Source: Tubiluchus corallicola (Eukaryota; Animalia; Priapulida). From it: DNA of 64,000 nt. The notes under the pieces are model-generated. The model did not search any database. It saw only the letters and a list, made by a program, of their open reading frames with translations, and was not told where the DNA came from. Location of the stretch: assembly GCA_030141605.1 (NCBI GenBank), contig JAQGDQ010000389.1, positions 15,653 through 79,652 of the forward strand, given 5' to 3'. Positions 1 through 64,000 of the stretch are shown in pieces. Made by a program: the position numbers and the translations under genes. Every line of letters begins with the position of its first letter. Position 1 is the stretch's first letter.

Positions 1-493
1 GAATTGAATTGCAATTGACTTCTCGAACATTGTACATATTTGTGCAGATAAAACTGAACTGAATTGAATTGAAATTGACTTCTCAACCTCCTACATGGAA
101 ATTATCAAACCTGTACTGTTTTCCATGAGACAAATCGAATCAAATTTTCAAAGCAAATGCAAAAAGTAGATAAATCCTTGCGAACGACCACATGATTAGT
201 TCAAGTCAGAAAAAACACGTCGCACGTATGTGTGATGTGTTCGTATATTGAAAGGCAAAAGAGACTTTGGTAAACATATTTTGTTGCTCGTTTATTGTAA
301 AGCAAGGCAAACTGGCTTAGTTTCTTTATTATACTCATATCTCTACATTTTGTAGTGCTTTGAAACTTTGCGTCCACATTCTGTTTAAATTGCTACTTGA
401 AGTGTTAATTTCGTGTAAAAATAGATGCTACTCTGCAAATTTGTGTTTATGAAAAAGAGCAATCAGTTTATCTGCTGATGAGACATTAATTGT

Positions 494-550
494 TGTTTAG
501 TTTAGTTTAGTTTAGTTTAGTTTAGTTTAGTTTAGTTTAGTTTAGTTTAG
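494..550. repeat. (TTTAG)n microsatellite, ~11 units
   Basis: Perfect pentamer run read directly. Confidence 0.95.
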
Positions 551-1041
551 ACAGTTGTTGTGCTGCGTGAGCTGTTGTCCCAAACATTTTTGTTCACTGA
601 CATTCATACGTATACTGCAATGCGTCGGCCAATCATTATTTTTGTAACAGAAATCGAAACTGAGAGCCTGCCATAGCAAAATTTTATTTAAACACGAATC
701 GCTGAAAAATATCGGCTCACGGTGATTATTTTTGCAACCTTTCCCATTTTCCCTGACTTTTCGCGCCAATTTTCATCATTCTCCCAGACTTTTTACCAAA
801 TTATTCCCCCCCCCCCCCCGACTTTCCAGGATAGCCTGTATTTTCAACGATTTTCCCCATTCGTGGGAAAACTGAATTTCTTAACAGGAGATGTACTTAC
901 TTTTTCACTGGACAAAAACAGTCCAAGAAATATGACAGGAATTTTTATTTTTGAATTTTGAACACTCAAGTTATCTCGTTGGCAGGACTTACAGCAATAG
1001 TGATCTGACTGAATCAGTTTTTGTAGTAGGATATTACTTAC

Positions 1042-1390
1042 CAGTCATAGAGGGCGTGTACTGCATTGACCCTGGACCAGTAGATGGAGGTCCAGGAGGA
1101 AGTGCGCTACTTTGTCCACCAGGTGGCAGTCCAGGTGGTCTCACTTGTCCAGGGGGTGGCAAACTTGGTCCACTCGGTGGCCCCGGCTGTGGAACACTAG
1201 GAGGTCGTGGTAAATACGAGCCACTAGGCGGCGCTCCTGGCAAGCCCGAAGCAGTAGTTGGTACAGTTTGACCACTAGGCGGCACTGGCTGATGATAAGA
1301 ATACGGAGCCGAGGCACCAGGTGGCATTCTAGGCCCTGTGGGAGGAGGCGGGTATATCCCCTGTCCTTGCTGAGCCAAAGAGGAGGGTGG
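1042..1390 (-). CDS. Coding exon 3 of a Pro/Gly/Gln-rich protein (possibly Sec24-family N-terminus); gene continues past the left edge
   Basis: Minus strand ttttccag|CCACCC...ATGACTG|gtaagt; 349 nt, phase 0 in, phase 1 out; PPSSLAQQGQGIYPPPPTGPRMPPG...QYTPSMT; GC-rich in an AT-rich background. Product identity is a composition-based guess. Confidence 0.85.
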
Positions 1391-1479
1391 CTGGAAAAAT
1401 AAACACAATTCATGAAACAACAATAGAATGAGCAGAAAAAATAAACAAGATTTTATTTATTTAGCAAACTTATGTTGCA

Positions 1480-2210
1480 GAGACTTCACGAAAATGAAAA
1501 TTGCGGTTCTTTGCAAATTGGTTTTTCAAATTACAAAGAAAAAAATGCGGTTGATTGTGCCTGGATACCTTAAACTTTCACAGTCACCAGCATTGAAGAT
1601 GTGCCGTATTGCCAAAAAAATCATGCTACATATGGCACAGAAAGTTAAACAAACGAACTATTTGAACCAAAATTTTTCAGCGATTTTTAACATCTAGGAG
1701 AAAAAACCGTAAGACGGATAAATACTAGTAAAGTCTTTGAAAATTGAACACTTGCACACCAATACTTGCAGTTTTGGTTGAGTTGCGTTTTTGCCAAATA
1801 TTATCGTTTTGTAGGCAAAACTGTTAGTAATTTTCGGTGGCAATTCAAAGATTTTAGTAGTATTTATCTAGCTTAACATTTTTACCCCATTTTATAATCG
1901 ATGAAATACAGGCAACAAAATATTTACAAAATGAAATTTGTCAGTTTTTTTGAAGCTTCATGATCTTCAACTACAAACATAGTTCGAATTTTTGGGTTCG
2001 TATTTTTTGCCTAGGTACTTCATCAAGCTTGTATCAGAACAAATAAAAGCAAATAAGAGAAAACAAAGTATTTATTCAGAATTTTTTATAGTAGATGGTT
2101 TTGCAAAAATGATTTCGGTTCGATTTCGTTTAAGGTTTTGGGTTTCCTATGTTTCACAAATTTCGGTTTCAGTTTCAGCTTCAGTTTGCAATTTCGGTTT
2201 TGGTAACATC
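1480..2210. mobile_element. Degraded interspersed repeat (DNA-transposon-like) with related pieces at 17410-18480
   Basis: 2000-2210 matches 17410-17590 inverted (gatttcggttcg...ggtttcctatgtttcacaaatttcggttt). 1545-1740 matches 17710-17786 plus 18243-18380 in direct orientation (cagcattgaagatgtgccg). Confidence 0.6.
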
Positions 2211-2325
2211 CTTGTTATATTGCTGTGATTATAAGAAATTTCCAAAGCAAGCAGGTTGCAGTAAGTGTAATGAGAAAGCTTAAAATAATGCACCAGAAGA
2301 GTATTAACTTAAGCTAACAAGCAGC

Positions 2326-2872
2326 TTGTTGTTGTTGGCACCCTTCTGTCTCGGAAGACAAAGGAGTGTGCGCCAAGAGAGTCAGTTATTGATCACATTG
2401 ATGAAGCTGCAGCGTCGACTGTGGCTGAGCAGTCTGATCCTTGAACGTCTTCAGGGCGCACGCCTGGGCAAGGTGTATGGAGATCCTGAGTTGCCCAGAC
2501 AACAGGAACCCCCTCTCTTCCTCGCTGGTGTAGTCCAAAGGAAAGCGGAGCTATATGTTTGGCACCAGGTTGGCTGCAGGAGCTGCCAGAGTCAGTGAGC
2601 TTGTTGCACTGGTCCGCCTTCGGGGCTCCACTCCTGATTTGGAAGGTTTACTCCTCTACACATGGCTGTTGGGTCACTTGACCTCCTCTGCCCTCTAGCC
2701 GTTGGCTGCTTGTACAGCTCCTCCGCCTAGTGTCGAGATACAGTGTGGGCATCCCGCAAGCCTACAGCACCTGGTATTCCTAGGCGGTCACCCATCCAAG
2801 CACTAACCAGGCTCTACGTTCCTTAACTTCGGTGATCAGACGAGAACCGGTGTTTTCAACGTGATTTGGCCG
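2326..2872 (-). mobile_element. 5S rRNA-derived SINE (SINE3-type), longer copy, RTE-like body and (CAA)n tail
   Basis: 2874-2758 on the minus strand is a near-complete 5S rRNA (TACGGCCAAATCACGTTGAAAACACCGGTTCTCGTCTGATCACCGAAGTTAAG...TGGATGGGTGACCG...CTGTAGGCTT) with no oligo-T terminator. Followed by a ~430-nt body and CCAACAACAACAA tail. TSD taacaagcagc at 2315-2325 and 2873-2883. Second copy at 16487-16933. Confidence 0.9.
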
Positions 2873-2968
2873 TAACAAGCAGCACTGATTGGTTAAACTC
2901 ATTTGGTTAATAAACAATGAACAACTCTCTCAGCAGAAATATCCAGCCAATAATCAATCGACATTTAA

Positions 2969-3415
2969 AGAACAAGAAAACGCTCTTCGTAAACAAAGTC
3001 TAAAAACGTGTGTTGAATTTTTTATCACCTGCCTTATTGCATACATGGTTTGCAGTAACAGTAACGCTGTATAAAACTTGTAGGTTTAAACTCCTGCAGT
3101 GACAGTTTGGCGCAGCCGTTTTGACCGTTGATCGTTTGCAACACGTTTATATAACAATGAGTAAAATTTGAAAAATAATCACAGCATTCGTAACACACAC
3201 GTCACTGACTCAGCAAAAGTATAAATTACTGCATTTTGTCAATAAGATTAAAAATAGGTTTTTGGTGAGCCAGTGGTGCACCCTGGGAAGGAGAGCCAGT
3301 TGGTGCAAAATATTGTACTTACATAAATCTTTGAAGCAGATAAACATAATGTTGAGTGACATAACTTAGTGTGGAAAGATTTTGAGACATATATTATAAT
3401 TGCCTTTTCTCCTCC
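2969..3415 (+). mobile_element. Non-autonomous TTAA-flanked DNA transposon (Kolobok-like family 2), diverged copy
   Basis: Begins ttaa|AGAACAAG; shares blocks (aaactcctgc.gtgacagt, gcattcgtaacacac, gccagtggtgcac.ctggga) with 7742-8220, 9457-9966 and 27776-27925. Confidence 0.6.
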
Positions 3416-3579
3416 ATACAAAATGCACCTTATTGCTATACAGCTACATAATAAAACTATTAATAAGTATTGCTCGTGCTACGTTTATATTTGACAAAAA
3501 TACGACAAAATCAATTTACAAAAGGTTTCTGAACACAAACTGATCAACCTACTATACATTCATCTGAACAAGAAAATAC

Positions 3580-3752
3580 CTGTACGGTGCTGCCACCTTG
3601 AGACGGTCCATTAAAACTTTGGTAATGGGGTGCTGAAGCGTGGTAATTAGTCTGGGGCGGTAGGGAACCGGGAGGTGGTCCTTGTGTGGGTGCCGGGGGT
3701 CGATATCCCAAGCTCGTGGGCGGACCGGCGTAAGTCTGATTTGCTTTACCTC
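3580..3752 (-). CDS. Coding exon 2 of the Pro/Gly/Gln-rich gene
   Basis: tttctag|GAGGTAAA...GTACAG|gtattt; 173 nt, phase 1 in, phase 0 out, matching both neighbouring exons; GKANQTYAGPPTSLGYRPPAPTQGPPPG. Confidence 0.85.
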
Positions 3753-3939
3753 CTAGAAACAAAAAAGAGACATTTAATTAAGAAAAAAATGTCTTTTAAA
3801 AGGAAGAAACAATTTTAATCAGCCATTGGTAAAAATGATTCAAATATTAGATCATTTTGCTACAAAATTTTTTTTAGTTTGTACCAGAGGGTCAAAAATC
3901 GAAAGTCTATTCACAAACATACTGCACTCCATTTTGCAA

Positions 3940-4978
3940 CTACTGCACAATGGCACGTACAGTATTGGCTTGCATTTACTGCACATCTCCAACATTAAGC
4001 ACAGCACTGCAATTTGCATTTGCTGCAAACTTCCAACTATAAGCACCGCACTGCAGTTACTGTAAATGTGCAATTATATGTACAGTACTGCAGTCTATAT
4101 TTGCAGTAAATTTCCAACCATTTGCACAGCACTGCAGTTACTGTAAATGTGCAATTATATGTACAGTACTGCAGTCTATATTTGCAGTAAATTTCCAACC
4201 ATTTGCACAGCACTGCAGTTACTTGTAAATGTGCAATTATATGTACAGTACTGCAGGCTGCATTTGCTGCAAATCTCCAATCATAAGCACAGCACTGCAG
4301 TTACTGTAAATGTGCAATTATATGTACAGTACTGCAGGCTGCATTTGCTGCAAATTTCCAACCATAAGCACAGCACTGCAGTTACTGTAAATGTGCAATT
4401 ATATGTACAGTACTGCAGGCTGCATTTGCTGCAAATCTCCAATCATAAGCACAGCACTGCAGTTACTGTAAATGTGCAATTATATGTACAGTACTGCAGG
4501 CTGCATTTGCTGCAAATTTCCAACCATAAGCACAGCACTGCAGTTACTGTAAATGTGCAATTATGTGTTCAGTACTGCAGTCTGCATTTGCTGCAAATCT
4601 CCAATCATAAGTAAATGTGCAATTACATGTACAGTACTGCAGTCTGTATTTACTGCACATCTCCAACCATAAGCACAGCACTGCAGTTACTGTAAATGTG
4701 CAATTATATGTACAGTACTGCAGTCTGCATTTGCAGTAAATTTCCAACCATTTGCACAGCACTGCAGTTACTTGTAAATGTGCAATTATATGTACAGTAC
4801 TGCAGTGTGTATTTGCTGCAAATATCAAACTATAAGCACAGCACTGCAGTTACTGTAAATGTGCAATTATATGTACAGTACTGCAGTCTACATTTGCAAC
4901 AAATATCCAATCATAAGCATTGCAGTTACTGTAAATGTGCAATTATATGTACAGTACTGCAGTCTGTATTTGCTGCAC
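3940..4978. repeat. 81-bp tandem minisatellite, ~12-13 copies
   Basis: Unit gcacagcactgcagttactgtaaatgtgcaattatatgtacagtactgcag(t/g)ct...tttgc...ccaaccat; it produces the 27-aa periodic ORFs in the track. Confidence 0.95.
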
Positions 4979-7741
4979 ACTTCTATACAATATTCAATCT
5001 CAATCAAAAGTGGGAATGTCTTGCTTGAAACGCTTCATTTCCCGATGTACACATAGAAAATACCCCATATGACATAATATTATGAATTGCGCCGAAAAAT
5101 CGACAACAACCTGATGCTTCTGAAAAAGTGTGTGAACAAGTTTGGCATAAATATGTGGCAAAGTTAAATCAAAATGTCCCAGATGCATTTACTTTTTGCT
5201 GTTGTTAGATTGTTTTTTCCTTCGCTCATTTACTTCATTAATTTTTCATTTAATTAATTTTTTACAGCATTAATTAATACAGCCTAAACAACAACATAGT
5301 ATGCGCTCAGATCAAGTGCTGTTCGGGAACTAATCCCATACTAAAAATAGATTGTCTACAGCTTGTTGAAGCACAACTCGACATGCACGACTATAACGTA
5401 CACATAGTTGCTAAGTACGTAAACAATAAACACACTGCCACATGCATTAAAGGCCGGTTCACACTGGTAGATCCAACTTCAGTTGTAACGAGGTCATAAA
5501 CACCGGGTTTAGACGGGAGCCTGTTATCGAGCTTGTAATCGAATGTGTCGATGGTCTGCGTGTTAACACTCTATACGATATGGGATCATTACGAACTCAA
5601 ATGGTTGCAGCCGGTATAGAATGTTTGTGTTTACGTAAACTGGAATTCCTGGGAGTGAGTGGTGGCGTTGATCAAAATAAGATTACTTGAGCCAGCTGAA
5701 CTAGAACTAAGCAAATATCTTGGAATAGAAGCCTGAGCATATAGAGCATGTTATAGATTAGTACTAGGATAAGGGTCTTCTTATTATTCTTATTATTATT
5801 ATCACATTCAGTACAATATAATGACATTAAGCACACAGTGACATCAAAATTATTACATCTACTATATTAAATTGTTATGTTTCATACACTATCGTTATCA
5901 TAAAAGAATAATTGTACTGCAATGGGCTAGAGAAGCAAAGGCTTGTATAAGCCCACTGTCATGTGAACCCGATAAAAAAAGAATGGATGAGTGAACAAAA
6001 AAAGAACTGGGAGAAAGGTTAGATCACACAGGAAGGGTAGCAGGATGTGTTAGTGGAAATGGTAGGAAGAAAGATAATAGATTGCGCTATGTTGACATCA
6101 GCTCTAAAGATTTATCAATGATGCCTTGTTTTGCATAATCTGTACCAGGATTGTGGTATGACTGCTGCAGTAGGTGTGGGAAATTAGGAAGTGTTGTACT
6201 TGTTGAGAATCATTGCTCTGTATTTCTTTTTAAATTTTTGAATTTTTGAATTTCGTGTGCACTGATGCAGTGTATTAAGAAATATTTCCTGTACACACCA
6301 AACAACATTGTACACGGATTGTCCTCCGTGTTTCAAAATAAAGTAATACCAATCAATGTATTTAATTTAGACAATGAGTCTTTAATTTTTTTTCTAATAA
6401 ATGCTAGTCATTCATTAAACTATGATTAAATGAATAATTAAATCATAGTTTAATGAATTATTAACTCATCATTAATAACTCACTTTTTGGAGCAAAAATT
6501 CATCAATATTTTTTTCAGTCACTCTAGTCACATTTTGTTATGCATTGTTTCTAAAAGAATCTTGTAGAATTTAATTTGTATCTTGTCTGAGGTCTTTACG
6601 CCGGCTTTGCTGTTGACCAAAGGTCACATTATATGTGAAAATAACAAATAAAAATGTTTATAACATTGAATGGAACTTTGGCTTATCATTTTTTGTACAT
6701 CGTGATTGTAATTTGTACTTTCTGTAATTTTTTCATGTGAGTAATTTATTTTAAAGTGTTGTATGAAAATTTAGTGTACAGGTAAACTAAAATGAATTCA
6801 GTGGAAGTAGACATTCTTAATAAACTTCTTTTTCATTATTGATTAATTCTTCTTCTTTCTTCTTCTCAATTCTTAATATAAATGAATTTTTACTGTAAGA
6901 ATAAAGAAAATACAACGTAATACAAGTCTACTCTCATTATTGTGATGTTCTTGTAGGTGGAGGCAGTGATTTTGTCAGTATACAAACAATGTATGTGCCA
7001 TCTGGTGTCAAGATGAGCACACATTAAATACTGGTGCACCCTTGAACAACGTGCAATTATTTTGTTTCTTAAAGTACAGTGCAATGTAGTGTACCTAAAG
7101 TATAGTACATCGCATTTTGTTGTAATGTGACAATACGCAAAAGTAAGTCACGAGTTCAAGCCTGACAAATTACTATCTTTTCGTGTGTGAAAGGGAACCA
7201 ACCACCCTTCCTTTTACTACCTCCCTCACGGATAAGCCTCAATTCTTAACCACTTAGTGCAACATTATCATGCAGTCATTGACTCGGATCATCATGACGG
7301 AAAAACGCCACCACGCGGGGCATAAACGAGTAAGAATCACAAGAATTCGCCCCATAAACAAACAAAATTTACCACTGACACAACGGCAATGGTTGCCGTG
7401 CACGGAGAAAAATACGAAATGTTTGTAAACATGCCGGCCACGCCAACTGCAGCAGCCGTAATACAAAATATAAACACCAGGTGTCAGCAGTTAGGCTACT
7501 TGAATTAATGCCTAACTGCAGCAGTAGCCACAGGCAGACAAGTAATGTGTGATTATAACGCTAACTAATTGACTTTGCTACATTGATTAAGAATGGTTGA
7601 ACAAATAAAATAAAACAAGTTTTAAAAACAACACATGCTGTACAAAAGACAAAGAAAATCACAAATCAATAAAAAAGACAAATGCTGCGAGAATATAACA
7701 AAATAAAAAACACGGCAAAAAGCTTGAAATTTTAACTTTGA

Positions 7742-8220
7742 AGCACAAGAAGACCCTTCACTTTACAGAAAGCTTAACAATTTCGTCTTGAAATTTTAAA
7801 TCACCTAAAATGATGCCCTATTGCATATGGAGCTTGCGTTAACAGTAACACTGTATAAATTTTTTTTAAGTTCAAACTCCTGCGGTGACAGTCAAGTGCA
7901 ACAGTTTTGACCATTGGTCGTTTGCAACAAGTTCATATAACATTGCTTAAGTTTGAAAAAATAATCGGAGCATTCGTAACACACCAAGTAAAATTTTACA
8001 TTACCGTATATTGTTAATAAGATTGAAAATATGTTTTTTGGTGTGTCGGCGGTGCACACTGAGATGGTAAGCCAGTAACATTTTACCAGCTGGTGCAAAT
8101 ATTTGAACTTTTTTTTCTAGTTACATAAGTCTGTCAAGCAGGCTAAGTGTAATACTAAGTAATATAACTTTGCATGGAAAGTTTTTTGGCACATACATTA
8201 AAATTCGCGTTTCTTCTCCT
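7742..8220 (+). mobile_element. Kolobok-like MITE family 2 copy
   Basis: AGCACAAGAAG...TTCTTCTCCT|ttaa; homologous to 2969-3415, 9457-9966 and 27776-27925. Confidence 0.65.
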
Positions 8221-9456
8221 TTAAACAACAAAACAGTTTGAGTGACAAAATTTTACACATTTTTTGAAAATTTACTGCATTTCAATATATTTTATTTATA
8301 AAATTTCATCAAAAAACACAAGGAAAATACACACACGACTGTCATTACAGTGCATTTGTTGCCACGGTAGCAAAAACAGTGTAACACGTGGGTAAAGCAA
8401 AGCCGTCTGCTGAATCGGTTCAGTAATTTCGGTTGTTTTACAAACACTTTACCTAATTATGCATAGGTCAGTGCATAGAGTGATTTACTGGCAGATCTTG
8501 CTTAGGAAAAAGAAAAAATGAACTAGGTAAAATTAAGGTTCTAAAACTGTTGCTATTACAATCGCATGGGCTGGGAGGAATTGTTAGGTGTAGACAAATG
8601 TGTCGTCTGGTGCACTTAACCTTTGACCTTCTTGTAATCCTCACCGATCGCTGGAAGTGTGAAAAGGCTTAATGAACTGAATGCATTTCATTTTCTGTCC
8701 ATTCCACAAACAGCAAATACCCATTAATAGTTAGGAGGCCAGACACATAAACTTTGGCAAAAGTGGAATTTCTCTCTTATTTACCTTTTTTCAAGCTTTC
8801 CCGCTTACTAGGTCGTAGCGGATTTCCGCAGCCATCTTTACCCTGTCTATGGTTGCACCACCTGGTGAACATCACCGCAAACAGCATGTTGACGCACGCG
8901 TGTTCCCGGCCGCCGACAAATGTCATGCAATCTTACACGCCACTCGCAAATTTGTGGAATGATCCGGCTCGGCTTCCAGACGCGGATATTGGCAAGAACC
9001 TCATTTACAACTTGTAACACGTCCAGCACAAACACAGTCCCGGAAAAATCCCAGCTTTACAAGAATAACCAGTTTAAGAAGCATTCGATCCGTCAATGCA
9101 CATTGTAGATGGCAGCTGTTTATCGTTTAGTCGCTCCTGTTTTTTCCCCAAAGCTGTATTATTATTATTGTATTCGAATGTCTTGATTTTACAAATTGAT
9201 AACATAACATTTACAAACAGATCAGGGATTTAATACGACAGAATAAATGCCGACAAATGAGTAAGAATTAACGAAGTTACGCCACAACAACAAACAACAA
9301 CAGAAGACAAACAAAAAAGAGAAAAAAATTCATATTCTCCAAGCTTCACTGCCCCGGACGGCTGGAAACATACATGCAAGCACTGTACAGGCTGTTTCAA
9401 AAAGAAAACGCGAAACAACACACCTATAAATCGTTTAAAACGTACAAAACCGTTTA

Positions 9457-9966
9457 AGCACCACGTTCATAAAGCATAAGTAAAGCTTGAAAAATTCGTC
9501 TTGAAATTTCATATCATTTATGTGTTGTCATACTGCATAGAGAGCTAGCATTGGCAGTAACGGTGTGTAAAACTTCCGCGATGGCCGTTTAAACTGTAAG
9601 TAGTTTGAAACAAGTTCAGACAACATCGTGAAATTATTTGAAAAAATATTCAGAGCATTCGTAGCACACTCTTTGCTAACTAAACAAAAGTATAGATTAC
9701 TTTGTTTTGTCCATAAAATCAATAATGTGCTTGTGAACCAGTGGTGCACGCTGGGATGGCAATGGAGTTTTATCAGGTGGCGCGAATATTTGAAATTATG
9801 AAAAATGGTCAATTCCAATCACACAAATTTTTCAAACTGGAAAATTTGTTTGTTAGATAAATTAAATAATGCTAAATAATATATTAAATATTAAATGTTA
9901 TGTTAAATAATATAACAATGTACGAAAACTTCTCCGAGATACTTTGAAATTCCCCTTTCTTTCACT
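9457..9966 (+). mobile_element. Kolobok-like MITE family 2 copy (diverged)
   Basis: aaagcttgaaaaattcgtcttgaaattt and gcattcgtagcacac blocks; ends ttcact|ttaa. Confidence 0.55.
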
Positions 9967-10040
9967 TTAAGTTCTTTGAACTGTTACAGCACTGTTTAGA
10001 AAAATATAGTTCTAGAAGTCTGGTATCACTGTTACACTGA

Positions 10041-10343
10041 AGCATTATGACCTTGTCATGATTTCCGCTGATCAAAAGTGCACCATTTTTCCTATATTTG
10101 AACAAAAGCAGTAAAACAATTAAGAGCCACAAGTGCTGGTGAGCATTATGACCTTGTCATGATTTCCGCTGATCAAAAGTGCACCATTTTTCCTATATTT
10201 GAACAAGAGCAGTAAAACAATTAAGAGCCACAAGTGCTGGTGAGCATTATGACCTTGTCATGATTTCCGCTGATCAAAAGTGCACCATTTTTCCTATATT
10301 TGAACAAAAGCAGTACAACAATTAAGAGCCACAAGTGCTGGTG
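10041..10343. repeat. 101-bp tandem repeat, 3 near-identical copies
   Basis: agcattatgaccttgtcatgatttccgctg starts at 10041, 10142 and 10243. Confidence 0.95.
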
Positions 10344-10650
10344 AACTTGTTTCATCGAACTAATTTTCCAAAACAACAACAACAAAAATAAACATTGGTT
10401 AGATAAGCGCAAAAGGCTGCAGAAATATATTTGAACTTTAGAATCCGAACAAAAGACGACAGAAAGAGTGCAACAGAGAGCAACGGTCGCCATTTTGATG
10501 CCTATGTGACTGATGGATGGCACGGGGGTTAACGCAAATGCCATTCACTGACCACCTAAACAAATGCGGCTCATTAAGACCAGAGCTAAATGAGTGCTGT
10601 CTTCTTCCATTGTGTTGTTCAATGTCTCATTCCATGTATTCTAGGCATTG

Positions 10651-10958
<308 letters not shown>

Positions 10959-11219
10959 ATCATTTAATGCATTTCTGTTTTGTTTCTTAAATTTGAAACT
11001 TACTGTTAATCTGGGCAGCACCAAAACAAAATTTTCTTCTAGGTGATGTCCAGAGGTGTAGTAGTAGTCTCAATAAAAATTATATATTAATGTTTTTTTT
11101 TGTAAAATTTGTGTTAATTTAATGCTTGTCATATAAATTATCATTGTATGCTCATGAAAAAAACAAATTCTAAATTCTAAGTTGTATTACGTAAAGCAAA
11201 AAAGGTATATTAACATTTA

Positions 11220-11715
11220 TCAGAGTATTCTACCTACTTCTATCTGCAGCTAACAGTGTAAGTTCTTCTACTCCTAAAGATAGATTTGGTTGAAGTTGTT
11301 GAACATCTTTATTTATCTTAGCTATCCAAGTTGTTTTAGGTTTGCCAGGTGGTTTTTGCAAGGTTTCAAAGCTTCCTTTAAGGCGATTCTTACTTGTACT
11401 TCACTGGGTAATCTTAGAAGATGTCCTAGCCATCTTAATTTTCGTATCTTGGCTTTTCAACTCCAAGAATCTTTTTTTTTCATTCTAGAGTGTAAATCTT
11501 CATGTTTGATTACGTATGGCTATCTTATCTTTAAAACTTCCCATAGAAGACTTATATGAAATGTGTCAATCTGATTTTCTTGACTAATAGTTAAACTTCA
11601 CGTTTCTCTGTTTGACATAAATATGCTGGTAACGTAAACATTAAATAATCGAAGTCTTATGCAAATGTCTGTTAAACTTTCTAAAACTGACTCTTTTAAT
11701 TTGTGCCATTAACTT
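11220..11715 (-). mobile_element. Decayed RTE-clade LINE, 3' part of the ORF
   Basis: Minus-strand translation with stops and frameshift: RLRLFNVYVTSIF...QIDTFH..LL..VLKIR*P...KLRWLGHLLRLP...PPGKPKTTW...INKD...LAADRSR*. LRWLGH, G(K/R)PKTTW and A.DR are typical RTE post-RT motifs. Confidence 0.8.
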
Positions 11716-12120
11716 CTCAATGAACATCATTGACTAGACAAAGCCTTCCTTCACCACATGCCCCATCAAGAAGAGGACTCTTACTCACAGTATGGCTTCT
11801 TGGGTCACAAACTGGCTTCCGTAGACTAAGTGGGTTGCCATAGACATGTTTACAAAAATGTCAAAACAAAATTTATCATTCTACAGCCAGGGCTGATTCT
11901 GGAGTGATGAGTAAAGCAAGTTTAAATCTGTGTTGGCTACAAGTCTGTTACTTTACAAACACATTAACCCAACAGCTGTAACTATTTTGAAGTAGGAGAA
12001 GTTCTTGAAATTCTCTCCAGGGAAAAGCAACGTAAAAGCAGGAACAAGAAAGCTTGAATTAATCGCTGGAGGTTCCAGAAATGACAACAGCAGAGCACTC
12101 TGGTGTCTAGCAGAATTGAA

Positions 12121-12347
12121 AACGGAAACAGCGCCATCTTGTGGTAAAAATTAAAGAATTTTTGAAGTCTAGATTCAGCACTTTTTAACCAGAATTGATA
12201 ACGGAAGCAGAGCCATCTTGTGGTAAAAATTAAAGAGTTTTTGAAGTCTAGATTCAGCACTTTTTAACCAGAATTGATAACGGAAGCAGAGCCATCTTGT
12301 GGTAAAAATTAAAGAGTTTTTGAAGTCTAGATTCAGCACTTTTTAAC
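12121..12347. repeat. 79-bp tandem repeat, ~2.8 copies
   Basis: gccatcttgtggtaaaaattaaaga at 12133, 12212 and 12291. Confidence 0.9.
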
Positions 12348-12457
12348 ATGATATGATATGTAAGTCAGAAAAGGCTACAAATAAGTTACTCAAAATTTGA
12401 AACGCGATTTTCGAATGTTAATCTATCTATTCATTTCGGGGTCTGAAAAGTCAGATT

Positions 12458-12529
12458 GCCTCTGTCGTGGCTATGGTTAGCATAGCTATCCAGAAAGCAA
12501 AAGACCTGGGTTCGATTCCCAGCAGAGGG
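12458..12529 (+). pseudogene. tRNA-like sequence (tRNA pseudogene or part of a repeat)
   Basis: Acceptor-like stem CCTCTG/CAGAGG, A-box-like TGGCTATGGTTAG, perfect T arm CTGGG-TTCGATT-CCCAG (B box). The anticodon arm pairs poorly. Confidence 0.6.
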
Positions 12530-13518
12530 TAAAATTTTTTCCACACTTTCTAATTTTGTATGCATTTATAAGATTAAAACTCAACGTGTACTTTTTGTGT
12601 TATCATATATGATATGTAAACATATCCCATAATGCAATTCAATGTACCACAAAATAATGTGGCTGTTAGTTAGTTAAGTGCTTATAAAGTTGCTGTGCAT
12701 GTCTAAATGTTTAAAATATAAAAAAAGAAAAATACGGCAACGGTCAGGATCAATTACAGTTTCTTACACCATCGATACTTCCGAAAGTGTCCGTCTTTCT
12801 GTCTGTCCATTTGGTATCCACAATTTATTACAGATTTTCTCACATTTCTGAAACGGACGATCACCCATAAATGACTCCACAATCTTAGACTCTACAAAAT
12901 TAATCGAATTTAATTAACTTTCACTCGTTAAAGCTAATTATCTCCTGTTCTGGACCAAAAATGACAAAAAATGCTGCCAGAAGTGACTAAGTGAATTTGA
13001 AGTGGCTTTCTTATGGAAATGCTTGCTTACAAGGCTGGCACCATATCTGCTATACTGCAATGAAACTTACTAAACACAACTGCATTTCCATTGACCTAGT
13101 AAATGACAAAAATAATGTAATTACTAGCATGTCAGTTACAGAAAGTTATAAATGGATGAGGTAACTAATTTACATTTTGTTGGTATAAAACATGATCCAG
13201 AGCAAAGAGCGTAACATTCCTAGGGTATCTGATATTTCTTGAAATTTTAGGAAGCGGCCCAACAGACGGCGCATCAAGAACATCAGTTGTTGAAATAAAT
13301 CGTGTCACTACATATGCGGGTTCGGGCGACTTTTTTTCTTATTAAACTTCGGTTTCCCAGTCAAAAATCTATAAAGATCAACATACCGTCGACGTGTTGA
13401 CAAACTGGTGCAAAAACGCAAAACTTTGTTTTTCCAAAAGACAAAAAACCGATCAAGAATAATCTTGCGGCATCGATAAACAACGGTTCTTTGATGTTGA
13501 TCTGAACTAGAGGATATT

Positions 13519-13652
13519 AGCAAGCAATATGCCTGCTGAGTACTGCTACCACCCGAGTAAACCCGGACTCATTCCAGTCAAACATAGCAAGCAATATGCC
13601 TGCTGAGTACGGCTACCACCCGGGTAAACCCGGACTCATCCCAGTCGAACAT
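13519..13652. repeat. 67-bp tandem duplication
   Basis: agcaagcaatatgcctgctgagtac at 13519 and 13586. Confidence 0.9.
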
Positions 13653-14139
13653 CCCGGAGAGAGTGAAAAAACCTCCAAGCATTTTAGTAACATATTAAGT
13701 CACAAAACAAACAATTGAAACGTTAACTTTAACCGATGCTGGGATGCAAGCAATGCTAAAATGTCGTCTCTTTCTTGCGGAACTCATGGGGGGAGGGGCA
13801 TCTCTGGAATTTGAAGTGAAAATAAATAATTTTGCATCTGCTGAAAGTGACCTAAGTTTTGCACAACAAAAGACTACAACAAAACCGAGAATAAAGATAT
13901 AATATTAAGGCTTAATCATATGACGTCGTTAACATATGAAAACTTTCGTCCGATTCTTAATGGACGACAGGATGATTTTTCATATACTACCAAATCCAAT
14001 CAAAAATTTACATTTTAACACTAATAACACTGCAAAAACATTTACTGATAAGTAATAGGTTAAAAACTTAATTAACAGACGGCGAGCGCAACTAATGATG
14101 ACATCACAAACTAACATAATTTTCAACAGCAAAAATATT

Positions 14140-14560
14140 CCACAAGCGTGTTGCACATGTTTGTGAATGTGAAAATTGAAGTACAGTGCAATTGTAAGAT
14201 ATTTATTGTACTGTACTAAACTAGGCAAGTTTTAAGATAAAAATTCAAATTTCAAATTTACCGCTGTGCTCATGGATGAGCTGTCAAAAGTGTAGAGTTT
14301 GTCACAAACTACTACATCTGAACTGAGAGGTACAGCACCTGTTTTTTTGTGCAATGCGTTTACGAAATGCAGGCGCTAGTGCCCGTCTAACTAGCAAATG
14401 GCGAAGAGCATGTGACAGCGAAGAACTAGTGGCACGAACATAAAATTGCGTTTTTTATGTAATAATTCTTTCACGTAAGTCATTTTTGAAAAAACGGTAT
14501 GTTTCCTTTTAGCATTCGAAAGAATAGATTGTTTTGACTTACAGTTTAAGATTAGGTTCG
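14140..14560 (+). mobile_element. Interspersed repeat (Kolobok-like family 3); copies at ~24770-25055 (+) and ~45715-45850 (-)
   Basis: Shared gaaaattgaagtacagtgc and caagttttaagataaaaattcaaat.tcaaatttacc.ctgtgctca; the 25055 copy ends gttcct|ttaa. Confidence 0.6.
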
Positions 14561-16364
14561 GTTTTGTTTGAAGGCTTAAACGAATTTTGCCAATAAAATG
14601 GCTAAAAATATGAAAGAAAAATTTATAATCACAATTTAACCTTGCAGTAATGATAAGCAAAGCAATAACAACGTAAACAAGCCGGTAAAATTAGACATTT
14701 TGCAACGCAAATTTTACAAGTATCTCAATAAGTTCGTTCGGTGAAAATGCTAGCAGTATATGGCAGTTCATGAACACCACATATGCCATCGGCAACGAGA
14801 CTTTGCCAGGATTTTAAACGCTCATCTTGTTGGCAAATAAATACGGGGGGGAATGTATTGACAACTGCTTGATTGGCTGATCTACTTCACACATGGGGGT
14901 AAAAAAGAGAGGAAAACCCAAACAACCCCCAAACGCTAAGAGTTCACAATGTGGGCAGCAGACGAGCACTTAGCCATGTACAGTTACTGAAACCAATAGC
15001 CAACAGATACATACTGGGTGGAGTTACAGTTACTGGGCGGGCATCAACCGAAAAAGAGAAATAATTCAGATGAAATGAACAAGAAAGTGAATTTACGAGT
15101 AACAAACCAAGAAGGAAATACGCTTATGAATGATCTATGCATTTTTGCAATATAATTAGACGTGTTCTTACAGGCTAACATAGCCATTTTTAACGCACAG
15201 ATTTCAAGTTTAGGGATGCAGTTTGGGAACCAAAGTCACAGGAAAACAGTCAAGGAAAAAACAAACAAATTTGGCAAGGAAAAAAGGATACAGGAAAAAG
15301 TCGCAATTAATTTTGGCTAGGATTATAGGTTATGTTATCTGTTCTTCTCCATTTCCTCTTCTTCCTGTGACTTTTTTCCTAACTTTTTTACCTGGATTCA
15401 CAGAATTCAAGCATCAAACTGATTTGGTGTCATTGCTCCAGCAATCTAGGCTAACGGGATTGTTCCAGAATTCAATTCCTTGGTGGCTTACTAAAAGCAC
15501 ACCCATCATATTACTAAAATATAGTCCATTTACTTTACAGAATTTCTCTCTAAATTGTGTCTGCTTGCATTCTGGACACTCAAATTTCAGGCTTTTAATT
15601 TCGTAATGATTTTTTGGGCTTTAGTAATTACAGCATCATAAACGTACTAATTGTTTCCTTGTCTTTATTTTTCTACCATTAGAAATGGCACTTGCATCAA
15701 AACGACTCTCTGCACTCAATAAACAGCTGGCTAACAATATGACATCAAAGAACAAGAATATTAAATCTCTAAGAACAATGAAATATGATAACTGCATCAA
15801 AATCACACCAATGTTTAAGTTAGTGAAATTTAAAAATCCTCAAGACGAATATGGTACGTATACAGGACAAACAGAAAAGCTATTGACATGTACCAAGAGA
15901 AGGCACAGATAACATTTGATATATCAGCTGAGGAAATGCACTAAAACAAATATTTCACAACAAAACACAATAAGGACAGCACATGAAACCACTGTTCTCT
16001 TGACTGAACCACTTGGTAAAAGACTTGGCAAATTTTGGCATCTTTAAGGTCAAACTGCTTACAAACTGCACCAAAATAACTAAAACCTTCACACTTTCTT
16101 CTTCTATATTCTTGTGCATAATCACAACCAGCTAACGAAACGTGGAGGACTTCATCACTTCACAGCCTATATAATACACTAGCTATTGGTAAATTTCAGT
16201 CATAAATAACTAATAATTCATCATGAAAATAAACATTTCTAAGCACCGAAACAGCACATCAATTCCGGCTTCTAACAATCCAAGCCATGTGCTCATAGGC
16301 TGTAATAGCTCCCCCATAGTGAAGCCACAGCTCCGAGTTTAAGACAGCTATCATTACAATCCAT

Positions 16365-17190
16365 GAAGCCAGTTAAATGAAACCTAGTATTGGTAGAATA
16401 TGTCAAGGCCTTGTCAACTACTAAACTTATTTAACTCTATAGTTGTAATCTGTGAAACCAGTTAAATGAAACCTAGTGCTGGTAGACTACGGTCAAATCA
16501 CGTTGAAAACACTGGTTTTCATCTGATCACGGAAGTTAAGCAATGTAGAGCCTGGTTAGTGCTTGGATGGGTGACCGACTAGGAATACCAGGTGCTGTAG
16601 GCTTGCGGGATCCCCTCACTGTATCTCGACACTAGGCGGCGGAGCTGCACAAGCAGCCAACGGTTAGTGGGCGGAGGAGGTCAAGTGACCCAACGGCCAT
16701 GTGTAGAGGAGTAAACCTTCCAGATCAGGAGTGGAGACCCGAAGGCGGACCAGTGCAGTATGCTCAGTGACTCCAGCAGCTCCTGCAGCCAACCTGGTGC
16801 CAAACGTATCGCTCCGCTTTCCTTTGGACTACACCAGGGAGGAAGAGAGGGGGTTCCTGTTATCTGGGCAACTCAGGATCTCACTCTCTTGGCGCACATT
16901 CCATTGTCTTCCGAGACAGAAGGATGCCAACAATGCTGGTAGAATGTGTCAAGGCCTTGTCAACTACTGAACTTATTTAACTCTATAGTTGTAATCTACG
17001 AAGCCAGTTAAATGAAACCTAATGCTGGTAGAGTATGTCGACACCTTGTCAACTACTGAACTTATTTAACTCTATGAAGCCAGTTAAATGAAACCTAATG
17101 CTGGTAGATTATGTCGAAGCCTTGTCGGCTAGTGAAACTTATTTAATTCTGTAACTGTAAGCCACGAAGCCAGTTGAATGAAACCTAGCA
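16365..17190. repeat. ~90-bp minisatellite (~4-5 units) interrupted by the SINE insertion
   Basis: gaagccagttaaatgaaacct...ggtaga...ccttgtcaactact.aacttatttaactctat at ~16366, 16455, 17000, 17076 and 17167. Confidence 0.85.
16487..16933 (+). mobile_element. 5S rRNA-derived SINE, second copy (lacks a 97-bp internal block)
   Basis: 5S-like 16485-16604; same body as 2326-2872; tail CCAACAA; TSD tgctggtaga at 16477-16486 and 16934-16943. Confidence 0.9.
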
Positions 17191-17786
17191 CACTAATACA
17201 GAAGATGGTAAGGGCTCGTCATACGAAATTTAATATCACTAGAACACAACTAGAATATTATAAGTTGTCATGTTGTTATACATAAAAGTTGGCACATTCT
17301 TATACATGTAATAGCTCTTGCAAGACCCGAATTCTAACCTCATAATAATTCATGAAAACCACAGTCTGTGTGTTCGTTTCGTGTGAGAGAAAATTACAAG
17401 TGAAATTGTACTGTTAGCAAAACTGTAATTATAAACCAAAACCGAAATTTATGAAACATAGGAAACCGAAACGAAACCGAACCGAAATCATTTTTGCAAA
17501 ACTGGAAAAAATTCAGAAATAAATCAAATACTTTGTTTTTACTTGTTTGCTCTGATACAGATTTGATGAAGTAGCTAAGCAAAAATCTTAAGAAAATAAG
17601 TAGAATAATGTTTACGATTAAAGATCATTTAAAAATATTTTGCAAATATTTTGTTGTGATATTTCTTCAATGAAACTAAACTTGGTTTTATTGAAATTAT
17701 GCTTTGATATTTTGGTTCATTGTGCCTGGAGAGCTTGAAGCTTCAAAGTTGTCAGCATTGAAGATGTGCCGCATTGCCATATAAAC

Positions 17787-18242
17787 CAAGGGTGTGCAAA
17801 TTATCTGACTAGCCGGGCCACATTAAACTTTCCCGCAATTCCTGCGGGCCACAGGCAGTTTGATCAATGAGCCAAGTACAGAAAGGCCTAACAACGATTT
17901 TTTTTCAATCGACCTGCGTCATTAGTACTACACTCAAGAAACTATTTTCAAAGTTATTAAAATTTATATTACAAACCATATATTTCTACTTTCAGGACAG
18001 ATAGTGGTAATTTCATTACAATGCATATTAGTAATGTGTATCACACAGTCTGTGTAGTACAGCGACATGAAGCTACAACCGTCTTGTAAAGGTTAATGGC
18101 ATCCGATCTAGTAGAAAAAACTACCCGCACTATCTTTGGGATCGTGGCACAGACTTCAGCTGGATACACTCAATTAATCGCCCGGGCCGCACTTTCATTA
18201 GGTTGACAAATTTCTTCGCGGGCCGCCATTTGCACACCCCTG
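17787..18242. mobile_element. hAT(Charlie)-like MITE inserted into an older repeat
   Basis: TIRs CAAGGGTGTGCAAAT / ATTTGCACACCCCTG; subterminal cgggcc(a/g)c repeats. The flanks rejoin to match 1590-1640. The 8-bp TSD is degenerate (atataaac/tgataaag). Confidence 0.7.
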
Positions 18243-18649
18243 TGATAAAGCATGCTACAAATGGTACAAAAAATTAAATGAAAAATATATATGTTTTATT
18301 TCAGCTGTTTTAGTCAAAATTTTTCAGCAATCTTTAACATGTAGGGGAAAAAAATAGGAAAACTGGATAAATAAACTAAAATCTCTGCAAAAGTTTACCA
18401 AGAATTACCGGACATTTTGGCTACGAAATTTTAACAACATTCAACAAAACTGAACCGAAAGTGTAATTATAAGAAAATCCGAAACAAAATTTTCCTTTAC
18501 GTAATCTCACTCACAATTACATAAAACCAGCTGCTACAAGGGCATCTTTCATTAAATGTAGTTACCCAAATGTGAGCGATCAAGTGTGCGAGTGTGTTAG
18601 AGTGAGTGTGTGTGAGTGACTGAGTGTGTGAGTGTGAGTGTGTGAGAGA

Positions 18650-19112
18650 GATCATTTAATGCATTTCTGTTTTGTTTCTTAAATTTCAATTTTACCATTA
18701 ATCTGGGCAGCACCAAAACAAAATTTTCTTCTAGGTGATGTCCAGAGGCATACCAGTAGTCTCAATAAAAACTATATATTAATGTTTTTTCTTTGTAAAA
18801 TTTGTGTTAATTTAATGCTTGCTATATGAATTATCATTGTATGCTGCAATATTCAAATAGGCTTTTAATCAGTCTCACTAAACAGAATGAGGATTTTGAA
18901 TTTATTGCCAGATTTACCATGAGCATACAAGTTTACAATGATAAATTACACAGAAAGTATTAAATCACACAAATTTCCACACATTAATATATAATTTTTA
19001 TTGAGACTACTGGTATGCCTCTGGACAGAACCAGGAAGAAAATTTTGTGTTGGTGCTGCCTAAATTAATGGTAAACTTGGGAAAGAAAAACAGAAATGAA
19101 TTAAATAAATAA
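18650..19112. repeat. Fold-back element with ~200-bp inverted arms; one arm also at ~10960-11152
   Basis: gtccagaggcataccagtagtctcaataaaa (18740s) is the reverse complement of ttttattgagactactggtatgcctctggac (19000s). The same arm follows the (GT)n tract at 10960. Confidence 0.8.
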
Positions 19113-19163
19113 AAGACAATTAGGAACGAAAAAGAGGTAAATTCATGATTATCAATGTAAATA

Positions 19164-19675
19164 CATTCATATCTCGGTTTCCCGGACAAAGAGAGACTTC
19201 GGTCCAAATTTGTCAATAGTCCGTATTTACCGATACTAAGCTAATACAGTAGGTGCCGTGTATCAGACTCATGCTAACGTACAATCAATCGTTAATTGTC
19301 TCAAAAACGTCTAATACCGTTCCTAAGCAAAAGTATAAAAAAAACTGATGGCAACTGACCTAAATAACTCCGCATAAATGATTCTATATTCTTTCTGCAC
19401 ATTCTTAAATGAGACATTCTTGTGCGTGTCGTTACACGTTGCTTAGTTACACTGATGTAATGATGTAAACAAAGTGATGACCCGAGAACACGTCGTTACA
19501 CGTTGCTTAGTTACACTGATGTAATGATGTAAACAAAGTGATGACCCGAGAACTAGCGGTCAGCAAGCCAAACAACGGACGGCGTCCATACTATGCGGGA
19601 CTTTTTAACGCTCCAGTATTGACCGATTCTTCCAATATCCGTAAAAGTAAGGTCTGGCAAAGCGAGATATGAGTA
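19164..19675. mobile_element. TA-flanked MITE with TIR ..TCATATCTCGGTTT(G/C)CC(A/G)GA; internal 63-bp duplication at ~19427-19552
   Basis: TIRs at both ends; second copy at 20935-21328. Confidence 0.75.
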
Positions 19676-19822
19676 TATTGTTACATATAATGTAAACATT
19701 GGCTGTTCTATTGTTTACTTGTTCAAATGTTCAAAACGATTGACATCTGCATTTAAATCAAAAGCAAAATAAAAATTTAAAGTAGCGACAAAAATTCGAG
19801 ATAAACGTTATTCAGAAGATTC

Positions 19823-20142
19823 ACCACTCAGCAGTAGCCACACCTTTGACAAATCAAAGAATGAGTTTGATGATGAAGAGAATTTCAGACATGAGAAATC
19901 TGTCTACCGCCAACAATCAGCAGGTCTAAATAATTCAATGTATCCTGGTAACAGATGAACAACCTGTACACCAGAAAGATTTACCACTCAGCAGTAGCCA
20001 CACCTTTGACAAATCAAAGAATAAGTCTGATGATAAAGAAAATTTCAGACATGAGAAATCTGTCTACTGCATAACAATCAGCAGGTCTAAATAACTCAAT
20101 GTATACTGCTAACAGATGAACAACCTATACACCAGAAAGATT
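19823..20142. repeat. ~160-bp tandem duplication
   Basis: accactcagcagtagccacacctttgacaaatcaaagaat at 19823 and 19983. Confidence 0.9.
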
Positions 20143-20694
20143 TAAAAATTGGTATAAAATATTTCTAAATTTTCAAAGATGAAATTTCATTCTAGATGTA
20201 AAATGATATTGTAACAAGTATTGCAAAACAATGCAATTTTTCTGGCCAGAAAAGTGAATCATACATCTACTGCCATCTATACACGAAAAAATCAACTACA
20301 GCTTTCAGTTCTTCAGTAATCTTAGCAACTGAGGGAATGATGAAGTTAGTCAGACATTGTAATTGATAAATTCTTCAATCACATAGTGTAATTCACACAA
20401 CATTAAGTCTTGTTACTAGTAACAAAAATGCACCCAATGTTTTATGTGCATATGACAACAGAAAAAACCCGAAGGCTTTAATATTACTAAAACAGCAGAT
20501 TTTGCAACTAAAAACGCAACCAAGATTTTTGCGTCAAAAAATATTTCCGGGAAATACTTTCTCTATTGAACGAGTTTTCTAGGAAAAAATATTTTCTGGG
20601 AAACGAACCTAAACCATAAGAGTCAAGACTTCTCTTACGTGGGTGCTGGCTGCCATTAAGAATTCGTCCTCGCCATCACAAATCAGTCCATATT

Positions 20695-20809
20695 CATCTA
20701 ATTTCTACGCTTTTTTTGCATCTAATTTCTACGCTTTTTTTGCATCTAATTTCTACGCTTTTTTTGCATCTAATTTCTACGCTTTTTTTGCATCTAATTT
20801 CTACGCTTT
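20695..20809. repeat. 24-bp minisatellite x5
   Basis: Unit catctaatttctacgctttttttg. Confidence 0.95.
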
Positions 20810-20934
20810 TGCATTTCTCTTTACCCAGATTTCACTTTAGACAATGGCGCCAATGTCTTGTCATTTGCACGATTTGTTTTCCAAATCAAAGAATGCACAG
20901 AAATAAAACTTTATGTTGATCTTGAACCAACGTA

Positions 20935-21328
20935 CCCCCATATCTCGGTTTGCCAGATAAAGGTGGGGAGACGTCGGTCTGAATTTGATGACTGTCCATA
21001 TTTACCAATACTAAGCTAATACAGTAGGCACCGTTTATTAGACTCATGGTAATGCAGAATCAATCACCTAATTGTCTCAAATACGTCTAGTACAAACCGC
21101 GCCTATGCAAACTGTCGGCAATTGACTCAAATAACTCCGCATAATTGACTCTATATTTTTACATAAAGAGATACACACTTGTTTACACTGCTATAATGAT
21201 GTAAACAAAGTGATGGCCTGCTCGCAAAACAGCGGACTGTGTCCGTTATACAGAACTTTTTAACGGTCCAGATTTTGTCATATTTTTCAAAAATCAGAAG
21301 CGAGGTCTGGCACACCGAGATATGAGAG
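20935..21328. mobile_element. Second copy of the TA-flanked MITE
   Basis: ta|CCCCCATATCTCGGTTTGCCAGA ... TCTGGCACACCGAGATATGAGAG|ta; interior homologous to 19164-19675. Confidence 0.75.
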
Positions 21329-22234
21329 TATGACCACAAAGAACCAGTTTGTACTAAATACTTAATCAAACTTATTGTCCTGACCATCATTTGAAACTAG
21401 CTTGTAGTTAGAACATGCAGTTAGAAAGATACATTTATTCCATCAGCGCAGCTTCGTGTGTGATTAAAAATCATCTTCATCAACTTTAGTCATTGCAAAA
21501 CAAACTTTCTAATCTGAAACAGCTTCAATGTGATTCTCATGTGGGATTCATTATTGTAATTAAGATTTGAATTTCACTTATTTTACATCATACTTGTTAT
21601 TGTGCAAACTGAATGCACTGTGGCAGTGAGACAAAACAAGTGAATGAAAAAAATGCATGCTGCACCTTGACATGCATGCCAGCATGTGCATTTAGCATAA
21701 ACCCTGCAATGCAGCTGTAAGATCCAGACAAAAAAAGACAAAAACTTGGAATTCAAATGAAATTAGTATTAAAGCCTTTCAATATTAACAATTATTCAGT
21801 ATCACATCCTACAAACTTATATTTTAGACTTTTGTTTTTTCTGATGCGCATTATATACTTTATATTTGTTGATATCTTTGTTTTTCCCTGCTGTTTATTC
21901 CTTAATTGGTTGTTGTGTTTAATAAACGAATGTGTTATAAAAGTGTGCCAAAGTAAAAAAACGTTATTTAGTATTTTTTTCTGACCTTTTTTCACTTTTG
22001 CATCAACATGGTGCAGAGTGAGGTGAAGAAATGACGTTTCAATTTTTATAGTAAAAATTTTCTTATAAGTCTACGTTTTATTTATTTATATTATTAATTG
22101 TGTGTATTATTATATATTATATATTTATTTTATTTATAAATTGTTAATAAAAAAGTGCAGACTGCTAACTTATACGATGTCTCAAACACTAACATAATAA
22201 TTACACGCACAACAAAAATCATGCCACAACTTAC

Positions 22235-22313
22235 CTGACATTTGATTTGGTAAGCTAACTGGTGGCTCCATCTGTGAATACGACGGGTAGTTTTGCTGCA
22301 AATGATTAGCCAT
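22235..22313 (-). CDS. First coding exon of the Pro/Gly/Gln-rich gene (whole exon 22235-22357)
   Basis: Acceptor gtttgtag ending at 22358; ATG at 22313; MANHLQQNYPSYSQMEPPVSLPNQMS-G|gtaagt; phase 1 matches exon 3580-3752 across an 18.5-kb intron. Confidence 0.7.
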
Positions 22314-22558
22314 GATGAATTACTGCGGATGGCATTCGTAATGTAAACCTATATCACCTACAAACAACAAATATATTTTATCACTGAGAATAAGTGAAAA
22401 TAGTCTTACATGCTAAGCTAAACCAAAAAGCTTCATATCAAGACGTGTTAAAAATCAGAATGAAACTGCAGTAAAAAATGCATTTAACTGTAACAGTCCG
22501 TGATTTTTAGCTCACCTCAACAACCACTAATGTACAGTTAAAGTTTGAAGAAATTTAA

Positions 22559-23106
22559 AGAAAGACCAGAAGATTGTTTAGACTGGATGTCATTTTAATT
22601 TACTGTCCAAAATATACATTTTATTGCCTATAAAAGTTAACAATTGTTTCTTATATTTACATAATTAGCTTTGAAAGCTAATTAACGGCAACCAAACACA
22701 GCTACTGCTTACGTCACAAACTAACCACAGTTTGTGCAGTGGCAGGCATCTTAGCTTGCGCATAAAGGAAATTTGCATAAATGTTACAGTACTGCTTAAA
22801 TGAATGATCTCATGAAAATGGGTTTTGCATCATATAACGTCAGAAACTAACACTGCAGTTCATGATCATGGTTATCACGGTACCACCTTCTATTTGTCGG
22901 TCACGCGCATGTGACAAAAAGGCGCCGCTGCCAATCTTAGTAGATTCACTGAGCCGTGCATAGCTTTGAAAGTTTAACGAAATTTGAGTATCCGAGGTAA
23001 TTATTATTTAATCTAAGCTTTGACTTAACAAAAGCTGTTGTAGTTTTCAATATCTTAGAGCATTCTTTGTGCTGAACTAATGTTTACACAATCGTTCAGT
23101 TTTCCT
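22559..23106 (+). mobile_element. Kolobok-like MITE family 1, 548 bp
   Basis: TTAA on both sides; AG...CT termini; TIR AGAAAGACCAGAAGATTGT / ACAATCGTTCAGTTTTCCT; collinear with 33647-34195; partial inverted copy at ~24500-24676. Confidence 0.8.
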
Positions 23107-23440
23107 TTAAGGAAGTTAAAGAAGATCAATGCTTTAAATGAGTTTATAACCTAATTATGGGACTGATGTTTTTCCTGTATCAATTTGTTTAGATGGAAGA
23201 AATACAGAATTTCTAGATACAGTTTATGTGCTAAACAAAGCATTAACGCATATTTATGATCTATGTTTCTTCTTAACAACTTGATTAATCAACTATTCTA
23301 TAACACAATCAATTTTTTCCACATTTTTAGTTCAATGTTAGAATTTTTTTTTGGAAATTTCGTAATATTTAGCTATTTCAACTCGTCATTTGACCAAATA
23401 ATTTACGTTATTTTCCCTGCACAGCACACAAGCACATTCT

Positions 23441-24045
23441 TATATGGATTTTACACTATAGATACAAAAATAAGTATAGATTTCACACTATGGATATAAA
23501 AATAAATATTGATTTACACTATAGATACAAAAATAAATATGGATTTTACACTATAGATACAAAAATAAATAAGGATTTTACACTATAGATACAAAAATAA
23601 ATAAGGATTTTACACTATAGATACAAAAATAAATATGGATTTTACACTATAGATACAAAAATAAATATGGATTTTACACTATAGATACAAAAATAAATAT
23701 GGATTTTACACTACAAATACAAAAATAAATATGGATTTTACACTACAAATACAAAAATAAATATGGATTTTACACTACAGATACAAAAATAAATATGGAT
23801 TTTACACTACAAATACAAAAATAAATATGGATTTCACACTAGAGATACAAAAATAAATATAGATTTCACACTATGGATATAAAAATAAATATGGATTTAC
23901 ACTAGATATAAAAATAAATAAGGATTTCACACTAGAGATACAAAAATAAATATAGATTTCACACTATGGATATAAAAATAAATATGGATTTACACTAGAT
24001 ATAAAAATAAATAAGGATTTCACACTAGAGATACAAAAATAAATA
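23441..24045. repeat. 32-bp AT-rich minisatellite, ~19 copies
   Basis: Unit tatggattttacactatagatacaaaaataaa. Confidence 0.95.
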
Positions 24046-26559
24046 AACTTTAACTTATTTTAGTCGCAATGTATATGGATGTTTCTTCTTCCTCTACAAG
24101 CACCTGAAGCAATGGATTCTTTTATCTATTTGATGCCGTTACCTTAGGTACTAAAAGTGCAAAACCAACGTAGAACCAAAACTGCAACATTTTATTTAAG
24201 TTTACTAATTTCATCTGCAAACTGAAGCTTGCACAAGTCTCATTAGATTACATCATCATGATTAAGTATTAGGCATCCACAATTGTACACAGGGTCCGAT
24301 TTATTTTAGGGCTGCCACCACTCTTGATTTAGCACAGAGTATCCCAAATTTCAGCCACGAATTCGTAGTTTAGTTGCATTTTTGAAAAATTTTAAAATCA
24401 CCTGATTTTAGCCAGCACATTGAAATTAATAATAAATACAACCTGCCTCGCTGATGACACTGAAAATAAATTTGTATAAGTTTAAGTTAAAAACGGTAGG
24501 TTTACCGGATGATTGTGTAAACATTAGTTCAGAATAAAGAATGCTCTAAAATATTGAAAACTACAATAGTTTTTTTTAAATCAAAGCTTAGATTAAATAG
24601 TAATTACCTCGGATACTCAAATCTCGCAAAACTTTCAAAGCTACGTGCGGCTCAGTGAATTTACTAAGATTGGCAGAGAATTTTCTAAGCTTTGTTTACA
24701 ACGAGTGTTCTTGCCCTTTAAAAAAATCACCTGGTTAAGTTCAATTATTTACATCAAAAACACACCATGAGCAAGTTGTACATGTTAGAAAAAGCGAAAA
24801 TTGAAGTACAGTGCTACTGTAAAATATTACGTGTGTTGTATTAAAACTAAGCAAGTTTTAAGATAAAAATTCAAATCTCAAATTTACCACTGTGCTCACG
24901 CATGAGCTGTCGAACGTGCAACTCGTCACAATGTGAAATATTGTTTAGGTGAAATAATTGTTGCGCGTAAGTCATTCTTGAAGAATCTATGTTTCCTTTC
25001 AATATTTTAAAGAGTAGGTTGTTTTGGCCTACAGTTTAAGATTGGTGGTGTTCCTTTAACTAGCAAAGAAAATGTTTGCTGCTTTATATTTTTTGAATCT
25101 GGTATATTGTTTTGCCACATCAAACTAGTTTGGTTCATTTATTTTTTATCATTGTATCATTATATGTGTGCTTGCATAGCAAAATCATCCATAACTCGGC
25201 AGTTAATTCTTCTAGTTTGTCACATATCTTGTATCTCCATTGCATGAGGATTATTTTGATACCCAGGTCATTGTTCTAAGCTGAGATAATCCACATTGAA
25301 GTTGAGGTGCAGACTGCATACTGAAAAACATGATCTTGAGAAAATCACTTCTTAAAGTTAGCCATTGTTTTTGTCACGTTTCCACAAAATACTTAGCAAC
25401 TACACAAATGTTGGTTGCTACGGACTTTGCAAAAACATATTGAAGTCATTTTTAAAACTCTTCCTGATGAAGATCTGGGCTTGGCAACAGAAAAAACCTG
25501 AGGCAAAATGTCAGCTTCCACGAGCTACAATTGGAGTTTTTTACAATGGCATTACTAGTTTCTAAACAGAAAAAAGAGTAAGGAATTATAAAACTTAATC
25601 ATTAGGGTTTTTCGAACACTTTTTCGATAATCTGATGCTAGAATACAAAAGTAGCGTATATATATTTAATAGCGTGTATTATATGAATATATTTTGCATA
25701 GCTTTCATAGACTACGAAAAATTGTCATTTGACTAAATTTTTTGGTCATTCTACTTTGAAGCATCATAACACAGTTTTAACTATGACGACTTATGGAAAG
25801 TTTTGGTCTGCAAGCACACATATCTTTTTATGTATTTGTTTCTTCCATCCCAGCTTAAATTGTCACTCAAATTTTTCTACTAACGTTAACTAGAACGTTG
25901 GCTGATTCGCTTACCTTTACAATTTTTTCGCCACCCTTTCTCTAAGCTACTAACAACTTATTTTATTTTATATGTTTAAAATTCTTGTTAAATATTTAAA
26001 GCACAGTTACCAGAGATAAATAAATTTACGTGAATTGAAACCTATTGTCTGTAAATGTAATATAGCAACAATGGACATGCAATACAAAGAAATATGCAGG
26101 ATCTGAGAAGTAATCCTAATAGTGGGCATACTGCAATCAACACAATAATTATAGTATAGCATGAATTAGCACTACATAGACAGTTAATGAACATAGGCCA
26201 CCATGCACATGTATTGGTCTACCGTGTTATTAAAGGAGAAAAACAAAACAGGTAACATAAATGAATAAATACATTATGTAGTAAAACGCTAGTGGCAATA
26301 AATACTACGAAGGAAAAAACAGTATAGTACTTGATACACCTAGACTATAACTAGCATTTTCAATGGTTTATCGTAATTTTAATAACATCCTACATAATTA
26401 CTTCAAAGTTCAAATCATAATCTTTGAATAATCAAAGCACAAAACTTTGTAGCTACCAATTGAAACTCAAGCCAACAAAGCTGACGTAATGAGACAGTAC
26501 CTAGAAAACTATTTGATAAAATTTCTTAAATTTTAACACTGCAGATATTTACCACACCA

Positions 26560-26700
26560 TTACAAACGGAAGTTTTAATTAGCGCATGCGTACACAAAGC
26601 GAAACCAACGTGGCATTACATCCCATAATCCATCCCGATTCAAAACAAGAAAGCAGTAACCGGAAGTTGCCACAGGAGCGAGCTAATAAGCGCCAAACTC
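26560..26700. promoter_or_regulatory. Probable housekeeping-type promoter for the minus-strand gene
   Basis: Cluster of CGGAAGT (26567), GCGCATGCG (NRF1-like, 26582), TACATCCCATAATCC (ZNF143/SBS-like) and CCGGAAGT (ETS, 26660), locally CpG-richer. A possible minus-strand donor (tag|gtactg) lies at ~26500. Confidence 0.5.
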
Positions 26701-29541
26701 AGTAAGCTTAGCAGACGATAAACGTATACTCTCAGGAAAATTTACTACAAGGTTTCTAGTTGCATAAATTTTTATAACTAATAATGTAAGTTATTATAAC
26801 GATACCTATCCCAAATCCTGATGGCCTTATCTAAAGGCCACATGGTAGTAACCCTAAAATTACCCTACTTATTTCATGCATGCTTAAAATCTACCTGGCA
26901 TCATTGAACAATAAAATAAACGTACGTTGAGTATTACGTCGGCGAAAAGAAGTGCAAAAGCGAAAATTATTAGCAATGTCAGCTAGTTTGTCTACATCCT
27001 AAAGACTTAAAATACAAAATTCAGATACACTGCAATATTTAATTTTAAACAGAACTTAAGATGAAAGACTCGGCCAATCAGCACTATAATGATTCTGATT
27101 ATGATGTTCAATTTTGTGGCTTACATGTTCCAATTATTGTGGACCACGATAATTGCTAAAGAAAAAGATAGACAAAACATTATGTAACAAGTAGTTTAAG
27201 TGGCATAAAGTTATTGACTACTAGTCTACCCGTGTGCTGGTCAGCTCTTGCTGCTTGATCATCCAAGCCAGGGCATGTTCTGTTTGTAACTCTTAGAGGA
27301 CATACGTAAACGTCGGTATGTTCGCATTTGTACTTAGACTAGGATGCACAGTGCAGGCATGTTTTGTTCTAATTTTGTTGAATGCAAACTCGCGAAAAAT
27401 ATCAATAGTGGCGCTGGGAAGAGAATTTAGGCTGTCTGACACCACCTTGTTCCATCTCTCTGTCTCTCTCTTTCTCTTGTCATTTTTGAAACATTAGCAC
27501 TAGACACTGTAAGAGATATAATCTTTTACAACCGGATTTTACTATTCATTTTATGTAATTATGAAAATTCCTGGAAAATTGTTAATTTTGTGCACAGTAT
27601 CATTCTAAAATAATCAAAAAGACGTTACTTTTTACTGTATCAGTAATCTTAAGTCCAAACAACTAGAATAGCAAACAATGCAAAACTGTGAATGACCCAC
27701 TTTATAATACCACATTATTTTATCAATTTTTTTAGCTCTATACGTACGTTAGTTATCCACAATTGAGCTCGTTAAAGCACAAGAAACCCTTCACTTACAT
27801 AAAGCTTAAGAAATTCCTCCTGAAATTTTATACCACTTACATGCTGCCTTTTTGTATGTTAGAGCTGCGTCGGCAATAACGCTGTATAAAGCATGTAAAT
27901 TCAAACTCCCGCGATGACTCCCGCGAATATTGTTAATAATATTGTTGTTTTTAAAAACTATTTTTAATAAAAAGTTTCTAGTGTGAAAATTTAAAATAAA
28001 AAATTCTTAAAATCTTCTTCTTTAATTTGCCATCATGGTAATGTCATTCAGTTAATAATCAGCGTTAATAATCAATAATGAAAGCAACAACTCAGTTATG
28101 TAACTTATTGGAGCTTAAAACATTGAGCTGTATATTTCGACAGGCTTGTTTTTCGTGGTTTTGTAGTTTTACAATTATGCTTATTTTTCTACTGTATTAT
28201 GCTTATAGGATAATTAATTGTGTGCTGTACAGTGTAATGTGTCAATATTATCATTATTTTTGTTCAGCTTTGTGAATATATGACAGTGTGTTATGTGGGC
28301 AAAAAATCAATATTATGCTTTTTTGTACTGAAATACATGCCTATTTTTGTACGCATTATAGTATGATGATTATGTGCTGTACAATGGTCAGTATTATGGT
28401 TATTTTTTGTGCTGCATTATGTTTATAATAAATAAATAAATAAATATAGCACATCACAAGCAAGTAAGAAGTTTCCTGACCATAGGTACATTAAGTACAT
28501 GACATACCTGTAATTAATTTTGGTTATTATGTGGCACTATACATTTAAATACCTACATATTATGTCTATGAAAATAAATTTAAATGTCTCTTGTTATACA
28601 CATACAAATGATGCTACCTTTCACTTGTAATAAGTAAAACTGTTCACGAAAAGAAGTTACAAAACCAGCTTTCTAATTCTTTTGTAAACAAATGTACTTT
28701 TGGTAAAGATTGACAGTGCTCTACTTATCTTCAAGAAGAATGACCTCATTGGAAGAAAAAATGGGTTTTGAAAATAGGAGCAGCAAACCATGAGATGATT
28801 GCGACTTTAAAATAATTTTACTAATTACACAAAGGCAGTTACAGCAGTTTTATTACTAAGTCTTACGTCCATGTTTTTTGCAAACTCTGAACATACTTGT
28901 CTTTGCTTTTAATGAATTTGGCGGCAAATAAAGTTATAAGTCGAGCAGATATTATCATTTTGATGGGTTGAATATTCGAATCTTTCCATTGCGAGTTTTC
29001 TGATATATGTTTTGAATTTTGCTAATTTTTCAGTTTACTTAAAACAGGGATCGCAGGAATGTGCAATGTGCCAGGAATAAACAGGACGTTACAGAGCATT
29101 AAACCTTTTGTCTTCATTTCAAATTTGTGGTAAAATCAAAGCTAACTATGCAGAAATAATTTTGATGATGTTACTTCATTAAGTGAATGTAGTAGTAAAG
29201 GGGTTGGTGAAAGCATCAAGGTTTGCACAGAACTGTCTGGGTTATAGAAAAATTATGACAGGTGGGGACATGAATGGATGCTGTGAGGATGAATGATGTT
29301 TAAACAAGCATTTTGCAAACGATTATCGTTTACCCGCACCAGTAGAGCGGGGCGTAAAACACCACCGAAATCACAGCGCCCACAATGAAGTCTTCGTGCG
29401 AATAAATTGAATTGAATAGAATTGAATTGTGGGAACAAGCAATGTACAATTGAATTGTCCAGCTCCAGGTTTCGCACGCATTATTTATTTATTGGTACAC
29501 CTGAAATAACGTGCTAAAAGTGCATAGTATTTGTTACAAAA

Positions 29542-29686
29542 ATGTTTAATGAAACTAGAAGAGAGGTCGTCGCGCATTCTAAATTGCAAGACGCTTTTCA
29601 AGCCATTCAAGACCACGAGGAAAAGACAAAATTTCATTATGTGGTTAATCAACATCAAAAGCGCTTTAATGATGATGGTGGTATCG
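29542..29686 (+). CDS. CARF-like / MULE-derived gene, exon 1
   Basis: aaaATG...ATCG|gtaaga; MFNETRREVVAHSKLQDAFQAIQDHEEKTKFHYVVNQHQKRFNDDGGI; 145 nt, phase 1, matches exon 2. Confidence 0.7.
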
Positions 29687-29789
29687 GTAAGAGTAATTTT
29701 GGCCTAGATTTATGTTGATCTATCAAGGCTGCTTGGGTTTTTCAACTTGCTTGATATTTGATCATTTACCAAAAGTAATATCTAGTATT

Positions 29790-29855
29790 TACATCAGCAG
29801 ATCAATTTAAGAAGAAACTAGACATGTATTGGGAAGACCATCCAATGAAGCTCCA
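29790..29855 (+). mobile_element. Short CR1-like LINE 3' remnant
   Basis: Translates SADQFKKKLDMYWEDHP, resembling the CR1 ORF2 C-terminal FK..LD..W motif. Confidence 0.4.
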
Positions 29856-30634
29856 CGATCCGTTCAAGTCTGACTGGAATCTAAACGTTTTTCAAAATCC
29901 AATCGTTCTGCAACATTTGAGTTTATTATAAACCGACATATCTGTCATGTTTGCCATACTACCACTGATCTTGCTTCCTTACCATACCACGACACCTGTC
30001 CGCTGGGTTTCACCTCCACTTGAGAGACAACTTTAGAGAGATAACATAAGTTTAAAATGCGTGAGAGAAAACGTGTGATAAAATAGGTAACACTTAGTAA
30101 CCATATAAAAGTGTGGTTGCTATCGACTTTTGCAAGAGCACATTGAAATTATGTTCAAATCCAGTAGATGGCTCTTCGTGATTTTGGCTTATCAACAGGA
30201 AAAAACATGAAGCAAAATCACTGCTTCTACGAACTACTTTCGGAGTTTGAAAATACAAGTCTTTAGTAAATTCAATACTAATTTCTAGACAGAAAAATGG
30301 GTATATATAAAGGGGTTATAAAATTGAATTTCTTGTATATTTTCGACATTTTCTTGATAATTTGACGCTAGAATATAAAAGTCCTAATACACTTAGTGTA
30401 AGCATTAATACTAGACCAAAATTAACATTAGACCAAAATTTTGGTGCTGTCTACTTTGAAGCATCAAAATGTAATTTTAACTATACCGACTTATGGATGG
30501 TTTTGGTTTGCAAAGTGCATACATTTTGGTTATTATTACCTATTATTTTGTCCGAAAGATATAATAAACTATATGCATTATGAAAATGTTTTCAGAATTC
30601 TGTAAAACAGACATTCGGGGGCCTATATATATAT

Positions 30635-31099
30635 AAACTGCATATGATATGAAAAACTACTACGACATGATATGAAACTGCATATGATGTGAAAAACTAC
30701 TATGACATGATATGAAACTGCATATGATATGAAAAACTACTATGACATGATATGAAACTGCATATGATGTGAAAAACTACTATGACATGATATGAAACTG
30801 CATATGATATGAAAAACTACTATGACATGATATGAAACTGCATATGATATGAAAAACTACTATGACATGATATGAAACTGCATATATATGATATGAAAAA
30901 CTACTATGACATGATATGAAACTGCATATGATGTGAAAAACTACTATGACATGATATGAAACTGCATATGATGTGAAAAACTACCATGACATGATATGAA
31001 ACTGCATATGATGTGAAAAACTACCATGACATGATATGAAACTGCATATGATGTGAAAAACTACTATGACATGATATGAAACTGCATATGATATGAAAA
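30635..31099. repeat. 40-bp minisatellite, ~11.5 copies, in intron 1 of the CARF-like gene
   Basis: Unit aactgcatatgat(a/g)tgaaaaactactatgacatgatatga. Confidence 0.95.
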
Positions 31100-31161
31100 A
31101 TAAGTAATAATCCGGTGTTGAAAGCTTTGTGAACAACATGTAAGTCTGATTTACATTTCAG

Positions 31162-31343
31162 ATGTACCAAATGGAGTGAAAATTCATTGGCAAATTTCGT
31201 CCCGGAAAGAAAATCGTTTGCCAATTGAATTTGATGGCATTCCTTTTGTCTTCTTGGGCAAGAAAACATATGCTTGCCATCATGGCAGAGACAGAGGACT
31301 GTCAGTGAAGAAGAAATGGAAAAAAGATAAGGACTGGCGTATG
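31162..31343 (+). CDS. CARF-like gene, exon 2
   Basis: tttcag|ATGTA...CGTATG|gtgagg; IEFDGIPFVFLGKKTYACHHGRDR resembles the CARF FDGIPFV...CQYG motif; phase 1 to 0. Confidence 0.85.
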
Positions 31344-31691
31344 GTGAGGCCCAACACTTTTTCTTTCCTATTGCTAAAACTAAATGGCCATAAGTGGGAA
31401 CGTACAATTAAACTACATATCCGTTTAATTAAAGCAACTTCTAGCCTTTTACTAAAAGTGTTAATACCATTTTAAGCAATAGCATCACTATGTGAACAAC
31501 TAACAGAATTTAGTGGAACAAAATTTAGAGAAGATTCATAACAATGAGCCTTTTCATAGTTCCAGTGATTGAAGATGATCATTTTACATGTTTAACAATG
31601 AATAACAGATGATTATTATACATGCTTTTGCTTTTCGACCGCTTGCAGTTTAAATCACAGTTCAAGATGGTAAATTTTACTTTGTTTTCAG

Positions 31692-31802
31692 AGAAAAGAA
31701 AACGTGTTTATAAAGAGTCGGCTTCTGAAACAACCTACAAAAAAGATGGGCTGCCCGGCTTTGATAGAAATTAAGAAGCTCGTTAAATTCCCAGAATTTA
31801 AG
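31692..31802 (+). CDS. CARF-like gene, exon 3
   Basis: ttttcag|AGAAAA...TTTAAG|gtgacc; TKKMGCPALIEIKKLVKFPEFK resembles CARF CPARIYIKKVQKFPEY; 111 nt, phase 0 to 0. Confidence 0.85.
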
Positions 31803-32254
31803 GTGACCGGAATGTGTGTTACTGCAGTATTTCATCTTGCCTAAGGGTAGTAGTTTGCATGGTAGCCTAATCAGAATTGCTGTGAATATTATCTTTCTTT
31901 TCATTGTTGTGAATATTGTCTTTCTTTTCTGGATTAGTAAGAAAATGGGTGAACTTTAACTGAAACTTGCTTTATACATTTGTGTCTAAAATGTGTTTGG
32001 TTTTTTATGAAACCACACAAGACAGCAAGAAATATTTACCGCATAAATATATACAGTAAACTACGTGTACCTCGAACATCTCGGGACCAGAAAATTTGTT
32101 CATGTTATGCGAGAGAATGAGTTAGAAGATGTTCGTAAGAGAACAAGATTGAGTCACTCATCAATGTCGGACAATGCATTAGAAAAACTACAGTCTATGA
32201 AAGTGATAACCCCGAGACTTGAATCAAAATATCAAACAACAATTTTGATGAATA

Positions 32255-33178
32255 CCGTATATACTCGCATATAAGCCGAATTTAGAACTATAAAATACAA
32301 TACTGAAATCAGGGGGTCGACTTATATGCGCATGAAACAAAATGAACACAAGGACAGACACTAATGCCAATTTTCCAGCCACACATTTTCATCGCTATCT
32401 GACTCTTTATTTGGTTGTGTGTCACCGGTGGTGTATTGGAGGGGGATCGTGGGGGATCGCCGTCCACCCACTTTTTTTTTAGAAAAAATTCACATTTCAA
32501 TAAATGTCTGCTTTTTGTATTCATTAGATAAAAAATATTAAAAATGTATACAGGTTTAATATTAAATCTACTTTTTTTCATTTTTTCAAAAAACGGTTTT
32601 AAATAGTGTCAATTTCTTTCAAATTTGTGAATGTAAAATGGTAAGTCTTGAGACTAGCCGTCCACCTACTTTTTATTTAGCAATACACCACTGTGTGTCA
32701 CCAGTTGCGAGCCGTAACCAAGCCGACGTCATCAGCCACGTTTTCTGAACAGACACTCTATAAGTTTGAGACAAAGACGATGAGGGTGGTAGTGACAATG
32801 ATTTTGAAGGTTTCTAATTATTTTTAAGAACACTACGTTAAATTATAAACAGAAATGTTATAATTTTTTGTGAATAAATAGAAAACAAAATATTTTCTTC
32901 TTTATTCATATCAAAATGTATAATTTCTTCTATTTCTTCTAGTATGTAACATAAAAGTAAGCATTTTACATCTTTATAGTAAAAAATTTCTATGAACCAA
33001 AAATACCCAATTAACAAAATGTGACAAAAAGGGATCAATTTTGTTGATTGGGTATGGAGTAAAATTAGACAAGTTGATGGTCGGCTTATATACGGGTTTT
33101 TGCAAAAACTGGCCATTTTAAAGCAGTTTTAAGGGGTCGGCTTATATGCGATGTAGGCTTATATGCGAGTATATACGG
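32255..33178. mobile_element. Tc1/mariner-type MITE (TA TSD)
   Basis: ta|CCGTATATACTCGCATATAAGCC ... GGCTTATATGCGAGTATATACGG|ta, a perfect 23-bp TIR; internal g(g/a)cttatat(g/a)cg repeats. Confidence 0.9.
32426..32693. mobile_element. hAT-type MITE nested in the mariner-type MITE
   Basis: TIR CGGTGGTGTATTG / CAATACACCACTG; perfect 8-bp TSD tgtgtcac at 32418-32425 and 32694-32701. Confidence 0.9.
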
Positions 33179-33388
33179 TAATCAAAAATAGAATGATTGG
33201 TCCACCTCTACTGTAGTCTGAGTAGAATGATCAATAGAATTTGGCAGTAATAATGTTGTGATCTAGTTATTAAATCATGTTCTTTGAGCCATGTTGTGTG
33301 CAGCATTCTGTAAAGGTAACACAAGAAATCTTACTGTATTATATATTTTAACTGCCACACTTATCTTCAACTGCTATTTCTGTTGCAG

Positions 33389-33535
33389 GTTTGTGATACA
33401 TCGAGAGCTGCCAAGAATCAGAAGATTAAAAATTTGAAGGATGCGTTGAAGAGGGATCCTCAACCAAAGATGGATGTAAAGTATATCACCTCAATTCCAG
33501 ACAAAGATGATCACAAGTATCACCATAATGGTGAG
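33389..33535 (+). CDS. CARF-like gene, exon 4
   Basis: gttgcag|GTTTGT...GGTGAG|gtaaa; ...KYITSIPDKDDHKYHHNGE carries the P...HxxH motif; 147 nt, phase 0 to 0. Confidence 0.85.
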
Positions 33536-33646
33536 GTAAAATTATTAGAGTAGAAAAAATCATAACTTTGTCAGAATTGACATTACCAATAAGTGTGTTT
33601 TTGTATTACCCCATTTCACATTGCTTTCTAGTAAATAATCTATTAA

Positions 33647-34195
33647 AGGAAGACCGGACGATTGTTTAGACTCAATCTCATTTTAATTTACTGTGCAAAA
33701 TATACGTTTTCTTGCCTATAAAAGTTAACAATTGTTCCTTATATTTGAATAATTAGCTTAGAAAGTTAATTAATGGCAATGGAACGCAGCTGTTGTTTAT
33801 GTCAGCAACTAACCACAGCTTGTGCAATGGCAGGCATCTTCTCTTGCATGTCAAGTACATTTACATAGGTGTTACAGTACTGTTTAAACGCATGATGTCA
33901 CGAAAATGGGCTTTACATCATATGACGTCATGAAACTAACACTGCAGTTCATGATTAAGGTTATCACGGTACCGCCTTCTATTTGTCGGCCATGCGAATG
34001 TGACAAAAAGACGCCATTGCCAATCTTAGTAGATTCACTGAGCTGCATGTAGCTTTGAAAGTTTGACGAAATTTGACTATCCGAGGTAATTATTATTTAA
34101 TCTAAGTTTTGATTTAAAATAATCTATTGTAGTTTTCAATATTTTAGAGCATTCTTTATTCTGAACTCGTGTTTACACAATCATCCGGTTTTCCT
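33647..34195 (+). mobile_element. Kolobok-like MITE family 1, 549 bp
   Basis: ttaa|AGGAAGACCGGACGATTGT ... ACAATCATCCGGTTTTCCT|ttaa; homologous to 22559-23106. Confidence 0.85.
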
Positions 34196-34349
34196 TTAAA
34201 CTGCAAATTAGTTTGTCTAGTTTAACACTATTGCCTACAGCAGTCTTTAACTGGTTATACATACAATATTTTCATGTATTCACATTATCATACCTGTAAA
34301 TGTGTGTAACTTGTGCAATAAAGATTATATATATTTATATATATATGTA

Positions 34350-34796
34350 TCGGATATAAGGGACACCTCGGGACCAGAAAAAAAACTGTCCTTTATATCC
34401 GAAGTTAAGACAGACTGAGGGGGTATGTAGACCTGTACTTTTACCTATATTTCTATGGATTATTGCTGCACATTCAGTACAAATGGTATGTAGAAAGCTC
34501 CTTCAGTGATTCGAGATGTATGGAAACAGAGCTGTTCGAAGGCCGAGTTTGAGAAAAGTTGAGGTTAAAAATCGATCAATTTTGCTTTGATCATAGGGTC
34601 CTTTATATGTGAGGTAATTTACCTGGGTTTCTGTTACGCGGGACCTGAAGATATTGTCCCTTATAATAATGTCGAAAATCCCTTATATCCGAGTACCTCA
34701 TATACGAAGATTTTTACATAGGAAAAACGTTACGAAAAATCAGGACCGGTGTTGGTGGTCCCGTATAAGCGAGTACCTTATACCCAAGGTTGACTG
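34350..34796. mobile_element. pogo/Tigger-like MITE, left end damaged
   Basis: Ends ggttgaCTG|ta; internal inverted cggatataaggga / tcccttatatccg and gggacc / ggtccc motifs. Confidence 0.55.
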
Positions 34797-35756
34797 TATA
34801 TGCATTTGAAGCTTATCATACTGCCCCTGCTATAATGCCAACTTCTTCTTGTCATAATGCAGAATACATCCAACGTTGCCTATCAACATCCACCAACATA
34901 CCTGCTGTGTCAAATCTATCTTTTTTAAATCAACCACATTGTAATGATAGTAGAAACAATGGCCCTTGTACAAAAAAGCAGCGGTGATATTTAGAGATTT
35001 AAGTATTGTGTAGCAAATGACTGTTGGAAAGTGAATATTGAGGCCTTGAGCAAGCTTGTCACACATGTTTTGAGTGAGACATGAATTGAATAATTATGTT
35101 TCAAAACTGAACGAATGTGAATTAAAGACTGTTAAAGCTGCTATTTGTACTGCAAGGCTTGGTAGCCCCACTCGCTTTATATAACCTTTTGGCATAATTA
35201 AAGTTTTACTAGAATGGCATAACAAATATCAGCAGGCAAAATTCTTGGCTAAAGAATCTTCTGAATCAGGGTCGTTACAAAACCGGAACTGGGTCCGATT
35301 TCCGTCACCGAAATTAGTGGTTTTGGTTTCAGCCAACTTCCGCTAAAAGTGGTCCAGTAAGCAACAAAAACAACACTTGCTTAAAGCCACATTCATAGAG
35401 TTTTTGCCTGAAATGTCAAGCTCAGCTCAGCAAATGCATCGCAGTCATTTGTAATAAATCGATGTCGTTGAATTCAGCTACTTACACATTCATGGAAAAC
35501 CTTCATTGAATTATGTTTGACAAATATTTCGTTCATCAAAAAAACTAAAAATTTTGTTTCTGTGGGAAACCATTACAGTTCTGGTTCTGGCTACCTAGAT
35601 CTCCATAACAGCTTTATTCTGATGCAGTGTTACAATGATAACATAAATTTAGATAAAAAATTGAAATAAACAACTGGTCCGGGTACTGCCTCAGTGATAA
35701 AAAGTGCTGTGCAAACGAAGTAACAAAAGTTTATAAGCAAATCTTGCACTTTGTAT

Positions 35757-38700
35757 TGTGTGTAATCATGTTTATTTGGTACTTGTTTCTAGATAGAGGG
35801 CCTCAGTGAGCCTATCGATCCATTAATTAAGGAAAAAGTGCTAGAACTGCTAGCCAGTGGTGTGCAATCATGTTCATTTGGTACTTGTTTCCAGATAGAG
35901 GGCCGCAGTGAGCCTGTGGATCCATTAATTAAGGAAAAAGTGCTAGAACTGCTAGCCAGTGGTGTGTAATCATGTTCATTTGGTACTTGTTTCCAGATAG
36001 AAGGCCGCAGTGAGCCTATGGATCCATTAATTAAGGAAAAAGTGCTAGAACTGCTAGCCAGTGGTGTGTAATCATGTTCATTTGGTACTTGTTTCCAGGT
36101 AGAGGGCCGCAGTGAGCCTGTCGATCCATTAATTAAGGAAAAAGTGCTAGAACTGCTAGCCAGTGACGTGTAATCATGTTCATTTGGTACTTGTTTCCAG
36201 ATAGAGGGCCGCAGGGAGCCTGTCGATCCATTAATTAAGGAAAAAGTGTATGAACTGCTAGCCAGTGGTGTGTAATCATGTTCATTTGGTACTTGTTTCC
36301 AGATAGAGGGCCGCAGGGAGCCTGTCGATCCATTAATTAAGGAAAAAGTGCTAGAACTGCTAGCCAGTGGTGTGTAATCATGTTCATTTGGTACTTGTTT
36401 CCAGATAGAGGGCCGCAGGGAGCCTGTCGATCCATTAATTAAGGAAAAAGTGTATGAACTGCTAGCCAGTGGTGTGTAATCATGTTCATTTGGTACTTGT
36501 TTCCAGATAGAGGGCCACAGTGAGCCTATCGATCCATTAATTAATGAAAAAGTGCTAGAACTGCTAGCTAGTGGTGTGTAATCATGTTCATTTGGTACTT
36601 GTATCCAGATAGAGGGCCACAGTGAGCCTGTCGATCCATTAATTAAGGAAAAAGTGCTAGAACTGCTAGCCAGTGGTGTGTAATCATGTTCATTTGGTAC
36701 TTGTTTCCAGATAGAGGGCCGCAGTGAGCCTATGGATCCATTAATTAAGAAAAAAGTGTTACAACTGCTAGCCAGTGGTGTGTAATCATGTTCATTTGGT
36801 ATTTGTTTCCAGATAGAGGGCCACAGTGAGCCTATCGATCCATTAGTTAAGGAAAAAGTGTTAGAACTGCTAGCCAGTGGTGTGTAATCATGTTCATTTG
36901 GTCTTTGTTTCCAGATAGAGGGCCGCAGTGAGCCTATGGATCCATTAATTAATGAAAAAGTGCTAGAACTGCTAGCCAGTGACGTGTAATCATGTTCATT
37001 TGGTACATGTTTCCAGATAGAGGGCCACAGTGAGCCTGTCGATCCATTAATTAAGGAAAAAGTGCTAGAACTGCTAGCCAGTGGTGTGTAATCATGTTCA
37101 TTTGGTACTTGTTTCCAGATAGAGGGCTGCAGTGAGCCTGTCAATCCATTAATTAAGGAAAAAGTGCTAGAACTGCTAGCCAGTGGTGTGTAATCATGTT
37201 CATTTGGTACTTGTTTCCAGGTAGAGGGCCTCAGTGAGCCTGTCGATCCATTAATTAAGGAAAAAGTGCTAGAACTGCTAGCCAGTGGTGTGTAATCATG
37301 TTCATTTTGGTACTTGTTTCCAGATAGAGGGCAACAGTGAGCCTATCCAGTCCCATTAATTAAGAAAAAAGTGCTAGAACTGCTAGCCAGTGACGTGTAA
37401 TCATGTTCATTTGGTACTTGTTTCCAGATAGAGGGCTGCAGTGAGCCTGTCAATCCATTAATTAAGGAAAAAGTGCTAGAACTGCTAGCCAGTGACGTGT
37501 AATCATGTTCATTTGGTACTTGTTTCCAGATAGAGGGCCACAGTGAGCCTATCGATCCATTAATTAAGGAAAAAGTGTTAGAACTGCTAGCCAGTGGTGT
37601 GTAATCATGTTCATTTGGTACTTGTTTCCAGATAGAGGGCCGCAGTGAGCCTATCGATCCATTAATTAAGGAAAAAGTGTTAGAACTGCTAGCCAGTGGT
37701 GTGTAATCATGTTCATTTGGTACTTGTTTCCAGATAGAGGGCCGCAGTGAGCCTGTCGATCCATTAATTAAGGAAAAAGTGTTTGAACTGCTAGTCAGTT
37801 GTGTGTAATCATGTTCATTTGGTACTTGTTTCCAGATAGAGGGCCGCAGTGAGCCTATCGATCCATTAATTAAGGAAAAAGTGCTAGAACTGCTAGCCAG
37901 TGGTGTGTAATCATGTTCATTTGGTCTTTGTTTCCAGATAGAGGGCCGCAGTGAGCCTATGGATCCATTAATTAATGAAAAAGTGCTAGAACTGCTAGCC
38001 AGTGACGTGTAATCATGTTCATTTGGTACATGTTTCCAGATAGAGGGCCACAGTGAGCCTGTCGATCCATTAATTAAGGAAAAAGTGCTAGAACTGCTAG
38101 CCAGTGGTGTGTAATCATGTTCATTTGGTACTTGTTTCCAGATAGAGGGCTGCAGTGAGCCTGTCAATCCATTAATTAAGGAAAAAGTGCTAGAACTGCT
38201 AGCCAGTGGTGTGTAATCATGTTCATTTGGTACTTGTTTCCAGGTAGAGGGCCTCAGTGAGCCTGTCGATCCATTAATTAAGGAAAAAGTGCTAGAACTG
38301 CTAGCCAGTGGTGTGTAATCATGTTCATTTGGTACTTGTTTCCAGATAGAGGGCCGCAGTGAGCCTATGGATCCATTAATTAAGAAAAAAGTGCTAGAAC
38401 TGCTAGCCAGTGACGTGTAATCATGTTCATTTGGTACTTGTTTCCAGATAGAGGGCTGCAGTGAGCCTGTCAATCCATTAATTAAGGAAAAAGTGTTTGA
38501 AGTGCTAGCCAGTGGTGTGTAATCATGTTCATTTGGTCTTTGTTTCCAGATAGAGGGCCGCAGTGAGCCTATCGATCCATTAATTAAGAAAAAAGTGTAT
38601 GAACTGCTAGCCAGTGACGTGTAATCATGTTCATTTGGTACTTGTTTCCAGATAGAGGGCCACAGTGAGCCTATCGATCCATTAATTAAGAAAAAAGTGT

Positions 38701-40559
38701 TAGAACTGCTAGCCAGTGGTGTGTAATCATGTTCATTTGGTCTTTGTTTCCAGATAGAGGGCCGCAGTGAGCCTATCGATCCATTAATTAAGAAAAAAGT
38801 GTATGAACTGCTAGCCAGTGGTGTGTAATCATGTTCATTTGGTACTTGTTTTCAGATAGAAGGCCGCAGGGAGCCTGTCGATCCATTAATTAAGGAAAAA
38901 GTGCTAGAACTGCTAGCCAGTGGTGTGTAATCATGTTCATTTGGTACTTGTTTCCAGATAGAGGGCCGCAGGGAGCCTGTCGATCCATTAATTAAGGAAA
39001 AAGTGCTAGAACTGCTAGCCAGTGGTGTGTAATCATGTTCATTTGGTACTTGTTTCCAGATAGAGGGCCACAGTGAGCCTATCGATCCATTAATTAAGGA
39101 AAAAGTGCTAGAACTGCTAGCCAGTGGTGTGTAATCATGTTCATTTGGTACTTGTTTCCAGATAGAGGGCCGCAGTGAGCCTATGGATCCATTAGTTAAG
39201 GAAAAAGTGCTAGAACTGCTAGCCAGTGGTGTGTAATCATGTTCATTTGGTACTTGTTTCCAGATAGAGAGCCGCAGTGAGCCTGTCGATCCATTAATTA
39301 AGGAAAAAGTGCTAGAACTGCTAGCCAGTGGTGTGTAATCATGTTCATTTGGTACTTGTTTCCAGATAGAGGGCCGCAGTGAGCCTATCGATCCATTAAT
39401 TAAGGAAAAAGTGCTAGAACTGCTAGCCAGTGACGTGTAATCATGTTCATTTGGTACTTGTTTCCAGATAGAGGGCCGCAGGGAGCCTGTCGATCCATTA
39501 ATTAAGGAAAAAGTGCTAGAACTGCTAGCCAGTGGTGTGTAATCATGTTCGTTTGGTACTTGTTTCCAGATAGAGGGCCACAGTGAGCCTGTCGATCCAT
39601 TAATTAAGGAAAAAGTGCTAGAACTGCTAACCAGTGGTGTGTAATCATGTTCATTTGGTACTTGTTTCCAGATAGAGGGCCACAGTGAGCCTGTCGATCC
39701 ATTAATTAAGGAAAAAGTGCTAGAACTGCTAACCAGTGGTGTGTAATCATGTTCATTTGGTACTTGTTTCCAGATAGAGGGCCGCAGTGAGCCTGTCGAT
39801 CCATTAATTAAGGAAAAAGTGCTAGAACTGCTAACCAGTGGTGTGTAATCATGTTCATTTGGTACTTGTTTCCAGATAGAGGGCCACAGTGAGCCTGTCG
39901 ATCCATTAATTAAGGAAAAAGTGTTAGAACTGCTAACCAGTGGTGTGTAATCATGTTCATTTGGTACTTGTTTCCAGATAGAGGGCCGCAGTGAGCCTAT
40001 GGATCCATTAATTAAGGAAAAAGTGCTAGAACTGCTAGCCAGTGGTGTGTAATCATGTTCATTTGGTACTTGTTTCCAGGTAGAGGGCCTCAGTGAGCCT
40101 GTGGATCCATTAATTAAGGAAAAAGTGCTAGAACTGCTAGCCAGTGGTGTGTAATCATGTTCATTTGGTACTTGTTTCCAGATAGAGGGCCGCAGTGAGC
40201 CTATCGATCCATTAATTAAGGAAAAAGTGCTAGAACTGCTAGCCAGTGACGTGTAATCATGTTCATTTGGTACTTGTTTCCAGATAGAGGGCCACAGTGA
40301 GCCTGTCGATCCATTAATTAAGGAAAAAGTGCTAGAACTGCTAGCCAGTGGTGTGTAATCATGTTCATTTGGTACTTGTTTCCAGATAGAGGGCCGCAGG
40401 GAGCCTATTGATCCATTAATTAATGAAAAAGTGTGTGAACTGCTAGCCAGTGGTGTGTAATCATGTTCATTTGGTACTTGTTTTCAGATAGAGGGCCACA
40501 GTGAGCCTATTGATCCATTAATTAATGAAAAAGTGTGTGAACTGCTAGCCAGTGGTGTG
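35757..40559 (+). repeat. 102-bp tandem array, 47 units, each made of an intron 3' end, an AG acceptor and the start of CARF-like exon 5
   Basis: First exon start 35793, last 40488; difference 4695 = 46x102+3. Unit taatcatgttcatttggtacttgtttccag|ATAGAGGGCCGCAGTGAGCCTGTCGATCCATTAATTAAGGAAAAAGTGCTAGAACTGCTAGCCAGTGGTGTG. Confidence 0.97.
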
Positions 40560-40651
40560 ACAAACAGGAGGAACTTAGAAGCATGTGTTAAAGAATATGT
40601 GATTAACACGTTATTCTGTGGACGAGATCCACCAGAACAAAGTAGGCGAAG
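40488..40651 (+). CDS. CARF-like gene, exon 5 (last array unit plus unique continuation)
   Basis: ttttcag|ATA GAG...CGA AG|gtaggt; IEGHSEPIDPLINEKVCELLASGVTNRRNLEACVKEYVINTLFCGRDPPEQSRR resembles CARF P.V..KI.ELV..G....V...L..FV..ELF....P; phase 0 to 2. Confidence 0.85.
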
Positions 40652-41890
40652 GTAGGTTAGTTCACCAGTCAGTATTCAGTCATTAAACTGAAAATTGTTT
40701 ATCACCTTCAAAACCGCACCATTCAAAATAGGTCTTATTAGACCTTTGACTTTTCTGCTTCTGTATGTGCACAGAGACATGCCTAGGTGATTACAAATTA
40801 GGTACTGGTTTATTTAGCAGAACCTGGCTATCACGCTATTTGTTTAAACATTTATAAGCGATTTGATTGGATGAAATTAAGAAAAAGACGACCTTTTCTG
40901 GCAATCCAGCTTAACCTATTGAGTACCTTAGTCTGGTGTACACTTACGTGATCGTACACACTATTTTATTGATTGCCTTTTTGCTAATGCCCAATAGAAC
41001 TGTCTGCTGTACAGAGCGCCAGAAAAAACAGCCGATCAGTCAAGGACAAATTAAGGTAGCTTCATCTTTTAACAGGAATTTCTCTCTAAAAATAGAGCAG
41101 ACTTGAGGCCAACGTGTGTCAGTGTTGTGTCTGGATGGTTGAAATTTTCTAGCATTAGCTGCTTTCACACAAGTGATACTGTACATTATTACTGTGCAAA
41201 ACTGCTGTTACTGAAAGCTTCAATTTTTTCGTCAGAAATTGATTTTTAATTCTAAGGTAATCTAAGGTAATCATATGTGTTTTATATCTAATTTTGCATA
41301 AAAGCCCACTGTGTGAAGTCTATAAAAATTATCAAATAGAATGTAATCATTTCTTATTGAGAGCTGTTTTTCATAAAACCATGTACCAAACACTTACAAG
41401 TCTGAAGGAGTTAAATCACCAATGAGACTAAAAAGGATAAAATAAAGAATGAAGATTTTGTATTTACTTCATGGTGCACATCTTGTTACCTAAGAAACCA
41501 ACCTGTAAAATTTCAGCTTTGTAACTTTAGCATTCGAGCTAAACACTGGTCATTCGAGCTAAACACTGGTCATTTGAGCTAAAAACTGGTCACACAGATG
41601 CACTCATATGCATCTATGCATGAACAAACACACAAATGAACACAAGCATGCATGCACACACAAACCCATGCATGTACATGCACACAGACAGACACACACA
41701 CACACACCCTCACACACATGTACACGCACTCACACACACGCACGTACACACACACTCACCCACCCTCACACACATGTACATGCACTCTCACACACACTCA
41801 CACAGCCTGTTTCCTTTATTAATCAATGGTATAGATGGCATATTATGTCAAAGCACTATATTTACTTAGTAAAATTGTTTATATTTGTAG

Positions 41891-42374
41891 GTACTTTCCA
41901 CGTGCAAAGGACTTTTCTAATTTAATTACAAAGTATAAACATAGACGGCGCTTCTCTAAAATTGATGACCTGATTTCAATCCAGAGGGAGTACCAAGAGA
42001 TGTCTGATAGTGACGCGATGGAAGATGTGTCTGATGGGACAGTAAACTGTGCAATTAGTGAATTACCACCGAGGCGTAGCCAGTTTAAAAGCAGCCTGAT
42101 ATGGGCAAGGTCCACTTTGAAACAGGTAATTGACTTGACTTACAAATTCAGTAAAGATGCTGACCCAGGTCAGTTTAGAAATTGGACAGCTTTGGTGGAC
42201 GAATGTCTCGTGGAAGCTACAAAACTGGTGAAGAAACACGATGGTTTGACCTTAGAGTCTGAAAGTGCTGGTCCTAGTGCAAGGAAGAAAGCAAGGCTTG
42301 ACCAGAGCTCACCTGACCCAGTGTCCAAGCGTCCAGCTTCAGGAAGAGTTGGAGATAGAGCCAAGACGTTATAA
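41891..42374 (+). CDS. CARF-like gene, exon 6 (terminal)
   Basis: tttgtag|G TAC TTT CCA; phase 2 gives RYFPRAKDFSNLITKYK (CARF FFPT..DI.NHI), then FSKIDD, an acidic linker, a helical LKQVIDLTY...GLTLE segment and SGRVGDRAKTL*. Confidence 0.8.
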
Positions 42375-42597
42375 AGATTCTACAAGCCTCCTCTTTCCAG
42401 GCACAGTAAAGCTACAAATGTTTAGGAAGTCTGAAAGTGCTGGTCTTAGTGCAAGGAAGAAAGCAAGGCTTGACCACAGCTCACCTGAGCCAGTGTCCAA
42501 GCGTCCAGCTTCAGGAACAGTTGGAGATAGAGCCAAGACGTTAGAACGATTCTGCAGCCTCCTCGTTCCAAGTGTAGTAAAGCTACAAATGTTTAGG
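42257..42597 (+). repeat. ~171-bp tandem duplication spanning the stop codon of the CARF-like gene
   Basis: gtctgaaagtgctggtc..gtgcaaggaagaaagcaaggcttgacca...gtaaagctacaaatgtttagg occurs twice. Confidence 0.9.
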
Positions 42598-42789
42598 TGC
42601 CATTCCCCGACTCAGTTGCCTAAACTGGGGCCACAAAAATTCCTGATTGAAATCTTATTTTCAGAAAAATGTTGCGTGTCTTTAGTAATTTTGTTGTTAG
42701 TGTTAAAAACACAAATGTTTGTATGTTTCTTCAGACTTTATTTTTACAAAACAATGACGGGTAACATGGGATTTTTTTCCGTTTGTAAC

Positions 42790-43170
42790 TTGTCAGTGGC
42801 TTCTTTGAAAGGCTTGTCACTGGCTTCTTTTAAGGGCTTGTCACTGGCTTCTTTGAATGGCTTGTCACAGGCTTTGAAAGGCTTGTCACTGGCTTCTTTT
42901 AAGGGCTTGTCACTGGCATCTTTGAAAGGCTTGTCACTGGCTTCTTTGAAAGACTTGTCACTGGCTTCTTTGAAAGGCTTGTCACTGGCTTCTTTGAAAG
43001 GCTTGTCACTGGCTTCTTTGAATGGCTTGTCACTGGCTTCTTTGAAAGACATGTCACTGGCTTCTTTTAAGGGCTTGTCACTGGCGTCTTTGAAAGGTTT
43101 GTCACTGGCTTCTTTGAATGGCTTGTCACTGGCTTCTTTGAATGGCTTGTCACTGGCTTCTTTGAAAGAC
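42790..43170. repeat. 24-bp minisatellite, ~16 copies
   Basis: Unit ggcttgtcactggcttctttgaaa. Confidence 0.95.
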
Positions 43171-44576
43171 TAGAATCTGGCTCCTAGATCAGTTGTCCAC
43201 CTTATCAAGTGGCACCTTCCCCTCTGTCGCGCAGGTTACAAACACAGAAGTATTATTAGGTGACATCATCCAATTTTCCTAGTGAAACCATTGTAACATA
43301 GATGCAGTACACCATGGTAACTGCGGTCATCTCATTTGGTGGAGCATGAGCAGCTGAGGAGCTTATGAAGTTACAATGACGAACAGCCAGTTAAGAGGGA
43401 CATAATAGAAACCCAATGAGGTTACAAGAAAACAAATTAAACCATCAATTAATGATAAAACTGTAGTTATTGCTACGTGTACATTGTTAGTGCTGTATAC
43501 TCTCTCGTAAGTGTAATATTTTGACGTATTGCATTATTAAGAACATGATGTTTTTGTGTGATGTACTTTCTAGTTTGTGATGTTATTATACGTTTAGTTT
43601 TGTGTTGAAATGTATATTTTAATGTCGTTATGTTATTGTATGTATTATTAATTTTGCTAAGTATAGTATTATGCTACAGAGATTAGGCCTACAGTGTTTT
43701 TTACACTCGCATACTCAGGCAATAGTTTATGGCACTTTGCAAGATAGAAGCACTGAAAGATACTTGCCATACTACTCGTAAATAATTGCTATTATTGTTA
43801 ATTTATTTTGTTAATTCTATGCACGAAATCAACTCAAATATGGAAGAAAACTTTTCTTCAATAAATGTGATGTTTTAAAATTTGTAGAGCTATAAATGTT
43901 TGTGGTGTACTAGTGCATTGTGTTTTGTGCTGTGTATTGACCCTCACTAAGATTCACCAAAAATGTAAGTTCAGCGTTGCTCTCTGATAAAAGTTTGTTT
44001 TAACAACAATCTTTAACTTGATGAAAAACGAGTTGCACTAAAAAGAACAATGATTTTTGTTGTTCTTAAAAAACCTTGTCGAAAAATGATAAAAAATTAA
44101 CCTATAATTTTTTTATTTTAAGACATAATGCTAAATTCTTTATATCACATCATGCACAATCAACTCATGGACAATAATACCACTAAATTTTACATTGAAT
44201 TAAACTTTAAATTTTAATAAGAAAATCAAACTCATGAAATTTAATTTAACAAAAAAAAGAAAACTAGCATCAATAAATCTGTCAGATATATTTATATATG
44301 AATATTTATAGATGCCAAGTGCATTATCTTTAACACTATTTTACAAAGCACAAAATCTTATAGAATGTTTGATAAGCATGTAATGAAAATGATTTTTCCC
44401 TATTAATCGTACTTGAGAAAAAAGTATCATTGTTCATACAAAACTTACAAAATTTACTTTATAAGAACTGCTTAACAAAGCCTAAGATGTTGTACCAGCC
44501 AATGGCAGGGTAGATAAGTCTAACCCTGCTGAACCCATTTAAAAATTTTGTTTGAGATTAAATACTGGGAAAAATC

Positions 44577-44719
44577 TTAGCTAACTATGTAGCCATTGAA
44601 TGTGCTGGCATAACTACCTGTATAAATGGAGGCACCAGTGTAGTATGTGACATAAACTTCATCTGTTGTTTCGAGATGAAGAATAACAGCCTTTGTTATG
44701 TCAAGCCAGAGATCACCAC
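44577..44719 (-). CDS. Ig3-C1q gene, last exon (C1q C-terminal part)
   Basis: ttgttgcag|GTGGTGAT...AGC TAA; AVILHLETTDEVYV...YASTFNGYIVS* fits the C1q L.L...D.V.V...STF.G motif. Confidence 0.9.
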
Positions 44720-47700
44720 CTGCAACAAAATAAAATTATTTTTAAGTACAACTTGTGTAAGAGCGAATACTAGTCACAAGGATGCATCAGTTTATCTTAA
44801 TGTCAGGATTATTGTTAACATCACAAGCCGAGAATTTAAAAAATTTAGATACCAAACTTGAAAAATAGGAAATACTAAAAAGTTATATGCAGGATGGATT
44901 TGAACTAGACCTAGCTGGTTAACTAAATTAGCACTTAAAAGTTAAAGCACTCAAACTAGACAGATTTATTTTAACTAATTTGAATATTTTTGGTTTAATT
45001 TGGTTAATTATTGTTGTATTTCGTTAAACCAAGTTTTTCAACCTGCAGTATTAAATATTAATGTTTTGTATATTGTAATGCAGACAGAATGATGATGAGT
45101 GGCTGTCATGCCATAGTTGTGACATAGTGACTGTTTTCTAATTTTGATTGCCTCAATTTTGCAGGCTATGTAAAAACTTTGGAGGACCAACTCAATGACG
45201 TACATCATTTTAAGAGGCCTTTACGTAACATGCAGATGCAGTTGCATTTTGGTGGAAGTGGAACAGACAAAATCGGTTTATATTATTTCCAAAGCATCAT
45301 TTATGGAGCCTGCGGACCTACTATTATTTTTCTCCAGCGATTCCCTATTACTTTTTTCCACAGTTCTGCAAGTAGAAAATGCATCAACATATGCATCCGA
45401 TTTCTTAGAATGCCAAGTTAGACGAGACCCCTGAACTCGAACCCAGGAATAAAATGGCACAAGACTTTGTTGAAAAGACAGAATTACAGTCTCTTAACAT
45501 CAATAGATGGTGAAGCTGAGGTGCAATTGGACACCTTTGGTTATTCTCCTCCACCTTACAGACCACATCGTACTTGACATGACAGAGATGAGGAAACAAC
45601 ATGGAGTTTCTTTCCTGCCATCCCTCTGCCCGATGCATCATTACTGGTCTGCATAAAGAATTATTACGACACAGGCATTTCGTCATTAAATTTTGCTAAA
45701 TGTGTTAATTTGTGACCAACTTCACACGTTTGACACCTCATGCGTGAGCACAGTGGCAAATTTAAAATTCGAGTTTTTATCTAAAACTTGCTTAAGTTTT
45801 AGTACAACACACTAAGTATTTTACAGAAGGATTGTACTTGAATTTTCGTTATGTCCCCAGAGTAATCAACAAGGCAAATGATATTTGATTGGCTGCTAGG
45901 TAGTCTTTCCCAAAGTTCCCCTCTTGCCCAAAAACGGCTAAAATAAATTGGTCCTGCTAGAGTTGACTCGAAAATGAGGGAACCAAATACAAATTTGCTA
46001 AAGTCTCTGCCATCTCCTGTCTGGGCTGACCAATTTGAGAGAAATCAGCAGACAATGTAACCTGAGCAATCATTTACCTGCATTCACCTACCTGGTATTT
46101 CAACCAATGACAACCCCAATGAATCATTTTTCCTCTCAACAGTCAACTTACCGAGCTCTGTCCACTTTTCAAATGTAAATTTTGGGCATGGCTTCTTATT
46201 TCAGTAAACTTTCTACTTGTAATTTAGCTTACACCTGTAAAATGCACCCACTATTTTATTGCATTAGGAATTCTGAGTATAAATTTTTTCAGAAACATAA
46301 CGAGAAGTTTCAGTGAAGAAACCTGTTTTTGGCAACCTGACTTGTGGCAGACATTTTATCCTCTGCTGAACGATAGTCTTACACAGTTGGAAATTGAAAC
46401 TTGCATGCTGGCAAACATTCCACTGAAGTCTCACCATTTAGTTGTAGCACTGGAATCGTTAGCTGTTGCCTAAGGCTGAACAATTAAGCCTACAGATGGG
46501 ACTGGTTGCAGCCCGTATTTTTCTGTATTAACTTAAAATGCTCTTGCCCCATAAATAAATAAATAAATCTCTCTTTACAGCACTTTAGGTTTGCAAAATC
46601 GTAATTAAAGGTACAGCAATAAAACCTGCCAATAAAGTAAAACTTAAAGGAATCAATATTTCATCTAAAGTCAACCGACGAAAAGAAAATCTTTAACTCT
46701 ACTAAATAATTTTGTAGCCTCGTGCACAGACTAATGATATTTAAAATTATGCAACAAAAACTGTTATCTTCCTTTTGCGCTGCATTTGAAAATCTTGTTG
46801 TCACGTTGTGGAAGACATTATTCAACTTTCCTTTATTGTGTTAACTCCATTCAAAGTGGGAGGATTGATTTTAAAGGGAGGGGGGCGGAGCTTTTGCCCT
46901 ATTATGTGTTTAAACTTTCATTCACTAAAGGACACAGAACATGTTACGTGAATGTTATTTTAAAGACTCTTCAAAATAAAAACATCTATAAATCGAAATT
47001 CAATCATCTTACCTGAACGAAATTCACAAATCCTACCTTGTGATTGACTAAAATTTAAATACTCACCTATTTCACCTGTGCAAAATCTATAAAAACAAGT
47101 GCCGCATTCTTATTCCTTGAGTTCAGGGGTTACTGGTATTAGTTTGAGCACCAAACAGGACAAGCCTGATCCCTTCATGATCCTGTCTCCTAACTGTTTG
47201 TGTGCCAATGTGAGGTAACCCCTCAAGGGTTGATTCCCTTTTTATGTTTTGTGTCTAGCCAGCTAGTTGTTCATTCCAATTACGAAAATTCTTTCTTACA
47301 TTAACATATTAATTTTACAAAATCACTAAATTAGTCAAGATTATGGGCTTATGCCACTCAATGAATGCTAATTAATGTCTCCCAGGCATTTGGTTCACTG
47401 ATCTCGTTTCAGGATGAGGTACTCAAACCATGGCGTCTCACCCACCCATAGCTCTGGTTCAAACCATCCAGGAGCTATTACAACTACCCTGGTGGCTAGT
47501 ATCGACAACAGAACAGTATTTATAGCTATTTTATGTGTTTCACTTATGCATTTTTGATTAAGTATAACAATACTTCTTTTACAAATTATCATTACCAAAC
47601 GAATTAAAATGAAGAAAACATAATTATGTTAATGAATAATTAAACTAGAATTGCAAATAAGGTGAGTGAGCTTTAAACAATCAATAAGTATTTAACAAAT

Positions 47701-47886
47701 GGGATTGACAGTCACCAACTTGTGAATGAATGAACAAATGAACGAATGAAATTTAATGAATATGACATTATTATAGAAAATTAAGTTATGTAAAAAATTG
47801 TTTACTTAAAACTCTTGAGTAATGAATTTGTTAGCATAGATGTAGACACGGTGCCTCATTGCAAATAGTTTACTAAACAAGCTTAC

Positions 47887-48015
47887 CTGCATGATAGGGA
47901 TATGCAACATTATTTCCATTACGTTTAAGAACGGCCACAGTACCTGCTGAGCTTCTCTTCGCCAGTAAATTCAGTTCAAAGTAGTAAGTGCCTGATATAG
48001 GCGCCGTGAATTTTC
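47887..48015 (-). CDS. Ig3-C1q gene, C1q middle exon
   Basis: ctttacag|GAAAATTC...CATGCAG|gtaagc; GKFTAPISGTYYF is the C1q signature; 129 nt, phase 1-1. Confidence 0.92.
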
Positions 48016-50045
48016 CTGTAAAGTAAAAAACCAAATTAATGTTTATGTCTTTATCTAATGTATAAATTTAATAAAAAGTATCCAAAAGTTAGCCCAAAGC
48101 TGCACATATGTGATCTTTATTCTTTTGTTGTGTAACGTAACGTAAAATTTATTCATACTATGTAGTATGGTACATAAAATCTTAGCGCTAAAGAAAAAAT
48201 GCATTTAAGAATCAAAATATTGAACTGCTGTCTATTTGCAACAGAGGCAGGGAGGATGATACTGCAGCCCTAACAGAGTTGCTTTGCAGGTTTATGCTTA
48301 AGCTAACAAATGTTTAAGCTGAAACAAAATTATTGATTCATATAATTGAATTAAATTGAATTATCGATTTATTATTAAGCATATTGCATACACAGCTTAC
48401 CGAAATAACAACTCTGGAAAAAATGACACAGGTGGCTCGTTTGTTGCAAAACATGTGAGTGTAAATAGAGCTGGATAAGAGAACACCACTGACCACTGAC
48501 AAGGGTCTACAGTACACCTTCCCATTTCATAAGCTCCCTTTGTGCACGTGATTAGCTGTTTTACTACTAGACAGTCAGACTTTCAATCTGTTCTAGATAA
48601 AGGCACATTCACATGCACATCTGAGATGTTTACTGCATTCCCTTGACTGCATTTACGTTTCACCACATTTAATTTCATTTTTTTTAAATTTAATTTTAAT
48701 TTTTTCATTAGGCTACTCCAGCACTGAGTTCAATGACCGTCCACGCCCCCTGAATCCGGACAAAGAAGTTCCCTCTTTGATTGGGAAGAAGTAAGAATCA
48801 CCACCCTCAGAGACTAAAATGCAAAACCGACTGAAAAACTTAGTCTTAGAGAAAAACAATTATGCGAAACGATTACCGAATTCGAAATTAAAAGTTTAAA
48901 ATAATCTCATTTTCATGTTCAATTAAGTTAAAGTCAATCGTCGTATTTCACATAACAGTTTTTTTATAACAGCAAATCAACTTAGAAAACTACCAACAAA
49001 GTATGTCTCAGCTGTTTCTGTAGAGTATGTAAAAATAAATGTAATAAATGTAATTAGATCATCCATTATCTGTTAAGCAATTCATACGCTCTGCATTACG
49101 TAATGGTTCATCAGTATGAATCATCAATAGACAGGCAACTGTGCATCAACTGCAATAGTAAAGTGTGAACTAGCCTTTAGCCAGTCAATGCAGTTTTAAT
49201 ACTACGGCTGTACACCTTGGTTAGGTAACTTCCCTGTAAAATACGAATGCTAGTGTTCTTGTCAAACGCACAGGTAATTTCACGATTTTTTGTAGCAAAT
49301 CCAGCATAAAAATTATTCAACATAAGTATTGGCTTCTGTGATGAAAAATGGTGCAACAGATGGAAAAAGTAGTAAGTATTGTATTTGTAAGGCCATCTTA
49401 ATTTGTACCGAGAACAAACATTTTTGCAAGACAAATCTGCATCATTGATAAAAATCAGCATCTTTGATAACTTCGTTTGTAAAGTTCAAATGCAAATGTC
49501 ACTTAGCACCCCATGATCAGTAACAACATTAACTTGAAAAAAATAATTTTAGCACATTGCTGTGCTTGGCTGAACTTAATGCTGGTCAGTGGTCAAAGTC
49601 ACTCCAGTTCACAAGGTTCAAAAAGCCTTGTTGTGAAGCTAAAAATAGGACCACGAAAGAAAGGAAATTAACCAAAACAAATAACATGAATCTGATAACA
49701 AATCGTCTTCATACGTTGATATATAGGGATATATATATCATTGCTCCCACATCTGAAACGCTGTTTCCTTGTTATTATTTCAATAAAACCTTTTTTAACA
49801 CTGAAAATGGGTGATAATGATAATCAATACAACAGATTATCAGAATTCCACGCAGTTATAGCAAGGAATGTGAGGTGAGTTTTTCCTGTGGGATTTTCCA
49901 ATAAATCCTGCTAGGACGTTAATGTTGTGTGGAATGAAATGTCAGCCAGAAAATTTCAATAATGTTTAGATGTTATGATGATAGAAGCAAATATTATATT
50001 ATTTTCTTGTTGGAAAGCATTGTTAACTTATAGCAAATCACATAC

Positions 50046-50156
50046 CAGTGGATGACGAATAAACGTTTCCATGATTTACTCGGACCTTTGTAAATTTCAT
50101 TATATCATATGTGGCTCCACTGCTGCTTTCTGGCTGATGAACAGAGAAAGCGAAGG
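50046..50156 (-). CDS. Ig3-C1q gene, C1q first exon
   Basis: tttcag|CCTTCGCT...TCCACTG|gtatgt; FAFSV...IMKFTKVRVNHGNVYSSSTG; 111 nt, phase 1-1. Confidence 0.9.
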
Positions 50157-51235
50157 CTGAAATAAAAATATTACTTGTCATCATTATCATCACGAGCTGG
50201 TCAATATTATTATGTCATCACAGTCAAAGATGTTTCTACAATTATCACCATCCTTTCCATTCTCCAGGGTAATTTGGTACCAACAACATGGATTAGCCAC
50301 AATCTATTCAGTGCATCAGTCATTGTGAACTCATGTCAATACGTTCTTAAACATCCTTGTGCCATCAATGGCGACTCAACATGAAGGGCTGAACTTTGTA
50401 ACCCAGGATGGTTTGCCCTAAAAACAGGACAGGAATAGGAGGAGGCATAAACAAAACTACAACTAAGAAAGAATTAAGACTACATGAAATTGGCCAATGA
50501 GAAACAAGATCAGTGAATTATTGTGGATATTGAAATGTTTTTTTAATTTACAGCTGACATGTTAGCATTAATGCTATTCTGCTACGTCTTGCTCTATTTG
50601 TTTGTATTTACGGGATCAGGATGAGCAAATGGGTTAATAAAGTCCTCTGTTGTTCTATGAACAGTTTCGCTATGTCGAGTTGTTCACAACACCCCTCAGG
50701 GACTCAAGCCAGCAATTCCGGATATTGCTAGATTTGTTCATAACATGCATTGAAAGTGAAGCACAAAGGGGAAAGTAAAACATATTAGCCAACCAGGTCA
50801 GAGGCTTAGAGACCGTTTGCAGGAAGTAAGGCAACAATGTTTGTTGCACTAGAGAGAATTAAAAATGAATTTGCAAAAATTAAAATATAAATTAAAGTAA
50901 TCAGATTGTAAGCTAAGAAAAGGGTTAACACAAACTTTTGAGTTGTAGTTTTTTAGTGAATATTTTCTGGAAGCATTACTGTGTAATTGAGGTACCCCCA
51001 CGAGACCTTCAAAACAACAAGGCTAGTGACACTAAAACTTTTATAGATAACAAAGTGATGTGAAAATAAGAATAATAAAAATTGTCTCAAGGAAGGATTA
51101 CTCATTTGGATATTGATGATATGTGAAAGATCAGTGCACTGGCTTCATTTAAAATCACAGGTAAATATTAAAAAAATCTACATGTTCAGTGGTGCTAAAA
51201 GTATCAGATTCTATATAGAGAAACGTAAAACTTAC

Positions 51236-51496
51236 TCTTCACAGAAATGTCTATTATCTTTGACGTTACTGAGCCAAGAGCGTTTGTTGCCACACACTCG
51301 TATTTTCCTGTATCTCGGCTCCTCACTTCATGTCTTGTAAGTACATCACCTGTGTCAGGTAAAATATTGCGATCCAGTTTCCAGGTGAAGGTTGGTGGTG
51401 GATTAGCATCAGCTTCACATTTCAGCTCCAATGTTGATAACATTACAATCTTTGTACTTCCAGTAATAATGCTGAGATCTGCAGTGCGTGGTTTGT
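51236..51496 (-). CDS. Ig3-C1q gene, Ig domain 3
   Basis: ttattag|ACAAACCA...GTGAAGA|gtaagt; LKCEADANPPPTFTW...DTGKYECVATNALG; 261 nt, phase 1-1. Confidence 0.93.
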
Positions 51497-52115
51497 CTAA
51501 TAAAAATAAACCATAAAATTTTACTCAGGATATTAAACACAGAGCTTTACATAAAAACACGTATATAGAGTCTTATATGAAAAACAGGTACTTCTACTCA
51601 AACGTGCTTAGGTAGGAATTAAGTAATTAAATTTCTTGTTTGCTGAGGGATTATATCCATAAAAGTCAACAACCCAGGTTAGTATAACAAGGCGAGTGGC
51701 ATGGTTGAACTTGTTTTCCCCATGTTACAACAATGTCAGACATTTTTATAACTAATTTATAACTAACTTATAACTATACCTAATGTATAGGCGATTTAGA
51801 GAGTACTTTTATAGTACAAAACTGCGCAGTGATAAATAGAGAAATCAGTTCTGACAATTCTGACTGTAATTCAATATCACGTCTAACAAAGAACAATTGT
51901 TGTAAATAATTTACAACCACATCTTAATGGGATTTGTTCATATTTCCCTTCACAGCAGAAAGCAGCTAATAAGAGCTCAGCGAATGAAACCACTAAAACC
52001 AGCTGGTTTCAAACACTGGTGCTTCGTCACCAATTCACTACCAAACATGCACAAAGCCAAATTTGTACGTGTAAAAAAACATAAAACATTTTATAAAAGT
52101 GTTTAGATTACTTAC

Positions 52116-52310
52116 AAAGAACATTTAGAGAAATATCCGGAATAGAAACATTCAGGGTACGATCTGTTACAGAACACTTGATAATCTTGTTATTGTCACC
52201 CTCCGTGCCAGGTGAAAATACATGTCTCAAGGTGCTAGTTGAAGTCACAAGGTGTGTTGTACTATCAGTCAAGTTTTCTTGGCCAGCAGAAGACGTTATG
52301 TCTTCTTCAC
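52116..52310 (-). CDS. Ig3-C1q gene, second half of Ig domain 2
   Basis: catttag|GTGAAGAA...GTTCTTT|gtaagt; TSTSTL..F.P...DNNKIIKCSV; 195 nt, phase 1-1. Confidence 0.88.
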
Positions 52311-54404
52311 CTAAATGACGTAAAAGAAGCAAAATAATAACATTAATGTTTTCAGTAGATTATTAGTCAATTTGACTTCTGACAGGACTAGGAAAATTCA
52401 GCTAAACATTCTAAGTCTGACAGGACTAGGAAAATTCAGCTAAACATTTTAGGTCTGACTGGCTAGAAAATTCAGCTAATTATTCTAATTCTGACAAGAC
52501 TCAAAAAGTTAGATAAACATTTTAAGTTTAACAGAAAATTCAATTAAACATTGACAAGTTTTAATATCATCGTGTATCATCATGTATCATCGTGTATTGA
52601 GCCTCTCGTCTTATGTCTCTCATATGTTATAAATGACAAAAATGCACACACATTTGGCACACTGCTTTCAATCGCTTTCTTGACAACCAATATGAAATCT
52701 TCCTTACTACTGGTGGTTCTTTAAACTATAGTCTTATAAGGCTGTGAATTCCCTTTACAGCATCACTACTAAGATTTCTGTAAACTAGGGTTTCGATTGA
52801 ACCGCAAAAAAAATTTATATGATTAAAGAGAAAATTTCATAAGCTTCCTAAGTGTCTCTAATGCAATAAATTTTATTTCATTCTCGCTTGCAACAGTCGC
52901 TAAAATTTCAGGTTACCAGGTGTGCGTAAGAAAGGACATTGCAGGTGACAGATTGTAAGTGAATTTTGTTGACTGTTTCAGCTGCAGTTTATTTAACATT
53001 AAAGTTGATAGTTATTTTGCTGTAGTTGATACTAATGCAAAGAATAGGCAGAATTGTTCTACCTTCAGAACCATCGTAAGCAATATGCCTACATGAGTGC
53101 TCTAAGAATGGTAATAAGACGTCAGTGCTTAGGTGTGCACTATAATAACATGCTAAAGATCAAACAGAAAACGTCTCAGCAGATAAGAATGTTAATTGAT
53201 AATTGTTAACTAACTGATGTGACAATGCCAATCTCACTATGCAATGAACGATAACTTTAATTTTTTAAATCTTTTGTTACTTTTTGACAGCATTTTACAA
53301 TATGAGCCTTTTCTCAGTTTCATAGTCTTCGTATGCAGTTGCTGTAGGTCAAAGGTTAAGTGTACCACAGCTGTACAACTGTCATATCTACAGCAGTCAG
53401 GTGATGTGTGGGTAATGCAAATCCGTCTGTCGTGTCAGTTTGGTACCTTTAGTTATTTCACCTGCTTGAAAACAAGAAAAATGAATCAGGTAAGGTTCTA
53501 GTTAGCTGTTAAAACGTTTACTATAGTATTAAAATAACATGGACTGCGAGATGTTGTCAAGTGTACACAAATGCGTTGTCTGGTACACTCATCCTTTGAC
53601 GTTTTCATAATCATCATCAATCATTGGAACTGTGAAAAGGCTTATTAATGTCAAACTGTGGCAAGTATTTGTATATGTGTGTTGGTGAGGAGGGTGTGTG
53701 CATGCGTGCGTGCGTGCGTGTGTTGCATACATGCGTGCATCTGAGTATTTTCAAAATTTGCTTATGAAATATGCAAGTTTTAATTGCTAAACGAAACCAA
53801 ATTGATAACTAGAACAGTTTCAATCCTTTTAGAAACCAAATAAATTCAGAGCAATTAGTTATTCTCTGCCTTCATGCACGTGATAAAATAAAGACCTCGA
53901 AATTGTTTTGATTATCATAATTGCAAAAAGTTTGGTGGCTAAAAATGGCTGCTAAGTTTCTGTCTTCTTGCTTTTCCCCTCCTAATATATTCTTTCAATA
54001 AAAGAAAATCCTAGCACAAGTATTCAAAAACCATCATCTCAACTGTAATGTACATTTGTATTAGAGAAATCAAAGAAAGTTTATAAATTTTTCAAAATAA
54101 ATCAATTTTAAACACAAAGGATACTGCAATTCTATTAACTCATATTAATCTATTAATCTAATTCATAGCTTACTACAAATAATTGTAGTAAACTGATCCT
54201 GTACAGTATAAAATACAACAACCAGCTAACGAAAAATGAGGTCCCAAATAACTAGAGGGAATTCCTGACATATTTCTGTGAATTTTAGTAATTTTTGCCT
54301 TTATAAGCAAGGACAAAGGTTTCTGATTTGACTAGTTTGTGAGAATACCAGAAATATAACAGTAAATAAGTGATTTAAGACAATGCTGAACATAATTCAC
54401 TTAC

Positions 54405-54548
54405 CCAAGTACCACTTGATTTCAGGAGTTGGATTGACCTCTGCAATGACACATTTGAATATTTCATCTGGACTGCTGGCCCTGACAGTGACCTGATTCG
54501 TCAATATTTCTTCGTCATTTAACAACATCTTTACTTCCTTTGGTTTTA
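54405..54548 (-). CDS. Ig3-C1q gene, first half of Ig domain 2
   Basis: ttaacag|TAAAACCA...TACTTGG|gtaagt; FKCVIAEVNPTPEIKWYLG; 144 nt, phase 1-1. Confidence 0.9.
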
Positions 54549-55071
54549 CTGTTAAACAAGAAAAATAAAATATAAATATAAGATTAAGTATATGCATACA
54601 TAGCTGCATTTTATGAATGCAGAAATATGTACATTGTAAAATCAAAAATCTGAATAGCATTAGTAATTAACCAATTCTGTGTTTCTTAGAGCCCAAGGTG
54701 AATTAGTGACTTGAGGAAAGATTTATGATTTTAGTTTTAAAATTTAACAAATATTTCTTACAAAGACTGCAAGCTGATCTTGAAAAAGAGGCAGGAATTA
54801 ACCATAAATGCGAATACTATTAAATACTTAAGAGTTTTTTCTAGCTAAAATTTAGCACTTAATTTCTTACATTTATTTTGTGTATTTTATGTTAACCAAA
54901 TTAGTCATAATTTACCGTTTTGATCTAATTTATCAACAATGCAAACCTGATTAATAATGTTAGGAATCTTCATATGCCCAATGTGAATGTCCACTATTGA
55001 CATAAAGAGTAGTCGTCATGACCTTTCATACATTCTACAAAATATGTCTATTATCTATAATATTATCTTAC

Positions 55072-55386
55072 CAGTTACAGTTAGTTTTGCTGGATCAGAA
55101 TTTAGCACAAGGTCAGGTAATTTAAATAACTGGCACATGTAGGTTCCATCATCTAAGACACTGACATCATCAATTCGAATACTGTGTAATCCCTGCAACT
55201 GTGGGTTGTAGCTGTACTTGTAAGAAATTCTTCCAGTAATAGGAAGAACTTTCCCGTCTTTGAACCAGGTAACTTTGTAACCCTGCACAGGTACCAGAGT
55301 CATGTTGATTCTGCATTCAAATTCTGCTGTTAAACCTTGCAATACTTGCGTACTGGAAGGCTGCATAGTGAAATATTCACTTGCAC
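55072..55386 (-). CDS. Ig3-C1q gene, Ig domain 1 (I/V-set)
   Basis: tttacag|GTGCAAGT...GTAACTG|gtaaga; FTMQPSS..V..G.TAEFEC...VTWFKDG...DDGTYMCQ; 315 nt, phase 1-1. Confidence 0.93.
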
Positions 55387-55856
55387 CTGTAAATAACGGG
55401 AACAATAATATTAGTATTCAGTGGTAAATTCAGAAGTGATCCTAAAATTACGCAGGCATAGAAATTGTTTCTTGTTAGTTATCCCTGGACTCAAATTAAT
55501 GGATTGCAACGCCACAGTTAGTTATCTCGGAAAGAAATTGAAAACATGAAAATTTCACGACAAATGTTTTGAGAGGAGTAAGTGCTTCCCTCTTAACGCA
55601 GCAATGTAATTAGTGGATAAAAGGTTGGCAATACAGCATAATTATAAATATTCACCAACATCTTACAAAAGCCAACGTCTTCTGAAACATTGACGTCATC
55701 AATTCTACTACTGTAAAAACTGTCTCTGTTTGGTTGTTGTCTTTCCATTTTTGAACCTGATGATCAGCAGCTACTTCTTTGATGTCGTAATAACTGCCAT
55801 TGGCCTACGTCACACACGTCACATTCGTCATATATACGACAAATTTAATAGCTTAC

Positions 55857-56023
55857 CTGTTGTAGATCTGTTACTTGCAGACGATGACATTTCCAATGAT
55901 GGTGAGAATACTGAAGTTGATTCCTTAAGAACTTGTTTTGACACCTGGGTAAAGGTACTGATGAGACGGTAGCTGATGTTTATTTGTCTGAGTGGCTCAG
56001 GTCAAGATGTTCACTTGTTGCTG
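55857..56023 (-). other. Upstream exon of the Ig3-C1q gene, Ser/Thr-rich; in-frame ATG at 55890 (MSSSASNRSTT-G)
   Basis: Acceptor tttctttag and donor ACAG|gtaagc. The 167-nt exon is not open end to end, so it is either UTR plus start codon or a disabled coding exon. Confidence 0.55.
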
Positions 56024-57782
56024 CTAAAGAAAAACAAGTAAAAATTACAAGAAAAAAGTTACGTGGGGTACAACTAGAACTTTTTGACAGCGTTCTGTAC
56101 CACAATTGAGTTTTGTGCTGCAATTTACAAAAAGATTGCAGTTATGTGACGTTATGTATCTGAAAGTGGCATTATTTGAATTTCTGTTTCACATGTAAAT
56201 TTGATGCACATTGTAGAAATTTCACTTTATAGATTTTCACTGAATTGAAAGGCTGTGATGGGTGCTTGACATTTAGCTAAGATTTGCTATAAAGTTTCTG
56301 CCACTATTGTTGCTGATGATATTGTTGTTGATGGTTATGATGATAATGTTAATGATAATTCTAATATTAATGATTATTTACATTTATAACTAATGAAATA
56401 AAAAATTTTATAGCAAATTTAAAAAAATAAACAAAAACCATTTTAGAAAACGAAGTTAAGGATGTGGAACACGAAACCCCTGGTTAATGGAGTAAAAAAT
56501 AATAATTGCCAAAAAATACTTCTTTCAATTTTTTGGCAAGGCACCTTTAACTGTTTTTGTTAATTAGAAAATAATTCTACGAGTTCACTAGTTCTACACT
56601 TTTAGCATTATACAATAAAGCATGTACAGTTTCACCAATGAGTATGCATGATTAGTACAAATATACACTAGAAGTAAGAAAAATACGCTTGGATCTACAT
56701 CAGGTATTTCTATTTCATCATCAAGTTCATGACGCGTAGGTCTATAAATCATTTTTTGAAAGCGTTACTCCTCAAACTAAGAGTATACCAGTTAGAGTTA
56801 AAAAGAGTTTTCCCCAGATGAAATGTTACATCACACATGCCGTTACAGTCGCCACTGCTGCACACATGTTTAAACCATTGGCTCCAATCTCGCTTTGCAT
56901 TCAGAATTTCAGCAGATGTTTGTGCTATTTCAACTGAATGTCGCCATTTTGAATATTGTAAAACTCAGCAAGCGAATTTGCAGATAATCTAGTAACGACT
57001 TACCTTGTTAGCAATCGCTTCTAACTGCAATGTAGATCACCACTGCTTGCACTCTACAGCTTATATACAAGGCAGATTGTCTACACCCACAGCAAAGTTT
57101 ACTTCTTATCATGCCGTTTTTACACACAAAAAGAATCACCTGATTTTGGTCGTATGACTGCTGACTGTTCAAATACAGTTCAAATTTCAGTTACCAAATA
57201 TTCAGGACCCATTTTTCTTAGAGCTTGTATAGGCTACGCCGTAGGCCCCTCAAAATTGGGTAGATCATGCTTAAAGATTTTTAGGTATATTTTTTTTATT
57301 TCAGGAGGATATTTTAACATTTAACATTAAATTAAAATTAAAAATGAAGAAGACTGAAAATGTAATTTTAAATATAAGCAACTATTTACACTACTGACGT
57401 GTTGAAATATGTGCTAATTTGGTTTAGCAAAATAGTGATAAATTTGTAAAGAATATTTTTGTTGACAAACAAAGGATAGCTCTTCTGGTTTATTTAGAAA
57501 GTTTTTTTAGTTTAATTTATTCTTTTCAAATATAGCCAGAGAGTATTGTATTAAGACATAGAATGAACTATTGAAAAAATAAGAAGAAATGGAAAATGGA
57601 AATGGAATTGAGGAATAAATTTGTGAGGTAAATGTGTGATAAGAATGAGATTATATACAACCAAATGCAACTCCCCTTGTTTAAATAACAGTTTTATTGG
57701 CGTTTTTATAACCGTTGTTCAAGTTTATATGTATAAGATTAAGTATTAAAGTGTTATGCTTCTCACACACATAAAAGGGCGG

Positions 57783-58493
57783 ATCATCCATTTGAAGAAT
57801 TGCTGAGTGGTGCCCTTTTTCAAGTGGTGCCCGTGGTACCTGCCAAAGCTGCCATTCCCTAGATATGCCATTGCCTTCACAACCTCTCCCACCCTGGGTC
57901 AACCCTTGCCCTCGAAGTCTTTGATCTTTTATTATAAGCTAATAAGCTTATAACTAGATAATTAAGCAAATTTGACTGCAAGCAACTTGTTTATTAGTAG
58001 TGAAATAATGGAAGGATTTGCTGTTTTCAACAGTTAGTTCAATTTTAAAGAGTTACTGCTGTGCAGCTGTTTTTACCTGTAATTTCCCAGCTAATATTTT
58101 TTCTAAAAAACTCGTTTCACAGGGGAAACAATATCCCAGATATATTTTTTAAACAGAAAGAGAAATATTTCGGTTTCGTTTTCAATGCTCTGCTCTAATA
58201 TTATCTTGGTAAATTTCCACTGCTGTTTGATGTTTTTCCACTTCGAATGTCTGACGTTTACCCCTAATGTGTACTAATGAGATAAAAACGTAATCTCTTA
58301 GGAAACCCAATAAAAACAATATTCCAGAAATATGTTTTAAACAGAAAGAGAAAAATTTCGGTTTCGTTTTCAATGCTCTGCTCTGATATTATCTCGGTAA
58401 ATTTCCACTGCTGTTTTTCCACTAGGAATGTCTGATGTTTACCCCTATTGTGTACTAATGAGAGTAAACTCTTAGTAAACCCAATAATTTCTT
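57783..58493. repeat. ~700-bp direct repeat, copy 1 (copy 2 at 60989-61657), with ~190-bp internal subrepeats
   Basis: atcatccatttgaagaat...ggtacctgccaaagctgccattcc...ctcttagtaaacccaataatttctt occurs in both copies. Confidence 0.9.
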
Positions 58494-58930
58494 GGTCTTG
58501 GCTGAGAGTTTGACTGTCAATGATGCGACTGTCTTGGTCAGCGTCTGAACTGAATTTTGTACGTTACTTAAAATGTGACCTTGTTGTAGCAGTGAACCTG
58601 CAAATGGTCGTAGCGTATTTCGAGTCATTTCTGGCAAGTTTTCCGGCAATTCTTGTGAAATTAAACCAATTTCCATAGGTTCAGAATTATCTGGGAAACT
58701 ATTAGCTGCTTCAGTTATCGCTAAAGTTAAAGTTGTGGGAGGCTCTCTAAGCTTATATTGTCTGACTTGGTCTCCACGTATACCCAATGTAAATAATTGG
58801 ACTAAAAATGACTGAAATGCCGGTTGTGTAATTTCATCTTCTGATTTAGCAATATGCGCTAATTTCATTATTCGATCTCCGAAGGCTTGAAGTTTCTCCT
58901 TTTTGCTGTCTGGCTCGAGTTAACCCTATA
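58494..58930 (-). mobile_element. Ty3/gypsy-like gag fragment (frameshifted, truncated)
   Basis: RQQKGE/LQAFGDRIMKLA...QLFTLGIRGDQVRQYKLREPPTTLTLAITEA...EPMEIG contains typical retrotransposon gag motifs. Confidence 0.7.
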
Positions 58931-59907
58931 AAAGCTTTATTAAGCGAATTTAAGAAATTTATAAAACGCTGCGCAATTTACAGTAGTATAGTAAATGATC
59001 TTTACGACCCCCCAAAATGTTCAATATACAATTTGGAGTTTATTTACAACCCACCAAAATAAGCATGATTTAACATACAAACAACGGTTTTCTAACACTC
59101 TCTAACACAAAGATGAAGAGGTTTATCAAGCAAAAATAGGATGGAAGAAAACGTGCATTACTTACAGTCGGTACTTCAGTGTTGGAGATCAGTTTAAACA
59201 GCAATAAACAGCTTAGTAATAAAACCAGGTTTTGAAAAACTTTTTCCTGTAAAGGAACTGGTCAGGTTACCAGTAAAATAAATCGTTGTATTGGTTGTAT
59301 AAAGCTGATTATTGGTGTTTTAGGGATGGCAAAACTATGAAGAGTCAGATTATAAAACTACACGTTTATTGAACATCAAACACAATAAATATAACAGATA
59401 GTAATGCCAAGCCCACTGATCTAGTCTGCTTATAAAACTACACGTTAATTGGACATCAAACACAATAAACATAGCACATAGTAATGCCAAGCCCACTGAC
59501 CTAGTCTGCTCTCCTTCAGCTCCCAGACTCAATCCCCTGAGCTGGGCGCATCATAAGGTTTATATATCGTGCGCCGAGCTTCGATACCTCGATTCTGAAT
59601 CACTTGCTCACGTGACACCACACCTTAACTGGGCTTGATGCCAGAATTCATCAGCATGATTGCAATGCAGCTGAAATGTGATCAATTCATACAGCTGACC
59701 TTATAAAGTCGTTAGTCTGCAGCACGAAAACTGATTCACGATACATATTCTTGCTCCGCCTGAAGACCTCACATGAAGTTTACAGGCCTGGCTAACTTAC
59801 ATCAACGCTAAATATAGCAACTCTCTCTCGCAACAACTGCTAGGGTGCTACAAGAATTAACGAGCATGTGCAAAATCTCTCACTATATCTATCCTTTACA
59901 CCTCCAT

Positions 59908-60475
<568 letters not shown>

Positions 60476-60988
60476 GCAACAACTGCTACGGTGCTACTGC
60501 GTACTGCTACAAGAATCACCGAGCATGTGCAAAATCTCTCACTACATCTATCCTTTACACCTCCATCCCTCTCTCTAATGCTGCTACAAATGCTACACTG
60601 AGTTACAATAGCGAAGTTATGAACGCAGTTTATATGCTGTACCTGTGGTCTCTCTCCCCGTCTCCCTTGTAACTTTTGTAAGTTTGTGCGAGTGTTTCTC
60701 TTACTTCATCTCTCCCTTTTCTTTTTACATATAAAACAAAGCACGAATAAATGAATAAAAAAATCATTTTCTAACCGTTCATCTCTCATACAAACATCAT
60801 AAGACTTCGACATTTTTCTCTGATGTTTACACTTAACTGTATTAAAGTGGAGTTTAAAAGAATCTAGGTAATAAAGTCACAGGTAACCCTGCGAATTCAA
60901 GTAAATCAGTTGCTTCGTTGAAGAAAGGTATAAATGTAAAATGTAAAAAATTACGCACATAGTTTAGTGGTGAAGTTATTTCAAAGCA

Positions 60989-61657
60989 ATCATCCATTTG
61001 AAGAATATTCATTTTTTGAGAAATTGCTGTGTGGGGCCCTTTTTCAAGTGATGCCCATGGTACCTGCCAAAGCTGCCATTCCTTAGATATGCCTCTGCCT
61101 TCACAACCTCTCCCAGCCCTGATCAACCCAAAGCTTAACTAGATAATTAAGTAAATTTGACTGCAAGCAACTTGTTTATTTGCAGTGCAATATTGGAAGG
61201 ATTTGCTGTTTTCAACAGTTAATTCAACTTTAAAGAGTTACTGTTGTGCATCTGTTTATACCTGTAATTTCCCAGCTAATATTTTTCCTAAAAAACTTGT
61301 TTCACAGAGAAAACAATTTCCCTGAAATATTTTTTAAAAAAGAAATAGAAAAAAATCGGTTTCGTTCTCAATCCACTGCTCTTTAATGTTTTTTCACTTC
61401 TAATGTCTGATGTTTACCACTAATATGTACTAATGAGATAAAAAAGTAATCTCTTAGGAAACTCAATAAAAAACAGTATCTCAGAAATATGTTTTAAACA
61501 GAAAGAGAAAAATTTTGGTTTCGTTTTTAATGCCCTGCTCTGATATTATCTCGGTAAATTTCCACTGCTGTTTTTCCAATTCGAATGTCTGATGTTTACC
61601 CCTAATGTGTACAAATGAGATAAAAGAGTAACCTCTTAGTAAACCCAATAATTTCTT
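60989..61657. repeat. ~700-bp direct repeat, copy 2
   Basis: Aligns by eye with 57783-58493. Confidence 0.9.
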
Positions 61658-64000
61658 TTAGCAAACACCAGTAGAATGGCGAACTCGAATGTTTTATGTT
61701 TACCCTTAATGTGTACTAATGAGATAAAACACAGTTGGTTACCTATACTTTGGACGCAATGTCATAGCGTCCTCTAAGCCATAAGCAGTTGCAGTAAACA
61801 ATAAACCGCCAGATTTAGTAAAAGCATTACTATTATTCCACACAATATTTTTATCTAAAAGTATCAAAAGTATTTCTTTATACTGCCTAGAACAGCTTAA
61901 TTAAAAACTAAGAAGCAGCAAATACCAGTAGAATGGCTACTGCTGCAGTGAGTGACATCTTACTTCTGGATCTGACGCCTGCTTAAAACTTTGTCGTTGA
62001 TCTGTGACTACTATAATTTTGTTAATAGGACGGCCGCCTTTTTATAGCAGTCTCAACAACTGTGCCTGAGAGCGGAAATTTACCAAAACTTTACCTGTCA
62101 ATCAAACGATAAGAACCTACGCAGGTGAAAATGAAGACATTAGGAAAAGGTCGGGCTAATAATAGTTTCTTTGGCAAATAAGCGAAACACAAGTCATCTT
62201 CTCACGCACTGGGCTAGGTCTTTAGGTCTTTATTTTCATCATAATCTGATCGTGAATGACACTTAACAAACCTGCTTGACTGCTTAAACGCAAAGAGTTC
62301 AAGGACATTACTTAGCGTAAATTCCCGATGTACATGCAGTGAGTGTGTGTTAGTGTGAATGATTAATAGTAGTAGTAGAGAACGCAAAATAACCTTGGCT
62401 TTGTAAAAAAAAGTCAGCTCACATTTATTCTAGTGTAATTTACACTAAGCTAATGAACAGGCAGTTGCAATCACTTTGTTTAAGCGAGTGAGTCTAAATA
62501 CAGTTTTCGAATGCTCTTCTTAATGTGGGACCACTTAAGCTTGGGCATGTTGTTGTTGGTGGTGGGAGTGGTGTTGCTGCCATTGTTGCTACTGCTGCTG
62601 TTGCTGTCTGGTATGCTGTTTTGTTGCCGTTGCTGTCATTGTTGATTTTGTTGCCACATTTATCTTTGAAAGTTATAGGGTGAATGGGGGAAATTTTGTG
62701 TATGAAAAAAATATTCTGCTTTGGGATAAAAAACGAATTTTCTTTTCACTGAAACAGGAATGCCGAACAGCAAAAACCTGAAGCAGTCAAATAAAAACGC
62801 TTCGACAGGACTAAATCAATGGTATTAGTTATGTCCAGATTGGATTACCTTTTACCTCACCATGAGGGAAAAACGTACGCTGTGTGTCATAGAGACAAAT
62901 AGGCCTGCTTCTTGAATTGAAATGTAGTTGATTGCAACGCATCAGATGAAAGATCTCCATGAGGCGGACTGAGTGGTAAAACTTGAAAGGAGATTGATTA
63001 GTTGATCTTTGACACTTGCCTGCAGATTGGCTATGCTTTGGTTTGGTAACCAAACAAGGCAAATTCAATAAACTCAAAATGATGGCTTTCAAACAAAAAT
63101 GCTTACGACATTTCATGATCAAACACTGTAAATGTTCTTTGCAAAGAATGATTGTCAACTTGTTTGTTTTTAAACTTAGTTTGATTTTATTCACAATAAT
63201 ATTACCGAACTAATATCATTGACTTCATAAATTACTTTATGAACAAATACTGAATAAATGGCAATAAAGCGAAGCTCTTACGTACCAACTCTGGTTTAAT
63301 GCAAACGTAATCCATTTTGTGGATTTTGCCCTAGGGAAAAACTTATGTGCTTATTAAAAAGTTAATATTTGCCCTTCGCAAGCTGTCAGGCTCTCATGTG
63401 CTAAAGCTAAAACGGAATGGAAATGGAATTTTTTAGTGTATCGATAATAAACCTTTTTGCAGTTACAGCGATTGATGTTGATTGAGAAAAGGTCAAAGGT
63501 TTAGACGTGTACCTTACAAATCATTTATGTACACTTGACAACACCTAGCATTCTAAGCTTTTGTGATAGTAACAGTTTTAACAGCTGGCTAGAACCTTGC
63601 CTTGTTCACTTTTTCTTGTTCCCAAGCAGGATCCTGCTATTAAATTACTCTACGCACAGACTAATGCATAATTAGGCAAAGTCCACTTAAAAGTACAGAA
63701 GTAACTGAACTGACAAAGGCAGACGGCTTTCCTTTACCCACATGTCATGTGACAGTTATAGTTAAAACAGTGCAAAAAACTCGTGACTTACAGCAATAGC
63801 AAAGGCTTACAATGTCCACGCCAAAAGTCACAACGTATTTAAATGTACTATAATATAGACGAATAAAGCCACTAAGCCACTAAGCCACTAAGCCACTGTG
63901 TGGATGACACATTCTTGCAGCATAAGGTGATGTAGACGACTGTTAGCATTTTATTCTCAATGCTTTAGCGAAGCGTCTATAAGTTTCCAAATCTTTAATT

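Follow-up and report, generated by a model that had tools for sequence, protein, structure and literature searches.

A 47-unit tandem repeat of a splice acceptor and exon start in a CARF-type gene of the priapulid Tubiluchus corallicola

In a 64,000-nt stretch of Tubiluchus corallicola DNA (referred to here as the window), the boundary between intron 4 and exon 5 of a CARF/ALS2CR8-type gene is present as 47 copies arranged head-to-tail. Each unit consists of the 30-nt end of intron 4 with its acceptor AG, followed by the first 72 nt of exon 5. We think it probable that this exon-5 acceptor minisatellite originated at a GTGTG motif, grew by unequal exchange and is removed together with intron 4 through the choice of unit 47 as acceptor. 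Apart from its large size, the array is probably an ordinary case of the ‘mirage’ repeats known from lancelets. The features are listed in Table 1.

Table 1. Exons of the host gene and features of the array in the window
Feature	Position	Strand	Basis
Coding exon 1 (from ATG)	29542..29686	+	Open frame, GT donor
Exon 2, ALS2CR8 domain	31162..31343	+	PF15299 E 9.6e-9; tblastn with P0002; conserved Cys (YACHHG)
Exon 3, ALS2CR8 domain	31692..31802	+	PF15299 E 6.7e-8; conserved Cys (MGCPA)
Exon 4	33389..33535	+	Phase 0 end after conserved H-x-x-H; donor GAG/GTAAAA
Tandem array, 47 x 102 bp	35758..40559	+	GTGTG at both edges
Unit 1, exon part	35793..35966	+	CAA read-through into unit 2, 58 codons, 253-aa product
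Four AG-GT units	36099..40081	+	CAG/GTAGAG, acceptor directly followed by donor-like site
Unit 16	37324..37427	+	Frameshift after codon 8, 206-aa product
Unit 47 plus remainder, complete exon 5, 164 nt	40488..40651	+	Donor AAG/GTAGGT
Exon 6	41891..42374	+	End of N-terminal region fused in frame to MULE transposase C-terminal tail
Duplication across coding end, 2 x 172 bp	42256..42597	+	TAA in copy 1 is GAA in copy 2

TRF reported the array (35758-40559) with a period of 102, 47.0 copies, 94% matches and a score of 8470. The 47 exon starts run from 35793 to 40488 and are 102 nt apart in 44 of 46 intervals, the other two being 103 and 104. The acceptor AG is kept in all 47 units, and the units are in frame with exon 4. 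The original prediction had described the array as an amplified intron-4/exon-5 boundary with units of about 30 nt of intron and 24 codons, GTGTG microhomology at both ends and a TAA some 28-30 nt before each AG. The TRF result, the in-frame exon starts and the Pfam and homologue alignments of exon 5 agree with this description; GTGTG lies at 35758-35762 and again at 40555-40559, and the TAA begins 30 nt upstream of the exon start of the unit. When exon 4 was joined in silico to each of the 47 units in turn, the full 410-aa product was obtained with unit 47 only, the sole unit completing the open reading frame, as had been proposed. Truncation at about 219 aa, also proposed, holds for 44 of the 47 units (219 aa); the expected read-through of unit 1 was confirmed, while the frameshift of unit 16 had been missed. 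The four CAG/GTAGAG units are units 4, 15, 25 and 43 (exon starts 36099, 37221, 38244 and 40080). Over the array the minus strand holds open frames of 517, 502 and 543 aa; we do not take these as coding, since the period is a multiple of 3 and the single frame scanned against Pfam gave no passing stretch. Such arrays can mislead gene predictors, the minus strand here staying open for >500 codons. We also considered the 3 x 101-bp repeat at 10041-10344 as a second mirage but set it aside, an exon not being evident there.

The host gene has six exons and 410 codons. Exons 2, 3, 4 and 5 match PF15299 colinearly at profile positions 9-45, 59-88, 93-138 and 167-215, with exons 4 and 5 taken alone below the curated cut-off. 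The conserved C, C, H, H motifs are intact at residues 85-90, 128-132 and 186-191. These two observations place the gene in the CARF/ALS2CR8 domain family, in accord with the CARF-like identity first suggested. Exon 1 has a weak match to the N-terminus of Lingula P0002 (E 0.012). Failure of homologues to align over exon 5 had been named beforehand as a refuting outcome; instead, homologues cover this exon over its full length (P0001, 62%; Lingula P0002, 58%); its limits also agree with short homologous ORFs. A full HMMER search gave seven matches, from which P0003, P0004 and P0007 were dropped as chance matches to repetitive proteins. Word-index searches with exons 5 and 2 found nothing, and metagenome scans with a protein pattern and the unit motif gave 0 loci. 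Judging from the fold of the homologue P0121, exon 5 is predicted to encode most of a three-helix HTH-like domain; in the P0121 model, the part encoded by the array unit includes helix 198-209, and the conserved C, C, H, H precede the array. P0121 had no match among PDB sequences and none by Foldseek at E <= 0.001, and VIA-align gave middling structural matches (best Z 6.6).

Exon 6 extends the homology into a transposase. By blastp, Lingula P0008 is matched at residues 8-277 and 712-841, the host gene jumping in frame from residue 277 to 712. On this comparison the gene derives from a MULE transposase and lacks the DDE and SWIM parts, and the transposase origin first proposed is upheld. Among CARF/ALS2CR8-type MULE transposases (PF15299 + PF10551 + PF04434), Lingula anatina LOC106161284 is ∼52% identical in the N-terminal 270 residues and 35% identical in the C-terminal tail, whereas the window protein lacks the ∼435 residues that hold DDE and SWIM. 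The DDE domain (PF10551) that marks an autonomous Mutator-like element is absent from the host gene, and tblastn with P0002 residues 278-574 gave no match at E below 0.5 within the 64-kb window. A comparison of 27000-29541 with 42371-48000 for terminal inverted repeats gave no inverted match >17 nt; the ends may be elsewhere or decayed. The P0027/P0121 cluster (eight members) is also DDE-less, with a layout like that of the window protein. In a tree it groups with the window protein and Lingula at 100/99, and as sister to the window protein at only 92/45. A link between CARF and MULE was not found in the literature searched; PMC1702500 contains neither ‘calcium’ nor ‘ALS2CR8’.

The variation among units provides no sign of selection on the spare copies, since both the synonymous share and the variable columns match neutrality. 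In the exon parts of the 45 non-terminal copies, 7 of 26 variants are synonymous against a chance expectation of 25% (p 0.82), and variable columns make up 9/30 of the intron part and 23/72 of the exon part (p 1.0). Per-site diversity is lower in the intronic part (2.5%) than in the exonic part (6.6%). The TAAT element is nearly invariant and AG-destroying variants are absent among the 47 units, but ∼68% of all columns in the unit do not vary either, and conservation of the AG is thus expected by chance. Residues that are invariant in three homologous exons are altered in 13 of the 47 units. The array contains 38 distinct sequences among 46 units, with a mean divergence of 5.4% and a 10-unit block duplication; units 12-15 are identical to units 22-25. 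Units 46 and 47 share private variants and differ from the consensus at 7-8 positions; the inner units 12, 22, 28 and 30 are equally divergent. Unit 47 has changes that look derived, one being a Cys at a position held by Leu in the array consensus, in Lingula and in P0121.

The array was also found among six public sequencing runs, none of them labelled as RNA. Contigs of run X1 carry the head-to-tail joint from 35859 to 35760, with a summed array depth 0.68 of that of a 47-unit simulation (single-copy depth 185). A second sample, X3, has at least two units, and one of its contigs spans the unit 46/47 junction; its terminal variants differ, and its depth allows roughly 19-41 units, the contig also spanning a high-copy repeat. 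For X2 the estimate reaches 0.29 of that from the 47-unit simulation. The contigs of these runs are collapsed short pieces, none of which crosses the whole array, so summed depth is not a copy number. This collapse and the low X2 value would suit an assembly artefact, or an array far shorter in the real genome. We regard that as highly improbable, given the distinct units, their divergence and the block duplication; the joint in X1 and the two or more units in X3 make an artefact unlikely. X1 has no depth on exon 4, and X6, which we guess to be RNA, has none on exons 2-4 or unit 1; the filter omits records, and these gaps prove nothing.

We scored donors as matches out of nine to the U1-pairing consensus, which is a crude measure. 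Between 33540 and 40660, GT sites scoring >=7/9 occur at 34086, 34614, 40652 and 40656, and none lies inside units 1-46. The strongest donor match of the array region is 164 nt past the acceptor of unit 47; the other acceptors are 266 to 4859 nt from the exon-5 donor. The pyrimidine share is equal in the acceptors of units 1, 3, 46 and 47, and sequence strength therefore does not single out unit 47. Mutually exclusive exons of the Dscam type are whole exons with their own donor and an open frame, and the present units, which contain 72 of the 164 bases of exon 5 and run into a stop, are not of that type. In recursive (ratchet-point) splicing, AG/GT sites act as zero-length exons, and a motif of this type is present in 4 of the 47 units.

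In our preferred reading, slippage at the 5-bp GTGTG microhomology would have started the array, and unequal exchange in blocks, to which the identity of units 12-15 and 22-25 points, would have enlarged it. By exon definition, the only strong donor match of the array region would pair with the acceptor 164 nt upstream; the spliceosome would thus pick unit 47, units 1-46 would leave as part of intron 4, and any leak to upstream units could be cleared by nonsense-mediated decay (NMD). Selection of unit 47 is supported by its being the only unit that completes the ORF and by the lack of a strong donor in units 1-46. From this analysis the spare units are likely to be spliced out, and with exon definition the array is likely to be a near-neutral passenger rather than a switch. 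In the available part of PMC9225289, splice sites nearest across the exon are favoured where flanking introns are long; upstream alternative 3′ sites are preferred overall, this preference being ‘significantly reduced’ in long-intron exons. The upstream preference speaks against the exon-definition reading, as does GTG/GTGTGT in 35 of the 46 upstream units, which scores five matches plus a wobble, like real donors 2 and 3, and could, going by the letters, define a 67-nt frameshifting exon. The lower diversity of the intronic part and the stop at 42372, which seemingly trims ∼17 homologous residues, also sit poorly with this reading.

The gene may instead be a decaying non-autonomous Mutator derivative, unexpressed or unneeded, in which the array went unopposed or helped to finish the gene and acceptor choice is inconsequential. 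We consider this possible but doubtful. It would account for the deletion of DDE and SWIM relative to Lingula P0008, the derived-looking changes of unit 47, the apparently premature stop (TAA at 42372-42374, past which Lingula homology seems to extend ∼17 residues) and the 172-bp duplication over the coding end. Further copies of the gene are also present: one contig holds a variant of exon 2 that differs at 11 of 189 bases and has a depth of 685 versus about 150-200 for single-copy contigs, and a variant of exon 5 was seen as well; 5 of the 14 changes listed for these copies are synonymous, not clearly above neutral. However, the 410-codon frame is open and all ten splice dinucleotides are intact, despite repeats and high-copy insertions in introns 1, 3, 4 and 5; the suggestion that the array is how the gene died is accordingly not favoured. 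Of 1500 neutral simulation runs at half the mean divergence (2.7%), 3.7% kept frame and splice sites intact, and 17% did so with one hit allowed (0.04-0.17), a value that depends on assumed age and is 0.30-0.65 at 1%. The intact C, C, H, H and the existence of the DDE-less P0027/P0121 cluster elsewhere also argue against decay.

If upstream acceptors instead took a sizeable share, copy number could act as a dosage rheostat, lowering the full-length product via NMD or yielding the 219-aa product, in which the zinc-finger-like domain would be followed by just the first helix of the HTH-like domain. Transcription reaches the acceptor of unit 1 before any other in the array, 4.7 kb ahead of unit 47, the real donors of the host gene are weak by our score, and every AG survives. 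In the available part of PMC5954066, ABCA7 VNTR length shifts exon skipping and expression. On the other hand, the AGs would be conserved by chance, the spare exon parts are neutral and altered at otherwise invariant residues, and published mirages and CBS 844ins68, in the accessible text, splice normally. We judge the rheostat unlikely; on precedent, effective competition from the 46 upstream acceptors, with silencing or tuning of the gene as its result, is likewise unlikely. Also unlikely is a copy-number dial on a domesticated DDE-less gene, acting through decay or the 219-aa zinc-finger-only form, in which the four AG/GT units serve as recursive steps to unit 47.

Repeats of splice sites are known from other genes, and the claim that this type of array was undescribed does not stand. 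In the available parts of PMC3087553 and PMC3902484, lancelet mirage minisatellites are repeats of exon-intron boundaries in Adh3, globins (BflGb6 and BflGb9), troponin C and PGBD5, with units of 10-160 bp, many retaining splice signals; normal splicing is reported for Adh3, globin and troponin C. The present array, with its boundary-spanning head-to-tail unit and an AG in 47/47 copies, fits this description. As in the acceptor-type BflGb6, the intron 3′ end and exon 5′ part are repeated, and PGBD5, like the present host gene, is transposase-derived; the difference lies in 47 units versus 3-6 in BflGb6 and 2-7 in PGBD5, on the figures in those parts. The human CBS c.844_845ins68 is likewise an acceptor duplication, but with only two copies and in mammalian splicing. 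It repeats the last 52 bases of the intron together with the first 16 of the exon. Of the two acceptors that result, the downstream one is used and the upstream copy is removed by splicing; the variant is benign and common (PMC7490669, available part; the 68-bp duplication is also covered in PMC2630376). The human F7 IVS7 37-bp VNTR and the ABCA7 intron 18 VNTR resemble the present array in that every unit repeats a splice site, but on the donor rather than the acceptor side. In F7 the first copy wins by 5′-to-3′ scanning and spare sites are mostly silent (PMC1557585, in part); such scanning would favour unit 1, counting against the choice of unit 47. For ABCA7 (25-bp units, alleles up to 9711 bp), unit retention is rare and length alters exon 19 skipping and expression (PMC5954066, in part). 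A literature search for named human acceptor VNTRs found none, and an exon-boundary array was not found in the available portion of PMC10078293.

The array stands out by its number of units, with 47 exceeding the 3-6 of acceptor-type mirages in the published text available, although the ABCA7 donor VNTR reaches 9711 bp; the kind itself is known. If our preferred reading is true, a known class gains one large case, and splicing would be tolerant of dozens of intact decoy acceptors. For the array to have greater importance, expression would have to be shown to depend on allele length. In practice the locus offers a natural reporter, in which unit variants would let ordinary RNA-seq count the choice among 47 near-identical acceptors. 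Such counts are relevant to whether invertebrate acceptors are chosen by scanning or by exon definition, and the 38 distinct units would let the locus serve as a natural test, across 47 acceptors, of first-come against exon-definition choice.

Tandem Repeats Finder reported a single array at 35758–40559 (period 102, 47.0 copies, 94% matches), and a script located 47 exon starts in it, the first at 35793 and the last at 40488. Each unit consists of 30 intron-end bases, with TAAT at the start and YAG at the end, followed by 72 exon bases. When exon 4 was joined to each unit in silico, 44 of the 47 units gave a product of 219 aa, unit 1 gave 253 aa and unit 47 gave 410 aa. The original prediction of 47 copies of the intron 4/exon 5 boundary, with GTGTG at both array ends, was borne out except at unit 16, where joining causes a frameshift and gives 206 aa. 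The array is a real feature and was correctly described. On the minus strand, 35789–40483 has stop-to-stop open frames of 517, 502 and 543 codons and is callable as a gene; these long frames are a by-product of the 102-bp period.

The CARF-like gene comprises six coding exons with GT-AG introns, and its 410-codon frame is open via unit 47. Exons 2–5 match PF15299 (ALS2CR8) colinearly (four of seven scanned pieces; two exceed the curated cut-off). A 172-bp duplication in two copies (42256–42597) overlies the 3′ end of the coding region. Copy 1 carries the TAA at 42372; copy 2 has the sense codon GAA there and has lost one base further downstream.

Coding exons of the CARF-like gene, in window positions
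Feature	Position	Strand	Basis
Coding exon 1	29542–29686	+	open frame, GT-AG introns
Coding exon 2	31162–31343	+	PF15299 match
Coding exon 3	31692–31802	+	PF15299 match
Coding exon 4	33389–33535	+	PF15299 match
Coding exon 5 (from unit 47)	40488–40651	+	PF15299 match
Coding exon 6	41891–42374	+	open frame, GT-AG introns

With exon 5 as the query, full HMMER searching returned seven matches, four of them credible. The homologue P0002 (Lingula anatina LOC106161284), used as a query, retrieved 113 proteins, mostly with PF15299 and PF10551 (MULE transposase). The predicted window protein aligns to Lingula P0008 over residues 8–277 (52%) and then 712–841 (35%); an in-frame gap of ∼435 residues thus takes out the DDE and SWIM parts. 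The eight proteins of the P0027/P0121 cluster share this layout without DDE but have a longer linker; the cluster is possibly a domesticated gene common to the window's organism too. These eight sit on contigs of 1–4.6 kb. A tree of 22 N-terminal regions placed the window protein, P0121 and Lingula in one clade (support 100/99); the sister pairing of the window protein with P0121 is weak (92/45), and loss of the catalytic domain may be shared or separate. Inverted-repeat searches found no element ends around the gene. In the predicted P0121 model (mean pLDDT 73), three helices at 198–261 show middling similarity to homeodomain and transposase HTH domains (best Z 6.6, rmsd 3.2, 70 aligned), and residues 1–189 resemble AFT2 (Z 4.7, rmsd 3.1, 76 aligned); these scores may reflect merely a common arrangement. 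The array unit would correspond to the first of the three predicted helices.

Six public sequencing runs were listed, none of them as RNA, and contigs of five were compared with two stretches flanking the array. Run X1 yielded long contig pieces with 0–1 differences at a depth of ∼150–200; it may be the source sample of the assembly, and its support is therefore not independent. The head-to-tail unit joint (35859 to 35760) is present in its contigs, and the depth summed over the unit is 0.68 of the value simulated for 47 units, with 0.29 for X2 from the same sample. From another sample and study, X3 gave a 563-base contig over 40400–40943 with 10 differences that spans the joint between units 46 and 47. 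The contig's depth (61.5 versus ∼7) allows roughly 19–41 units, but the contig also covers a high-copy repeat. An exon-2 variant in X1 (depth 685, 11 differences in 189 bases), an exon-5 variant in X2 and two exon-5 relatives in X5 (83–85%) indicate that the gene has near copies.

The window region is generally rich in tandem repeats. Intron 1 carries a minisatellite (30631–31100, 40 bp × 11.7), and others lie at 23442–24045 (32 bp × 19), 42789–43168 (24 bp × 16) and 4001–4977 (81-bp family). An element in intron 3 (32249–33184) is high-copy and bounded by 29-nt terminal inverted repeats. A 557-bp dispersed repeat at 33643–34199 (intron 4) and 22555–23110, 86% alike, is covered very deeply in each of the four runs compared, with more pieces at 24504–24675. 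On the minus strand, immunoglobulin-domain gene exons (I-set, C2-set matches; 51200–55420) are directed toward the CARF-like gene, and candidate exons of another gene, rich in proline and glutamine, lie near the left window end (1042–1390 and 3580–3752). A 700-bp direct duplication (57791–58493 and 61015–61657, 81% alike) flanks a 560-bp CT microsatellite (59913–60475).

Within the array, the 46 indel-free units include 38 distinct sequences, with a mean divergence of 5.4%, and units 12–15 are identical to units 22–25, which points to block duplication. Synonymous changes account for 7 of 26 derived exon-part alleles in the 45 non-terminal copies, a chance-like share (p 0.82), and variable columns are about as frequent among the 30 intron-part columns (9) as among the 72 exon-part columns (23; p 1.0). 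The lower per-site diversity of the intron part (2.5% versus 6.6%) and the retention of AG in every unit count against the reading that we favor; AG retention is, however, unsurprising since about two thirds of columns are invariant.

In neutral simulations at 2.7% divergence, frame and splice sites survived in 3.7% of 1500 runs, or 17% with one hit tolerated; at 1% divergence the values were 30% and 65%. The TAA at 42372 is likely one disabling hit. Lingula likeness seems to extend ∼17 residues beyond it, and this apparent trimming counts toward a dead or dispensable transposon derivative, a reading that we consider unlikely. Among the rows listed, 5 of 14 paralogue changes were synonymous. 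Taken together, these results tilt modestly toward the gene having been maintained intact during array expansion.

Donor sites were scored by a crude count of matches to the U1-pairing consensus. Four sites within 33540–40660 reached at least 7 of 9 matches: 34086, 34614, 40652 and 40656. Of these, 40652 is the true donor and lies downstream of unit 47 by 164 bases, of unit 46 by 266 and of unit 45 by 368; unit 47 being nearest, exon definition would pair its acceptor with this donor, and the array would leave the transcript as part of intron 4. Cross-exon proximity of splice sites is supported for long introns, but upstream preference is only reduced at 3′ sites, according to PMC9225289. Counting against clean splicing, 35 upstream units contain GTG/GTGTGT (slash, splice position), with a score similar to those of real donors 2 and 3, and units 4, 15, 25 and 43 read CAG/GTAGAG. 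Splicing at GTG/GTGTGT would produce an exon of 67 bases that shifts the frame (222 aa in the single route tried). All decoy routes through the array meet early stops well 5′ of the last junction. Transcripts with such stops are decay substrates, as the decoy products are thus predicted to be. That the array acts as a copy-number rheostat seems improbable to us, more so than a dead or dispensable transposon derivative.

Tandem repeats across exon-intron boundaries have been termed 'mirages', and the idea that this kind of array is undescribed is not supported, since the acceptor type is already published (PMC3087553). The BflGb6 mirage is of acceptor type like the array, with 3 and 6 units of 150–160 bp as against 47 units, and Adh3 and globin RT-PCR data suggest that mirages leave splicing undisturbed (PMC3087553). 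Aberrant mRNA is likewise described as absent for the Adh and troponin C mirages, and lancelet PGBD5, a domesticated transposase, has a mirage inside a transposase-derived gene, as here (PMC3902484). CBS 844ins68 resembles the array in duplicating an intron end and exon start (52 and 16 bases), the upstream copy being excised (PMC7490669), whereas the VNTRs of F7 IVS7 (PMC1557585) and ABCA7, where length alters splicing (PMC5954066), are on the donor side. No published 47-unit acceptor array was found in the literature searched, which consisted of main texts, largely of non-subscription papers. The 47-unit array is a large new case of an already described kind, and we favor, as the probable reading, an acceptor mirage that is removed with intron 4.
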